In this document: positions 1 to 64,000 of the stretch, piece after piece
Layout: every line of letters begins with the position of its first letter
Numbering within the stretch: position 1 is the first letter of the stretch
Assembly: GCF_964204645.1 (NCBI RefSeq)
Contig: NC_134026.1
Location: 11,555,950 to 11,619,949, forward strand
Reading direction: 5' to 3'
Length of the DNA stretch: 64,000 bases
Source of the DNA: Tubulanus polymorphus
Lineage: Eukaryota; Animalia; Nemertea
Notes under the pieces: model-generated
The model's database searches: none
Told to the model about the DNA's origin: nothing
What the model saw: the letters and a program-made list of their open reading frames with translations, nothing else
Made by a program: the position numbers and the translations under genes

Positions 1-1378
1 AACCTGGTTGGGCAGTGACATTGACAGTGTAGTTTTGAATAAACTTTTGCCCACTGGATATAAAATCAACCATATATCTCGCCAGGATAAAAGAAATGGA
101 GGCGGCGTTGCAATTATATTTAAAGAGTCGTTGGATGTGGATGTGTTGGATAAAATTAGTAATTTCACTCATTTTGAGTATATGTCTTGCAAAGTCAAGT
201 CATGTGACACCTGTTTTGATTCAACCATTGTGTACCGGCCATCAGCTTCAAAAAGAAATGGTTTTAGAATATCTACATTCTTTGATGAATGGTACAACTT
301 TTTAAACAGTTTTATTTCGATCAAGGATGAATTTATCATAACTGGCGATTTTAACTTTCATGTTGATGACACGAACTGTGCTAGCGCTATGAAATTTCTT
401 GATTCTCTAGCATCTGCTGGTCTGAGGCAACATGTTACTGTACCAACTCATCACTCAGGCCATATACTCTTGATCTAGTCATAACTAAAATGGATTGTTC
501 TTTGATTGTGTGTCCACCTGTTGCGTGTGAACCTAGTTTTTGTAACTCTAATGCTGAAGTTTTAAGAGATCATTAAGCGATTATTTTCGACCTTTCTATA
601 AATCGTCCATCCGTGGTTAAAAAGACTGTTACTTTTCGCAAATTTCGATCTACTAATGTTCCTGATTTCAAGAAAGACCTGGAAACCGACTGTCAAGCAA
701 CAGATATAGACTGTTCTGTGCAGGAATTAGTGATTAATTATAATTCCGCCATCTCAAAGCTTATAGATATGCATGCTCCTTCTCAGACTAAAAAGGTCAC
801 TTTGCATCCACATGCACCTTGGTATACCGATGAACTTCGAACTGCTAAGCAAGAACATCGAAAACGTGAACGACTTTGGAATAAAACTAAACTGACTGTT
901 CATCAACTTATCTACAGAGAACAATGTGCGGTAGTCAACAATCTTTTAAAGCAAGCGAAAAATGACTATTATTCCTCAAAAATTATTGAGTGTGGCAATG
1001 ACATGAAAGCTCTTTTTAAGTTATCGAGTAAATTAATGGGGAAATCAGACTGTGCTATTTTTCCAACTCATGCGTGCCCTAAATTTTTGGCTAATCGGTT
1101 TAATGAGTTTTATCTGAGTAAGATTGTCAACATGCGTGGCAAACTCAGAGAGTTGTCCTCTGTTAACAATAACCATCTCAGTAATGATGTCCAGTTTTGT
1201 GGCAATAGTCTATCGTGCTTTAATCCTTTAACTTGTGATGATGTTCGGAAACTCATCTGCATCCTGTAATCTAGATCCTCTGCCTACGTGGTTGCTAAAA
1301 GAATGTATAGATGTTTTGTTACCTTGTGTTACTCGTATAATTAATGTATTTCTTGAAACCGGTGTTGTACCATCTATT
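1..1378 (+). mobile_element. L2/CR1-clade LINE ORF2, 5' part (APE endonuclease and linker), degraded
   Basis: ORFs 8-478 and 613-1269 contain APE motifs (GGGVAI, VYRP, GDFNFH, PTH..GH.LDL) and the linker APWYTDELR. The frame ends at ...LETGVVPSI, where a HINE is inserted. Confidence 0.9.
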
Positions 1379-1432
1379 TAGGGTTTTCTGTTATTTCACA
1401 GAAAACCCTATTGATATCCGCGTGATTATTAT
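1379..1432 (+). mobile_element. Stacked 5' head of the outer Helentron-type non-autonomous element (HINE family A)
   Basis: Hairpin TAGGGTTTTCTG-ttatttca-CAGAAAACCCTA followed by (ATT)n. The same 54 bp is repeated at 1433-1486. Confidence 0.75.
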
Positions 1433-2513
1433 TAGGGTTTTCTGTTATTTCACAGAAAACCCTATTGATATCCGCGTGATTATTATTATTATTATTTTCT
1501 TCCACACTATTTTTACCAAAAGAACATAGGCTTTGTTACCTTACCGCTGTTTCATATACAATCCATATAATATCGTACAGCTCACTGAGATCTACAAATA
1601 GCCCGCGTGTTTTTTCACGAATCATCGTTATAAAAGCGCTGTCGGGCCGTAAACATCGAAAATTTAGCCCCATTCAATGGGGCGACATGTTTTTCGAGGC
1701 GTCATCCCGAAATCAACCCGCAGGCCGACTGTCACTTCGATTATCAATTCAAGTATAAATGAACTAATTTATTGCCGCAGACTTCACATTCAGTCGCGGT
1801 CTTCAAACAGTGATTTTAACAATAGCTCATTTTCCTCATCAAATCATATTACCGATACACTGGAAATTTACTACTTAAGATTTTAAAAGCACTGTCGAGC
1901 CGTTACTACATCGACGTTCCGGGGATCAGCTGCAAGTTTCTCCTCATCATGAGAATCAAATCGAGTACAAATTAATTTATTACTACCAGTGATTTGGCTG
2001 CGGGTTTCAAGGAGTTAGTTTAACAATACCTATTTTTCTTTACCGAATTAACCGTGTATTTACTAAGATAAATCTTTAGTGTACCGGGGAATCGTAGGCC
2101 TAAACTAAACGCGCCGAAGAGATATATCGGAGAAAAGCTGTTATGTCGACGAGGTATCAAAATAAAAAAATATATTACTTTATCCGGCCGCGGGCTTCAA
2201 CCTCTACATCAATACCATCAATACTCTATATTTCCTACAGTACATACCGATCATTGTCAAATGCACAAGGTATTTACTAAATACAAGTATATAACACACT
2301 CCTTTCCGTATGCTGGACTGACACTTGACATTCAGAGTAAGTGTTCGCTGTGGGGGAAAGGAGATCATTCGTTGTGTCGCTTGAAGTGTTTATCGAGTTT
2401 TACGCGACCTTAAGGCTTTAGTATGGTGGCTGATAAGATAAAAACACACGAATATGCAAATGAGGGCGACATTACGACAAAACGACAAAACAAATAACGC
2501 GAGAAAACAAGGA

Positions 2514-4030
2514 TTTTGTCGCCCGCGACAATTCATTATTTTGGTTTTGTTACACGCGACAATTCAATATTTTGGTTTTATCGCCCGCGACAATTCATTA
2601 GTTTGGTTTTATCGCTTGCGACAATTCATTAGTTTGGTTTTGTCGCCCGCGACAATTCAATATTTTGGTTTTGTCGCCCGCGAAAATTCAATATTTTAGT
2701 TTTATCGCCCACGACAATTCATTACTTTGGTTTTATCGCCAGCGATGATTCATTATTTTGGTTTTGTCGCCCGCGACAATTCTTCTTTTGGGTTTTTTCG
2801 CCCGCGACAATTCATTATTTTGGTTTTATATTTTGTTTTTGTCGCCCGAGACAATTTTCTTTTTTGGTTTAATTTCAATATTTTGGTTTAATCGCCCGCG
2901 ATAATTCATTATTTTGGTCTTGTCGCCTGAGACAATTATTTTGGTTTTATCGGCCGTGACAATTCATTATTACGGTTTTATCGGCCGCGACAATTCATTA
3001 TTACGGTTTTATCACATGCGACAATTCATTATTTTGGTTTTGTCGCCCGCGACAATTCACCATTTTGGTTTTGTCGCCCGCAACAATTCACCATTTTGGT
3101 TTTATCGCCTGGATAATTCACCATTTTGGTTTTGTCGCCCGCGACAATTCATTATTTTTGTTTTGTCGCCCCGACAATTCTATTTTTGGTTTTGTCGCCC
3201 GCGACGATTCATTAGTTTGGTTTTGTCGCCCACGACAATTCAATATTTTGGTTTTATCGCCCACGACAATTCATTACTTTGGTTTTATCTCCAGCGACAA
3301 TTTATTATTTTGGTTTTGTCGCCCGCCACAATTCTTCTTTTTGGTTTTGACGCCCGCGACAATTCAATATTTTGGTTTTATCGCCCGCGACAATTCATTA
3401 TTTTGGTTTTATCGCTTGCGACCACTCATTAGTTTGGTTTTGTCGCCCGCGACAATTCAATATTTTGGTTTTGTCGCCCGCGAAAATTCATTATTTTGGT
3501 TTTATAGCCCACAACAATTCATTACTTTGGTTTTATCGCCAGCGACGATTCATTATTTTGGTTTTGTCGCCCGGGACAATTCTTCTTTTTGGTTTTGTGG
3601 CCCGGGACAATTCATTATATTGGTTTTATATTTTGTTTTTGTCGCCCGCGACAATTTTCTTTTTTGGTTTTGTGGCCCGGGACAATTCATTATATTGGTT
3701 TTATATTTTGTTTTTGTCGCCCGCGACAATTTTCTTTTTTGGTTTTGTCGCCCGCGACAATTCATTATTTTGGTTTTATTGGCCGCGACAATTCATTATT
3801 TTGGTTTTATCGCCCGCGACAATTCATTATTTTGGTTTTATCGCCCGCGACAATTCATTATTTTGGTTTTGTCGCCCGCGACAATTCACCATTTTGGTTT
3901 TGTCGCCTGGATAATTCACCATTTTGGTTTTGTCGCCCGTGACAATTCATTATTTTGGTTTTGTCGCCCGCGACAATTCAATATTTTGGTTTTATCGCCC
4001 GGGACAATTCATTATTTTGGTTTTGTCGCC
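2514..4030. repeat. 31-bp tandem satellite with internal palindrome
   Basis: Unit TTTTGTCGCCCGCGACAATTCATTATTTTGG; TTGTCGC and GCGACAA are reverse complements. Further arrays at 5190-5432, 6855-7658 and 62962-63296. Confidence 0.95.
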
Positions 4031-5189
4031 TGAAGAAAATTTTGAAGACGCTTTGATCAATTACCTTGATCTTTCCTTTATATTTGAATCTACCAAAGGC
4101 CCATCAGCATAAGAAAATTGGGTCGATCTGACTCAAGATGGCCGTCCTATGACCTTTTTAGTGCCCAAAAATGTCAATTTTGGCCAGAATTCTAGGTCCT
4201 GTAGCTTCCTACTGGTTTGCCATTTCTCATTGCAATTGCTGATGCATATTCTTTAGAGAGGGATGTTTTATACTTGGGACAGGTATTTTTGATCAGCCAA
4301 TTATGACGCAATTGGCGGCCATCTTGGTGTCATCAGTACTCATTCGTAGGTGGGAAAAAGTTTTTCCACAATTAATTGATACCTAAGCATATTGTGTTAC
4401 TATATTCAATTGGAAAGTTGTAGCCCATAACGTGTTCTATGATTTTGGTGAGTTTCAAGGTCATTGGTTTTTGTATGTGGCCATCAGGGGGCGTTGAATA
4501 ATACAATAACTTAGTATCGCTATATTATATTTGTACCAAGGCATATATTGTTACCATGATCAATGGCAAAGTTGTAGTTCATGACATCGTCTATGATTGT
4601 GGTGAGTTTTTAAGGACATTAGTTATTCCATATAGTCACCAGGGGGCGTTGAATAGTAGAAAAGCTTAGTTTTTCCTTATTAGATTGGTACCTAGGCATA
4701 GTTTGTTACCATGATCCATTGCAAAGTTGTAGTTCATGACATCGTCTATGATTGTGGTGAGTTTTTAAGGACATTAGTTATTCCATATAGTCACCAGGGG
4801 GCGCTGAATAGTAGAATGGCTTAGTATTTCCTTATGAGATTGGTACCTAGGCATATTTTGTTACTATTATCAATTGCAAAGTTGTATTTCATGACATGTA
4901 CTACGATTGTGGTGAGTTTTAAGGTCATTGGGTTTTGCATATGGTCACCAAGGGGCGTTGAATAGTAGAATAACTTAGTATTTCCATATTAAATTGGTAA
5001 CGAGGCATATTTTGTTATCACAATCAATTACAAAATCATAGCTGCTCACATGTTCTATGATTGTGGTGGGTTTCAAGGTCATCGGTTTTTGTATATGGTC
5101 ACTAGAGGGCGTTATGTATTGAAATTGTTAGATTGTTGAGCATTTGAAACGACTGCCCAAGTGAGCATGGTGTCCCTGGACCCCTAGTT
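4031..5189 (+). mobile_element. Nested second HINE-like element carrying a 155-bp tandem repeat
   Basis: Interrupts the 31-bp array. AGGGGGCG recurs at 4486, 4641 and 4796, with variants near 4950 and 5104 (period ~155). Ends in CAAGTGAGCATGGTGTCCCTGGACCCCTAGTT, which resembles invertebrate HINE 3' ends (recalled, not aligned). Confidence 0.6.
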
Positions 5190-5806
5190 TGGTTTTGTCG
5201 CCCGCGACAATTCATTATTTTGGTTTTGTCGGACGCAACAATTCAATAGTTTGTTTTTGTCGTCCGTGACAATTCATTATTTTGGTTTTGTCACACGCGA
5301 CAATTCAATATTTTGGTTTTATCGCCCGCGACAATTCATTATTTTGGTTTTATCCCTTGCGACAATTCATTATTTTGGTTTTGTCGGCCGCGACAATTCA
5401 TTATTTTTGTTTTGTCGCCCGTGGTTTTGTCGAAACATTAAGTTTTTGGTCGAACAGTGTGTTAAGGTTGTTTTGGAAATTTATTCGGTCTGGTATATTT
5501 TGGATTACTGTGTATGTCATTTGTCAGGACATTAAACAGAAGACGACTTAGGATACTACCTTGCGTGACTCCACTAGTTAGACCGTCTCACTCCAAGATG
5601 AGGCGTTCCGTTGATTTCGGTTACAAGTTTCCGTTCAGAGATAACTGCTGTGCCATTTGAGCGACCTATCATTGATACTGTTTCCTAATATCCTGTTCAG
5701 TAATGGCTGATGTTGAGCCTTATCAAATGCTTTGTTGAAATCCACTGTTGAACAGGATTCTAAGACTGTGCAGAAAACCCGTTATCGCTGCTTTGCAGCT
5801 ATATTT

Positions 5807-7975
5807 ATTATTATTTTCTTCCACACTATTTTTACCAAAAGAACATAGGCTTTGTTACCTTACCGCTGTTTCATATACAATCCATATAATATCGTTCAGC
5901 TCACTGAGATCTACATCTCTAGCCCGCGTGTTTTTTCACGAATCATCGTTACAAAAGCGCTGTCGGGCCGTAAAAATCGAAAATTTAGCCCCATTCAATG
6001 GGGCGACATGTTTTTCGAGTCGTCATCCCGAAATCGACCCGCAAGCCGACTGTCACTTCGATTATCAATTCAAGTATAAATGAACTAATTTATTGCCGCA
6101 GACTTCACATTCAGTCGCGGTCTTCAAACAGTGATTTTAACAATAGCCCATTTTCTCATCAAATCATATTACCGATACACTGGAAATTTACTACTTTAGA
6201 TTTTAAAAGCACTGTCGAGCCGTAAACATCGACGAATCGACGTGTGTTACTTCATCGACGTTCCGGGGATGAGCTGCCAGTTTCTCCTCATCATGAGAAT
6301 CAAATCGAGTACAAATTAATTTATTACTACCAGTGATTTGGCTGCGGGTTTCAAGGAGTTAGTTTAACAATACCTATTCTTCTTTACCGAATTAACCGTG
6401 TATTTACTGAGATAAATCTTTAGTGTACCGGGGAATCGTAGGCCTAAACTAAACAGGCCGAAGAGATATGGCGGAGAAAAGCTGTTATGTCGACGAGGTA
6501 TCAAAATAAAAGAATATATAACTTTATTCGGCCGCGGGCTTCAACCATTTATCAATACTCTATATTTCCTACAGTACATACCGATCATTGTCAAACGCAC
6601 AAGGTATTTACTAAATACAAGTATATTAACACACTCCTATCCGTATGCTGGACTCACACTTGACATTCGGAGTAAGCGTTCGCTGTGGGGGAAAGGAGAT
6701 CGTTGGCTGTGTCGCTTGAAGTGTTTATCGAGTTTTACGCGACCTTAAGGCTATAGTATGGTGGCTGATAAGATAAAAAAACACGAATATGCAAATGAGG
6801 GCGACATTACGACAAAACGACAAAACTAAAATAACGCGAGAAAACAATGATTTTGATTTTGTCGCCCGCGACAATTCATTATTTTGGTTTTGTCGCCTGC
6901 GACAATTCATTACTTTGGTTTTATCTCCAGCGACAATTCATTATTTTGGTTTTATCGCTTGCGACAATTCATTATTTTGGTTTTGTCGCCCGCGAAAATT
7001 CAATATTTTGGTTTTATCGCCTGCGACAATTCAATATTTTGGTTTTATCGCCCGCGACAATTCACCATTTTGGTTTTGTCGCCCCGACAATTCTATTTTT
7101 GGTTTTATCGCCCGCGACAATTCATTAGTTTGGTTTTGTCGCCCGCGACAATTCAATATTTTGGTTTTGTCGCCCGCGACAATTCATTATTTTGGTTGTA
7201 TATTTTGTTTTTGTCGAACGCGACAATTTTTTTTTGGTTTTGTCGCCCGCGACAATTCAATATTTTGGTTTTATCGCCTGCGACAATTCAATATTTTGGT
7301 TTTGTCACCAGCGACAATTCATTATTTTGGTTTTATCGCCCGCGACAATTCATTATTTTGGTTTTATCGCCCGCGACAATTCATTATTTTGGTTTTGTCG
7401 CCCGTGACAATTCACCATTTTGGTTTTGTCGCCTGGACAATTCACCATTTTGGTTTTGTCGCCCGCGACAATTCATTATTTTTGTTTTGTTGCCCCCCAA
7501 TTCTTTTTTTGGTTTTGTCGCCCGCGACAATTCATTACTTTGGTTTTATCTCCAGCGACAATTCATTATTTTGGTTTTGTCACCCGTGACAATTCTTCTT
7601 TTGGTTTTGTCACCCGCGACAATTCATAATTTTGGTTTTGTCGCCCGTGGTTTTGTCGGATTACTTTTTTGGATTACTGTGTATGTCATTTGTCAGGACA
7701 TTAAACAGAAGACGACTTAGGATACTACCTTGCGTGACTCCACTAGTTAGACCGTCTCATTCCAAGATGAGGCGTTCCGTTGATTTCGGTTACAAGTTTC
7801 CATTCAGAGATAACTGCTGTGCCATTTGGGCGACCTATCATTGATACTGTTTCCTAATAGCCTGTTCAGTAATGGCTGATGTTGAGCCTTATCAAATGCT
7901 TTGTTGAAATCCACCGTTGAACAGGATTCTAAGACTGTGCAGAAAACCCGTTATCGCTGCTTTGCAGCTATATTT
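5807..7975 (+). mobile_element. HINE family A body (outer copy, lacks an adjacent head)
   Basis: Near-identical to 1487-2510 and 5500-5806. Starts in (ATT)n and ends in CAGAAAACCCGTTATCGCTGCTTTGCAGCTATATTT. 31-bp array at 6855-7658. Confidence 0.75.
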
Positions 7976-7993
7976 CATATTTATTTTTATATT

Positions 7994-9513
7994 AAGATGG
8001 CCAATGTCTGTCCACTTTTAAAGAAACCTAGTTTGAACAAAGAGGACCTTAAGAATTACCGTCCTGTTTCCAACTTACCTTTCCTATCTAATGTACTGGA
8101 AAAAGCTGTTGAATCTCAGTTAGATCATCACCTTACTCAACATGATTTAGGTGATAAGTTTCAATCTGCTTATAAACCCTTACACTCTACAGAGACTGCT
8201 CTCTTAAAGATTCATTCTGATATTACAGTAGCCCTAGATGACGGCAATGTAGTCTTACTTTTAATGCTTGACATGTTGTCAGCAATTGATCGTAATGTAC
8301 TTTTAGATAGGTTGAATTTTTCTTATGGTATTTCTGATATTGCGCTGTCTTGGTTACGGTCGTACCTCTCAGATAGAACCCAGCGTGTATTAGTTAACGA
8401 TCATCCATCTATTGAGAAAGTGGTTGAGTTTGGCATTCCTCAAGGTTCTGTTCTAGGACCTAAATTATTTTGTTTAAACACAGGCCCGATTGGAGATATT
8501 TTTAAAAAACATGACTTGATGTATCATTTATATGCTGACGACTCTCAGGACTATGTTGTTGTGAAGCCTAAGCTTGAAAACAATGATCTTGGTATCGTGA
8601 AACTTCAAGACTGCTTACGTTATTTAAAACCATGGCTTGTTAGCAGTGGCCTTATGCAAAATGATTATAAAACTGAATTTTCTGTGTTTTGTCCTCCGGC
8701 AATGACCTATCTTTGCAAAGATCTGTCATTACAGGTAGGAGCTTGCAGTGTCATTATTTCTGATAACATTCGAAATCTAAATGCGTAATTTTTGACCGGA
8801 ACCTTACAATGGAAAAGCATGTTCTAAAAATTTATAAAACCTGTCATTTTCATTTAAGAAATTTATAGTAGAATTAGGAGATTTTTAACAGAGGATGCTT
8901 GTAGAGCCCTACTCCAGGCAACTGTTATATCTAGGCTAGATTATGCTAACTCTCTTTTATATATCCATTCTGATCTGCTATGTAAATTACAGAGAGTTCA
9001 AAATGCTGCTGCCAGAATTATTTCAATGGAAAGTAAAAGGAACCACATTACTCCTGTTCTAGCCAAACTTCACTGGCTTCCAGTTCATTTTAGAATTGAA
9101 TATAAAATTTTGTTGTATGTATATAAAGCTTTGAATGACAGTGCACCGGAGTATATAAAATTCAATGGTATCTGTCTATGTTCCAGCACATAATTTACGG
9201 TCAACTAATCAATTTTTACTTGATGTACCTCGTTTTAGAACTAAGCGCTATGGTTTACGTTCTTTTACTTGCACTGCACCAGTTTTGTGGAATGCTTTAC
9301 CCATCCACATCAGATCTGCCAAATCACTACAATGTTTCAAAACTCATCTTAAAACTGAACTTTTCACCAGACATTTTAACTAAATTCTTCATGTGAATGT
9401 TTTAAATGTTTTGTAAGATGTTTTTAGCTTAATGTTTTTATTTGTAAAGCGCTTTAGAGCCTTTTTTGGATTAAGGCGCTATATAAATATTGTATAATAA
9501 TAATAATAATAAT
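7994..9513 (+). mobile_element. L2-clade LINE ORF2 3' part (reverse transcriptase), 3' UTR and (TAA)n tail
   Basis: KMANVCPLLKKPSL..NYRPVSNLPFLS, GIPQGSVLGP, YADDSQ, LHWLP, AP.LWN.LP. L2-type 3' stem-loop AAGCGCTTTAG...AAGGCGCTATATAAAT followed by (TAA)n. Continues the reading frame broken at 1378. Confidence 0.92.
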
Positions 9514-10776
9514 ACCCAATTGCTGAACCGGGTTGGAATTCCTCAAGATTTGAAATCTAGAAATCTTGCTGTAGGTGAAAGAAACACTTGCCTTCAGAAA
9601 AGAAAATACTCTTGTGACGAGTTGGAAAGATAAGTGCGTTGTTACAATGATAAGCAGTTATTACAAGGGCGATTCGTTCGTTGAGAAAAGAACTTTGAAC
9701 TTGAAGTTTGCATTACCAACGCGTTTATATTGTACAAAATAACAAGGCCTGTTGATGAACAGAATCGGTGTATTTTGGTGAAATTTTGTGGATCATTGGT
9801 TAGGGCCCTTGTTGATCGAGCGAGACATCCAACACCTGAAATAAGGAAGGGAAGACCAAGGGAAGGACCACCACTTCCGCCATTGGATCAGCAGTATCAC
9901 GAACTAAAACTAGGAGAAGATAGATTTTGGAAAAGAGACTGCAAAAATTGTAGCAATCGTGCTGAAGGAAATCGCCGTGGAACCAAATATTTCTGCAATA
10001 CGTTTGGAGATAAGCCTGCGCTCCATCCGACGCCGTGTTTTCATAAATACCATTCACAGAATAATTACAAATAATTCAAGCTGTGTGAACTTTTGAGCAA
10101 TAGAAACCAACAGTTACTTCATTTGAAAAACTTGTTCATTTTTTATTTTTTTGACGATTTGGACCCTGGCCCAAAAATTTAACCCCTACCTATTTGAACC
10201 TAGCCCCCCCCGCCCAATTCAGATGCCCCAGTGATCACTAGACCCCTCAATTTATAAAAAAACGAGAATAATATAATATCTGTGATGGTTCTGTGGGTCT
10301 TATCAGAATAGAATCTCTTTCCTTATAATATCTTATTAAAAGCTGAAATTTTTCAAAAAATCATGAATTTTGATATATCGGATTTTGGACCCCCTTTCTA
10401 TCAAATCTTGTCAAGACCTTATGGACCATACTTTTTTCATAGCCAATAGGTATATCTACCTATATATAGGGACAAATATTCATTCTGGGGACATTTTCTA
10501 TTATTCAAAATGACTTATTTCTCATTTTTTGCATAATTTTCACCAATTTCGTCAATTTGGGGGTCCTTCTTGACCCCCCTGGACAGATGATATGAATGAA
10601 ACTCAAACTAGCAGGAGTTTTACAAACTAGAAGGACCTACTATTGATGTCCAACCATTTATTTGCTCTTCCCTTATCCAATTACTGTGCTACAGCACTTA
10701 CAAAACCCATAATAGACCCAAAATTAAATCAAATCACTTCAGACGTTTTTTTTTTTAAAAAGTCGATACTGAAAGG
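9514..10776 (+). mobile_element. piggyBac transposon 3' remnant
   Basis: Translation gives GIPQDLK...SWKDKCVVTMISS and the C-terminal Cys-rich domain CKNC...FCNT...LHPTPCFHKYH. Subterminal GGGGTC/GACCCC motifs. End ...ACTGAAAGGG with the TTAA missing. Confidence 0.75.
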
Positions 10777-11970
10777 GCTCTAGATATATAGGACATTTTT
10801 ATGGTAGGAAAATGACACCAAAAACTCTGGTTTCGGTTGAGCAATTTTGATGCCAGGGCCTTTGTTGTGAACCAGCGAAGCATGAAGCCAAGGCATTTGT
10901 CTTAGATGAATTATTCAAGCGTGAACGGGATTAAAATTATCATTTAACGTAATGATTCATGTAGCCATAACAGATCAAGGGTTTTTTACTTGAGTCATTT
11001 TGAACTATCTGGGCTAGAGGAAAGATGGCAAGACCTCAGTACTCCATCATTCATGGTTCTAAACTACAACCGAACGGAAAACCTGATGGAGACACTCCGA
11101 TTGTTTCATGAACGGTATCCAGAACCATGGCAACAAAAGTACAGTGTTCCGACACTATGTTAAATATCAGACCCATGGCACCAGCTTTCACCGAAACAAG
11201 GGCAATTCTGGGCGACCTCGAACTGTCTCAAAACGGAGGAAGCAATTGCAGAATTTCGAGAAGCCGTAATCAGGGATCCCTACCAGAGCAAGCGACGAAA
11301 CAACTTAGGTGTGACAGAAACGTCATTCACTCGTTTGATTAAGGAAATCAGATTTCATCCTTACAAGATGCAAATAAGACATGGATTGAGCCCACAGATC
11401 CACCAAGGAGAGTTGCCTACTGCATGGTTTGGAGAACTACCTAGGGACATGATAATACATGCCATGGCGGACATGTACAGGCGAGCTGAAGTTTGTATTC
11501 GAGTGGAAGGTCATCAAATTGAAGGACGTATCTGAGAGCAGCTAGAAATCAGGATAATGTGATGATACTCTTCATGCACAAGGCAACAGGGAAATGGATG
11601 TACATGTTCTGTTAAGTTTTTGATTATGTTTAGTTGAGTGCTTGCTAAATCAGCAACGGAAAAGCTAAATTGTGTCATACTTTCCTGCATAATTTAAAGT
11701 TTGAAAATAAAGCGTATTATTTTATTCCGGTACGATTATCTGTTTGTCAACTGTGTGTGGAAATCCTTGTGGAGTAGAAATTGAGTTCAAATTCCATTCA
11801 ATAGAGGCTCTGACTGGTTCACAACAATGGCCCTGGAATCAAAATAACTTGAGCGAATCGAGAGTTATTGGTGTCATTATCCTTCGAACAAAATTTCCTA
11901 TCCATCAGTATAAAAATTGAAGGCCTCTGAAAAGTGGAAGTATTGGGTCGCGTTTTTTTTTTGACAACTG
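10777..11970 (+). mobile_element. Tc1/mariner-type element (DUF4817-like HTH), internally deleted
   Basis: Imperfect inverted repeats ~10813-10875 and 11813-11876. Broken ORF from 11025 reads FMVLNYNRTENL...NKGNSGRPRT...FHPYKMQIRHGL. No catalytic DDD region seen. Confidence 0.75.
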
Positions 11971-12079
11971 ACCAAGTGTCTCCTAATGCTAACAAAATCA
12001 GTGAAGCCTACAGGAATAGCACACACAAAAACAGGTAGGCCTAAAACCACCTATCCTTAGTAAATGAAACTACACAAAC

Positions 12080-12440
12080 TAACATTCATAGAATTAAACG
12101 AATAATGGTTTTCAACCTTGTTGATGGTAGCAATTGTCTCTGCTTTCCGAACATCCTCTGTATTGGTGTAGCCTAATCCTGAAGTAATGATCTTTTAGCG
12201 CTTGACAGTTCCACAACAGGTGATGATATAGCGGAATCTGTTCGATGTGCTGCAGGAGATGCTGGAGGTAAAAAGAATCCAGTTATGGTCTGCGAATTAG
12301 TTTTGTGATTTTTCAAGATTTTCTTTGAGATCCTTATGTTTGTTTCCATCAGCATGAGATTGAAGAGCCTACTTTCCATCATTAGCTACAGAAAACATTC
12401 TGTCACAAACTGAACACTTTGCAGCATGCTTGTTTTTTTA
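12080..12440 (-). pseudogene. hAT-like transposase N-terminal fragment (BED-like zinc finger)
   Basis: Minus translation AKCSVCDRMFSVANDGK*ALQSHADGNKH...QTITGFF...VRKAETIA...NHYSFNS. Confidence 0.55.
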
Positions 12441-14131
12441 GTCTTAGCAACCAACTTGAAAAATTAGCATCTGATAAATCAATTAACCATCTGATATGCC
12501 ATAAATCCATTTACTGACAGGATCCTTTAAACATTTTGTAAAAATATCTTTGGTCATGGACATCCAGCAATAAAATATGATAACTGTTTGTAAACTTCAG
12601 GTTAAATAGGCCTAGTTGATTCATTGCAATTAATTTGAATCAGCCTTCAAAAAGTTAGTCTGTACATTTAGGGATGATAACAAGGCCTAGCCCAATTATG
12701 ACCAATGTTAAAATTAATTCATTCAAACAGGCTGCCTTGGCAAATGTGGTAGGTCAACAAAAAGAGCGTGGAAGAGGATTGACGACCAACAATTGTACTG
12801 GGTGTTGTTTGGTGGACACCAGTGTCATTTAGACCAGGACATGGTACTCGAGGAGTAAACGGTAAGTAACAGCCTCTAATACCGAATTCATTTGAATTGA
12901 ATGATGCATCGTGTTTGAATCCTGGTGAGGTACGTTACATTATCAGCGGTAGTGAAGAGGTTAAGCGGTTTTTGTAGGTGCTAGTTCCAAGTTGAAAACT
13001 TGAAAAATTTTGTTAATTTGAATTGGGTTGACATAGTTGATTGAGGTGGTGCAAACCAATTACCATCCTGTTGGAAACAATCACATTAATGCTGATATTA
13101 CTGATTTGAAAACAAGTAATTACCATTCAACTTTTGGGTAACTGCAACAAAGGTGTTGGAATGTAGAGCAGTCGGTGAGTAGTATTTGTATTACAGATGA
13201 TAGATTAGCACTATCCCAAGTGGTATATTTAATATTCATTTGTTTGCAAGTGATTGTACGTATTGGGTGAAAGTGATTCACCGTCATGTTGTTGCTCGAT
13301 CGCATAGTATTTCTAGAATTGAAACCATCTCTGATTAGTGAGACAGAGATATGTTCAGTGCTTATGACACAAGGGGTGTTTGAGTTAGTTCTCAAGGATC
13401 CCGGAAGCCGGAAGCACGCACGTTTCAGATAAATGGCTTTTCAATCAAGGTGGCATCTGTTGGCTTTTCTGGTAGAGAAAGCGTTGCAGAGTTGTTGGCA
13501 GAGGCTGTAGAAAGGAAAGCGATTTCCGAGGCTCAGCGCCATTTGAATTCTATCAAGAAGGATTACACGCAGCGTAGTTTTTTGCAATCAAGGCTAGACT
13601 CTTGTCTAGATTGGCTGCAAAAAACTACACTGCGTGTACTGTTGATTATGAGCAATCAAGCTATGTGATGAGCGTTGACACTGGGAATTTTTGGGTTTTA
13701 CTACAGATGTTTATTCAGCTTAAATACAAACATGGGTTCCCGCAGTTTTTGGCAAGAGTCACCACTTGAGGTCAGTGACCTATGATTTGTAGGTTGTCAT
13801 GTGTCTAAGTGTTATATAATTCATGCCATCTGTTAATGTGTAGCTATGTTCATTCCCCTTTTGGGTTGAATGGAGTAGCATTTAGTATAAATATATACTG
13901 CATATTTGTCGAATTTATGCGTTCGTTTTGGTATTACTACAGGTTGATTAATCTGACCCTTGAGCCGGCCTTCAGACCGGTTAGTCATCGCAGGTTGAAA
14001 GGCGGAGTCGGTTTTGCCAGATCAAAGTGCGGCTTCTTAAAAAAAAAAAAGCAAATTCACCCCCTTACTTCCCTGTTTTCCTACAACTTTGCAATTGATT
14101 GTGGGAACAAAATATGCATAGGTATAAATAT

Positions 14132-15845
14132 AAATTACAATTTTTGGAACTAAAATTTGTATTTCCGAGTAGTACTTACCCTCTCCTATGGTTTTTGCCA
14201 ATATTTTCTAAATTTGGATTGATCGCCAATGGTTTTTCTATACGACCCGGCCCTGCGGTATTGCATTTAGCCACTGGCGATATCATCTTTTTACGTCATA
14301 GCAGACACAAAAATGCAGCTATGCGGGACAGGTGGGCGGGATTCCCACCATAGGAAAGGGTAATTACTACTCGGAAATACAAATTTTAGTTCCAAAAATT
14401 GTAATATTTCCGTCGAGTACTGTACCCTTTCCTATGGTTTTTGCTAGACTAGCCTAGCACAAGGATGGTGGGAAAGGGAGATAGAAAAAACACCACTCAA
14501 ATGCAAGGTAAGAGGGAAAAAAGAGAGCACTTACCCAAGCACGGAATGGAGCCCTGTAGCACAGGGAAGACCGGTTGGCCACAGTGGTTCCACTCGATGT
14601 TTTAGGGCTTCAATTCGCCATTGACGACCAACCGAGCCTGGTCGTTGGTTCTTTGCCAAAAACTCCAAAGCAGGCCGCAGCAAAACAAATTCCTTCGCTG
14701 GCTGAAGACAATATGACCTTATCGCACTGAAAGTGCATGAATCTCAGAGCGACGGGCCGAGCAAGCCAAGAACAGCAAGAATACAGTCTTTTTTGACAAA
14801 TTCGCAAATGACGCTGCCGAAAGAGGTTCAAATGGAGCCCCCGTTAACTTCTTCAAAATTACAGACAGATCCCATGGTCAGACTATCCTCGGTACCCGAG
14901 GCTGGGAAATAGAAAACCCTGCAACAAGCTGGGATATCCAATGATCCCCTGTTACATTTGGCCGTCAAGAAGAACGCAATGTATGAGAAATCGCGGAGCG
15001 GTAACCTTTAATAGTTATAACCTGCATACCTTTTACCACAAATAGGTGCAGTAAAAAATCTGCCAATTGAGCTACAGAGGGTGAGCATGGATCAATTTCC
15101 CCTGCAGCACACCAATCTGCAAAATGGCATCGTAAATGGTCCTTGTTGATGGCCGCTTAGATCCTGTGATAAAGGAGGCAGCCTGTTCCCAAAAGCCTGA
15201 AGCTGACAAGGATCGCTGGACAATGGCCAGGCGAGCAGATTTAACCACTGGCTGTTTGGATGATGCCGAAAGTTCCCCTGAGACAGAGGCGATGGGAAAT
15301 TGGGAAGAATCCTCGTCGCACAGTAGGTTGAGAAGTGGTAGGAACCATTTCTGAGCCGGCCAACATGGTGCTACCAGAACTATGTTGCAATTGACTGATC
15401 TCTCTCTTTGATCCAGCAAGCGTGGGGGGACTGGTGTGGGCGGGAACGCACACGCATGCATCCCCGACCAGTCCAGAGAGAAGACATCGACCCCCACGCT
15501 TCTGCATCTGGAAACAAATAGAGGACACCTCCGATTGAACCAGGTGGCAAACAGATCCAGTAGCGGATTGCCAAACATGTCTCGAACCCAATCGGCTACT
15601 TCTTGGTGGAGAACCCATTCTGTCGCAATAGCCTGACCACGACAAGAGCATCGGTCATCACGTTCCTTTTCCCTGCTAAATGTGCCACAGTCAGGGAAAC
15701 GCCCTTTGTCAGGCACCAAAGAAGAATTTTGGCTGACACATCCGTGAGGATTTCTGAGTGAGTGCACCCTTGATTCTGAAGGTAAGCCCTCACTGTTGAA
15801 TTGTCTGTGGCTAACCAAACGTGGTGGCCCTCCACTCTCCTGTGA
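14132..15845 (-). mobile_element. DIRS1-type tyrosine-recombinase retrotransposon, 3' remnant
   Basis: RNase H (ATDNSTVRAYLQNQG), MT-like domain (LDLFAT, AFPP, LVAPCWPAQKWF) and YR N-terminus (SKRPSTRTIY). Terminal inverted arms at 14133-14192 and 14348-14406 plus a third partial copy at 14407-14445 (ITR/ICR arrangement). Confidence 0.85.
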
Positions 15846-15850
15846 AATAT

Positions 15851-16105
15851 TATCATAAAACACGTTTTCAAAGTCAACGAGGTAACTAATTAATTCATTT
15901 GAGTACAAAGGTTTGATTTGACACTTAAATCAGTTGTTGCATTGCAATTAACAGGAGTTAACCTCTATATGATACTTTTGCGTTGGACGTTGTAGGGAAC
16001 CGCTAACAACGACTGGTTTTCAGACTAGGCAGGAGTTAACCTCTATATGATACTTTAGCGTCAGACATTGTAGGGAACTGGTAACAACGACTGGTATTCG
16101 GACTA
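15851..16105 (-). repeat. Terminal fragment of a MITE-like interspersed repeat, with an internal ~78-bp duplication
   Basis: Reverse complement of 21978-22153. Ends GACTGGTATTCGGACTA. Confidence 0.6.
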
Positions 16106-17664
16106 CTGTGCATCTACAGTACACTGCTCGGTCATCCTTATTACCGAGATGAGGCAATTTACCGAGATCAACCGAGATGACATAAATTATAACATATTCA
16201 TTTATTCCTTATCGATTTTAACACTTGAAATCATATTATATCAGCAATAACTACCTGCTGGAGTCAGATAATTTTGTAGGAAAATAACTTTTAACTTTAC
16301 CGAGAAGATATCGTCGACTTATCTAATTCAATGAAATTTATCGTGTACCGAGATGACGTATTTGATGTCAATATGTTGCTTTTATTATATTATTATTATT
16401 AATTTATATTGAAATGCATTTTGTGCATTATTAGGCCTATGCATACGAAATTAGTTTTGGGGTGAAATAATTTCGTTTTCTTGAGTATTTGTGACATTAA
16501 GTTACTGAGATCACATTGCGATCAATTCAATATATACTATCGATTTCACCGAGATTAAACCAAAAGTTAATTTCACTTCAGATTTTGGTTGAAAAATAAA
16601 ATGTTTTTCATTTTTAATGATATTCGGTACATTACATTACTTTAAAGATTGCATTAACATTGTATTTTTCTCAATAAATTTCTTTTTTCTCACTTAATTA
16701 ATTTTTTTCAATAAATTTCTTTGAATTCCGATCTCAGTTTTAAGTTATTTTTCTACAAAATATCTTGCAATATTCTAGAAGGTATTTATTACTGATAGGC
16801 ACTTCAACATTTTTGTAAAGTTATTCTAATGACCTCATAATTTGAATATCTGGTTAGAGCTTTTAAAATACTAACTTATGGTGGTTCATTTTTTATCCTA
16901 CCTCAACTAGAAGCAAAGTTATGGCAATTTTAAGATCGGGAAATTAGGGATAAGTTCGCAAGGGAAATGAATAGGACAATACGGATAATACTTTGATATT
17001 GATTCGACATTGTTTTAACTTAAAATGCTATAACTCCTTTATTATGACTCCAAATCACACCAAATTTGGACAGGGTGTAACTTACAACATGTGACATGCA
17101 TTCATCAACCATTAAGATATATGTATGGTACATAAAACCCCTAAATGTTGACCTATTGAAAGGTCAAAGGTCATACGAAATAATTGATGCTCCCTATTGT
17201 TCTACGCTATAAATGCGGTTCCTCCTCTAATATTCGTCCAAATCAAACCAAATATGAACAGGATGTACCCAAGACCATTCCTAATCTATTCCCATAGTCA
17301 GATTGGATATAGACCATGCAAGTTCTAAAACCTGACCTTGAATGTCCACAAGGTCACAATCTCTCGGATTCTCCAAGGAATTTTTCAACAAAAATAGAAA
17401 TATCATCTTCTGAATCAAACAAGTAACACCATATACTCTTAAAAACGTCTGAAAGACATGATGTTACTTGTTTCTAGAGTATATGGTGATATATGTTTGA
17501 TTCAGAAGATGATATTTCATCAGAAAACTAGAAAAAAGAACGACAGCCAAAGAACGACATATTCACTATATAGCTCAGTAATTATAAATGCCGTTGAAAT
17601 GGCAATCGACTACGATCAATTCACCTTTTCATACTCGAGACTTTCATACTCCAATTCATGAAAG

Positions 17665-20600
17665 TTAAATCAAAAGCAGGGTGCCAAAATAAAAATCACT
17701 AAGCAATTGGGACACATCAAGGTCCACGCTGTCATCTTCACATTCAGTATCAGGGTCCCAATAAGAAATCTCAAAGACAGGGACTGAGATTTTGAACTTC
17801 ACTTTGTCCTTCTGTTTTGTTTTACTGATGTTTTTTAATTCTACAACTTTTCCTGTGTATAATTTGTCTTCGGTTGTGTGGTCATCACTCCAAGTGTGCT
17901 GCAGATACCGGTGCATGATAACAGAGGGGTCATTCACTATCTGATTCATTAACTGAAGTGTTTCTGTTGAAGTAGCACTACTAACATCGCAAAACTCATC
18001 TAAATTCTTATCAACAAATGCCAATTCAAATTTCTGTTGCATAGAGTTCAATTTTGATTTATCTGACTTCAGTTTCTTCAGTTGCAGCCTAGCATTTTTA
18101 ATTTCAAAGTTGACCTTTTCTCGCTGTGCACTTTTTTGCTCGTTTAATTGCATATTCGATGAGAACACATCGTGCAGATTCTTCTTTCGAATTCAACCAG
18201 GCCAACGTCAGTTCTGGGAAGCTTTGATTCTGCCGCCGAGAAAGCCACTTGTGGCATTTGGGGCATGCCTAAAGTGGAAGTCTGTAACAGCCATGACACG
18301 TTCCGCTACCACATTATGGACTGGTGCTGATCTTGTTTGAAGGAGTAGTTCTTGAGACGGATTTGATAAATGCCCTCTTAAATAGTTTTCTAACTGTCTG
18401 TTGAGATCTACCAATGATCCACTGAGAACAGTTCTAACAATATCAAGAAATAGACTATCAGCATCACAATCAGTAAGTAAACAGTTCAAGACTTCATCAG
18501 CTGTGCGATCAAGCTTTGTCCCAAAACAATCACTAGTAACAGCAGCCAATGATTTTGGTTCATTGCATAGTAATTGAATATTCTCCAGACATGTTTTGAT
18601 CTTTGGTACAACATCCAGATGGCTACTATCATTGTAAACTTCGCGCATCCAAGGACCAGAAATTACCTTCCCAATTAAACCAAAGACTCCTAAAAACACT
18701 ATAATCCGAGGATTTCTCAAGTCTTTAATTATGGATGTCCTCAATGTGGTTGTCTTATTGCATTCATCTTCTAGGTATTTAAGCACCTTTTCCCACAACA
18801 TATAATAAACACAACACAAATGAAATATCACGTGCCACCTATTACCTACATAACGTACAATCAAACTACTTTTAATAGAGTTGTTTTTCATGAAGAGCTT
18901 GAACCCAGGTGGATCTCCTTTTCCGTTTGAAGCGCATTTTGTTGAGGGCCAGTAGACAGTTGACAACACGGTAACTATTACCAAATGTGTCACTGGTAAT
19001 ATTGTGGTTTTTGTCCAATTCCTTAGCTGACCTAACAGCACTCTGAGATAACCCCTCTAGTGGGTGGATGTTGCAGTTTAGTTCGAGCAATTCTAAATCC
19101 AGTGTTGACTGAAGAGCTTGAACTACTGTTTTATTAACATTCACACGATCACTGATTGTATAATCAATGAAACTTTAACTACTGAACACATCAAGGAAGT
19201 CTTTCTGAAAACATTCCGAATACGAGTGAGTAACATCTTTCAATGAATTAGTTACGTGTAAGGCATAATCCTCCATTTTTCCACCTGGCAAATTATCAAT
19301 TTGTAAGATGAAACTTTCAATTTTGTCACCAGAAGAAACATTGAAGTGAACTTCAATCACATGACCTCCATCAGGTGATGTTGCGTCCCAGGCAAGAGTA
19401 ATGTTTTCATTTGAAATAAGTTTTTCCACACTGAATATCTGAAATCACACCTAATTCATAGGCAAAACCGCTGATCGTGCTAGCTTGTACACCACATCTA
19501 TCATCAATATTACATAGTTCTCCAAGTACGCACAAAATAACATTTCCTGTAGCAGCTACCGGTACTTGGTTAATAAGACAGCTTTTCGGAACTGGTAACT
19601 GTATGTTTTCTTGTCTACTTTCAGACTGATTTTTTGAGGGAGTGAATTTGAAACCTCAGTATGTAGCTCGTCAAGTTCGGTCTTAAGAAGCTCCAACAGA
19701 CTGGACTGTTCGTTCAGCTGTTTTATTTGATCTTTTATTTTCGATTTCAGTCCAATGATTTCTTTTTCCTTCATTTCCTTGTGCAAATTATGTTTATATC
19801 TAATACTTGAATTAGAGATTTTCAAATTTTTTTCAATTTTACTACGATTATGAAATTCCGATAATTTTTTTCAAGACTTTCAAGTTGTATTTCTTGCCGA
19901 GTTAGTTGTATTTCGTGATCACGACGCTCATCGCGTAATTTTTTTTTCAATCATCTGTTTGCCATCTATTGCTTGTTTCAACCTACGATTTTGATAAGAT
20001 ACATCTCTTCGATCTCACAATTGTTTCCTTAGGTTAAGAATCTTCTTTTTTAGAAGTTCTATGGTGCTGTGCTTCACTTAAGAGATCATTCATTTAGTAC
20101 GTACGCATAAAATTTGAATTTTTCAACCCCCCTCTCCCTCTGTACGCAAAATCGGCCATTTTTTCATATACATTAAGCACTACAGCATGCAATTGCACTA
20201 ACCTCTCCCCCTCCCCTAATGCGTACGTAATAAATGAATGACCCCTAACATCTTTCAAATTTCCTTCTCGAAATCGGTTCTTTCGTACTAGGTGTAAGTG
20301 TACTGTCAATTAGGCCTACTGGGGATGATCTAGCAGGGGGTTCAATCGATGCTAAAATTGCACGGGGCCGCGAAATAGCCATCGGCAACTTAAAAATACT
20401 GTCAATGAACACCACAATATTTGCCCATTCTTTGTCAATGTTTTTGTATTTCTTAAATTTAATCCAAACATGATAAACCAACTTAGAGATGGTGACAGTG
20501 TCATTAACAGGTGTGGACTGTTGTTGCTGAATAATGTCTCTGGCCACTGCTAAGTCCACTGCATTGTCCAATTTGAATAACTTACTATCTGAATGTTTTT

Positions 20601-20703
20601 TACGAAGTTTGAGAACATAACCGTTTGAAATATCTCCTCCATCAAGAAGCCTGTATGTGGATATGAGATCATAAGCGCATGACTTAGTTTTTCTATTGGC
20701 CAT
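17665..20703 (-). pseudogene. Fragmented DDE transposase of hAT-like type
   Basis: Consecutive ORF pieces: LAWDATS (D1), ISDR.NVN (D2), CNIH (CxxH), GNRW and HNVVAERV (E). Broken by frameshifts and a MITE. Confidence 0.7.
20082..20245. mobile_element. PIF/Harbinger-type MITE
   Basis: TIRs GAGATCATTCATTTAGTACGTACGCA and TGCGTACGTAATAAATGAATGACCCC, with TAA on both sides. Confidence 0.85.
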
Positions 20704-21977
20704 TGCTGTGAAAATGGGAGAAAATCTGTGTAAACATTAAGAATAATATCACCATGTGCTTTTTGTTATTGTTTTTTATCACCACAGCCAATCATTGGGC
20801 GCCATCTTGGTCACATGACCAAACTTACTGATTCTAAACACACTGAAATCAGCTGCAAAAACTCCCTAAACCAACCCAAATTCGTCAAAAACAACTGTAA
20901 CCCCAAGATGATATTTTTTGTTATTGAATTTAAAACAATATTTTGAATGGTTATGGAGCTGATTGTTTTTTTTTTAATCTGGGAATGTAGGCATTGCACC
21001 GCAACTTGAAGCGTTGGACCCGTGCAAACCTCAACTTCCCTACTTGAATTCACCCTGATCGTCTGCTCACACCTCAACAAAATGAGTATATTTCAAAAGT
21101 TAACATCATTCAAAAACATGGAATTGTATTTTTGTACAGTCTTGAAAAGTATTGGAAATCGACATAATAGTACTTAAACCTTACCTTCTTTTTCGAACGA
21201 CTGGTAAAATAGGAAAATATGGACCGATTGTGAAAATTCAAAAACGAAACTTGCCGCCATTTTGAAAGCTACCTCAATACGATGACGTCATTACGGAGTG
21301 ATTACGCGAGATGTGAAAAGGCCGGAATTCCCTTAGGGGGGTTTTCCAGACACCAGAAAATACCACACAATTTTCAATTGTTGCGCAATCGCTGCACAGC
21401 AGTATCGATTACGCGAATTGTTGAAGTGCCTATTACTGATTAGTCAGTAACCTGTCTGTGGTTTAGTTTCACGATCGAATATTTTCACAAACCACAGTCA
21501 GGAATGGGAAGGTCATTTTTCAATGAAATCTTCGTCAGCCAATTTGACTGACGAGTAATTTGCTTGGCATTTCATTGTATCTTAAGATATCCGTCTAATT
21601 TTTGTTGTAATTGACGCACAACAGATTTGTAGTTTGTGTGATACCTATAACACCTCACCTGACGATATTAATCCATATGCAAATCGGCCGTAAAGTGAGA
21701 GTAAATTTCCGTCGAGTCAACAGCTGCCATTTTGAAAATTACTGGAGGGTGCTGGCACCTGTGGACTGAGGCCAGGACAACAGCACAAACCAACGAAGCG
21801 AAACGACGAAATTGAAAAAATTAAGAAATCAACACTAATTCACATTTTTCTTCATCCAGAATTTATTCTTTCATTATTTATCATGGAAAGCACGAAGATT
21901 TGAAATAGATGTTGGAAAACCATCAAAAATAAAAATTGTCGTTTCGGCTTGGAAGTTTTATACAAATCCTTGTAGGT

Positions 21978-22153
21978 TAGTCTGAATACCAGTCGTTGTT
22001 ACGGTTCCGTACAACGTCTGACGCTAAAGTATCATATAGAGGTTAACTCCTGTTAATTGCAATGCATCAACTGATTTTAGTGTCAAATCAAACCTTTGTA
22101 CTAAAATAAATAAATTAGTTACCTTGTTGACTTTGAAAACGTGTTTTATGATA
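21978..22153 (+). repeat. Second copy of the MITE-like terminal fragment
   Basis: Starts TAGTCTGAATACCAGTC. Reverse complement of 15851-16105. Confidence 0.6.
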
Positions 22154-23036
22154 TATTTTTTGATGATTTAAATCGCGAACCAGAGAATTTATTTATTTGA
22201 TTTAATTGAATTGATTGCCACTATCGGGATTTCCAATACGGACTAAATTAATAAAATGTGAAAATTCAATGTGTCTCTCTAAAATTACTCTAAATGTAAT
22301 TTTTTGTTGATAAAACGCATAAATTTTGGTCAGTTTTAACCTTAATAATTTGAAACAAGAATAATATCTGCATTGGCACCAAGTTTAAGTTCGAATCCGT
22401 AATTTACACTCCCATCATGCACCACGAAAAGCCGCCATATTTGTTATGTTGCTTCACTTCAACTGTTTTTTGAGGCGACTAGTCAAAAGTTTTGAGCTAC
22501 TACGATCGTCAAAAGCTACTTAGGATTACAAATTTATGCACAAACAATAGTTAACTTCCATCTGATTACAGAACAGTCAGTTTGAGGTAAGTTGATGGTG
22601 TTTTAAGGGGTGAAATAGACGCTCAAAGCCTCGTCCCTCAAAATGAGGGACGAAAATTAACCTTATATGAGCACTTTCGCCCTAGACGTTGTTTCAGGAC
22701 CAACGGCTAGGTACTAGACTACTTGTAGGTCACCTTGTCTATCATGCCACATGTAGGCCTATGCAATACACAGAAATGGCGGCCAATGGCGAAATTTGTG
22801 GAGAAATTAATTAATTTCTCAAAATAATGTTGATTAATCACTCGAAACAGACATAAAATTGGATTATTTCGAAAGGTACCTGTGTTAGTTTGTGAATTAA
22901 GCCATTAGGCCTAATTGTGGACTGAAGTGAATAGAAAGTATATTTTTGAAGAGTTACTTTGTTCAACCGTGTTTTGGCCCTTGTCATCCCTAACGTTGGT
23001 ATAAGCCCATCCGATTATAAAAAGCTAACCACCAAC

Positions 23037-23193
23037 CACAGGGGCTCGTATCAAAAGTTTGGGGGTGAACTGTAGCTTAGATCATCCAGTATTCCTGGTA
23101 CTATATAGGCCTATATAAAAATGTCTTTTGATATATATATACCAGGGATACTGGATGATCTAAGCTACAGTTCACCCCCAAAGAGCCCCTGTG
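23037..23193. mobile_element. P-superfamily-like MITE (hairpin)
   Basis: CACAGGGGCTC...GAGCCCCTGTG termini, almost fully palindromic. Perfect 8-bp TSD CCACCAAC (23029-23036 and 23194-23201). Confidence 0.85.
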
Positions 23194-23437
23194 CCACCAA
23201 CGATTAGGTAACTAACTAATTACTGATATAACATGATTTCAAGTGTTAAAACGGTTAAGGTTAAGAAATTGTTGACAAAAATACTATATTTCATGTCACC
23301 TCCGTTCATCTTGGTTCATCTCGGTAAATTGTGTGATCTCGGTAATTAGGAGGACCCACATGCTGCATTATGGCAAAAAAATATCCACTCAACTTTTTCA
23401 ATGTAGGCCCACTTTCTCTCTTCGTTCTTGTTTTGAC

Positions 23438-24731
23438 CACAGGGACTTGTCACAATTGATAGTGAATGAATAAAACCAATATCAATGACCAGGTCCACTA
23501 TCCCTGTATAATATAAAAAACAAGGGTGGCAACAAATTTTCAATCTGACAATGACTTCTCCACTTCAATCGACTGTAATTCCAAAAATTCTCAACCGATT
23601 CACATGAAATAAGCTTTAATACAACCTAGAAGACTTTCTGCTTCCAACGAGCCTTTAACCACCACTCTAGGACAATTATCTCACAACGAAATCACCGTTT
23701 TTTGACGAGAGATAGCTCAAATTGGAGGTGTACCGATTCTATGGTGGACAGCAAAATGGTCGTATTTTTCACTTCAAACGATGATTTCTATGTGAAATCT
23801 TAGAGATAACCCCAACAAACCATACATTTTTTAAAACTACGCGGTCATACCTGTACGCTTATCTCATTTATTTGTATAATCCACGCGATGGGTGAGCTCG
23901 CAAGCTCAAAATCGAACAAATATACGAAAAAGTCACCTCGCACTATCGCGCTGGCGGCCATTAATCACGTGACGTGCAGGTTCGGGCTATGTTAATAGAA
24001 CCGCGACAAGTCTACGTCTGTAGACTTGAAAAAAGGAAATATTTGCTAATAATACCACCCCTCAGACGAATGTTGCACTATATTTTCATAATACGGATAT
24101 TTTATTAATTAACAGAATTTTTAATAAATTTTGTAATGTTTTTCGAAATCTCTAAGCCAATCAATGCGCGTGAAATATTTAGCCCGTTACTACGATATCA
24201 CGTGATTAATGGCCGCCCAGTTGATGACAAGTTGAACGCCGTGTTCGTCCTCATTTTCGATTTTGAGCTTGTGAGCTCACCCATCGCGTGGATTATACAA
24301 ATAAATGAGATAAGCGTACAGGTATGACCGCGTAGTTTTTAAAAATGTATGGTTTGTTGGGGTTTTCTCTAAGATCTCACATAGAAATCATCGTTTGAAT
24401 TGAAAAAAACGACCATTTTGCTGTCCACCATAGAATCGGTACACCTCCATTTTGAGCTATCTCTCGTCAAAAAAAGGTGATTTCGTTGTGAGATAATTGT
24501 CGGAGAGTAGTGGTTGTAGGCTCGTTCGAAGCAGAAAGTCTTCTAGGTTGTATTAAAGCTTATTTCATGTGAATCGGTTGAGAATTTTTGGAATTACAGT
24601 CGATTGAAGTGGAGAAGTCATTGTCAGATTGAAAATTTGTTGCCACCCTTGTTATTTTATTATACAGTTGCAGGGATACTGGTACCCCCATCATTGGTCT
24701 CATCCATTATCAGTCGTGACAAGTCCCTGTG
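23438..24731. mobile_element. P-superfamily-like foldback element
   Basis: TIR CACAGGGACTTGTCAC and GTGACAAGTCCCTGTG. 8-bp TSD GTTTTGAC (23430-23437 and 24732-24739). Internal ~470-bp inverted arms at ~23504-23975 and 24197-24667. Confidence 0.85.
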
Positions 24732-24803
24732 GTTTTGACAAGAAAATGTCAAAAAAGGTCAGATTTTGATGAAAGTTCCAAAATACACACTAATAATACA
24801 AAC

Positions 24804-24882
24804 CTATGAAATCTGCAGCTTTGATAAGCTCCAACATTTTAGGTAAGAGTTCGTCGAAGTTTTTCCGAGTGATATCGCACAT
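24804..24882 (-). CDS. First coding exon of a PARN/PNLDC1-like CAF1-family (DEDD) deadenylase
   Basis: ATG at 24882 encodes MCDITRKNFDELLPKMLELIKAADFI, then a phase-1 GT donor (G|GTTTGT). Resembles the PARN/PNLDC1 N-terminus (M.I...NF...L......I..ADF). The next exon (D.EF.G) was not found by eye. Confidence 0.7.
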
Positions 24883-26642
24883 TATCTGTTTGCGCAAATA
24901 TAAAACAAGGCGTAAAGCAACAAGGTTTCTTAATTTAAATTTGATGGCGTCTCCACACAATTTCAATTCAATGAAATTGATAGACTGGTTGCCGGTCTTT
25001 ACCTTCAGTAGACTGGTTGCCTGTCCCATTCAATTAGAATAGGACAAGCAACCAGTCTAATTGAAGATAGAGACTGGTAACCAGTCTAGTTGCCTGTCCC
25101 ATTCTAATAGACATTCTATTACACTGAATACAGAACATTCTGAAGAAACAGGGGACATCCCATCTTCACCCGTCAAGGGATTCGAACCCACTACGCTAAA
25201 GCTGTTTCCCGAACCCCTTGACCTCACGAGTCGTTGGAGTCGTTACTAGCCGACCAGAATCCGGTCGTACCAATCACAGCGCTTGTAACAAACCGACAGT
25301 AGACTTCTGTTGGTTTTCCCGTTAAATGGACCAATCAGCGAACGTTTTACCGAACAAGGAAGTAGTTCGCAAATCGATATATGACGTCATTCGCAACAGC
25401 GCCAGTAATGAAATCACGCTTCGTGGGGCCAGGGGGCTGGTGGAAGCGAGTTCGGGAGTGATACTGGACCCCTGGCAAGCGAGGATGGGGACATCCTTTC
25501 TGAGTTGTATTTAGAGAATTGATATTTTAATACAGTTGACTATATTTAGTATCTGAATAAAGTTTACAATTGTTGAACTCCTTAGCGCTTTGTGAGATCA
25601 GATATTTGGATCTCAGCCTACTGATTTCCTGATACAGACAGCAAGTTGGGACAGTCAAATTAAGAGACTTGGTCAAGACAAGTTACTCAGATCACACTGG
25701 AAATTCGCAATATTGTCTCTCCTCATGGACCACACTGTAGCGGTTGTAGTGTAAACATAAAAAAAATAGTAATTCAGGAGTGACTGCTGTTGTCCATAGG
25801 TAGCGTAGTCGTAGTCACTCTGCTGTGCCGGGGCGCTCGCTACACGGGTCCGCCTGGGTCGACCGCACTCGGGTAGTGAATACGGCAAGGAGACTCTTGT
25901 CTTCCCCAGGAAAGTAAATGATATAAAATATGTAGAACCGGTTCCTCTATTAAAAAATGTCGCTAAAAAGGGCGCTTAAGCAGTACGCTCTCCTCCAAAC
26001 AGTCGCCTCCCTACTCCACGTAGCCTTAATCTGTGTGGCCAATACAGACCCCCCAACCCGCTCTCCTCAGAGTAATCCGCTTTAGGGGCTTTCCTCGGAC
26101 GCAACTCGCAGTGTTGATTACTCGGCGGATATGGCTACCCCCATTCCAAGTGCCCTCTCGCACATAGCTGTCCCCCGTCATCTCAGGAGCTAATTGCGAC
26201 TCATGCCAGATCTGTCAAACTAGTCGTATGCATAAGTGTTGTCCGTAGCGACGGTCAATAGGGGAACGATCCTCACGTAGAACTAAATGGGTTTGATGCA
26301 GCAGGAAAACAAACAGAAATCCTCGTCCTTCCCTCCAGTGCCGGCGAATCAAATAAACGCAAGATTCGAAGTTTGATTGGAATGTAGTACGAATTATTAA
26401 ATATATATATTTTCTTATAATACAAAGTTCATCGTTCTTGATGCCAAGGGGACATCATGTCCACACGCAAAACACCTTGATTATTTACATTTCGATATAT
26501 AAAAAGAATGTGCCCTTCATGGCTTGCAAAGCCTTGGTACAGTCAATGTACGGTAGCATACAAAGGAGACGACCGAACGTCAAATAGAAGCGGTGGCGCG
26601 GCGGACTCCGGTGTGTATCTAATATCACTTAGGTCTCAGTAA

Positions 26643-26844
26643 ACGAGCGTCGAAGCTAATCAACGATTAAGATGTTAACGACGGAGCGTCAAGTAGTTAA
26701 CGACGAGCGTTGTCGTTAATCAACGATAAGAATTATACGACGGAGCGTCAAATAGTTAACGACGAGCGTTGTCTTCAATCAACGATAAGAATTATACGAC
26801 GGAGCGTCAAATAGTTAACGACGAGCGTGGTCGTTAATCAACGA
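26643..26844. repeat. 59-60-bp tandem repeat, about 3.4 copies
   Basis: ACGAGCGT at 26643, 26703, 26762 and 26821. Confidence 0.9.
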
Positions 26845-29578
26845 CTGCGCGCCAAATTCAAAATGTCGGTGACGCGAACTCAAAGAGTCGAAATTCAGAG
26901 GCGACGTCAAGAAGATGAAACGACCGCGCGTTCGTTCGAAAAAGGAGTTACTGAATACAGGTGATTTTCATGGTCAGCAGAAACGACATCTCGGAGTAAA
27001 ATTACGGAAATAGCACAGAAGATATAGGCCTACCATACTATTATTATTACAATTACTATTACTAATTACAGCGACGAGAGCGTTAAGTTGGCATCGTCAG
27101 AGGATTGAATTTAAACAGACGATGAACTGACGGAGAATTTACAATATTTACAGGATTGTAAGTGACGAGTTTATCGGCAGCCCATGGCCGACGACTACAC
27201 GACCCCCGAGTGCGTCGGCACTCGGGACTCACTGAGGGCGGGATGTCAAAAACCACTGCAGCGATCCCGGGGTCAGACGACCCGGAGGCCCGTGTCTTAA
27301 TTAGAGAGTAAAATTGTCTTCTTACATGATCTGCACGATTTACAGCGTCCGATTCGTAAAACGGTGAAGAGGCAGCAAGCAGAGTTTCTAATGTGGCTCT
27401 GCCAGAGCCAAGTTGCCAATGAGCGCGATTGCGCCAAATTTATAGTTTTCATGCGGTCAACGCACGCGGTGATTGGTCAAGCGTGACGAGCAGTGATACG
27501 ATCCGCGGACAAAGTAGAGCACGCGAAATCATTCGACCGTGACGAATGATAAAACCCTAAATAAAGACTTCATACGCGAGAAATAGAATTAAGTTATATA
27601 ATATTTTAAGATTAACGCGAAAAATGACGACTATAAGACCGATACGGAGATATTTACTAAAAATAAACCGGAGTTAACCGCACCACCGCGAAAACGCTCA
27701 CACGGAAGTGAGGCGGCGCCAGCGAACGGCGTCGTAAAAACGAGCGTAAACACGAGCAGGGCTGGAGAATTCTCCGGCGACGAGACGGAACCAAAACGGC
27801 CCAAAATCAAAGAAGTTGGGTCTCGAATATAAAAAGGAGAACACACACTAATAGGTAGGCGGAGGATAAAAGAATGGCCTGGACAGGCGCCGAAAAATCG
27901 CTAATGTCACCGCGATGTGGCGTGGCCAACACCGCGGGGGCCTGCCCAGGTCGTGAAATTGGAATCTGACAGGACTGCCAAAAATCTGTCAGATTGAAAT
28001 TGAGCCGAAAAGATCCCGAAACATCGTCGCAGAACACCCAGCCCCGTCCCGGAATACGTACATCTATAAAGAAACAATGAGAAAAGAACGGCTTAAGGCC
28101 ATTCCGAAATACATAATATAATTTCACCAAAGACCGACATTTTGTGGTCAAACCCACCCCAGATATTGACAATTTTCGCCACAACACAATGTCAATGTTG
28201 ACTTTGCTAGAAATCGATTATAAAATTCATCACGACCAATTCTTTTTCACTGAATTCAATATTTATTGTTCACTTCTGGTACAAAATCTTGTTCAGCCCC
28301 TGACAAGAGATTAAGCAATGACATTACGTATTTCATGACATAGAACAGTAGCTTTTTTTTCATCGACAAATTGGGACGATCCTGATATCCCTGATTTGAA
28401 TGATAGTGTCTTTAGAATCATAGAGACCATGTCTCGACCAGACAGATAATCCAATCACAATTCAAATTGAAGGCTCGCTAGTGCAGTTATTCACAGAATC
28501 CAGCTCTTTAAACCTCATCAGTTTATCAGATCGTGAGCAGTGGAGAAATAAAGTACACAACATCTTGGCGCAGCAGCGCTTGCTGATGTAACTGATGATG
28601 ATGAGTTTATCAGAATCAAGGAGTTTCACCGCCTATTATTTGGAATCTCAATTCATGACAGCTAGTGCTGATTCTTTATTCTCTTTGATTAGTGCATGAG
28701 GTTATCATTCTGAAATTAAAATACATATCACACTGTTACAATTAAATCTGGATTGACTTTACAATTAATGATTCAGAATCCATTTTTCAAACTTACCTTG
28801 ATGCATTGCAATCTATTCTTTTCATGTTGAGCTAATTTGATATGCATTATTTCAATTTCTTAAAACATCCTACAAGTTGTGACTCACAAAATCATCGCTA
28901 AAACGCTCACAATAATCTACAATAGATAATCGATACAGTGTTTGTGAAATAGAATATTCAATGACAATGTTCACATTTTTACGAAGTAAGTATGTAGGTG
29001 AAGTTACCTTGTTGATGTCATTATTTTCATTGGATCAACTGCTGGTGTCCAATGTCACATTAAGAACAATCAATCAATCGCCTCGAGTGAACAAACAAGT
29101 AGCCTCTGCTGCATAGTTCAGTATGTCACTAGTGGTATAAAGTGGTATTTTAGTAGTATTGTATGTATCGGTCATACTAAACACCGTCAGGAACCGCCAG
29201 GAACCGTCAGACACCGTCATGAACTCACGGGTTATACTAAACACCGTCAGGAAATAAAAAACAATGATTGTGAATTCTAAAATTGAATATTTTATATTAA
29301 AATCAACACTAAATGAGACCTACTGTGCAAATTGAATTTGGAAATAAACTTTTTTAAATAACACGAGTTTTCCTTGGTAAACTCAACAATACGCTGTGCA
29401 AATTGAGCACATTTTGTGAAATAAATCTTTTCGTAATATATCGTAGTTTTTAGTTTCTTAGTTTGAGTTAAACTTTTTTCCGATTTTGTTTCTAAATCTA
29501 ACAATCACTTTATTTTTCCAAATTGTTACTTCGAAATGACAACAAAGTGATTAATAAATTGCAAACTGGGTCTGTTCC

Positions 29579-30000
29579 ATGTTCCATGTTTTCGTTCCAA
29601 CGCAGATCGAGAAACGTGTTCCTTTAAACTGGACTAATAATAATTGCGAAAGTATGAACAATCTCATAAAACTATCGACGAATTGGAAAATTTTGAAAAT
29701 TCCTGATCTCATTGAGCGCCTGAATAGTATAGTAGATCTGCAGTATGCAGATATTCCCCGAGCCTTACACGGTCAAGGAAACTACCAAGTTTCGCCTCGT
29801 TTAAGCAGACACGTCGTTTCGCACGTAGTATGGTGTAAAAAATCGAAGGAAGAAAAGGATGCGATCATGAATACATTTTTCAGTGCAAAATCAAAAACAA
29901 AATCGATCGAAAAAGAAAAGGATGCGATCATGAATACATTTTTCAGTGCAAAATCAAAAACAAAATCGATCGAAAAAGTTATCAAGTCCAGTTACACGTT
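29579..30000 (+). pseudogene. Mutator/MULE transposase C-terminal fragment with a 63-bp internal duplication
   Basis: WTNNNCESMNNLIK..WK...PDLIERL...Q...RALHGQGNY. The segment EKDAIMNTFFSAKSKTKSI is duplicated. Confidence 0.7.
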
Positions 30001-30786
30001 ACTAACCGTATTTACTGTGTTTTATTGGGTTTTTATCGAAGAATGTCTGCGACGGGGAAAACATGTGCTGCCCCAAGCAAGTGTCGCATTACCGAGAACC
30101 CCTCGCCCACTGAGGGCAAATCGGTTAGGTCTAATAAAAGTGAAACTGAGCCTAACAAAAAGGAAAGGAAGGGTATTGTTTCTGCCGACTCGGCCAGCAC
30201 CCCCGTTCCGGGTCCATCTAAGCCCCAAAAGGACCTGCTTTCTAACACAGGTTCAGCAGAATTTCTCAGCCTTATTGAAGGTGTGGTAGCTAAGGCAGTA
30301 AATGAGCTTCAAAAAGGGGACTCCCCTCATATCGCTCACCCTAAAAAAGGGAAACAGCCTAAATCTTGTGTTGCCAAGACACCAAAACATCCAAAGTTTG
30401 AGCACGTTTGTAATATAGCTATTTCCAGAATCCCAATGTATTAAATTAGGCAGCCTGAAAAATTCATCCCAATCAGTCGCTTGCCGGTTCAGACTGAATG
30501 GAAGATTGTTTGGATGAACCGGAACCGAATTTCCAATTATGTACTTCAATTTAAAAATATTCTGTTAACTCGACCGCCGATCACACATCTATATCTGTAC
30601 TTCGATTTCCGATTTCAAAATCAAACCCCCTGTTTCGCTCCCGGCAGGTGTGGTGGGTCTGTAAGGGACACTCAATCGAAAAATCAAACAAAATTTACCA
30701 GCCAAATAAATGAATAATGGGGACAATCCCTATTTTAAGATCAAAAAACAAAAAAAAACACCTCGGACTCCGAGGAAAGTGTCTCT

Positions 30787-31371
30787 ATGGGTGACGATTA
30801 CATAAATGCAGACACTGCAACGCTCCTTAGTTATGATGAGGACATTGATGATTTCTTGAATGAAGAAGTTGGGGGAAAAATGTCGGACCCCAATAACAAT
30901 GACTCTGAAGTCGATGACTCCTGGATCGATGACATTGCTTCTGACATGGGTCAAAACGAGCAGTTAGGAGACAAGATAAATGAGAAATTGGCAGGCATCT
31001 TGAATAAATTAGCGACAAAACGTCTCACTGACGATGCCATTAAAGCTCTATGGGCAAAGTATTTACGGCCAGAGAATCTGAATGTTCAAAACCCTAGGGT
31101 AAACCAGACGATCTGGTACAAACTAAAACATTTCACGAAGAAGCGTGACCTCCGACTTTCACAAGTCGGGGAGAAAATCTCTAATACCTTGAACGCGCAA
31201 CAGGCTGAATTGATTAATGATTTGAGTGATTTGAAGGCCAAGTTAAAAAGGCCGGAAGATAGACAAAAGGTCGTTGAATGCTCCAGAAAAACGTTTGACG
31301 TTTTTCAAATCTCTGTGGTTGCTTTACATGAATGCAACCAAGAGACCCGGAGTTGTTTGGATCAAATTTAG
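30787..31371 (+). pseudogene. DIRS gag-like ORF1 fragment
   Basis: YLRPEN...PRVNQTIW...RDLRL motif typical of DIRS1 ORF1; lies upstream of RT. Confidence 0.7.
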
Positions 31372-31659
31372 GTGACAAGGTCAAAGAGCTGAATGATGCA
31401 GCTATTATGGGGAGGAAACTCAGTAATCTGGAAATACTGACCAACAACCTCATCAGTATGGCAGGAAGCCGGCCTCGCATTTCGCTCGACGTTTTTAGGA
31501 AGAGGCAGGCGGCCTGCACCGTACCCGCCTCGGAAGATGCACCATCAGAAGCAAAACGACATAGGGAGGAGAAAGAAAGGCCAACAATAGAGGCATGTAG
31601 GTTTAACCAAACCTCATGGAAATCTTTCATAGGGGCTACACTCAAAAAAGGAGAAACGC

Positions 31660-33320
31660 TTGCCAAAAACTTCCAGGCAGGGTCTCTTAAAAACCATTAT
31701 GCCTACTGGAATTCACTTTCTACTGATCATAATATTTTAGAGATGATCAGAGGGTGCAGAATTGAGTTTGACAAAACTCCTCCCCCAGTTCCTGAGAGAG
31801 AACCTTATAGGTTCAATAAGGAAAAGTCCTTGAGAATTGATTCTGAAATCATAAAAATGATTACTAAGAGAATAATTGAAGAAGTGGCCCCTACAAAAGA
31901 TCAATTTGTTTCAAATATTTTTACAAGGGAGAAGGCTGATTACTCGCTTCGAGTTATATTAGATCTTACCGAGTTAAATGAGTATATAACTTACCATCAT
32001 TTTAAAATGGAAAGTTTGAAAACTGCTATCAGTTTAATGTCCCCGGGGTGCTACATGGCTTCAATGGATTGGAAAGACGCATATTACTCTGTCCCTATCA
32101 ATCGTTACTATAGGAAGTACCTCAGATTTAGGTGGCGTGATAAGTTGTATCAGTTCGCTTGTTTACCTAATGGTCTCGCGAGTGCTCCGCGTTTTTTCAC
32201 GAAACTCACTGAAGTTCTATTTTCTCAAGCACGAAGAGATGGTCATTTGTGTTCTAGCTTCATCGATGATTCGATTCTTGTAAACCTGACACTAGATTTG
32301 TGTAGGGAAACAGTAGTTTACATGGTGAACTCATCGGAGCTAGCTGGGTTTATTGTTCACTGGTTGAAATCAGTTTTGAACCCCACGCAGATATTGATCT
32401 ACCTAGGATTCATTTTGAACTCTTTGGAGATGACAGTGCGTCTTACGCCTGAGAAATTAGAAAAATGTTTTTCCACCAGATTGTAAACAAGATATTGAAT
32501 GGTGGACAAAGAATCTCGCAGATCAAAAAGCCCATATTCTGAGAAAGAAAGTTTGCACTGAGATCGAGACCGATGCCTCAAATGCTGGTTGGGGGCTTAT
32601 AGGCGCCTCCCAACGCAGGAAAGAACAGGGGGCACTTGGTCAAATGTAGAAGCCAAAGACCACATAAATGTGTTGGAGCTAAAAGCCGTATTCATGGCTT
32701 TAAGGTCTTTTAGTAGGGAAACCAAAGATAATTCTACTACTGTATCATATATCTCAAATCAGGGGGGTAGGAAACAGGGGTGTAATGAAATTGCAAGAGA
32801 AATCTGGCTCTGGTGTTATAAACATAATAATTGGCTCACGGTTACGCATTTGCCCGGCATTAATAATGTTGAAGCAGACAAACTGAGCAGGTCAATTGAT
32901 GACAATATGGAATGGAAACTTAATCCAAAACTTTTTCAAAAAATTAGACAAAAATTCGGAGAAATGGAGATTGATCTGTTTGCTTCCAGACACAATTTCC
33001 AATTACAAACTTATATCGCTTGGAAGCCTGACCCCTATGCTGAATACATAGATGCTTTTAGTGAAGACTGGGCGTCTTGGTTTTTCTATGCTTTTCCACC
33101 CTTCAATTTGGTTGGGAAAGTACTTCAAAAGGTGATGTCGGATCAGGCGTCAGGGGTTTTGGTAGTCCCGTTCTAGACGACTCAGCACTGGTTTTCTAGA
33201 TTTGTCCATATGTGTAAAGAACAACCTTTTATTCTCTATAGCCGGGAAGCTCAACCAGCACTAACTCACCACTGGAGAGAGGAGCAGCAACTGCCAAAAA
33301 CAAGATTACTAGTAGGTTAG
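31660..33320 (+). pseudogene. DIRS RT-RNase H-MT ORF (interrupted)
   Basis: HFKMESL, DWKDAYY, LPNGLASAPRFFTK, FIDD, HINVLELKA, DNST, IDLFASRHN, YAFPPF. Confidence 0.9.
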
Positions 33321-33324
33321 ATAG

Positions 33325-34266
33325 ATGGAAGATTGGCCACGCAGCAAAAAAATCCTCGCAGCTTCATGGAGGGATTCCACCAAGGCTCAATCCAACAACT
33401 ACATTGACAAATGGGAACGTTATTGTTTTCGAAGGGAGACGAGTTCAACTTTTACAGATATAGAAACTGTAGTGGAGTTTTTGACTGAACTTTATGTTAA
33501 TGGTTTAAGTTACAGTGCTATTAATAGTGCACGCAGTGCGTTATCTAATTATGTGGAAATACCAGGAGATAAAACGGTTGGTTCCTCTACGCTAGTGAAT
33601 AGATTTATGAAAGGAGTATTCAATTTAAGACCTTACATTCCCAGGAACAATGTAACTTGGGACCCCTGCCTTTTACTGGATTACTTGAAAACCATTTCCC
33701 CAGTTAGGAAATTGCTTCTTAGAGAGCTAACTCTCAAAACGTTGTCGTTATTATGGTTGCTGGCAGGGCAAAGGGGTAAGACTATCCTCATGATAGATAT
33801 TAGAAATATTGTTTTGACTGAAAATTCAGTTAAAATTAGGTTTGGGGATATTCTCAAAACCACTAGACCTGGTTTTCATCAGGAAGAAATTAAAATTAGA
33901 GCTTATGCTCCTGATAGGCGTCTCTGTCTCGTTACGGTTTTGAAGGAATATTTGAGTCGTACTGAAGATTTAAGAGACTCGTTTCAGTTGTTTATAAGTT
34001 ATTGTAGGCCTCATGGGGCTGTGTCTAGGGATACGTTATCCAGGTGGCTTTAGGTGACAATGCAAAAAGCTGGAATAGATGTAGATAAATTTACTCCTCA
34101 TTCAATTCGTGGGGCAAGTACGAGTGCTGCTCTGAAGGCCAGAGTACCTATCCATACAATTTTATCCACTGCTGGTTGGGCTAGAGAAAGCACTTTTAGA
34201 AACTATTACAATAAACCGGTGGAGAAATGTAAGGCAGATTTTGCCACTGCTGTTTTAAGTTTATAG
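33325..34266 (+). pseudogene. DIRS tyrosine recombinase (one internal stop at 34051-34053)
   Basis: INSARSALS, GQR, KTTRPG, HSIRGASTS, AGW..ESTFRNYY (R-K-HxxR-W-Y catalytic set). Confidence 0.92.
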
Positions 34267-34992
34267 TAAATTTATTTTTTCATATGACTTTGATATTAGC
34301 AATTCAGTTACTACTTTGCTACTGTATGTGAGGACAACTGGATATAATAAAGTAATTATCAATACAGTTTGATTTCAATGAGTTCATTTTAATTTATTTG
34401 GATTTCTGTGTTACTGTATGTGGAATGTTGCACTATGATTGTGTGATGGAAGTTAACACTACTTTAAACATCTCATGGGATCTCGAAAGGACCAATAACC
34501 AGCGAGGTAGAATTTAATGGTTAAACGATACTTACCAAGTTGAAGTTTGACCATAATTCTACCGAGCTGTTTATTTCCTTGAGAGATAACATGCCCACCT
34601 ATCCCTCCCTGTTCATCTTGGCATTGAGTTTGTTATCTCTCAAGGGGATGTAGTGTTAATTTCCATTGGATGTTAAATAATGGCGGTATCTGCGCATGCG
34701 CATCTCATGTTATCTCTCAAGGAAATAACCAGCTCGGTAGAATTATGGTCCAACTTCAACTTGGTAAGTATCGTTTAACCGTTAAATTCTGCGCCCTATA
34801 GTAGACTGGTCGCCCGCCCAATTCTGCGCCATCAGAGGCGCATTTGTTTGAAAACGGTTAGCACAAACCGTTTCGGTTTGTAGAAAAATCGGCGTCCTCG
34901 TTCATACCGGTTTACAAATCGGTTTGCATAAACCGGCGTCTTTGTTCAGGCGTAAACTTTGTTTGCGAGCGGTTTGCAACGTATTTTTATTT

Positions 34993-35036
34993 GCGCAACG
35001 TTTCGGCTAAAGACTATTAGCCATCATCAGGCGTAC
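34993..35036 (-). ncRNA. Minimal type I hammerhead ribozyme (Penelope pLTR)
   Basis: Minus strand reads CGC-CUGAUGA-U-GGCUAA-uagucu-UUAGCC-GAAAC-GUU-GCG: conserved core, perfect 6-bp stem II, palindromic stem III. Confidence 0.75.
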
Positions 35037-36194
35037 TGAGAAGAGGAGAATATTACACGATATTTATCCAAGACAAAAACGAAATAATAGAGTGAGTGAT
35101 TAAAATATTGAAAGGGGAATAGATTAAAGTAATGACATAACAAAGCCTGAAAGTAACTTATGAAAAGCGGTATACATTCAAGCGAAAACAGCAAAAACCA
35201 AAGTGAAATTTCTGCAAGATTACATCAGCAACATGGTGATTCCTTGCTCCATGAACTGGATCAAGAAATTCGATTCGCATTCACCCTTTCCGAAGCAAGC
35301 AAATCCTCATCTAAGATCAGTCATCAGCCAAGCTAAAGATGATTTGATTATCAATTCTTCAGATCATTTGATTATCAATTCTTCAGATCTCGACAAGCGC
35401 ACAATTACCTCGGAGCTCAACTTCCGGACCCGCATTTCTTCAACTTACTCAACTCTATCGTTATGGACTCCGGTAACCGTCATTTTTCTGACAATTCTAG
35501 TGAACTTAATTCGAAACTTCAACAGCTCATTATTTCTATTCCTTGGACTAAGCAACACGGACATTGTGACTCTCTCCTCCGTTTTAGGCTTTCGTTGTGT
35601 CAACTCCTTGGCTTTGGTTTGAATTTTTCTTTAAATCACCGCAAGATGAACATCCTTGATTTTGAACATCGTTTCAGGATTGCCCTCTTGAATTCTGCTA
35701 AATATAATCTGATTATATCTAGCAGAAAACTCAAGAGTCTATTCAAACAATATTACAACGTGGATATTCGTATTGTCTTTACGTCTACAAAATTAGGAAC
35801 TACTTTTCACTCAAGTCCCATACTCCTTCACCATTGTTGGCCAATGTAATCTATAAATTCAAATGGTTGCGTGCTGCAAATAATACATACGGTACACTGG
35901 TAAAACAATGCGACATTTGGCCACAAGGGTAAAAAAACATGGAACTTCGCCTTCAGCAATTTAGGAACATTTAACATCATGTAAAATTGTGCACCAAACT
36001 TTTCTTTAAAAAAGCAACTTTTCAATCACTGATTCTGGCAAAAATGACTTTGAAATCACCATCAAAGAGACATTATATATAAAATCTAAAAAACCAAGTA
36101 TTAACAAACACTTTCCACACATGGTGACTCATTTTCTCTGAGCGTATTTTGATATGTTTATTATCCATTTGTACTTTGTAAACTAGGCCACTTC

Positions 36195-36230
36195 ACGCCT
36201 GATGAGTCGAAATCGATGGAAACGGATAAC
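36195..36230 (+). ncRNA. Degenerate hammerhead ribozyme motif
   Basis: CGC-CTGATGA-GTCGA-aa-TCGAT-G-GAAAC; stems I and III are not restored. Confidence 0.4.
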
Positions 36231-36269
36231 ATGTAAATAAACCTATTATCATCATGAAGATTGTTTTTA

Positions 36270-36718
36270 TTATCATTTAATCATATAATAATGAAAATCC
36301 TTGATTATATTTTAGTTTGCATTGTAGTCGCAATATTTTCATCAGTTTTTGTGTCATATTCTAAACATATATTTGATAATTTATAACTTATATCTTTAAT
36401 TACACTCGATAATACTATTTCATTTACAGGTGCAAAAGTTATTTCCAATATTAAATTAAATATCAAATTGCTAATATCAAATTATTAAATGAAATATCGA
36501 ATTGCATATTTACATAAAGGCGCGTTATTATTTATATATTGAAAGTCTAATGGAATTTATGTTTATATATTTTTATTTATTTTTATTTTTAATCATTTTT
36601 ATTAAATTATCTGCAGCATTAGTTTTATTGCGTTATTAGCTCCTGACAACTGAAATTAAAAATAAAATTACATGTTCTGCAGCATAACTAATAATACTTC
36701 CAGCAGATTTCAATATAA
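36270..36718 (-). pseudogene. Decayed fragment of a second, related Polinton (major capsid plus neighbouring gene)
   Basis: 36280-36645 aligns by eye to 46335-46650 (MCP), and 36645-36718 to 47145-47220. Confidence 0.8.
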
Positions 36719-38856
36719 AAATATAGCTGCAAAGCAGCGATAACGGGTTTTCTGCACAGTCTTAGAATCCTGTTCAACGGTCGATTTCGACAAAGCATTT
36801 GATAGGCACAACATAAGCCATTACTAAACCGGCTATTAGGAAACAGAATCAATGATAGGTCGCCCAAATGGCTCAGTAGTTACGAAAACTTGTAGCCGAC
36901 ATCAACGGAACGCCTCATCTCAAGTCGGTCTAACTAGTAGAGCATCCTAAGTCGTCTTCTGTTTAATGTCCTGACAAATGACATACACAGTAATCCAAAA
37001 AATACCAGACCGAGTAAATTTCCAAAACGAACTTAACACGCTGTTCGACCAAAAAACTTAATGTTCCGACAAGAAAATCTTGTTCGAGTGTAAACAATTC
37101 AGTTTGGTCGAACAATACGCTTTTTGTTTGAACCAAAACTCTCTTCATTCTGACAAAAAAATGTGTTCGAATGAAAAGCTATGTAATTGTTGAAATGAAA
37201 AGCTTTTTGTCCCGGCAAAAAAATTTGGTTGAGCGAAAACAATTTTTTCGAACGAATGTTTGAATGAAAACAATTCTGTTCGATTGAACGAAATAATTAA
37301 TACTTTTGGTGCGGAGAAAAAACTTTTTACAATATACTTGTTCGAAAGAAAAACTTAATGTTCTGAAAAGAAAATTCTGTTCAAATTAAAACGATTCTGT
37401 TCGATCGGACGATTGATCGAACGAAAAACCTTTCGTTTGGACAAAAAAAGTGTGTTCAACTTTGTTCTAACAATTTTTTCAAATTGGTTCAATCGAAAAG
37501 AATATTATTGGTTGGAACGAAATAAATTTTGTTGAAAAAACTCAAATGAAAAGTCTGGCTTATAAAGCTGTCTCCTCAGACGAAAATTTTCAAAAAAATC
37601 TTCATTTTTGTTAATAAAATTGATAATTGTGATTGATCGTTGCACGTCACAACCAGTTAATCACTAATTGACACGCATTTTAATAAATCTGATTCCTTCT
37701 TTACAGTGAACTTAGCTTTAACCTAGTAGAGGCTACTAGCCGATGTAGGCCTATGTATACGCGTAGGCCTAACATCCGGACAGATTGGTCGTAGGCCTAT
37801 TGAATAACAACCCACCTAAATATCGTAAATTTTGTTTTGAAGTTCAATCCAATGAGTCCGTTAATAAACGCAACAATTATACTGTGTTTGTTTGAGACAG
37901 TAAAGCTCAGTACCGGTAGGCCTAAAGCCGCGTAAAACTCGATAAACACTTCAAGCGACACAGCGAACGATCACCTTTCTCCCACAGCGAACGCTTACTC
38001 CGAACGTCAAGTGTGAGTGAGTCCAGCATACGGAAAGGAGTGTGTTATATATACTTGTATTTAATAAGTACCTTGTGCATTTGACAATGATCGGTATGTA
38101 CTGTAGGAAATATAGAGAATTGATTGTATTGATATAGAGGTTGAAGCCCGCGGCCGAATTAAGTAATATATTCTGTTATTTTGATACCTCGTCGACATAA
38201 CAGCTTTTCTCCGCTATATCTCTTCGGCGTGTTTAGTTTAGGCCTACGACTCCCCGGTACACTAAAGATTTATCTTAGTAAATACACGGTAAATTTGGTA
38301 AAGAAAAATAGGTATTGTTAAACTAACTCCTTGAAACCCGCAGCCAAATCACTCGTAGTAACAAATTAATTTGTACTCGATTTGATTCTCATGATGAGGA
38401 GAAACTCGCAGCTGATCCCCGGAACGTCGATTCGTCGATGTTTACGGCTCGACAGTGCTTTTAAAATCAAAAGTAGTAAATTCCCAGTGTATCGGTAATA
38501 TGATTTGATGAGGAAAATGGGCTATTGTTAAAATTACGGTTTGAAGACCGCGGCTGAATGTGAAGTCTGCGGCAATAAATTAGTTCATTTATACTTGAAT
38601 TGACAATCGAAGTGACAATCGGCCTGCAGGTTGATTTCGGGATGACGACTCGAAAAACATGTCGCCCCATTGAATGGGGCTAAAATGTCGATGTTTACGG
38701 TCCGACAGTGCTTTTGTAACGATGATTCGTGAAAAAACACGCAGAGTATTTGTAGATCTCAGTGAGCTGAACGATATCATACGGATTGTATCGACAACAG
38801 CGGCAAGGTAACAAAGCCTTAGTTCTTTTAGTGAAAATAGTGTGACATAAAATAAT
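36719..38856 (-). mobile_element. HINE family A body, degenerate TTCGAA-rich core
   Basis: Begins ATATAGCTGCAAAGCAGCGATAACGGGTTTTCTG. Reverse complement of the 5807-7975 flanks with a different central array (37040-37530). Confidence 0.75.
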
Positions 38857-38882
38857 AAGTATAGCTGCAAAGCAGCGATAAC

Positions 38883-39476
38883 AGTAATAGGGGTAATGGG
38901 CTTTCAGGCCAAAGGTCGAACGGTCGAGCTCATTAAAAAACAAAACATTAAAAGTAATTTAAAACTATAATATATTTTCATAACCGTGTGCATTTTATAT
39001 TATAACTAAATATTTATTCTAAGATATCAATAATTTAAATTTTAAATGCATATTGTATTAAATCAATTGGTCGCTCCACTTCGCTACCACTCCGCTCCGC
39101 GAACAATTGATTTATTTACAATACACATATTCATATAATCAAATATATTTTAATAATAATAATTATTCTATTATTCAACTGAAATACACACGGCTATTAA
39201 AATATATTATAGTTTTAAATTACTTTTAATATTTGTTTTTAATGAACTCGACCATTCAACCTCTAACCTGAAAGCCCATTACCCCTATTACTCTTAAAAT
39301 AATCATATAAATGAATAACATTTAAATTGAAAGATTATTCAATATAAAAGTATATATTTACAACATTATTTCAATATTCATATTTGTATGAGTTAGATTT
39401 TTAAACATTAAAAGTGTTAGTAAAGTGTGATTGAAATAATACATGATATAAATCATTGAACTTCTAAAATCAATTT
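38883..39476 (+). repeat. Polinton left TIR, containing a ~410-bp internal hairpin (38883-39292)
   Basis: Reverse complement of 55698-56259. The terminal sequence reappears inverted at 39267-39292. Confidence 0.93.
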
Positions 39477-39498
39477 AGTAAAAAAATATGTATAATAA

Positions 39499-40152
39499 AT
39501 GGAATCAGAACAACCACAAACTATAAATATAACAAATAACACTGGCGTCATAAATATATACTACAAGAAGTGTTCTAAATGTAAATTAGATAAATTAGCT
39601 ATAACAGAATTTAATAAGCGTAAGATTAGCAAAGATGGTTTTCAATATTTCTGTAAAACTTGTTTTAAACTATATACCAAACAATATCGAGAAGATAATA
39701 TAGAACATTATAATTATTATATGGCAGAATATATGAGAGTAAGATATCAAACACATCTTAATTTTAGATTGAAACAATGCTTAAGATCTAGATTAACACA
39801 ATTATTCAACAAAGAAACGCATTCAGAAACACTATCTAATTTATTGGGTTGTTCAGATGAATTTTTCATATCATGGATAATATATCAATTCGACGATAAA
39901 ATGAATATAGATAATTATGGTGAATACTTTCATATTGATCATGTGTTGCCGATTTCTAAATTTAACATGAATGATGAATACAATAAAAAACTTATTTGGA
40001 ATTGGAAGAATCTAAAACCTTTAGAAAAGAAGGAAAACATAATTAAATCTAATAAACTAGATATGAAATTATATTTAGATCAACTGGATAAAGCAAAGAC
40101 ATTTGTTGAATTATGGAACTCAACACATAATGAAAAATACGTTGAAGCTTAA
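39499..40152 (+). CDS. Zn-ribbon plus HNH endonuclease of NCLDV-like type
   Basis: CSKC...CKTC, LRSRL, LLGCS, NYG..FHIDHVLP..F....NWKNLKPL...N..KSN. Intact 217 aa. Confidence 0.75.
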   Translation: MESEQPQTINITNNTGVINIYYKKCSKCKLDKLAITEFNKRKISKDGFQYFCKTCFKLYTKQYREDNIEHYNYYMAEYMRVRYQTHLNFRLKQCLRSRLTQLFNKETHSETLSNLLGCSDEFFISWIIYQFDDKMNIDNYGEYFHIDHVLPISKFNMNDEYNKKLIWNWKNLKPLEKKENIIKSNKLDMKLYLDQLDKAKTFVELWNSTHNEKYVEA

Positions 40153-40578
40153 GCGCTTAGAAAACCGGTTACTCTCGATCTATGTCAAACCGCCTATATG
40201 TAATTGTATTAGCTCTTTGCATCTGTCGCACGTTATATTCAGTTGAATGGGGTGTATCTCATTTGAATATTGATCGAATGTGCTATTTCAGTTGAAAAGG
40301 ATTAATCAATTACATCACAAAGGAACATCTGTTACAATCCAGGCAAACGTGCAGGAATAATTAGTTTGGACGAACGTGTGCCACGTCGGCAGTTAGAAAT
40401 CAACTTTCACATACATAGTACGTATTGGATATTCTCTCTCAAAATACAGTTTACAGTTCTAAATCTAAGTGTAAGTACCGTTTTTTGTAGTTATTATGAA
40501 GTAGGGAAACCTTTGAACATATTTAAGTACAGTAATTCATTTTTCAGTAATTCATTCATCGACATCTTTTAGATTAAA

Positions 40579-41001
40579 ATGGAATACAGAGATCAACCAG
40601 AAATTCCAAGCCAACCAACGGATGAGGAACCAGAAACGACGGATAGTGAAACACAGGAATCAATAGAAATGGAGGATAAAACTCTCGTAATTGACGAACA
40701 AACTTCACAAAAATTACAAGAACATTTGGACTATCATCAAGAAATGGTGAAAATTCTGAGTGATGTAATACATAATAAACAATTACCGCGCGAACTACAA
40801 TTACCAAAATTACCAGCAACGCGACTTAAATTGCTGTTTGGACTCAAAGAATCGAAAACTAAGAAAATGAGTGGAGATATCAGTGCCGGTTTTGAAAGAA
40901 AACTGAGAAGAGTAGGTAGATTAATAAAATATGAAAAATTCAAAATATTAGGATTAGCATTTAGTGAAGTAGTCAGATATTTACCGGAAATTGAAAAATG
41001 A
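40579..41001 (+). CDS. Polinton hypothetical protein
   Basis: 140-aa ORF with TAAAATG start and acidic N-terminus. Confidence 0.45.
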   Translation: MEYRDQPEIPSQPTDEEPETTDSETQESIEMEDKTLVIDEQTSQKLQEHLDYHQEMVKILSDVIHNKQLPRELQLPKLPATRLKLLFGLKESKTKKMSGDISAGFERKLRRVGRLIKYEKFKILGLAFSEVVRYLPEIEK

Positions 41002-41865
41002 TTGGAAACAATCCAGTAATTAAAGAATTCTGGACAAAATTATAAATTATAACACTGAAGGTCTTGGATATCAAAAAATGTAATCTCGATTGTATATATC
41101 TGTTTTAATATTGATTGTTTACTGTTAACTAAGTATTGCGCAATAACCGGTCCGATTGAACCGCTTTTCTATTGTTCTCCATTGTTCTATTATCGATCGT
41201 TGTTAATGGCGGCGGTTGTTCTGTATTGATTGTTTACTGTTAACTAAGTATTGCGCAATAACCGATTGGACCGCTTTTCTATTGTTCTCCATTGTTCTAT
41301 TATTGATCGTTGTTGACGGAAACAGCTGCTCAATATTGATTGGTTACAGTTCTATGTTTGAATGTTGTAGTTTACAGAATAAAAATATAACTGTGTATTG
41401 CGCAATAACCGATTGGACCGCTTTTCTATTGTTCTCCATTGTTCTATTATCGATCGCTAAAATTTGTATAAAAAATATATGTGTTTATGAAATAGTAATT
41501 CCACCAGTCGTTTCTTTGAATTTATTTTCAGTTTGAGGATTTATTATCGAGGATCCGAAATGACTTATCTGGACAGTTATAATTACTGCTCCTAATAGAT
41601 AGACAATAGTAGTGAGATATTAAATCCTAATTTAAATAAAATATAATAAAAAAACAATAACTTCAACTGCTAGTGAATTCTATTATATTTTTAATATTTT
41701 CTTTTCAAAAAGAGAATACTTTATATTTTGAATAGATTCAAATAGAAATTCTTTAAATTCAAATAGCTAGTATCAGTAGTCAATACTAGAATTCTTTAGC
41801 TTTAACTAGCTAGTATCATTTGAAGAATACTTATAATATTTTTTTTGCTTTTTTCTCTAATATAA

Positions 41866-42469
41866 ATGTCAAAGAAATCTAATAAGAATAGTATTGATAT
41901 TGAAAAAAACATTAGATGATTTGGGTATAAGTGATAATAAAGATACAGTTGTAACTAATTGTGCTCAAGTTAATTGTAATATAGATTATGAATACTATTT
42001 ATATTGTGAGCATCATCTTGAATTATTAATTGCTGGCGGGAAATCTAAGGATTTCTTGGGAAAAATAATAACTTTTCAAGAATTAGATGCTATGAAACCA
42101 GATAAAGTAATAAAATATTTTGAGATTTATGAAGAAGCAAGATTAGCCCGAATAAATGATTCTATTTCAGATGGTATTGTCAAATGTTACTCTAAGTTAT
42201 GTAACCAGTTAATACCAATTGATGACGAAAATAAATTATATAGTGATTTGAAAAATGACTACTTAGTTATGACTGAATTACAAAAATGGGTCGGTTATGC
42301 TTCATTCCAATTAGGATCGGTTATGACATTAATTTCTACTGGCGTCATAACATTTTCGAACATCAAACCTATGGAATATAAATCAGGTAAGAACGAAACA
42401 GATGTACTACAACCAAACACCGAAACAGAAAATGAATCAGAACAAAAATTAACTAAAATAAATGAGTGA
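41866..42469 (+). CDS. Polinton/adintovirus hypothetical protein (5' frameshift)
   Basis: TAAATG start at 41866 joins ORF 41894-42469 (GKSKDFLG...DLKND). Confidence 0.6.
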
Positions 42470-42829
42470 TGGATTTAAGAAAAAGGCTAGATCCGAGAAA
42501 CAAATTAAATGGGCAAGAGAATTAGGTAAAAGATCTTCAGAATTAAAAAAAGCTAAGAAAAAGAAATTAACTGATTAAATGAATCACAGAAATTATCTGA
42601 TATTGATTCAAATAATAATCCATCTGATTCTTCTAATGCTGGACGTAATTATGAATTATATATTACAATTGGATTAGTAACAGTTATTATATTATCCGGT
42701 GTAATATATAAATCAAAATTCAAATCTGATGATAAAGATGATTCCAATGACAATAAACCTATTATATCAGAAAATACGTCAAATCATAAGGCCATTGAAA
42801 CTAAATCTAAATTATTATTAATGGATTAA
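42462..42829 (+). pseudogene. Small basic protein with a TM segment (frameshifted)
   Basis: TAAATG start; SEKQIKWARELGKRS and LYITIGLVTVIILSGVIY. Confidence 0.5.
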
Positions 42830-42835
42830 AAGAAG

Positions 42836-43932
42836 ATGAAAAAAAGAACAATATTTAAGATATTTATATTATAACCCAGAAAGTGAAGTATCATATTCTA
42901 ACGTTACAGAATTATGGAATAAAATTAAATCTGATAAGGAAAATGGTAATGGTGCCGTATGGCACCCACACGGTGATATAAAATATAGCGAATTGAACAT
43001 ATCAAATCCACAAGAAAATGGATAAAACTTATTTAACAAGAAAAGTTATGGTTTCATATATCGATCAACAATGGCAAGCAGATTTAATTGACATGAAGAA
43101 CTTAGAGGAATACAACAAAGGATATTTCTGGATATTAAATGTTATAGACATATTCAGTAGATACGCATGGTCAATTCCAATCAAAAATAAAACTGGTATA
43201 GAAGTAACAAATGCTTTTAAATCAATATTTAAAGAAGCTATTCCAGATAAGATACAATTTGATGAAGGTAAGGAATTTTATATCAAACATTTTAAAAAAC
43301 TATTATCTGATAACGATGTAAAATATTTTTCAACACATTCAGATAAAAAAGCATCTATTATAGAAAGATTTAATAAAACATTGAAAACTAGAATGTGGAA
43401 ATATTTTACTGCTAATGAAACATATAAATATATCGATGTGTTAGATGATTTGGTGAAAGGTTATAATAATTCTAAACATAGTTCTATAAATATGAAACCT
43501 ATACAAGCTAGAAAAGAAGATAATTCGGAAATAGTTTGGAATAATTTGTATGGTGTGTTTGTTACACATGATTTCGGTGAACCTAAATTCAAAATTGGAC
43601 AACACGTAAGAATATCTAAATATAGAAAAACATTTTATAAAGGTTATACCCCAAATTTTACAGAAGAAATATTTAAAATTAAAAAGATAATATTAACTAA
43701 ACCTTTTGTTTGTAAATTAGAAGATATAAAAGATGAAGAAATATTAGGTTATTTCTATGAACAAGAATTATCACTTGTACCAAATCCAGATGAAATAGAA
43801 TACAAAATAGAAAAAGTATTGAAAACAAGAACTCTTAAAGGAAAAAAGTATTCTTTGGTGAAATATAAAGGATATGATGATAAATTTAATGAATGGATTT
43901 TATCTAGTGAAATTAAAAGAATAAATGAATAA
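42836..43932 (+). CDS. Retroviral-type (rve) integrase with C-terminal chromodomain; N-terminus frameshifted
   Basis: LYYNP, WQADLIDM, IDIFSRYAW, QFDEGKEF, IERFNKTLK; chromodomain YKIEKVLK..LVKYKGY...FNEW. Confidence 0.93.
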
Positions 43933-44521
43933 AGATTTATTTATATTTGAACCGCATAATATGTTAGTTACTGGTGTAACCAATTGTGGTAAAACACATT
44001 TCATATTAGATTTGTTAGAAACTATTTATAAGAATCATTTTGATAATATAATATTATTCTGTCCTACTTATGAAATGAATAGAACATATAATAGAGATAT
44101 AGTTAAGATAAAAAAGTTTATTATATTAGATCCTAAAACAGTAAAAGAAAATTTAGATAATTGTATTAAGATAGCAATTGATACTTATAAAGGATGAAAT
44201 ACATTATTCATTGTAGATGATTGCGCAAATTTACATGATTCAAAAGTTAGAGAAAGTGAGTTATGTTATCTAGCTTTCTCTGGGAGACATTTTGGGATAA
44301 CAACATGGGTTTTAAATCAAAAATATAATTCAATTGTTAAAGACTTTAGGGAGAATATAAGATTTCTAGTTTTATTTTATAACAAAGATAAAAAATCTAT
44401 GCAACAATCATCGGAAGAAAATCAAATTATACCTACTGAATTACATGATGAATATATGAATAAATTAAAGAATAATAAAGATTCAAAATTATTACTGAGA
44501 TTACAATTTCCATATGAATAA
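43925..44521 (+). pseudogene. A32/FtsK-like packaging ATPase (in-frame TGA at 44195-44197)
   Basis: Walker A GVTNCGKT. After the stop come Walker B LFIVDD, then SGRH and LNQKY. Confidence 0.88.
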
Positions 44522-44895
44522 AAATTTATAAAATAACTATTTGTATACCTATGTATTAGATACCCCAATACATGATACCCTATTAGATACCCTAATACCT
44601 GATACCCTATTAGATACCTTAAATACTTAAAACCCCCTTTTTTAAAATAAATATTTTTTATACAATTTTCAACCAATTTATTTTTATTTTATCAACTAAT
44701 ATATGAATAAGTTTGAAATAATAAAGGTTATTTATTATTACTGAGGTTTCAATTTCCATATGAATATCAGTTTATAAAATAAGATATTTTATGTATTTGA
44801 TTGTATTAGATATGTATTAGATATGTATTAGATACCTTAAATACTTAAAACCCCCTTTTTTATTTACTATTATTTTATACAATTTTCAACCAATA
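44480..44895. repeat. Duplicated convergent intergenic block with short GATACC repeats (possible terminator region)
   Basis: GATACCTTAAATACTTAAAACCCCCTTTTT occurs near 44614 and at 44831. Lies where the + and - gene blocks converge. Confidence 0.6.
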
Positions 44896-44919
44896 TTATT
44901 ATTTGTGTTAAATATAATT

Positions 44920-45774
44920 AATATTTCAATCACTTTCACTATCAGACCCTAACAATTTATTCAAATTCTCTACCGTATCATCGTCAATAGTTGTTTTATT
45001 TTTATACTTTTTCATCCTTTCTACCGCATCATCAATAGTTTCTTCTTTATGTTTCATAGAATGTTTATTATCAATATCTGTAACTATATCACCATGTGGG
45101 TGCCGTATGGCACCATTTTCATTATTATCTTTATTAGTGTTTGCTCCTAATATTTCATTTACAGTGTTTGGTTTTAATATTTCATTAGCATAGGTTAGAT
45201 CTAATTCATCTTTATTAGGTGTTGCTAATAATAAATCTTCATATATTTTTTCACCATTTACTTTTTGATTTGAAACAAACTTTGTAACCTATCTAAATGG
45301 GTGTTCTATAAATTCTTTTAAACCAACACGTTCTATAACATTATTTATATGTACCCTTGTATTCATATGTTTATTCCAATTTGATGTAGCGTTTGAAAAT
45401 TCACTTTTACAATATCCACAATAATTTCTATTTTCACTAACATTTAATATTATTTCATTATTAGATGTAGAAGGTATTACATTATTAGATGTAGAAGGTA
45501 TTACATTATTAGATGTAGAAGGTATTACATTATTAGATGTAGAAGGTATTGCGTTATTAGATGTAGAAGGTATTACATTATTATCAATTACATTACTTAA
45601 ATTATCAACAACACCACTTTTATTATTATCGATTTCTATTAGTTTAGTTTTATAAATTTTGAAAATAGGATCAAATATCAAAGCTATATTACAAGGTATT
45701 ACATAATATAAACCATCATTATTTTCATGTGTATCGATGTACGGAATATGTTTATATACTTTACCTCCTTCCAT
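44920..45774 (-). CDS. Hypothetical protein with 8-aa repeats (NNVIPSTS) and a C2H2-like finger; continues past the stop at 45289
   Basis: ORF 45289-45774 (CGYC...H....H). The downstream frame stays mostly open to ~44920. Confidence 0.55.
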
Positions 45775-45806
45775 TTATTATATAAATTTTTATTAAAGTT
45801 AAAATT

Positions 45807-47054
45807 TTAATACATAACACTATTTAATTGAGAATTTACAATATTTAATTGCGCGTCAGATATAATATAAATGTGCATTTTAAGATTTTTGATTCCTTTA
45901 TTCTTTGTCATGAATAATTGTATTCCATCTTTAGTGTTCTGTAATTTTTTTCCAGAACCATGTAATGAATTATCCTCTGTTGTTCTAAAATCTAACCATA
46001 ATGCATATTTATTACCGGTATAATAATCAATTTGATTAATATTACAATTTTCAGATGATTTCACATTTTCATTCATAAAATGTTTTCTAATTTCTGGCCA
46101 TTGATTAATCATTCTCATTCCTTGACAAAATATTTTATTTGCTATTCCTTCGATAGTTATTTCTACTTTTGTTATTTCAGGATTATAATGATTATCAACA
46201 TTTATTGCACCATTAGTATATGTTGCAATGGTAAAAAATATTAATACACCTTTAATAGATCTTCTTGGGAAGTTAATATTCTCATTAATAATTTCATCAT
46301 TTGCATTAATAGTTACGGTTTTAAATTTATCAATGTAATCATATAATAATGAAAATCCTTGATTGTATTGAGTTTGAATTATACTTGAAATATTTTCATC
46401 AGTTACTGTATCATATTCTAAACATATATTCGATAATTTATAACCCATATCTTTAACAACGCTAGATAATACAATTTCATTTACAGGAGCAAATGTTATT
46501 TCGAATATAACATCTTCTTGAATTGCGTATTTATATAAAGGTGCATTATTATTTATCAATTCAAAGTCTAATGGAATTTTATATTTGCTTCCATATATAC
46601 TTTTTATCAATTTATCTACAGCATTAGTTAATATTGCATTATGTGCTTCTGATCTTAATTTATTTTGGTTTTCTGATTGGATTCCTTGAAATATCATATT
46701 ATTTCTGTTTTCTCTAGTTAACCATAAATCTTTATAATGCGTAAATAAATTATAATCATCTAATGAGAAAACTGTTTCGGGACCAATCTTTATTGTTAAC
46801 TTTTTAATCAAATATCTCCCAACATTATCAACAACATAATTATTATTATTACCGATTACTTTTATATCGGCTGATAAATAAATACTATTTGGAACATAAA
46901 AAGTATTTTGTGTCAATCGAGGAATTCTAACATATAAAGTTTCATCGGGATTAATATTAGAAGGGTTATGAGTAATTATATGATGAGATCTTTCTGCTTT
47001 AATAGCATTAGATATTCTATAATTCTTAGAAGGATTGATATAACTCCCACTCAT
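45807..47054 (-). CDS. Major capsid protein (double jelly-roll, hexon-like)
   Basis: Intact 415 aa. NPSNINPDETLYVRIPRL, IPLDF, NICLEYDTV, ALWLDFRT..D..LHGSG, as in adintovirus-type MCPs. Confidence 0.85.
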   Translation of the reverse strand: MSGSYINPSKNYRISNAIKAERSHHIITHNPSNINPDETLYVRIPRLTQNTFYVPNSIYLSADIKVIGNNNNYVVDNVGRYLIKKLTIKIGPETVFSLDDYNLFTHYKDLWLTRENRNNMIFQGIQSENQNKLRSEAHNAILTNAVDKLIKSIYGSKYKIPLDFELINNNAPLYKYAIQEDVIFEITFAPVNEIVLSSVVKDMGYKLSNICLEYDTVTDENISSIIQTQYNQGFSLLYDYIDKFKTVTINANDEIINENINFPRRSIKGVLIFFTIATYTNGAINVDNHYNPEITKVEITIEGIANKIFCQGMRMINQWPEIRKHFMNENVKSSENCNINQIDYYTGNKYALWLDFRTTEDNSLHGSGKKLQNTKDGIQLFMTKNKGIKNLKMHIYIISDAQLNIVNSQLNSVMY

Positions 47055-47094
47055 TTATTTAACAAAAAAATTGATTATTTATTTTTTATCATGT

Positions 47095-48562
47095 TTACTT
47101 GATATTTTTTGATATCATGTTTACTAGCCCAAAAATAATAGCACTTACAACTGTAATTAAAAATAAAATAATATGTTCAGCAGCAAAGTTAATAATGTTT
47201 CCTGCAGATTTCAATATAAAACCAACAATTGATGCAATAACTCCTGGCAATGCTGCAGCAGATTTTTTAGATAGTTCCCATAAATATTTTGCTAATTTCT
47301 TTAAACCATCTTTAACTTTATCTTGTATAGAATTATTATCATTCGGGGGTTTATCCGGTTTATTGGGAGTAGGAGTAGATTTCAAAGCATTTGATATTGC
47401 TAAACCAATTGTTGTAAATAACATAGTTACAGCTGTTAGAATTGAACGAATTGTTATTCCTTCTGATTTAAATAATAATCTTATTCTATCTTTCAATGAT
47501 ATTTTAGAATTTGGTTTAATCAACAAATCTTTAACAACAACTTTTAATCTATTAATATTATAATCATATGATTTTAATAATATATCTCTTTCACCTTTCA
47601 GTACTTCTAAATTATCTTTTAAATTATCAATTTCTTTTTCTAAACGTAATTTTTTTTGCCTATATTCCATTTCATCAATTACTTGACGATCAAGATCAGA
47701 CTTGTTCCATTTCTTTATTCTTATCAGTTAATTCTTTTTCTAAATTTCTAATTTCAATATCTCTTATACTTTTATCATGCGCAATTTTATCAGATGCAAG
47801 TCTTATACTTTCAATTTCTCTAATTGCTTCAACAGAAAATATATTATTTAAATCTTCTAATTCTTGATCTGTTGCATCAAGTAATCCATTTGGTAAAAGT
47901 TTTTCGGTTTGAACTTCTCTTGAATTAGGTTTATTAGTTTTGGAAGTTATATTCTGTTCAGAAGTTGTTTCTGTTTCTAAATTATTTTTGATTGTTTCAA
48001 ATAATTCATTAATTCTTTGTTTAAATACTCTTTTATTTTGATTTATTTCTTCTTGTGTTACATCTTCTATTTCATTACTATTTCTTATTCTCTTAATTCT
48101 AGATGTGTCAAACTTAAGCAAAGTTGATTTTGCTATTATTTTTTCTTCTTTTTTATTAGAGATATTAATATAATAATCCGAATCATCTTTCAACCTATAA
48201 TAATATTCACCATCTAAAAATTTTAATTCTTTTACTAAAAGTCTGGCGCCTCTATAATTTATATTATATCCAGATTCTTCAAATACATGTTGGAACTTAT
48301 ATATAAATTCATAATTTTCTATATTTTCTCTTTCTAAATCTGGATTTAAATTTTCAATAGGTATTCTCGATCTAGTTCTTCTATCATGTTCATCTGTTGA
48401 TGGGGCTTTAGAACCACTATCTGCTAAATTAGAATTATACGCTGATTCATTACCATCATCATCAATATTATTATCAGCAGTCATATAATCATCATTGTTA
48501 GTATTGGCATCATCATTATTTCCCATGCCTTCCATTTCATAATCTTTTCCACCTTCTGCCAT
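47095..48562 (-). pseudogene. Adintovirus-type coiled-coil protein with C-terminal hydrophobic helices (split into two ORFs)
   Basis: ORFs 47696-48562 and 47095-47670; LF..EGITI.SILTA and AALPGVIASIV. Confidence 0.65.
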
Positions 48563-48579
48563 TTACATAATAAAAAATT

Positions 48580-49929
48580 AAAATTTAAAATATAATATTC
48601 CTCCGATTACAATTCCTATACAAGTTAAAGCTAATTTAGCATTTTCATGGGATTTATTATCATCATTTAGTTCAATTATATCATGTTGAATATCACCGTG
48701 TGGGTGCCATATGGCACCATTATCAGTTCTAATATTTTCTGATGTATTGTAATCTTTTATTTTAGAATCATTATTTAATCTAATATTCTTAGTTTTAGTT
48801 TCTGTTGATTGAATATGTTTTTTATTTTTTCACCTTCCATTAATTTTGGAGCAGTAATCTTTTTATATCTTTTTATTTATATCATTTAATCCAAATGAAT
48901 TATTTATTGTTGCAGTTTTAATTAAATTATTATAACCAATTATGTTTCCCATCTTTAATACTAAATCATTAGAAATAATTAATAGATAAGGGCCTATACA
49001 ATAATTTAATCTAATATGTGATTTATCTAAATAATTTTGATATCTTACAATGTTTTCTGGAATCGATCTATTTTTATTATTATGAATGGAATCTTCAAAT
49101 AATACTTTAAATTGTTTCTGCGCATCGAATGAAGTGTTATCATTTCCAATTATTGGGGATCTTGTCTCAACTTGCGCACCTAAAATACAAATTAAATAAT
49201 GGATTGATTTATTCTTTGTATACCAGCTTTAGTAAAACCTTCACTATTTTCTAAAATGAAATTAACCCAACCATTATTGTTTTGTTGTTGTATATTATTA
49301 AAATATTTTGGTAATTCATTCCAATTTAGTGTTCTTATATCTGAATTTGTCATTATTTTTCCAAATTCTTTAGTATACAATATTCCTAATCCACCCATTG
49401 TTCCAATTTTTGCTCTAAAATCTTTATTTGAATTAATATTAAATTCATTACATATTTTATAAAACTTAGAAAAATTAATATTATTATTCAATTCTTTAAA
49501 ATATTTTGAACCTGGTAAAGGACATTCTAATTCATCTAATATTTATTTTATTTGAAAATATGTATGAAATCTAAAAAGTGATAACATCAATGGTAAACTT
49601 GGTTTGTTTAAATGATCATTCCAACTAATTCCGCATCCTGTTGTTGCGCAACAAACAGCAAAATTTAATTGGTTCTGCCAATACTTCATATTAGATTTTA
49701 ATAACCATTGTTTTGCCTCATTTAAATTTTTAAAATTAATTGTTTACACATGAAATATATTTTCCATCTTTACATGAAAATTATTACTTTCAGTAACATA
49801 AATATATAAATCAATTAATGAATCTAAAACTTCATTTCTATATGTTATATCTTTATTAAAATCTATTGCTGGAATATTATATTTAATTGATTTATTATAT
49901 TGGAAAGCTTTTGGAAAACTATCTGCCAT
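48580..49929 (-). pseudogene. Conserved Polinton protein (frameshifted)
   Basis: YWQNQLNFAVCCATTGCG.S..DHL, FRFHTYFQI..IL, G..RINQSI, CILGAQVETR; hydrophobic C-terminus. Confidence 0.65.
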
Positions 49930-49945
49930 TTATATAATTAAAAAA

Positions 49946-50380
49946 TTAATAATTTATTAATTCTTTTAATAATTTATCTTGTTCTTCAACTGTTATATGA
50001 CCATTTAAACTTATTATATAATCTAGTGTATTCTTTAATTTATTAATTTCTTTTTTATTAGTTTTAATTTTTTCTTTATTACTTTTTATATTTAATTTTG
50101 AACTTATACCAGTTAAAACACTTGAACTTAATCTTAATACACCAATTGATATAGCTAAAGGTGTTAATGGACTGAATATTGCTAGAAATGTTATTACAGA
50201 ACTAATTGTAACTGAACCACTTATAATCAAATAATATATAATTTGACATTTTAAATATTTTTTCTTTTTTATCTTTAAGTCACTTTCAAATTCTAATATT
50301 TGTTTTTCTAAATATATTTTTAATTTAGTTTTATTTATATCATGAGGAATAATATCAATATTAACAACTTTATCATCCAT
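49946..50380 (-). CDS. Small predicted membrane protein
   Basis: 144 aa, two hydrophobic stretches, TAAATG start. Confidence 0.6.
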   Translation of the reverse strand: MDDKVVNIDIIPHDINKTKLKIYLEKQILEFESDLKIKKKKYLKCQIIYYLIISGSVTISSVITFLAIFSPLTPLAISIGVLRLSSSVLTGISSKLNIKSNKEKIKTNKKEINKLKNTLDYIISLNGHITVEEQDKLLKELINY

Positions 50381-50399
50381 TTATTTAGCAAAAAAAAAT

Positions 50400-50824
50400 T
50401 ACTGATTAGTAAACTTATAAGCAACAAATATAACAATAACAGTTCCGCCTAAAATCCATATCATTTCATATTTCTTCTGTTCATTACTTGGGGTATAATA
50501 ATCTGATAATTAAGGTTTGTATAGATGTAATTTTTCTTTATTTGTTACTGCGTTATATAAACTCATTGCATCATCAACTGATTGAAAATCTCTATGTGAA
50601 ATCTTCTGATCAAATAATTCCTTGTTAATATAATCCATATAGTTTTGTCGTTTTTCTATATATTCTTCCGCTGCTTTATTGTATTTCTCTAACGCTAAGT
50701 TATGTCTTTTTTGTTCTGTTAATGATCCATTTTTATCAATATGCTTAAATAAATATCCACCACCAGTAAATGCTAAAGCGTTAACAATTGCCGATCCTAT
50801 GATAGTTATAACTGCAGAAGCCAT
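50400..50824 (-). CDS. Conserved small Polinton virion/membrane protein
   Basis: MAS...IGSAIVNALAFTGGGYLF...EQKRHNLALEK; the C-terminal TM segment is frameshifted. Confidence 0.65.
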
Positions 50825-50859
50825 TTATTTAGTAAAATATATTTTTGTTTTTCCAAATA

Positions 50860-51046
50860 ATCAATAGTTAAATTAGATTAAAGTAACTGCTAATGTTAAT
50901 TTTAAAATATCATTTATATCAAATCTATCAACATTAACACTTCCCATTTTGAATACTTCTTTAAATACCATTGAATAACCAACAGTTCCAACTGATAGTA
51001 ATGCGCCATTATATAATCCAGTTATTATCCACTTATTATCACTCAT
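50860..51046 (-). CDS. Small hydrophobic Polinton protein (not in the ORF track)
   Basis: MSDNKWIITGLYNGALLSVGTVGYSMVFK...DILKLTLAVTL; ATGA overlap with the upstream ORF. Confidence 0.5.
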
Positions 51047-51402
51047 TTATTTATCAAAAAATTACTATCTTCAAAATATTTAGTTATCTTATTTATGATT
51101 AATTCAACATTTATTTCATTACTAGTTTCATTTGTATATATTTCAATTATTATTTTTTTAATATCATCGATGATAAAATCTTCATCTAATTCATAAAATC
51201 TTAAAGATTCTCTAATTAAATTAGTAATCTTTTCTACATTTAAAGTTTCTTTATCTATTGTTGTTTCAAACTCAAATGTTGTTTCATTTGAAAATGCAAT
51301 ATTTTTAATATGTGTTATTACATCATTAACGTTAAATTTCATTTCTTTCTCACGTTTAAAATCAAATCCAAAACATATACTCGGTCCAACAGTTATATTC
51401 AT
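51043..51402 (-). CDS. Polinton hypothetical protein
   Basis: 119 aa with a T-run plus TAAATG start. Confidence 0.55.
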   Translation of the reverse strand: MNITVGPSICFGFDFKREKEMKFNVNDVITHIKNIAFSNETTFEFETTIDKETLNVEKITNLIRESLRFYELDEDFIIDDIKKIIIEIYTNETSNEINVELIINKITKYFEDSNFLINK

Positions 51403-51419
51403 TTATATAGTGAAAAAAT

Positions 51420-52176
51420 TACTCTTTACATCTTATAACTAATTCATATATCACAGGAAAGTTATTTAAATCTATTAAATAACCATTATGATTTCTTATT
51501 TCTAATTTAAAATTATTAAAATGTGGAATACAAGGTTGAAATCACATTCAGCTAAATTATAATTTATTTGAGTTCCAAATTGTTTAACATTTTTTAGCGG
51601 TAAAATATTTAGTATACTAGAACTACAAATTGTTTCTTTAGTTGCTTCGAAAGTTTTTGTAGGCTCGATTAAATTGCAATAAATATAAAAGTGTGTAAAA
51701 GGTATTATATTTGAATTACCATCTACGTTTCCTGTAACAGTATCTGGTACAATTCCTAACAGTTTAGCTATAGGTTTTTTTACCATAAATGCATGTTGAC
51801 TTACATCATATACCTTTATTTTAATTTTATTTGTGCTATCACTTTTTATAAATCTAATTAAAAATTTATCATCTCTTCTAATTTTCAACCGTGCTCTACG
51901 ATTAATTTCTTGAGCTAATGTTTCTAAATTATATAATCCTGGTTTTAAAATTAGATGAAACCATTTATCTACATTTCTAATATGAATTAAAACAGTATTA
52001 TCTTCAATAGTTTTATCCGATATATTATAAAAAGAATTACATAAACTTACATTTACTAATTTTAAATCAACACAATTCTTAAATTCTCTATCTAATTGTA
52101 CTAGTAAATTATGTGATTTATAATTTGTAAGTTTTCTAGAATCAACAAATATTCTGTATTATTTTAATTCTACCAT
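51420..52176 (-). pseudogene. Minor capsid (penton-like) protein, interrupted
   Basis: LVNVSLCNSFYNI, LKPGLYNLE, FYIYCNLI, LNILP, IRNHNGYLIDLNNFPV.YEL. Confidence 0.7.
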
Positions 52177-52193
52177 TTATTTTACATATTTTC

Positions 52194-52547
52194 TTATTCG
52201 AAATCTATTTCATGGTGCCCTTTTTCATTCTTACCTTTGTATACGAAATAGAAATCACCAGAACATAATTCTTCTAGATCTTCACTTGATAATCTATGAA
52301 ATCTATCCGGTAAATATGTTCTGAATTTATGTGTATTTCCTTTTAATCCTTCATATTCTAAGTGTATAACTAATTTATCTCCATATTTGTTAGTAACTGT
52401 ATCAATATTTGTAATTAGATATTTCTTATAGATTATTAATTCTTTTAACTTCTTAAATTTATAATCTACTGATTTGACATTTGAAGTATCTTTTATTCTA
52501 TCTAGAAATAATTTGTTGTTCTCACTGTGTGCTTGTTTACTCTCCAT
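52194..52547 (-). CDS. Small protein next to pPolB, possibly an OB-fold ssDNA-binding protein
   Basis: FKKLKEL...Y.I.....V.NKYG..LVIHL...F.TYLP.RF. The function is inferred only. Confidence 0.45.
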   Translation of the reverse strand: MESKQAHSENNKLFLDRIKDTSNVKSVDYKFKKLKELIIYKKYLITNIDTVTNKYGDKLVIHLEYEGLKGNTHKFRTYLPDRFHRLSSEDLEELCSGDFYFVYKGKNEKGHHEIDFE

Positions 52548-52576
52548 TTATAATACATATTTTTATTAAAATTTGA

Positions 52577-55500
52577 TTAACACGTTAGAATTCTTTTCAT
52601 TATCTCGTTCTCTTTGGTTTCTTCTCTTTTGAACTTTAGATATTCATCTAAATTACAACCATATGTAACTGTATGAATTCCATCATCTAAAATATATCTT
52701 TTATCATCAAATGGATTCAAACTAACCTTTTCAATTTCTTCAATAAACATTTCATGATCTTCAAATCTTAAACATCTCATCTTATGTTTTCTAACTTCTT
52801 CATTGAATATACAATTGATGTAATCTTTGAAATGAATATTCTTTTCTACTACACTTTTGGTTATTCCTTTTAACTTTTTAGCTTCATGTTCTTTAGTTTT
52901 ATATGAATACATTTTAGATCTAATACCGATGAACTCTATCATTTCTTCACCACCTAATTCATCTTTGAATTTACCAGGAACTTTTTTATTATCATTGCTA
53001 AACAATTCATGATTTTTAGGATAGTTACTGAAATCAAAATGATGTTTTAATGTTTTTAAATCATCTGTTATGTTATCAGTTTTTATCTTTAATATGTAAG
53101 AATCTGTATCAAAATATAGTATTTCTATATGTTTTTCTCCAAAAAGTGGTTGTAATACATTATAATAGAATTCATACATTAGTAATTTTGATAATTCTAA
53201 AACTGACGCACCAACATAGATTGGTTTATTAAATTTCATAGAAGTTCTTCTCATTTTAACTGCGGCTAAATTTTCATCAAATATTCTGTTACCTAAAAAC
53301 TTAGGATATGTTTGTAAATGCCTTATCCTTTTACCATTACTAACTAACTCAATATGATTTCTATTTCTAATATTTTCACAAGTCTTACCATAGAATGCAT
53401 TATTCATTAACTTGAAGAAATCTTTCTCAAAATCGGTTTTAGCTTTAGTTCTCTGTTTGGTGTTAAAATCTATATATTTTTCTAACCACTTAGATTGACT
53501 GAATGAAATATATCTATGTACTTTTTTTAGAACCATTCCTTGTTTTAGATAAAACTTTAACATTCTATAATGTACTACATAATTATATTTATCTTCTTGA
53601 GTTACCATTAACTTTTCTGTATGAATATGATTTTCAGGTTTAATTCTTTTTTGGTAATTTGATAATTCTTCATGAGTTACAGTTTTATGTTCGGGACAGT
53701 AAGCTAGATTTCTAAATTTAAATTTAATATGTTCAGGATATTCTAAATCTACAACAAAGAAGTAACCAGTATCTGAATCATCTGCAATATCTAGAATTCT
53801 TTTCTTCAAATCAAATTTATCATTATTCCATAAGGTTGTGGTTCCATCATTGCCCAACCATACAAATTATTTGCATCTATATATAATAACTTATATCCAG
53901 GGTTATCATTTACATTGAAATATCTATCACCTAATACACCTGAAACTCCTCCTCTTATAGATTTTTCAAATAATAATAATTGATCTATATTTGTTAACAA
54001 ATCCATTTTTATATCTGTAAATTTTAATCCACAATCCCATGTTAATCCTGGACTAGAATAACAATGACAAGGATCAATATTGAAATATTTTAGGTTTACA
54101 TCTCTAAACCTTTCGAATATATCGGTTAATAATAATACATCTGATTTTAAATATAAATCTACTAATTGCCCATGATTTTCTATTTTGAAATGATTCCAAA
54201 TATTCAATGTTCTATTATATACTTCATCTTTAACATATTCATTTTTTAATTCATCATAGAATTGTTCTTTTAATAATTCAGTTATATTGAAATCATTATG
54301 TGATTTATAAAATGAATATGGAATTGCTCCTTTATATTTTATTAATTGAAAATCATCATTATTTGGGTAGTGTTGTTTTAATATTTTCAATTCATCATCA
54401 ACTAATGATTTTGATAAGTTATCTAATGAACTATTTAAAAATCTATATGAATCTATAAATCTTAGGCAACCAAATTGGAATGATATATAATTCTCAGATG
54501 TTTTAGCTAACATTCTAAATTTATAAGTTGGTATTTTATCTTTTGATCTATTTGAATTTAATCTTTCTATTTCGTTATTAATTTCTTCTATTTTATGACA
54601 TAACTGTTTGATAAATAAATGTGCATCATATCCTGATAGATTATGAAATATAACTGGTACAAAGTTAATTTTCTTAGCTTGTAAGTTACAATTCTCATGC
54701 GCGGCGCCTCTAAACTTTCCATTCAAATGATCATGGTCTCTTACTTTTTTATCTTTATAATTAAATATCTTTTCACAATAATAACATTTATCTGCAAACG
54801 CAAATTCTTCTTTATCTTCTTCTGTCATTATAATTTCTATATTATTATTCAATAATTTACTAAATCTTATTTCATATTCAATTAATAAGTCACAAAAATG
54901 ATTGATAACATTTTCATTTCTATAATCATAATATTCACTTTCAATTAGTTCTGGATAATCAGATTTAATATATAACCCGAAAGCAGCAGCTGATTGATGA
55001 ATCTTTTTAATAGTATTTGTTTTTGGTGGTTCTTCAGAATAATCATTTTCATTAGAATTTAATTTCTTTCTTTTATAATATATTTCTTTTCTATCTTGAT
55101 CAGTTAATTCTTTATTTAATGATTCAAAATCTCCATATATTATAAATGGTACTTTATTTTTGTAATCATATTTTTTGAATTCTAATATTTTATCCTTTTC
55201 ATTTGGTAAGACTAATTTACAATAATCATGATTTTCACATAATTGTTTATGATTTAATAATGTACTTTCATTACTGAATCTATGTAAACATTTTCTTCAA
55301 AGATATATTTTATGGTGATCACTTTCTGATTTAAAAAATAAATCGATTTGTTTAATCCACATATAATGATTCTCATAATACAGTATATCTATAACATCGT
55401 TTGAATCATAATCTTTTGATAGATATAAAGGTTCTAATGTATAATGTTTTATATTGTTACCTTTTGTATTTGGTAATTTGATTAAATCAAATACATTTAT

Positions 55501-55677
55501 CTTTATATTATTATCTCTTTCTATTTTTGGGATGTTTTTAATTATAACAGGATACTTATCTATCTTATAATTATTTTCAAATTGTTTATAAAATTGTTTT
55601 AGTTTTATTGTGTCTTGATTTTTGGGATTTATCTATATTGATATATATGTTGGACAGTAGTACTTATTTGCTTCCAT
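52577..55677 (-). pseudogene. Protein-primed family B DNA polymerase with endonuclease-VII-like insert (frameshifted)
   Basis: IYGDFES, CYYC...VRDHDH..GKFRGAAH..CN, FHNLSGYDAH, FIDSYRF, YIDANNLYG, KLMNNAFYGKT, YFDTDS. Confidence 0.95.
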
Positions 55678-55697
55678 TTTAATACTAAATTTTTTAT

Positions 55698-56259
55698 TAA
55701 AATTGATTTTAGAAGTTCAATGATTTAAATATGAATTATTTCAATCACACTTTACTAACACTTTTAATGTTTAAAAATCTAACTCATACAAATATGAATA
55801 ATGAAATAATGTTGTAAATATATACTTTTATATTGAATAATCTGTCAATTTAAATGTTATTCATTTATATGATTATTTTAAGAGTAATAGGGGTAATGGG
55901 CTTTCAGGTTAAAGGTTGAATGGTCGAGTTCATTAAAACAAATATTAAAAGTAATTTAAAACTATAATATATTTTCATAACCGTGTGTATTTCAGTTGAA
56001 TAATAGAATAATTATTATTATTAAAATATATTTGATTATATGAATTTGTGTATTGTAAATAAATGGAGCGACCAATTGATTTAATACAATATGCATTTAA
56101 AATTTAAATTATTGATATCTTAGAATAAATATTTAGTTATAATATAAAATGCACACGGTTATGAAAATATATTATAGTTTTAAATTACTTTTAATGTTTT
56201 GTTTTTTAATGAGCTCGACCGTTCGACCTTTGGCCTGAAAGCCCATTACCCCTATTACT
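55698..56259 (-). repeat. Polinton right TIR, containing an internal hairpin (55883-56259)
   Basis: Mirror of the left TIR with a short deletion at the hairpin apex. Confidence 0.93.
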
Positions 56260-57136
56260 GATAACGGGTTTTCTGCACAGTCATAGAATCTTGTTCAACG
56301 GTGGATTTCGACAAAGCATTTGATGAGGCACAGCATCAGCCATTACTAAACAGGCTATTAGGAAACAGTATCAATGATAGGTCGCCCAAATGGCTCAGCA
56401 GTTATCTCTGAACGAAAACTTGTAGCCGAAATCAACGGAACGCCTCATCTTGGAATAAGTCGGTCAAACTAGTGGAGTCACGCAAGGTAGTATCCTAAGT
56501 TGTCTTCTGTTTAATGTCCTGACAAATGACATACACAGTAATCCAACATATACCAGACCAAGTAAATTTCCAAATCGACCTTAACACGCTGTTCGACCAA
56601 AAAACTTAATGTTCCAACAAGAAAATCTTGTTCGAATGAAAATAATTCTGTTTGATCGAACAATACGCTTTTTGCTTGAACCAAAAATTTTCTTCATTCT
56701 CACAAAAAATGTGTTCGAATAAAAAGCTATGTTATTGTTGAAATGAAAAATTTGGTTGAGCGAAAACAATTTTTTCGAACGAATGTTTGAATGAAAACAA
56801 TTCTGTTCGATTGAACGAAATACTTAATACTTTCGGTTCGGCGAAAAAGCTTTTTTCAATATACTTGTTCGAAAGAAAAACTTAATGTTCTGACAAGAAA
56901 ATTCTGTTCAAATTAAAACGATTCTGTTCGATTGAACGATTGTTCGAACGAAAAACCTTTCGTTTGGACAAAAAAAAGTTTGTTCAACTTTGTTCTAACG
57001 ATTTTTTCAAATTGGTTCAATCTAAAAGAATATTATTGGTTCGAACGAAATAAATTTTGTTCCGACGAAAGAATTTTCAAGCGAAAGGTCTTTTGAACGA
57101 AAGAAAAGATATTTATGGTGCTCCGCAGTAACTTAA

Positions 57137-57760
57137 AGCCGGATGTAGGTTGGTCTTATGACACGATGCGATCCTCGCGTTGCATCGCAAGTTTCGGTGC
57201 AAGTCGGTTGCGATACGATTGTGTGCGACTAGTTTCTGCCAGTCGCAAGAGCTCGTCGGTTGGTTGTGACAGTCGTGTCGCGTCACAGAAATCAGAACAC
57301 GTGCGAATCCTTGTGACTGGCGTTGCCGAAAGTCGCAACCCGTCGCAAGGGAGCGTAGGTCGATGAGTTGTGGCGACACAATCGTCGCTGGCAGTCGCAG
57401 TGGTTGGGTTTGCTGGCGGTCGCAGTGATTGGCGTCGCAGTGAGTCACAAGCCGTTGCAAGGCCGACCTACGCCCTACTTATCGTGTCGCATCGCAAGTT
57501 TCGGTTCAAGTCGGTTGTGATACGATTGTGTGCGACTAGTTTCTGCCAGTCGCGAGAGCGCGTCGGTTGGTTGTGACAGTCGTGTCGCGTCGCAGAAAGT
57601 AGAACACATGCGACTCTTGTGACTGGCGTTGCTGAAAGTCGCAACCCGTCGCAAGGGAGCGTAGGTCGATGAGTCGTTGCGACACAATCGTCGCTGGCGG
57701 TCGCTGTGATTGGCGTCGCAGTGAGTCACAAGCCGTGGCAAGGTCGACCTACGCCCTGCT
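57137..57760. mobile_element. PIF/Harbinger-like MITE with a ~300-bp internal duplication and GTCGCA/TGCGAC motifs
   Basis: Imperfect TIRs AGCCGGATGTAGGTTGG and CGACCTACGCCCTGCT, with TAA on both sides. Confidence 0.65.
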
Positions 57761-59120
57761 TAAGTCATTAGGAATTAATGAAATACCAGTTTCATTTATG
57801 ATGAAAAAACTCAAATGAAAAGTCAGCTCAGCTGTCTGCTCAGACGAAATTTTCAAAAAACCTTCATTTTTGGCAATAAAATTGATAATTGTGATTGATA
57901 GTTGCAAATCACAACCAGTTAATCACTAATTAACATGCATTTTAATAAATCTGATTCCTCCTTTACAGTGAACTTAGCTTTAACCTAGTAGAGGCTACTA
58001 GCCTATGTAGGCCTATGTATATGCATAGGCCTAACATCCGGACAGATTGGTCGTAGGCCTTTTGAATAACAACCCACCTAAATATCGTAAATTTTGTTTT
58101 GAAGTTCAATCCAATAAGTCCGTTAATAAACGCAACAATTATACTGTGTTTGTTTGAAACAGTAAAGCTCAGTACCGGTAGGCCTAAAGCCACGTAAAAC
58201 TCGATAAACACTCAAGCGACACAGCGAACGATCTCCTTTCCCCCACAGCGAACGATTACTTCGAATGTGACGAGTCCAGCATACGGAAAGGAGTGTGTTA
58301 TATACTTGTATTTAGTAAATACCTTGTGCATTTGACAATGATCGGTATGTACTGTAGGAAATATCGAGTATTGATGGTATTGATATAGAGGTTGAAGCCC
58401 GCGGCCGAATAAAGTAATATATTATTTTATTTTGATACCTCATCGACATAACAGCTTTTCTCCACTATATCTCTTCGGCGTGTTTCGTTTAGGCCTACGA
58501 CTCCCCGGTATACTTATGATTATCTTAGTAAATACACGGTTAATTTGGTAAAGAAAAATAGGTATTAAACTAACTGCTTGAAGCCCGCAACCAAATCACT
58601 GGTAGTAATAAATTAATTTGTACTCGATTTGATTCTCATGACGAGGAGAAACTCGCAGCTGATCCCCGAAACGACGATATAGTGACACACGTCGATTCGT
58701 CGATGTTTACGGCTCGGCAGTGCTTTTAAAATCTAAAGTAGTAAATATCCTGTATATCGGTAATATGATTTGATGAGGAAAATGGGCTATTGTTAAAATT
58801 AGTTTTTAAAAACCGCGACAGACTGTGCAATCTCTGGGTAATAAATTTGTTAATTTATGCTTTCATTGATAATCGACGTGACAAGAAACGTGCGGTAGAT
58901 TTCGTAAAGACGACTTAGAAAAACATGTCGGCTCTTTGAATGGGGCTCAATTTTCGATGTTTACGGCCCGACAGTGCTTTTGTAACGTTGATTCTTCAAA
59001 ATTCGCACGGAGTATTTGTAGATCGAAGTGAGCTGAATGATATCAGACGGATTGTATCGGCAACAGCGGTAATGTAAAAAAGCCTATGTACTTTTGACAA
59101 AAAAGTGTGGAAAAAAAAAT

Positions 59121-60702
59121 AAATGTAGCTGCAAAGCAGCGATAACGGGTTTCTGCCTTGCTGGATGATGAGTTTTCAACATTAACGCCCCCTAGTGGTT
59201 AGAATAGGAACTAATTATGTCAGGGATTCGTTGTATCTTATATCCAGGTACATGTATATCAATTTTCATAGAGACCCCTTTATCCGCTTAGTAGCTATCA
59301 ATGAAAATGCATTTCCAGCAAAATGTAGGTGGCGCTCCCGGAGAACCATATAAGTTACCTACTTAAACCATACATAAATACAAGTATCTTGAAAAGGGCT
59401 ACTAACCACTCATTGCAACCTCGATTCTATCGCCAACGGTTAAGGACCTAGGAGCAAAAATCGTTGTTTTCGCATTCCCCTAGTGGCAATTGTATGAACT
59501 AATCATACAGGATGGCATATTACACACATGTCTTTGTACTTATACCAAGTTTTGTGATTTTCATAATAAACAGACGGCATAAAATGCGAAAAATGGATGC
59601 TGAAATCGATTTTTCAAAATTTACGCCCCCTAGTGGTTAAAATGGGAACTAATCATATGTGGGGTTCGTTTTGTTTAGTAACCAGTTACATGTGTATCAA
59701 TTTTTATAGAAATCCATTGATACCCTTAGTCGATATAGATGAAAATGCGTATTCCAGCATATTATAGGTGGCGCTACTGGAGAACCATATGAGTTACATA
59801 GTTATACCATACATGAATAAAAGCGTCTTCGCAAGGGCTACTGATCACTCGTTGCAACCACGATTCTATCTCCAACGGTTAAGGAGCTAGGAGCAAAAAT
59901 CTCATTAAAAAATTTGGGGGTCCATTTTTGAGCCCGTAGAGCCCAAACGGTAAATCGCAGATAGGGCGTGCCATTGACTTTTTTAACCTCCGGGCTGTTA
60001 TGAACAACTTTCGTGCTCGCCCGAAGCTGAAAAGTCAAAGACAAAAAATTTTCTCACACAGTAACTTTTTGATGTCAGAATTTTCAAATGTAAAACACCC
60101 TGGTTGGTGAACGGGGTCCCCGATCTAAGATCCCCTCGACTTACCTCAAGGTACCTGTGTTCCGTACATCTCACGAAAGTTTCAAGTAAATCCGTCAAGG
60201 AATATTGTAATGCTAATAGAATATAGCCATCCAGGCTCTCGCGTATAGATACCGTAGCTGCATTCATTAGCTCTATCCAGGGAAGTTACTGCAAGGGCTA
60301 TTGCTTGTATATGCGGCACAAAAATTCCTCAGTTGCGTTTACTCGAGACTGACCTCATTCAGTGCGCCACATATATATAAAGATACTTAAAAACTACAGA
60401 TCTAGTACACCAGCTCTATCACTGCTTATATGGACACTGACACAAACAGACGCACTGACGCGCTGTGGGAATGACACCTAGGCAATACACATACGTAGAT
60501 GGATACTGTTTGAATCGGGCTTAAATTTCGATGTTTAGAGGCTCACAGTGAGTAAACAGTGCAATTCTGATTAATATCACGTACAGTATTTGTCAACGCG
60601 GCGTTGTACTTGTGATACAGAATGGTTTCACCGACAGTGAAAGTAAGTTGCAGTTGTTTATATCATTTCAGTAAGATCCAGTGTGAAAAAGAATATAATA
60701 AT
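59121..60702 (-). mobile_element. HINE family B body (no adjacent head)
   Basis: Same 3' stem-loop as family A but subTIR GGGTTTCTGC. Internal sequence duplicated in 60703-62588. Confidence 0.72.
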
Positions 60703-62473
60703 AAATATAGCTGCAAAGCAGCGATAACGGGTTTCTGCCTTGCTGGACGAGGAGCGCAACCTAGGGGTCAGCTGATAACATGGCTATGTTGATTCACATG
60801 GGATACTACGCGAGAAGTTCTAATGTACCAAGGTTAGGGGAAATGACAACGAGAATAACGAAGATACGGTACTTTGACCATGCCCAAGTGGTCGGTAATT
60901 TGCCGGTTAGCATACTACTGAATTACAATCGAAAAAACTGATGCTAGAATGAGTTTTCAACATTAATGCCCCCTAGTGGTTAGAATAAGAACTAATTATG
61001 TTAGGGATTCGTTGTATCTTATATCCAGGTACATGTATATCAATTTTCATAGAGATCCTTTTATCCTCTTAGTAGCTATCAATGAAAATGCATTTCCAGC
61101 AAAATGTAGGTGGCGCTCCTGGAGAACCATATAATTTACCTACTTAAAACATACATAAATACAAGTATCTTGAAAAGCGCTACTAACCACACATTGCAAC
61201 CTCGATTCTATCGCCAACGTTTAAGGACCTAGGAGCAAAAATCGTTGTTTTCACAGTCCCCTAGTGGCAGTTGTATGAACTAATCATGCAGGATGGCATA
61301 TTACACACATGTCTTTGTACTTATACCAAGTTTTGTGATTTTAATAATAAACAGACCGCATTAAATGCGAAAAAATGGATGCTGAAATCGATTTTTCAAA
61401 ATTTACTCCCCCTAGTGGTTAAAATGGGAACTAATCATATGAGGGGTTCGCTTCGTTTTGTAACCAGGTACATGTGTATCAATTTTTATAGACATCCATT
61501 GATACCCTTAGATATAGATGAAAATGCGTATTCCAGCGTCTTATAGGTGGCGCTACTGGAGAACCATATGAGTAACATAGTTATACCATACATCAATAAA
61601 AGCGTCTTCGCAAGGGGTACTGATCACTCGTCGCAACCACGATTCTATCTCCAACGGTTAAGGAGCTAGGAGCAAAAATCTCATTAAAAATTTTGGGGGC
61701 CCATTTTCTAGCCCGTAGAGCCCAAACGATTAATCGCAGATAGGGCGTGCCATTCACTTTTTTAACCTCCGGCCTGTTATGAACAACTTTCGTGCTCACC
61801 CGAAGCTGAAAAGTCAAAGACAAAAATATTTCTCACACAGTAACTTTTTGATGTCAGAATTTTCAAATGTAAAACACCCCCTGGTGGGTGAACGGGGTCC
61901 CCGATCTAAGATCCCCTCGATTTACCTGAAGGTACCTGTGTTCCGTACATCTCACGAAAGTTTCAAGTAAATCCGTCAAGGAATATTGTAATGCTAACAG
62001 AATATAGCCATCCAGGCTCTCGCGTATAGATACCGTAGCTGCATTCATTAGCTCTATCCAGGGAAGTTACTGCAAGGGCTATTGCTTGTATATGCGGCAC
62101 AAAAATTCCTCAGTTGCGTTCACTCGAGACTGACCTCATTCAGTGCGCCACATATATATAAAGATACTAAAAAACTACAGATCTAGTACACCAGCTCTAT
62201 CACTGCTTATATGGACACTGACACAAACAGACGCACTGACGCGCTGTGGGAATGACACGTAGGCAATGCACATACGTAGATGGATAGTGTTTGAATCGGG
62301 CTTAAATTTCGATGTTTAGAGGCTCACAGTGAGTAAACAGTGCAATTCTGATTAATATCATATACAGTATTTGTCAATGCAGCGTAGTACTTGTGATACC
62401 GAATGGTTTCACCGACAGTGAAAGTAAGTTGCAGTTGTTTATATCCTTTCAGTAAGATCCAGTGTGAAAAAGA

Positions 62474-62543
<70 letters not shown>

Positions 62544-62588
62544 CAGCAGGAATACAATAGGGTTTCTGCGAAGGCAGCAGAAACCCTA
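60703..62588 (-). mobile_element. HINE family B, complete copy
   Basis: 3' stem-loop near 60710-60722, (AAT)n at 62476-62543, 5' hairpin TAGGGTTTCTGC-gaaggca-GCAGAAACCCTA at 62558-62588. Confidence 0.78.
62476..62543. repeat. (AAT)n microsatellite inside the HINE 5' region
   Basis: About 22 perfect units read directly from the sequence. Confidence 0.98.
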
Positions 62589-64000
62589 AATATAGCTGCA
62601 AAGCAGCGATAACGGGTTTTCTGCACAGTCTTAGAATCCTGTTCAACGGTGGATTTCAACAAAGCATTTGATAAGGCTCAACATCAGCCATTACTAAAGA
62701 GGCTATTAGGAAACAGAATCAATGATAGGTCGTTAAAATGGCTCAGCAGTTATCTCTGAACGGAAACTTGTAACCGAAATCAACGGAACGCCTCATCTTG
62801 GAATGAGACGGTCTAACTAGTGGAGTCACGCAAGGTAGTATCCTAAGTCGTCTTCTGTTTAATGTCCTGACAAATGACATACACAGTAATCCAAAATATA
62901 CCAGACCGAGTAAATTTCCAAAACGACCTTAACACACTGTTCGACCAAAAAACTTAATGTTCCGACAAAACCACGGGGACAAAACCAAAATTATGAATTG
63001 TCGCGGGTGACAAAACCAAAATATTGAAATGTCATGGGCGACAAAACAAAAATAATGAATTGTCGCGGGCGATAAAACCAAAATAATGATTTGTCGCGGG
63101 CGATAAAACCACAATAATGAATTGTCGCGGGCGTTAAAACCAAAATATTGAATTGTCGCGGCGATAAAACCAAAATAATTAATTGTCGCGGCGATAAAAC
63201 CAAAATAATTAATTGTCGTGGACGACAAAAACAAAATATTGAATTGTTGCCTGTGACAAAACCAGAATAATGAATTGTCGCGGGAGACAAAACCAAATTA
63301 GGGGTCCAGGGACACCATGCTCACTTGGGAAGTGGTTTCAAATGCTCAACAATCTAACAATTTCAATACATAACGCCCTCTAGTGACCATATACAAAAAC
63401 CAATGACCTTGAAACCCACCACAATCATAGAACATGTGAGCAGCTATGATTTTGTAATTGATTGTGATAACAAAATATGCCTCGTTACCAATTTAATATG
63501 GAAATACTAAGTTATTCTACTATTCAACGCCCCTGGTGACCATATGCAAAACCCAATGACCTTAAAACTCACCACAATCGTAGTACATGTCATGAAATAC
63601 AACTTTGCAATTGATCATAGTAACAAAATATGCCTAGGTACCAATCTAATAAGGAAATACTAGGCCATTCTACTATTCAACGCCCCCTGGTGACTATATG
63701 GAATAACTAATGTCCTTAAAAACTCACCACAATCATAGACGATGTCATGATCTACAACTTAGCAATGGATCATGGTAACAAACTATGCCTAGGTACCAAT
63801 CTAATAAGGAAAAACTAAGCTTTCCTACTATTCAACGCCCCCTGGTGACTATATGGAATAACTAATGTCCTTAAAAACCCACCACAATCATAGACGATGT
63901 CATGGACTACAACTTTGCAATTGATCATGGTAACAAAATATGCCTTGGTACAAATATAATATAGCAATACTAAGTTATTGTATTATTCAACGCCCCCTGA
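62589..64000 (-). mobile_element. HINE family A composite copy (31-bp array plus nested 155-bp-repeat element), runs off the window
   Basis: Reverse complement of ~4484-5806, including the nested junction at ~63297. Confidence 0.8.

Follow-up and report, generated by a model that had tools for sequence, protein, structure and literature searches.

A Helentron-type element most likely nested in the (ATT)n microsatellite of its sister copy

Introduction

In the 64,000-nucleotide stretch of Tubulanus polymorphus DNA analyzed here (the window), one locus carries two heads of a repeat element in a row, followed by a body, a 3′ end, a second body, and a second 3′ end. How did it come to hold both a surplus head and a body without one? 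An original prediction held that such elements, HINEs, insert into their own (ATT)n microsatellite. The predicted order is present (heads at 1378-1431 and 1432-1485; ends at 5771-5805 and 7940-7974). We consider it likely that a 4.4-kb non-coding Helentron-type element sits in the (ATT)6 of a sister copy, behind that copy's front hairpin, most likely through nested insertion, and that the family likely prefers such sites.

Results

Anatomy of the locus

The features, all on the plus strand, are as follows.

1..1378, +, 5′ part of the host LINE (a non-LTR retrotransposon): endonuclease domain and lead-in to the RT, continuing beyond the window start
1379..1432, +, outer HINE head: 5′ subTIR 1380-1390, inverted repeat 1399-1409, 16-nt spacer, left (ATT)n up to the cut
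1433..5805, +, inner HINE, complete, 4373 bp, placed by the removal test in the outer copy's (ATT)n at AT^T, target duplication absent
1433..1496, +, inner HINE head, intact (ATT)6 at 1479-1496
2514..4030, +, inner HINE 31-bp tandem array, 49 units
4031..5187, +, inner HINE module with 155-bp satellite-like repeats (4359-5113)
5188..5421, +, inner HINE second 31-bp array, 7.5 units
5771..5805, +, inner HINE 3′ end: subTIR 5771-5780, 5-bp hairpin 5787-5799, terminal Ts
5806..7974, +, outer HINE headless remainder: (ATT)3 5807-5815, body, 31-bp array 6850-7647, and the 3′ end (7940-7974) with subTIR 7940-7949, hairpin, and terminal Ts
7976..7991, +, AT-rich filler, 16 nt, between the outer 3′ end and the LINE, placed by the deletion test of the LINE frame
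7992..9513, +, 3′ part of the host LINE: RT domain, (TAA)n-type tail 9496-9513

As predicted, the second head lies inside the first head's (ATT)n, which becomes a perfect (ATT)6 when the inner copy is cut out, and the second body resumes with an ATT repeat, (ATT)3, after the first 3′ stem-loop. The proposed removal of 1433-5806 rightly restored an intact element but was one base too long. The exact span is 1433-5805, with 1432-5804 and 1434-5806 as equivalent limits; the tract that its removal leaves equals the inner copy's own in length and has no target duplication. One insertion event accounts for both the 54-bp duplicate head and the headless body.

Both flanks of the outer HINE belong to one LINE, whose reading frame carries across (Pfam matches: Exo_endo_phos at 2-475, E 2.6e-5; RVT_1 at 7994-8785, E 1.2e-17). 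Removing 1379-7993, as had been suggested, keeps this frame but loses one codon. Deletion of 1380-7991 fits better, keeping the frame and leaving a Phe between Ile and Lys, which we take to be expected in the RT motifs of this type of LINE; for this reason, the 16 nt at 7976-7991 are placed after the element's 3′ end and ahead of the resumed LINE. They are possibly a carried donor flank or a putative repair filler. No empty LINE site was found among the 24 of 805 loose read ends listed.

Assignment to HINEs (non-autonomous Helentrons, HLE2)

HINEs have subTIRs of 11-15 bp, separated from the 5′ end by 2-4 nt and from the 3′ end by a few tens of nt. The 5′ subTIR here has its complement at both 3′ ends, 24-25 nt from the true end when the motif is aligned at six ends and three heads; this is nearer than in mite HINEs (38-60 bp). 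The head inverted repeat of the outer copy forms a 13-bp hairpin (z -5.8 for family A, with 0 of 200 shuffles folding equally well; -6.9 for family B). The 3′ stem-loop, with its 5-bp stem, is conserved at six ends, although 26 of 200 shuffles fold equally well, so its energy is nonsignificant. Insertion at T/T without target duplication is seen in the clean (ATT)6 of the inner site and in T-rich flanks in reads, the outer copy having its 16-nt filler. The elements combine a microsatellite near the 5′ end with central tandem repeats (31-bp and 155-bp arrays). Of their 10 frames of at least 100 amino acids, eight were scanned and none scored above the Pfam cutoff; Med25 and WH_MCM2 matches were below it and derive from repeats. 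Copy number is high: each Mb contains about 2.3 heads and about 5.7 of the shared ends. No RepHel, the autonomous partner, was found among the 35 window ORFs scanned with Pfam.

Two other classes were rejected. Canonical Helitrons (HLE1) have 5′ TC, 3′ CTRR after a GC-rich hairpin, and A/T insertion, whereas these elements start with T and then AGGG, carry subTIRs, end in T, and target TT. MITEs move by cut and paste and have TIRs with target-site duplication, but here the 3′ repeat is subterminal and the inner site has no duplication. The conserved 3′ end had no exact match in viral_contigs or metagenome_contigs. One match to the stacked-head pattern (L001) was set aside as chance, lying in gene-dense, prokaryote-like DNA that lacks a hairpin pair and an array and resembles the window in only one 33-nt match.

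A mixed-family chain elsewhere in the window

Families A, B, and C stand together in a second chain, in a single orientation.

62588..64000, -, A-type copy represented by its 3′ part, containing 155-bp and 31-bp repeats; head beyond the window, end adjoining the head of another family
60704..62587, -, B-family copy, complete, including its head and (ATT)22; 3′ end the same as in family A
59121..60703, -, headless B-family body starting at an ATT tract; differs from the first B copy at 62 of 1576 sites
56260..59120, -, headless A-related (C) body; 3′ end split by a Polinton-like element, continuing at 38882
36719..38882, -, remainder of the split end, then another headless A-related body with its own end

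Each of the three headless bodies starts at an ATT tract; the heads that would match them lie beyond the window and outside our counts. Over the whole window, four of four headless bodies begin at an ATT tract or an eroded remnant of one, for which the chance is about 7e-9 if breaks are assumed to be uniformly distributed over a 2-kb element.

Stacked heads and headless bodies in raw reads

The population was examined in run X5 (1934 Mb), whose sample and study differ from those of X1-X4. The Logan contigs X1, X2, and X4 enter no count; they are short, have rows dropped at repeats, and may include the source of the window. The figures for joints and gaps come from the best-supported rows (15 of 86 joints and 12 of 40 gaps in the tally of head-to-head joints), and they count reads that cannot be assigned to loci, not independent events.

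Among these joints, heads joined to heads through (ATT)2 were found in 443 reads (288 + 155), 10.1% of head depth, and through three and four ATT units in 50 and 45 reads. Ends joined to bodies through (ATT)4 appeared in 255 reads (about 128 starts), 11.2% of body depth. Intact head-body joints (864 reads) have a consensus of six ATT units at an agreement of 0.9, so that the tract lengths are complementary: 2+4 and 3+3 both give 6, the modal intact tract. Joints at the reference spacing (3+3) align without difference and are left out of the counts. The proposed comparison of stacked heads with headless bodies, made here on reads, found them to agree: the depth-normalized ratio was 0.90 (95% Poisson interval, 0.77 to 1.05). 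After span correction, at least 15 to 20% of heads are stacked and 17 to 22% of bodies are headless. Together with the structure of the locus, these counts support nesting through insertion of the element into its own (ATT)n, for this locus as well as across the population.

Site choice within the tract

The prediction that each copy brings its own TT target, building stacked arrays, holds for the nesting itself, but TT alone is insufficient, since stacking exceeds the TT expectation more than 2000-fold. Word frequency, drawn from 30 kb of the window only, predicts a stacked-head share of 0.2% (TTATT) or 0.6% (ATTATT), and stacked heads are about 20- to 80-fold above that expectation. This enrichment could be inflated by the spread of double-headed chimeras or by later amplification of arrays.

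Within the tract, joints concentrate at head-proximal sites, about 21 to 27 nt behind the head inverted repeat. Go-back joints with spacers of two, three, and four units were seen in 155, 50, and 45 reads, and none with one, five, or six units, among the best 15 of 86 joints. The modal site, at 21 nt, is 3 to 4 nt short of the 3′-end spacing. The similarity between the spacing of the head site and that from subTIR to 3′ end suggests that the head likely mimics a terminus.

Other explanations of the nested order

One could accept the nesting without invoking special targeting. A simple bias toward TTAT^T or (ATT)n might suffice if elements also hop locally, persist in neutral DNA, and are remobilized as double-headed chimeras. 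We regard this as a serious possibility, though short of probable. Ordinary left flanks (n = 1210; X5) have a T-rich consensus ending like an ATT repeat (agreement, 0.42), the modal site also coincides with the first complete TTAT^T of the tract, and in Fusarium, chimeras that carry two 5′ termini reportedly transpose (PMC5148889). Because such double-headed chimeras can move as units, a mismatch of heads and bodies at a single locus would not refute nesting. However, the 20- to 80-fold excess persists even against ATTATT and TTATT, and usage differs strongly among the five equal sites of (ATT)6 (155/50/45/≤14/≤14, the last two being assumed ceilings). Spread of head-head-body-end chimeras alone should also yield more head-to-head than end-to-body joints, but the observed rates match.

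A single event could supply both the extra heads and the headless units if it produced rolling-circle concatemers, with rounds restarting at the ATT tract. End-to-head joints with three Ts, the form expected of a circle junction, are common in X5 (1092 reads, agreement 0.54; in a second tally, 577 reads, agreement 0.55), and tandem Helitron arrays through end bypass are described in the part of PMC4067079 available. The same three-T joint would arise by insertion before a resident head, so we do not take it as proof of 3′-end targeting either. Nor does age separate the copies: with outgroup polarizing, 16 derived substitutions fall on the inner copy and 15 on the outer, with six ambiguous. The inner copy is thus not detectably older (consistently older inner copies had been named as counting against nesting), and "inner younger" is not supported either. 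The read-allele table could not serve for dating by itself, since its rows are confined to sites at which the inner copy differs. Concatemers remain improbable in our view, as they would yield end-to-head rather than head-to-head joints, and the window's sole end-to-head joint and one end-to-body joint each connect two different families.

Two local duplications, of the 54-bp head and of the body from ATT tract to end, by slippage or unequal exchange, are largely refuted and very unlikely. It is true that the two heads are identical at 54 of 54 positions, and that inner and outer copies form one subfamily (14 of 889 sites shared against two C copies). Head identity is, however, expected by chance in 11 to 21% of cases at 3.4 to 4% divergence, and none of the 14 near-private inner alleles occurs in the outer copy, which argues against later local duplication. 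The 155-bp module, present in the inner copy and in that at 62589-64000 but missing from the outer one, was rejected as proof of separate origin; it could have been deleted between the flanking 31-bp arrays. Duplication would further require two events with complementary breakpoints, in the face of the 2+4=6 complementarity across the population and of second-chain headless bodies that come after the ends of other families.

An assembly artifact at the repeat has next to no chance of being the answer: none of the listed contigs spans the locus, but the three joint types are abundant in another sample (hundreds of raw reads), 41 of 1203 sites distinguish the two bodies, and the LINE flanks join in frame.

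Discussion

Returning to nested insertion at preferred sites, we imagine that an autonomous RepHel partner would integrate at AT^T where the surrounding sequence resembles TTAT^T. Several such sites would be available in the head, about 21 to 27 nt past a subTIR motif copy and so at a spacing like that of the 3′ end, and the transposase may treat the head as a terminus-like landing pad. Every insertion would restore the target at the left junction and add a new one, so that copies of any family with shared ends could pile up into stacked heads, end-to-head joints, and runs of headless bodies. A bolder form, which we hold only tentatively, is that the head evolved as a self-landing pad, its inverted repeat and (ATT)n copying the geometry of the 3′ terminus; RepHel on a resident subTIR motif would integrate 21 to 27 nt away, with about 1/6 to 1/5 of insertions going into sister copies. 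If so, this would in effect be site-specific integration into the element's own kind, a built-in safe haven, with heads swapped between families and multikilobase arrays of satellite-bearing cassettes.

Published accounts, compared here from the parts available, describe related habits. HINE/DINE-1 elements (Thomas et al. 2014, PMC4067079; Yang and Barbash 2008, PMC2374699) resemble ours in the 5′ subTIR and adjoining inverted repeat, the microsatellite, the tandem repeats at the center, the 3′ subTIR with small hairpin, T/T insertion without target duplication, and lack of coding capacity. The DINE-1 microsatellite is GTCY-rich and without TT, whereas (ATT)n is a row of targets; clustering and tandem arrays are reported, and insertion into the element's own microsatellite is not mentioned in those parts. 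Cg_HINE of Crassostrea gigas (PMC7492417) and DTC84/pearl (PMC3879986), compared by build alone, share the modular build and 140- to 180-bp satellite-like central repeats, some with two arrays, and likewise prefer TT and frequently insert into other repeats. Their microsatellites are mostly of 4 nt, and the text available mentions neither stacked heads nor headless bodies.

FoHeli1 of Fusarium oxysporum, an HLE2 (PMC5148889, PMC13342296), comes close in another respect: multiple 5′ termini (up to five, with 31 to 85 nt duplicated) are ascribed in the portions at hand to self-insertion, and its target, TNAT followed by T or A, can be likened to the site here. FoHeli1 differs in having several heads per single 3′ end and varied breakpoints, and those portions give no microsatellite landing site, matching headless bodies, or enrichment estimate. 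HelenXT233 of Xenopus tropicalis (PMC11417382) and maize Helitrons (PMC3288121) show two left termini in direct repeat, each the mark of a subfamily, as well as insertion near other Helitrons; nested Helitrons are the proposed origin of multiple termini. These are single cases or canonical Helitrons, and a fixed site in their own microsatellite is not described in the excerpts. We found no paper on own-microsatellite insertion with matching headless bodies in a search that left most subscription journals uncovered; supplements such as Table S6 of PMC5148889 and Table S2 of PMC7492417 may bear on it.

The habit of self-insertion is thus itself partly known, on the accounts available, from multiple 5′ termini in Fusarium HLE2 and the double left end in Xenopus. 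To our knowledge, Helentron target choice has so far been described only as "TT." A strongly enriched fixed site, whose distance from the element's own inverted repeat resembles that at a terminus, offers a direct test of how HLE2 RepHel chooses its target. Self-targeting would explain the published multiple 5′ termini, the diversity of heads among families with a common 3′ end, and the growth of satellite-carrying HINEs into long arrays. With one fifth of "truncated" copies nested, repeat libraries and estimates of copy age would be distorted.

Results

The arrangement at the focal locus is probably nested self-insertion of HINEs (non-autonomous Helentrons, rolling-circle elements), and we regard it as real, family-wide and well supported. 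As originally described, two 54-bp heads are followed by a body, an end, an ATT-started body and a second end:

Each head: subterminal repeat (subTIR), inverted copy of that repeat (13-bp hairpin), 16-nt spacer, (ATT)n
First body: 31-bp and 155-bp arrays, with an end at 5771-5805 (subTIR, 5-bp hairpin, Ts)
Second body: (ATT)3 start at 5807, end at 7974

The head hairpin (z -5.8) was equalled in stability in 0 of 200 shuffles. The two heads are identical at 54 of 54 positions, which is unremarkable at the observed divergence (chance 11-21%). Excision of exactly 4373 bp (1433-5805, the inner copy) leaves a perfect (ATT)6, showing AT^T insertion without target duplication; an intact element is thus restored, as had been proposed, although the proposed interval (1433-5806) was one base too long. 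A single LINE with endonuclease and RT domains (Pfam) lies on both flanks of the outer copy, the sister HINE split by the inner one. Excision rejoins the LINE: removing the originally proposed 1379-7993 keeps the frame but loses a codon, and removing 1380-7991 gives a continuous frame with Phe retained, so that 16 AT-rich bases (7976-7991) separate the element's end from the LINE. Short T-rich stretches closing like the element's terminus follow both chain-terminal ends (7976-7991; just past 36719, minus strand); these could be read-through into donor flank.

Five runs carry one species label. All counts come from X5, raw Illumina reads from a different sample and study (1934 Mb, 12% of the run); X5 was aligned with X1, X2 and X4 to 900-2480, and alone to 5655-5954. 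Head depth in X5 was 4394 (two bins summed) versus 8-20 on the LINE flank. Head-to-head joints with a two-unit spacer came in two forms, one ATT missing at 1425 (288 reads) and a 51-bp go-back (155 reads), with further classes going back 54 bp (50 reads) and 57 bp (45 reads); spacers of one, five or six units were absent among the best 15 of 86 joints and 12 of 40 gaps. At 5655-5954, 864 reads had intact head-to-body joints (six-unit consensus, agreement 0.9), 255 reads with about 128 starts had end-to-body joints one ATT above the reference (four units), and 53 more had go-back joints inside the tract. From these counts, the commonest spacer (two) and commonest remainder (four) among the joints listed add up to the intact tract of six, and the focal tract is likewise split 3+3.

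The check originally proposed set stacked heads against headless bodies, and population-wide rather than per locus their depth-normalised rates agree: 10.1% for head-to-head and 11.2% for end-to-body joints (ratio 0.90, Poisson 95% interval 0.77-1.05), with reads pooled over loci, related-family heads counted in, and 3+3 joints, which match the reference, hence outside the counts. With a correction for span, stacked heads make up at least 15-20% of heads and headless bodies 17-22% of bodies. End-to-head joints are also common, the class sizes of 577 and 1092 reads being upper bounds since agreement is only 0.55 and 0.54.

A second chain extends from past 64000 to 36719 (minus strand) and mixes three HINE families (A, B and C), in this order:

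End of an A-type copy, abutting a B-family head that carries (ATT)22
B body and end
Headless B body
Headless C body, end split
Another headless C body

It totals five ends, one visible head and three headless bodies; the heads expected from nesting would lie beyond the window, outside the count. Its members have a common 3′ end and orientation. Across both loci, 4 of 4 headless bodies start at an ATT tract or its eroded remnant (~7e-9 under even breakage). The split end contains another element:

38883-56259: 17.4-kb Polinton/Maverick-like element, between subTIR and hairpin of the headless C body's 3′ end, with a 6-bp target duplication

It is bounded by long terminal inverted repeats with AG...CT ends, and its fragmented frames carry pPolB, rve integrase and chromo domains (Pfam).

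Inner and outer copies differ at 36/896 and 5/307 sites, and the inner copy differs from an unlinked A copy at 48/1320. Polarised against other copies in the window, 16 substitutions arose on the inner copy and 15 on the outer, with 6 left ambiguous (p=1.0), which neither supports nor refutes a younger inner copy. Later local duplication could in principle have produced the pair, but it would give shared inner-private alleles; among the best 40 of 580 allele rows (23 of the 40 in the body), the inner copy stands against at least 93% of reads at 14 sites, and the outer copy shares its allele at 0 of 14, carrying the population allele at 13 and a third allele at 1. The mixing of families in the second chain also argues against local duplication, and likewise against concatemers as the origin of the chain.

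Discussion

The anatomy of the element shows six of seven HINE features as described in the available portions of PMC4067079, PMC2374699 and PMC11417382; for the seventh, an autonomous partner, no RepHel (Helentron transposase) was found among the 35 window frames scanned (Pfam). Membership tests placed the element in neither canonical Helitrons nor MITEs. The available parts of PMC7492417 and PMC3879986 describe oyster and clam HINEs of similar build. One terminus is common to many HINE families: the 3′-terminal 30 bp (5775-5804) reach a depth of about 11,000 versus 4,500 in the family A sequence directly before them (X5), and at least three further internal sequences run into them.

The self-nesting seen here is one variant of a behaviour already known from Helentrons. 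In the text available from each source, Fusarium FoHeli1 gains multiple 5′ termini by self-insertion (PMC5148889), as many as five (PMC13342296), Xenopus HelenXT233 has two left termini (PMC11417382), and nesting is proposed as a source of multiple termini in maize (PMC3288121). The literature as covered, in part and as main text, held no paper on own-microsatellite insertion with complementary headless bodies. What is new is that heads and headless bodies match quantitatively, together with an enrichment above target-word frequency and a clue from spacing.

Ordinary left flanks are T-rich and close like an ATT repeat (1210 reads, agreement 0.42, X5). Random word matching would send 0.005% (TT), 0.2% (TTATT) or 0.6% (ATTATT) of insertions into heads, given 2.3 heads per Mb with five sites each and a background of 30 kb of non-HINE DNA from the window; the raw share observed reaches at least 12%, exceeding the TTATT/ATTATT expectation about 20-80-fold. 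Among the joints listed, insertions are unevenly spread over the five sites of a six-unit tract, with head-proximal ones preferred. When 3 heads and 6 ends are aligned on their shared subTIR motif, the distance behind it is 21-27 nt for used sites and 24-25 nt for the true 3′ end. Given nesting, it is a serious possibility, if somewhat short of probable, that the head mimics a terminus, RepHel at the resident subTIR motif favouring cutting 21-27 nt behind it; taken outright, terminus mimicry is a more doubtful proposition. An alternative would combine word preference, local hopping and spread of chimeras.

Under terminus mimicry, we imagine that RepHel would bind the subTIR motif of a resident head and cut at terminus-like spacing, so that the new copy would land in (ATT)n. 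At its left junction each insertion restores the target, and this accounts for end-to-head joints with no need for a distinct hot spot. Double-headed copies would become mobile by read-through that starts in an outer head and stops at the first end (available text of PMC5148889), and head and body counts may therefore differ per locus.

Other features were seen in the window. Immediately past the LINE tail, a frame at 9685-10071 resembles a DDE_Tnp_1-like (piggyBac-type) zinc finger (E 2e-4, below cut-off). One isolated 53-bp piece of the 155-bp monomer, in inverted orientation, adjoins a 59-bp inverted-repeat element, and several other long MITE-type inverted repeats occur as well; these features lie at 14081-14405, 10783-11906, 17397-17518 and 23425-24744. 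An RT (31332-32483) lies beside a Dam-like methyltransferase frame (32562-33173) within about 29500-34800, an arrangement seen in DIRS-type retrotransposons. Finally, a motif that we take by name to be a CTCF-type consensus, CTCF binding being putative, has 12 matches with at most one mismatch versus 0.33 expected (4481-5111, 59186-61887, 63374-63848), all inside HINE bodies on the element's strand, in or beside satellite-like monomers of two unrelated families.

Follow-up and report, generated by a model that had tools for sequence, protein, structure and literature searches.

The terminal inverted repeats (TIRs) of a Polinton/Maverick element in the genome of the nemertean Tubulanus polymorphus each carry a foldback of about 400 nt, in which an inverted second copy of the element's terminus faces its genes, and sequencing reads place this structure in most copies of the family. 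We propose, with a probability of roughly 40%, that the displaced 3' end snaps back and rebuilds, by a predicted fold, the duplex origin for protein priming. This local-origin reading is taken as the most likely because the stems are preserved, the differences between their arms are biased by strand, the terminal protein is retained in the lineage and a single isomer is seen. The stems would then be kept by selection, the fold would form in vivo and priming would use it. Coordinates refer to the window, the whole 64-kb stretch of DNA that was analysed, and its features are collected in Table 1.

Table 1. Features of the element and its ends, by position in the window.
Feature	Position	Strand	Basis or remark
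Left target-site duplication copy, 6 bp	38877..38882	.	identical to 56260-56265
Left TIR, ~625 bp	38883..39507	+	against right repeat: 576 matches, 14 substitutions, 36 gap columns
Outer arm of 112-bp terminal stem, AGT-type terminus first	38883..38994	+	perfect pairing over the initial 26 nt
AT-rich unpaired stretch, outer side of internal loop	38995..39057	+	complementarity not above shuffles, p 0.325
Apex: 17-nt stem (39058-39074 with 39099-39115), ~24-nt GC-rich loop	39058..39115	+	read depth 1324-1434 across
AT-rich unpaired stretch, inner side of internal loop	39116..39182	+	same alignment against shuffles
Inner arm of terminal stem, ending in second terminus facing genes	39183..39292	-	carries 7 shared C-to-T differences
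Unique inner TIR part, ~215 nt, ending over ORF1 start codon	39293..39507	+	left/right alignment
ORF1, 217 aa	39499..40152	+	terminal gene, left side; without Pfam match
Retrovirus-like integrase with chromodomain	43018..43932	+	PF00665 E 9e-9, 36 bits, cut-off 32.6; PF00385 below cut-off
A32-like packaging ATPase, stop-split	43925..44521	+	PF04665 on both pieces
Probable major capsid protein, 415 aa	45807..47054	-	922 homologues, best 76%; without profile match
Broken protein-primed DNA polymerase B	52577..55677	-	PF03175 and EndoVII; stop codons at 55633 and 55297; reading frame shifts near 55650 and 53825
Right TIR, ~591 bp	55669..56259	-	alignment to left repeat
Right foldback, 377 nt	55883..56259	-	32-nt apex deletion at about 56064/56065 (TIR positions 196-227)
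Right target-site duplication copy, 6 bp	56260..56265	.	identical to 38877-38882

The element and its genes

The element spans 17,377 bp (17.4 kb; 38883-56259) of AT-rich sequence (GC 0.20-0.33 against mostly 0.35-0.47 outside) between perfect copies of a 6-bp target-site duplication, and has inserted into a host repeat that also occurs, uninterrupted, as a paralogue at 5596-5966. It is a Polinton/Maverick, an identity that follows from the presence of an rve integrase, an A32-like ATPase and a DNA polymerase B (PolB) with PF03175 and EndoVII domains. The long TIRs, the 6-bp duplication, the retrovirus-like integrase and the packaging ATPase of such elements are all found, as is a protein-primed PolB with a PF03175 match and its catalytic motifs, although the gene is broken in the window copy. 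The conserved 415-aa protein is probably the major capsid protein (MCP), and no match to a maturation protease was obtained among the element ORFs scanned.

ORF1 is presumably an HNH-like nuclease by its motif label, its likeness to HNH nucleases in profile comparison being weak. A role for it as a dedicated hairpin resolvase was considered and rejected: in the four contigs, out of 25 MCP-anchored ones from relatives, that hold its homologues these lie at varying internal sites, and many PolB homologues have the EndoVII domain as well.

Several other repeats were noted in the window. A direct repeat of ~245 nt lies at 44451-44904, where the two gene modules of the element meet, and a coding motif of 36-59 nt occurs in three different element genes (42941-42998, 45085-45123 and 48670-48728). 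Outside the element, 36270-36720 holds a piece of a second, diverged Polinton with 73% nucleotide identity to the capsid-gene region, 23515-24657 holds another foldback element unrelated to the Polinton ends (402-nt arms, 96% complementary, with 339 nt between them), and 29558-34053 holds a reverse transcriptase followed by a Dam-like methylase piece, which is probably a DIRS-type retrotransposon.

The PolB of the window copy jumps from residue ~33 of its relatives to residue ~335 at about 55590, a deletion of ~300 residues which removes the terminal-protein region and the vOTU cysteine. Relatives at 76-79% identity are 1319-1365 residues long and retain both the terminal-protein and the vOTU domains; among 40 aligned homologues the serine of the GSG motif is present in 38 and the vOTU cysteine in 39. 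In the structural model of one relative (P0150; pLDDT 86), residues 80-200 show the strands and two helices of the terminal-protein domain in the order described previously (PMC11071308), with the GSG serine in a loop, modelled at pLDDT under 50, between the second helix and the last strand. The best structural match of the model is the phi29 polymerase (E 6e-17). Sequence and model together indicate that the lineage is protein-primed; the window copy itself is decayed. Loss of the terminal protein was not accepted as a design of the family because the PolB gene carries several other lesions.

Anatomy of the terminal foldbacks

The initial annotation had described the terminal sequence at 38883 as reappearing inverted with its end at 39292, with a mirrored arrangement at 55883-56259. 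This was borne out: the 26-nt terminal sequence occurs at four sites (38883 and 55883 on the + strand, and ending at 39292 and 56259 on the - strand), and its first 19 nt have four exact matches where 0.02 would be expected by chance. Folding confirmed the foldback at the left (410 nt, -103.1 kcal/mol, z -21.0) and at the right (377 nt, -101 kcal/mol, z -20.7), with terminal stem arms of 112 and 110 nt, in agreement with the ~110 bp first given. The inner arms said to surround a GC-rich apex fared less well: the GC-rich loop is there, but it sits on an apex stem of 17 nt, and the flanking ~65 nt (63 and 67 nt between the stems) pair no better than shuffles (alignment score 28 against 25.2 +/- 5.8, p 0.325). 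The apex loop may resemble AAV Rep-binding repeats. Similarly, the picture of each TIR as a ~400-bp foldback holds for its outer 410 or 377 nt, but the repeat runs on to about 39507/55669 (~600 bp, the left/right alignment covering 626 and 591 nt) and takes in the start codons of ORF1 and PolB, the unique inner part being likely a promoter region. The right TIR has indeed lost most of the apex, with 32 nt absent.

In the predicted folds, the terminal palindrome has a paired, flush 3' end which points into the genome, and both ends of the window copy are the same isomer. The outer 195 nt are identical between the left and the right end and were not copied, at either end, from its own inner arm, a combination that fits end-to-end correction and not hairpin transfer. 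In the inner arm 4 of 183 sites differ between left and right, against 0 of 195 in the outer part, a gradient that is not significant (P 0.054). Differences between outer and inner arms are mostly common to both ends, so the foldback predates the current insertion.

Conservation along the foldback is uneven. Stem positions 1-26 pair fully, positions 27-112 and the apex stem do so nearly, and the 63/67-nt middle pairs at chance level yet has kept its length, which is not what even decay of an idle duplication predicts. This bears on the possible, if doubtful, explanation that the inner arm is a relic, an old inverted duplication of the end without function of its own which was spread to both ends by TIR correction. 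The duplication would have arisen through a snap-back copying error, or through the capture of a Polinton-derived mini-element as a new end in the layout of a composite transposon; each 410-nt unit does resemble a miniature element, with two 112-nt arms round a non-complementary interior. The lost right apex of the window copy and the distant relatives without a foldback (below) also agree with a relic. However, neither unit is flanked by a target duplication of its own, none being found beyond the end of the inner arm at 39292, and, in the right end, pairing is perfect over 44 nt of AT-rich stem that adjoin the unalignable middle.

Strand asymmetry of the stems

All seven substitutions of the long stem that are shared by the two ends have C in the outer arm and T in the inner arm, the latter read from its own terminus; one extra mismatch column sits at a gap within a run of A. 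On the strand that has the terminus as its 3' end, these seven sites form G·T wobbles; on the other they are C·A mismatches. The 3'-end strand has 52-57 unbroken terminal pairs against 26 on the other strand, and folds 7-11 kcal/mol better with DNA energies. Given 16 C and 21 G, seven of seven sites in one class has a two-sided P of about 0.012 (one-sided 0.001-0.007), for a test on seven sites and a pattern noticed post hoc. A single episode of cytosine deamination, on a displaced strand which was then copied, would produce the same C-to-T pattern, and under the relic explanation the bias would record one such event, a copy of the deaminated strand giving exactly the bias observed.

RNA energies widen the gap between the strands (-200 against -155 and -186 against -151 kcal/mol), and the favoured strand is that of an outward transcript. 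Both points would suit a fold acting in RNA, with an outward transcript from the TIR promoter forming a long duplex with G·U pairs as a source of small RNA or as a decoy. This explanation is nevertheless highly improbable: the duplex ends exactly at the DNA terminus, as suits a role at a DNA end, and Rfam gave no match near threshold, its one match (20.9 bits against a threshold of 46) being a chance one.

Foldbacks across the family

Reads were mapped to 38780-40280 from one raw-read run with the same species label (X6, about 12% of it read) and from three contig runs, all quantitative data coming from X6. At the terminus, 1738 reads exit at 38883 into diverse flanks, which makes the family large and 38883 a true end. 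Depth is 1365 over the apex and inner arm, 1390 over the inner terminus and 752 over ORF1. The ratio of foldback to ORF1 depth is therefore 1.82, where two TIRs per copy predict 2, indicating that most copies keep the foldback at both ends and that solo 410-bp units are not abundant. The structure is real, present in most family copies and, as the initial annotation held, more elaborate than a simple TIR. Of the functions suggested there, priming from a hairpin or a local panhandle is plausible. The suggestion that a ~410-bp mini-element might be released is not supported: the units are without their own target duplication, the depth ratio is as above and there is no drop in depth at the inner terminus. 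No solo unit was found in the 64-kb window and X6 shows no depth excess, which again does not favour a relic derived from such units; rare solo copies may occur.

Misassembly of the inner arm, named at the outset as a possible refutation, is so very unlikely as to be close to negligible, because the fixed differences between the arms occupy the same sites at either end, reads cover the apex and the 39292 junction at an even depth, and contig pieces cross the apex in all three contig runs. In its favour, none of the reads or contig pieces listed spans the whole 410 nt.

Among the nine best-supported read differences in the foldback, four fall at stem mismatches of the left copy, and in all four the read base pairs with its partner. 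These pairing bases are carried by about 89-99% of reads, which speaks against a functionless relic. The remaining five comprise one in the loop and four in the loose middle, where three break a chance pair. None of the seven shared stem sites appears among the 40 of 285 read differences listed. Length gains of +1 were noted in runs that pair between the two arms (237 of 1769 reads in one, 125 of 1207 in the other); they look compensatory but may be unlinked, and the contig runs disagree. A 6-nt deletion within 38995..39057 is found in 541 of 1433 reads, and 666 reads from right ends depart from the left sequence at 39476. The 32-nt apex loss is absent among the 12 of 18 indels and 15 of 62 joints listed, and so the right-end deletion is probably peculiar to the window copy.

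Two further variants were noted in the reads. Over 38883-38939 the depth is roughly double that seen in the remaining TIR, and 605 reads part from the sequence after position 57; other elements, a sister group, share only this tip (the first ~57 nt). At 39301-39459, several hundred reads represent family variants which skip 115-141 nt of the unique inner part.

The flip-flop isomers envisaged by the initial annotation are disfavoured. In addition to the single isomer of the window ends, outer-type run lengths at two homopolymer sites of the inner arm make up 7-9% of reads (97 of 1116 at one, 78 of 1080 at the other), where a rough model expects 17-20% for a 50:50 mix. Flipped ends thus make up at most 15-23%, a rough bound from two homopolymer sites in one run; since slippage would look alike, the true share may be lower, and some ends, fewer than half, may be flipped. 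No strand-changing joint appears among the 15 of 62 joints listed.

The isomer counts bear on self-priming of the parvovirus kind, in which a folded 3'-OH would prime the second strand and the closed end would later be opened by a nick or through a dimer. The layout of a palindrome followed by a unique inner segment mirrors that of AAV, whose inverted terminal repeats (a palindrome and the unique D segment) prime replication (available text of PMC11575299), and here too a flush, paired 3' end is directed into the genome. The same idea has been proposed for virophages as well as Polinton-like viruses (PLVs) of protists (available text of 10.64898/2026.07.28.741278), and the window copy is without a terminal-protein region. 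However, we consider self-priming unlikely. Hairpin transfer randomises flip and flop (available text of PMC11575299), against the rough limit on flipped ends given above. Moreover, no Pfam match to a Rep/HUH nickase was found among the element ORFs scanned, the terminal protein is retained in relatives, and its deletion in the window copy sits in a gene with several other lesions. Unlike AAV and other parvoviruses, with which it shares the terminal palindrome, inner segment and flush 3' fold described in the available text of PMC11575299, this is a duplex integrating element with no Rep found and with flip and flop not near 50:50. A combined form, in which an animal Polinton lineage kept protein priming and acquired self-priming ends of the parvovirus kind in addition, so that copies without the terminal-protein domain, such as the window copy, can still be copied from the folded 3' end, is quite improbable; if true, the family would be a present-day intermediate between DNA viruses primed by protein and those primed by a hairpin.

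Ends of relatives

None of the 25 close MCP-anchored metagenome contigs reaches an element end. Close relatives do contain internal, non-terminal palindromes of 74-250 nt (L003:3099-3181, L004:3743-3825, L005:9082-9359 and L007:3183-3255). Among 43 distant PolB loci, of which three show an end, no local inverted repeat longer than 184 nt was found, in a survey that may be affected by assemblers breaking at foldbacks. The three ends (L050, L061 and L069, with polymerases at 31-39% to the query) lack a long foldback, and Polintons therefore do not need one. The terminal motif had two matches in viral contigs, both by chance and within unrelated genes, and neither the MCP nor a close PolB had a match in viral contigs or in phage records. 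Polinton-type polymerases also occur in 21 contigs (L028-L048) of bacterial and archaeal genome bins, where they probably represent host contamination.

A possible local origin of replication

In the model we prefer, the foldback, a family-wide end structure of this Polinton, would act on the single strand freed by strand-displacement copying. The 3' end of that strand would snap back into a flush 112-bp duplex copy of the terminus, and this local duplex origin would then serve the terminal-protein-primed polymerase, sparing it the wait for two ends 17 kb apart to pair. The ends would not be renewed by hairpin transfer, and hence flip and flop forms are not expected. An end-to-end panhandle is, however, far more stable than the local folds (-582 against -103 and -112 kcal/mol), so the local fold could win only kinetically, and the loss of the apex from the right end of the window copy also argues against a local origin. 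The copies observed are all integrated ones, with no replication intermediate among them.

In protein-primed copying, the displaced strand needs a re-formed duplex origin, for which the usual model is the panhandle (available text of PMC11886824 and PMC4046053), itself without direct evidence according to the former. The panhandle models of adenovirus and PRD1 (PMC11886824) and of Polintons and casposons (PMC4046053), as far as their available text goes, share with ours the re-formed duplex origin and end-to-end TIR correction; unlike in those models, the duplex here could form locally at one end. Casposon TIRs can contain palindromes (available text of PMC4046053). At Streptomyces telomeres, according to the available text of PMC4513846, a folded 3' single strand of about 300 nt likewise lies beside terminal-protein priming, and in vitro a folded-back 3' end can undergo extension. 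These telomeres differ in having many short palindromes, an internal origin and Tap/Tpg proteins unrelated to protein-primed PolB (pPolB).

Rather than in priming, the stems and mismatched interior might be bound in a structure-specific manner, to protect the end, package the DNA or load the integrase. We regard this as improbable. Packaged Polinton DNA is expected to be duplex, so that the fold would not form, and no candidate binding protein was identified. Precedents do exist in the available text of two papers, in that the mismatches of vaccinia hairpins serve packaging and not DNA synthesis (PMC8956199) and Tap binds the folds of Streptomyces 3' overhangs (PMC4513846).

Relation to known elements and significance

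Animal Polintons/Mavericks (adintoviruses) share with the present element a length of ~17 kb, TIRs, a perfect 6-bp duplication, an AGT start, an integrase, an ATPase, a protein-primed PolB with an OTU region and two gene modules facing the centre (available text of PMC8097293 and PMC8502044). The terminus here reads AGT-AAT against (AGT)2 in animal Polintons and, unlike in those described, a second terminus lies within the TIR, as part of a 410-nt foldback. The strings 'palindrom' and 'hairpin' are absent from the main text of PMC8097293 and PMC11131425, 'hairpin' is absent from the available text of PMC8502044, and the available portions of PMC11296320 and PMC6431247 make no mention of foldback TIRs. 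The literature search as a whole returned no foldback TIRs of animal Polintons, with Kapitonov and Jurka 2006, Pritham 2007, Repbase and supplements outside its scope.

The closest parallel is in virophages of Halocafeteria seosinensis and PLV subtype 4, for which terminal palindromes have been described and hairpin priming proposed (bioRxiv 10.64898/2026.07.28.741278). As in the present family, and as far as the available text of that preprint describes, those palindromes lie inside the TIRs and adjoin the target duplication, and they are found in all complete copies of several subtypes. They measure 52 nt in the example given and belong to protist elements with mostly non-pPolB replication genes, whereas the foldback here, imperfect and biased by strand, measures 410 nt and occurs in a Polinton lineage of animals which has pPolB and a terminal protein.

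The finding thus extends end palindromes from protist virophages and PLVs, mostly without pPolB, to an animal element of a protein-primed lineage. The start of Polinton replication has been modelled, without demonstration in the literature covered, and this family, high in copy number and with a flush 3' foldback that is biased by strand, makes the local-origin, hairpin-priming and relic models separable.

Follow-up and report, generated by a model that had tools for sequence, protein, structure and literature searches.

A lineage of Polintons, represented by one integrated copy in the window (the whole stretch of 64,000 nucleotides analysed here), is likely to depend for its transcription on a co-infecting pox-like virus, whose RNA polymerase it would use, and to live as a virophage-style, host-integrating hyperparasite; judged from sequence, this reading is given a probability of roughly 0.7. 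In the start signal of the lineage, an A/T core that has T at -12 (counting the A of the ATG as +1) precedes a GC-tolerant spacer of about 8 nt and a TAAAT initiator fused to the ATG and followed by a purine. This core-spacer-initiator layout quantitatively matches the post-replicative promoters of poxviruses.

The integrated element and its genes

The Polinton/Maverick, 17.4 kb long and without an assigned strand, occupies 38883..56259, has the ends AGT...ACT, and contains 24.5% GC versus 29-48% per kb in the flanks. It is enclosed by a 6-bp target-site duplication, GATAAC, read directly at 38877..38882 (+) and in a second copy at 56260-56265. The left terminal inverted repeat (38883..39493) stops 3 nt short of the first initiator and so holds the A/T core of the promoter at 39499, and the right one (55682..56259) carries the core of the pPolB promoter; their alignment of 613 columns contains 12 mismatches and 35 gap positions. 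Maverick/Polinton identity is indicated by these repeats and the 6-bp duplication, by a protein-primed DNA polymerase B (PF03175, E 5e-12) and an rve integrase (PF00665, E 9e-9), both encoded by broken genes, and by a double jelly-roll major capsid protein (MCP) and an A32 ATPase. A PF03175 score this weak would be in line with the divergent Beta class of PolB. The element's frames gave no Pfam match to a protease, and an adenain-type maturation protease, typical of most group 1 members, may be present in divergent or decayed form. As assembled, the window copy is a decayed insertion, mostly broken, and with stops or frame changes in about 11 of its 17 genes it could not act alone as a provirophage.

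On the plus strand, an intact HNH/endonuclease VII-like gene (39499..40152; phrog_1035, E 6e-14) starts at the first ATG of an intact 217-aa ORF, with TAAATG and T at -12. It is followed by a 140-aa ORF given no function, which starts with TAAAATG (40579..41001), a conserved core gene of about 200 aa with a frame change near its 5' end (41866..42469; TAAATG, T-rich core), a broken, conserved basic/membrane-anchored core gene (42462..42829; TAAATG), an rve integrase with a chromodomain (42836..43932), whose 5' end is broken near 42836-42997 and whose start lacks TAAATG, and an A32-type packaging ATPase with in-frame stops (43925..44533; TAAATG).

Genes on the minus strand all begin with TAAATG except that of the polymerase. 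They encode a zinc-finger-like accessory protein with an in-frame stop (44926..45774; A-rich core), the intact double jelly-roll MCP of 415 aa (45807..47054; T-rich core), a large conserved core protein with a hydrophobic C-terminus and a frame change (47095..48562), a conserved core protein of about 440 aa with several breaks (48578..49929), an intact two-helix membrane protein (49946..50380), whose homologue in locus L003 has a weak SLATT-like match, a conserved core protein of about 140 aa with an in-frame stop (50399..50824), and a conserved membrane protein of about 75 aa with a frame change near its end (50830..51046). Beyond these lie a 119-aa ORF common to L003 and matched to no family (51043..51402), a broken gene for a probable minor capsid protein, so labelled by inference (51425..52176; A-rich core), a 117-aa ORF (52194..52547; A-rich core) for which a phi29-type ssDNA-binding protein is a weak lead (0.84), and the broken protein-primed DNA polymerase B with an endonuclease VII-like insert (52577..55677), which starts with TAAAATG. 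Several of the element's genes carry no assigned function, and one of them could be a private transcription factor.

The MCP was predicted with a pLDDT of 88.5, and its predicted fold matched the MCPs of PBCV-1, iridovirus and mavirus (E 2e-17 to 5e-11); the mavirus match (rank 48) was weaker than those to NCLDV MCPs, and the MCP tree was built without virophage MCPs. Searching PDB sequences with the MCP profile produced no hit, and no MCP relative was found in IMG/VR.

TAAATG at the gene starts of the window

All 14 TAAATG starts were found where the preliminary description had placed them, and TAAAATG stands as quoted there at 40579 and 55677. Its statement that almost every Polinton gene carries the motif holds for 14 of the 17 genes, but its gene list was one short, the integrase with its motif-free start being the seventeenth. 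Most of the starts are real, as judged from intact homologues, whose alignments begin at residue 1-3 for 43925, 45774, 47054, 48562, 49929, 50380, 50824, 51046 and 51402 and at residue 8-19 in the vicinity of 41866, 42462, 52176 and 52547. Chance was modelled by third-order Markov simulations of the element, in which 889 of 13160 first ATGs (6.8%) were preceded by TAA, and the probability of at least 14 TAAATG starts among 17 was 2e-14. TAA precedes 52 of all 682 ATGs in the element and 46 of all 1580 ATGs in the flanks, which served as host control.

T at -12 was found in 16 of the 17 window starts, all examples with an A-run included, the integrase start being taken in this count as 42821, which lies some 15 nt upstream of the position indicated by alignment. 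Starts with a T-run and starts with an A-run had been described as different kinds; they share one architecture, both with T at -12.

Distribution among related Polintons

A recheck on related Polintons bore the motif out as lineage-specific and not a product of AT content. TAAATG stands at 68 of 76 homology-assigned core genes of motif-bearing elements, a group in which loci L040, L072 and L076 were placed after the motif had been seen, versus 1 of 275 in other Polintons. Within the window's own MCP clade, defined by the tree, it is found at 48 of 55. AT-rich Polintons of at most 40% GC have it at 0 of 56 core genes and show A at -3 in 88% of starts; motif-bearing loci of 27-44% GC have it at 43 of 49. 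Of nine head-to-head gene pairs that overlap or are separated by 15-30 nt, eight show TAAATG on each strand.

A relic, in which the promoters descend from a pox-dependent ancestor and that use has since been lost, would agree with the decay of the window copy, and the trait needs three changes on the MCP tree, so that gains or losses do occur (p-AU 0.13 for monophyly of motif-bearing elements, from quick trees). Set against this, 87-89% of genes carry the motif even where MCP identity is as low as 33-50% and over a GC range of 20-44%, despite rearranged gene orders and even at accessory genes such as the dNK of L003, for which a search gave no named viral donor. Such retention requires continuing selection in the lineage, and the relic is considered very improbable. 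A scan for the head-to-head TAAATG pattern picked out 16 stretches, spread over 15 loci; in none of these did the motif extend genome-wide, the best having it at 9 of 21.

A two-part, promoter-like signal

The signal has two parts in the relatives as well, T being at -12 in 86% of their starts, with G/C at about 6% in -17..-12 versus 22-39% in -11..-7. The core position was reached by 0 of 5000 column shuffles, a significance that is overstated because the shuffle ignores neighbour correlation. The positioned core is absent from AT-rich motif-free Polintons and is found again in the lineage of L040 and L076, where 12 of 15 starts have T at -12. A purine follows the ATG in 61 of 63 motif starts. 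Of the eight exceptions to TAAATG, six still have TAAA(A)T at most 8 nt from the ATG, which makes TAAAT, rather than a stop codon joined to ATG, the conserved unit; overall, TAAA(A)T lies near the ATG in 74/76 starts versus 11/56 in the AT-rich negatives. The division into late and intermediate promoters that had been proposed found no support, since a single gene family may have an A-rich core in one relative and a T-rich core in another; MCP cores, for example, range from AAAAA to TTTTT, with few replication-gene starts compared. Trans-splicing was ruled out, as the AG acceptor is missing before the ATG.

A translational or 3'-end signal, be it stop-start coupling, an AT-rich Kozak context, or an AATAAA overlapping the next start, might be suspected from the tight packing of the genes and from AATAAATG, which is read at 9 of the 14 window TAAATG starts. 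However, TAA closes an open frame of at least 40 codons in only 6 of 63 cases, and true stops are TAA 44, TAG 11 and TGA 10 times whereas the triplet at -3 is TAA 63 times and never TAG or TGA. The motif is also found at first genes and head-to-head pairs, which have no gene upstream, its T at -3 contrasts with the A that sister elements have there, and T at -5 in 46% breaks AATAAA. The stop-start, Kozak and poly(A) readings are thus largely refuted by the frame, stop, -3 and -5 evidence and, as they also leave the core at -18..-12 unexplained, stand as the least credible of the alternatives. Two features were discarded as evidence because motif-free GC-rich Polintons show them too, namely short divergent spacers and stops with no A[AT]TAAA behind them (21/63 versus 167/488 in the background; 10/195 versus 59/1684).

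Comparison with poxvirus and other giant-virus promoters

With TAAATG excluded, the Polinton profile over -24..-7 correlates at zero shift with that of chordopoxvirus TAAATG promoters at r = 0.70; the profile was family-weighted, and the control consisted of chordopoxviruses only (17 gene families of the central genome). AT-rich negative Polintons gave r = 0.31 against the pox profile, and the profile of the motif-bearing Polintons gave 0.23 against iridovirus/marseillevirus-like contigs and 0.01 against 70 other giant-virus loci. As a point against a pox-specific signal, TAA-ATG also occurs at 200 of 831 starts in the iridovirus/marseillevirus-like contigs. A purine follows the ATG in 557 of 578 pox TAAATG starts. 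Poxvirus late and intermediate promoters likewise have a TAAAT initiator overlapping the ATG, a purine next, a short A/T core with a conserved T about 6-11 nt upstream, and a GC-tolerant spacer (PMC11980589, PMC12917281, PMC12722222, PMC5294985). They differ in that the Polinton promoter is carried by an integrating element of 17 kb in which no polymerase was found, that TAAATG is at about 89% of its core genes versus 578 of 1332 pox ORFs, that its T peak is at -12 versus -13 in the chordopox control (73%), and that no separate intermediate class was seen.

The T peak lies 1 nt off its pox position, which suggests that the enzyme is divergent, and the same mechanism might be driven by a non-poxvirus polymerase, either that of another member of Pokkesviricetes (an egovirus or asfarvirus relative) or that of a pGKL-type yeast cytoplasmic linear plasmid. 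Yeast pGKL plasmids have ATNTGA as upstream element, which is not enriched in the Polintons (3 of 76 starts). In favour of such an enzyme, no poxvirus is linked to the Polinton's host, and pGKL plasmids use a TAAAAT initiator that behaves like that of vaccinia (PMC12722222). Against it, the late motif of asfarvirus type is TATATA (PMC11788076), and the 70 other giant-virus loci lack a profile match; a non-poxvirus polymerase is regarded as rather improbable.

Transcription machinery and candidate helpers

The claim that the element shows no RNA polymerase gene was supported, as its frames of at least 48 aa gave no Pfam match to an RNA polymerase, a capping enzyme or TBP/TFIIB. Nor was the TBP/TFIIB/VLTF family matched in the window frames or in 34 proteins of motif-bearing relatives. 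These results weigh against a private start-fused promoter, in which host RNA polymerase II and an element-encoded factor would make near-leaderless mRNA independently of any helper, as does the fact that no gene unique to all motif-bearing elements was seen. A private promoter would draw on the genes left unassigned, on the integrase chromodomain, through which the element reaches chromatin, and on the motif-free sisters, which likewise have very compact divergent spacers. It further requires that the resemblance to the pox core-spacer layout (r = 0.70) arose by chance. RNA polymerase II begins transcription downstream of the TATA box, so that a TATA box overlapping the ATG would put the transcription start downstream. 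This reading is held to be unlikely.

Under the preferred reading, a pox-like helper polymerase would read TAAA and start inside the AAA, in keeping with poxvirus biology (PMC12917281, PMC12722222), so that the mRNA would never contain the T at -3, which is unfavourable for translation. The AUG would be preceded by a 5' poly(A) leader arising from polymerase slippage. On DNA outside the helper's virion core, post-replicative promoters alone would be accessible, which would account for their use by replication and accessory genes as well. By analogy with mavirus and the EMALEs (PMC10945749), integrated copies would stay silent until helper infection, after which they would be replicated by their own pPolB and packaged by their own capsid and ATPase.

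Deep-branching RNA polymerases of the pox clade, P0197 and P0207, were found on long branches in public metagenomes; no locus with the divergent P0197 was found in IMG/VR. An entomopox-based alignment returned chordopoxviruses and other giant viruses only (L231, 5/14, unclassified). As a point against the preferred reading, coral polintoviruses are expressed in ordinary samples, their lineage and promoter type being unstated in the passages concerned (PMC11131425).

Relation to known systems

Transcription and autonomy of animal Polintons are an open question, for which a lineage-wide promoter of pox type offers a sequence-level handle; a literature search found no report of such a promoter. 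A hyperparasitic mode predicts leaderless, poly(A)-capped transcripts solely when a pox-like helper is present and a poxvirus in the hosts of the motif-bearing lineage, and suggests that integrated hyperparasites, so far shown in protists, also reside in animal germ lines. A wider proposal, which falls somewhat short of even odds, is that a widespread animal Maverick branch is made up of virophage-like parasites that integrate and that exploit a poxvirus lineage, as yet undescribed, of aquatic invertebrates. By the promoter signature alone, animal Polintons could then be sorted by helper and poxviruses predicted for hosts from which none is known, and intact copies may be an inherited anti-poxvirus defence.

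Mavirus and the Cafeteria EMALEs are likewise integrating elements with pPolB and rve integrase whose genes carry a giant-virus late motif, and EMALE types differ in motif as Polinton lineages do (PMC10945749). They live in a protist host, with the mimivirid CroV as helper and reactivation demonstrated (PMC10945749), whereas the window Polinton probably has an animal host, carries a motif of pox type, is known from sequence alone, and has frames in which a maturation protease was not found. Animal Mavericks/Polintons, or adintoviruses, share terminal inverted repeats, the 6-bp duplication, pPolB, rve integrase, A32 ATPase and double jelly-roll MCP with the element (PMC8502044; 10.64898/2026.06.19.733378), but sister elements of this type combine the same core genes with A at -3 and the near-absence of TAAATG (1/275); the words promoter and helper are absent from the text of PMC8502044.

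The entomopoxvirus-associated PLVs (Barth et al. 2024, PMC11296320) are also Polinton-related and proposed to be hyperparasites of poxviruses; the words promoter, motif, TAAAT and transcription do not occur in the text of that report. They come from insect occlusion bodies, and the listed genes of one of them, AHEV_PLV1, include a protease and a lipase, with no integrase detected (PMC11296320). Two of these PLVs branch beside the mavpol2 MCP clade (PMC11296320).

TAAATG at the gene starts

The TAAATG signal at the gene starts of the possibly decayed Polinton (38883-56259) is real, lineage-specific and quantitatively pox-like. The preliminary description had counted 14 TAAATG and two TAAAATG starts, and all were found in the sequence, with the integrase as the sole exception among 17 gene starts; by alignment, most coincide with the starts of intact homologues. 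In simulation, 889 of 13160 first ATGs followed TAA, a chance rate of 6.8%, at which the observed TAAATG starts have P = 2e-14. T occupies -12 (A of ATG, +1) in 16/17 starts, whether the preceding run is A or T.

A search with the window's major capsid protein (MCP) gave 922 proteins, 120 of them among the matches listed. An alignment of this MCP with 60 listed proteins led to the best 80 of 185 metagenome matches, analyzed together with two MAG loci. With blast, ORFs were sorted into 14 core families; each locus contributed its best ORF for a family, and N-terminally truncated fragments and unassigned ORFs were left out of the start counts. Among these best 80 of 185 matches and two MAG loci, the 19 motif-bearing loci have TAA before ATG in 68/76 genes and the remainder in 1/275. 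Three loci (L040, L072, L076) joined the motif-bearing set only after the motif was seen; the window MCP clade alone gives 48/55, and all other loci including these three give 18/293. By MCP, 16 of the 19 lie near the window, 14 in its clade (SH-aLRT 99) and two partial. On a quick tree the trait has to change three times; the AU test does not reject a single origin (p-AU 0.13).

AT content fails to account for the motif: motif-free loci of <=40% GC have TAA-ATG at 0/56 starts, with A at -3 in 88%, versus 43/49 in motif-bearing loci of 27-44% GC.

Two observations concern the sampled loci themselves. A deoxynucleoside kinase (PF01712, E 2e-31) follows a TAAATG start in the motif-bearing locus L003 (10340-10981); homologues of 60-67% identity lie on short contigs. 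Polinton MCPs in bacterial MAGs (L081, L082, P0045) are probably binning contaminants.

Promoter architecture

After removal of three near-duplicate loci, 63 starts were profiled. They carry A at -18 to -16 and T at -15 to -12, with T at -12 in 86%; the core (-18 to -12) is almost without G/C, the spacer (-11 to -7) tolerates GC, and a purine directly follows ATG in 61/63. None of 5000 within-sequence shuffles equaled this profile, in a column permutation that ignores correlation of neighboring positions; no such profile was found in the AT-rich negative Polintons, and the same architecture recurs in the separate L040/L076 lineage. A division into late and intermediate promoters is not supported, since cores differ in composition within gene families, in a sample with a single pPolB start.

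TAAATG could also be read as a stop codon, a Kozak context or a poly(A) signal. In 6/63 starts the TAA closes a long upstream frame, and real stops are TAG/TGA in 21/65. Neither TAG nor TGA occurs as the -3 triplet in 69 dereplicated starts (TGA occurs in one dropped near-duplicate, L014), the motif stands on both strands in 8/9 head-to-head gene pairs, and 6/8 exceptional starts retain TAAA(A)T out of frame with ATG. Together these findings fit a transcription initiator and none of the three other readings.

Comparison with poxviruses and other giant viruses

The architecture agrees with promoter descriptions in three papers: in vaccinia, late promoters show TAAAT(G) and, upstream of it, a conserved T (PMC11980589); pox cores of 8-11 nt lie ~6 nt (late) or ~11 nt (intermediate) upstream, with slippage on the initiator producing the poly(A) leaders (PMC12722222); and TAAA is read by the pox polymerase itself (PMC12917281).

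The control comprised 56 loci, all of chordopoxviruses and none of invertebrate poxviruses, with identity checked by Pfam. Here TAA-ATG occurs at 578/1332 ORFs and predominates in 17/35 families. Polinton and chordopoxvirus upstream profiles (-24 to -7) correlate at r = 0.70 at zero shift and 0.57 at +1, although the T peak is at -13 in the control and -12 in Polintons. Against the same control, the window's 14 starts alone reach r = 0.55, and AT-rich motif-free Polintons 0.31. Compared with the Polinton profile, contigs that we take to be iridovirus/marseillevirus-like gave 0.23 (TAA-ATG at 200/831), and 70 other giant-virus loci 0.01 (80/824).

Probable helper dependence

In line with the preliminary description, family searches of the element recognized no RNA polymerase family, nor any transcription-factor family; some of its genes carry no functional assignment. 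The element most likely works as a hyperparasite dependent on a putative helper, with a probability of about 0.7. An antiviral role for this copy on its own is not possible. Two database RNA polymerases (P0197, P0207) are deep, long-branched members of the pox clade that fall outside the entomopox group. The promoter motifs of mavirus and EMALEs correspond to those of the helper and vary between types (PMC10945749), the same logic as proposed for this lineage. For PLVs found in entomopoxvirus occlusion bodies, hyperparasitism on poxviruses has been proposed (PMC11296320); term counts in that main text gave no promoter analysis, and its other parts and figures may bear on the point. No report of TAAATG promoters in animal Polintons was found in the literature searched, a scope outside which most subscription papers fall; that literature also took in available parts of PMC8502044, PMC11131425, PMC5294985, PMC11788076, 10.1101/2024.03.23.586382, 10.64898/2026.10.13.758929 and 10.64898/2026.06.19.733378.

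Short spacers between divergent genes and a lack of poly(A) signals are found throughout the family, motif-free Polintons included, and therefore lend no weight to the helper model.

The element and its flanks

The element is a Maverick/Polinton, a 17.4-kb island of 24.5% GC with inverted repeats (TIRs) of ~600 bp at both ends and a GATAAC target duplication (38877-38882, 56260-56265). Its genes include those for a protein-primed PolB, an rve-chromodomain integrase and an A32 ATPase, and a double jelly roll fold is predicted for a 415-aa protein. In the assembled sequence, ~11/17 genes carry stops or frame changes.

Each TIR contains internal inverted arms (38879-39296; 55878-56264) that could form a long terminal hairpin, and the left TIR has a GC-rich stretch of which the right TIR carries a shorter version. 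A GC-rich 39-46-bp repeat lies in frame in three different genes (42941-42986, 45085-45123, 48683-48728). Promoter and first codons are 76% alike between two unrelated accessory genes (39468-39518; 52528-52578), and both segments resemble the TIR end; accessory genes may have been captured behind a copied promoter-start cassette. A fragment of a second MCP gene (36270-36720, 73-86% identical), 2 kb left of the element, shows an older related insertion. The flanks hold reverse-transcriptase retroelements at 31332-34053, presumably DIRS/Ngaro-like by its look, and 7886-9193; the host has the look of a eukaryote rich in repeats and is probably an animal.

Upstream signals in motif-free sister Polintons

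Head-to-head genes are mostly <50 nt apart across all sister Polintons, and poly(A) signals were not enriched behind stops in GC-rich sisters; both fit poorly with ordinary Pol II units family-wide. In AT-rich motif-free loci (L015, L016, L021, L023, L026, L034, L055, L058, L060, L081, L082) and L032, TATATA/TATAAA is common 6-20 nt before the ATG (17/43 versus 6.8), a weak signal like the asfarvirus-type late motif that may be compositional. In GC-rich sisters (L018, L024, L027, L031, L037, L038, L043, L050, L057 and others), TTGAA is overrepresented 25-60 nt ahead of starts (58/134 versus ~12 expected), in part at orthologous positions. This pentamer is similar to the core of AAAATTGA, a giant-virus early motif given in PMC11788076, and other Polinton lineages may therefore be tuned to other polymerases.
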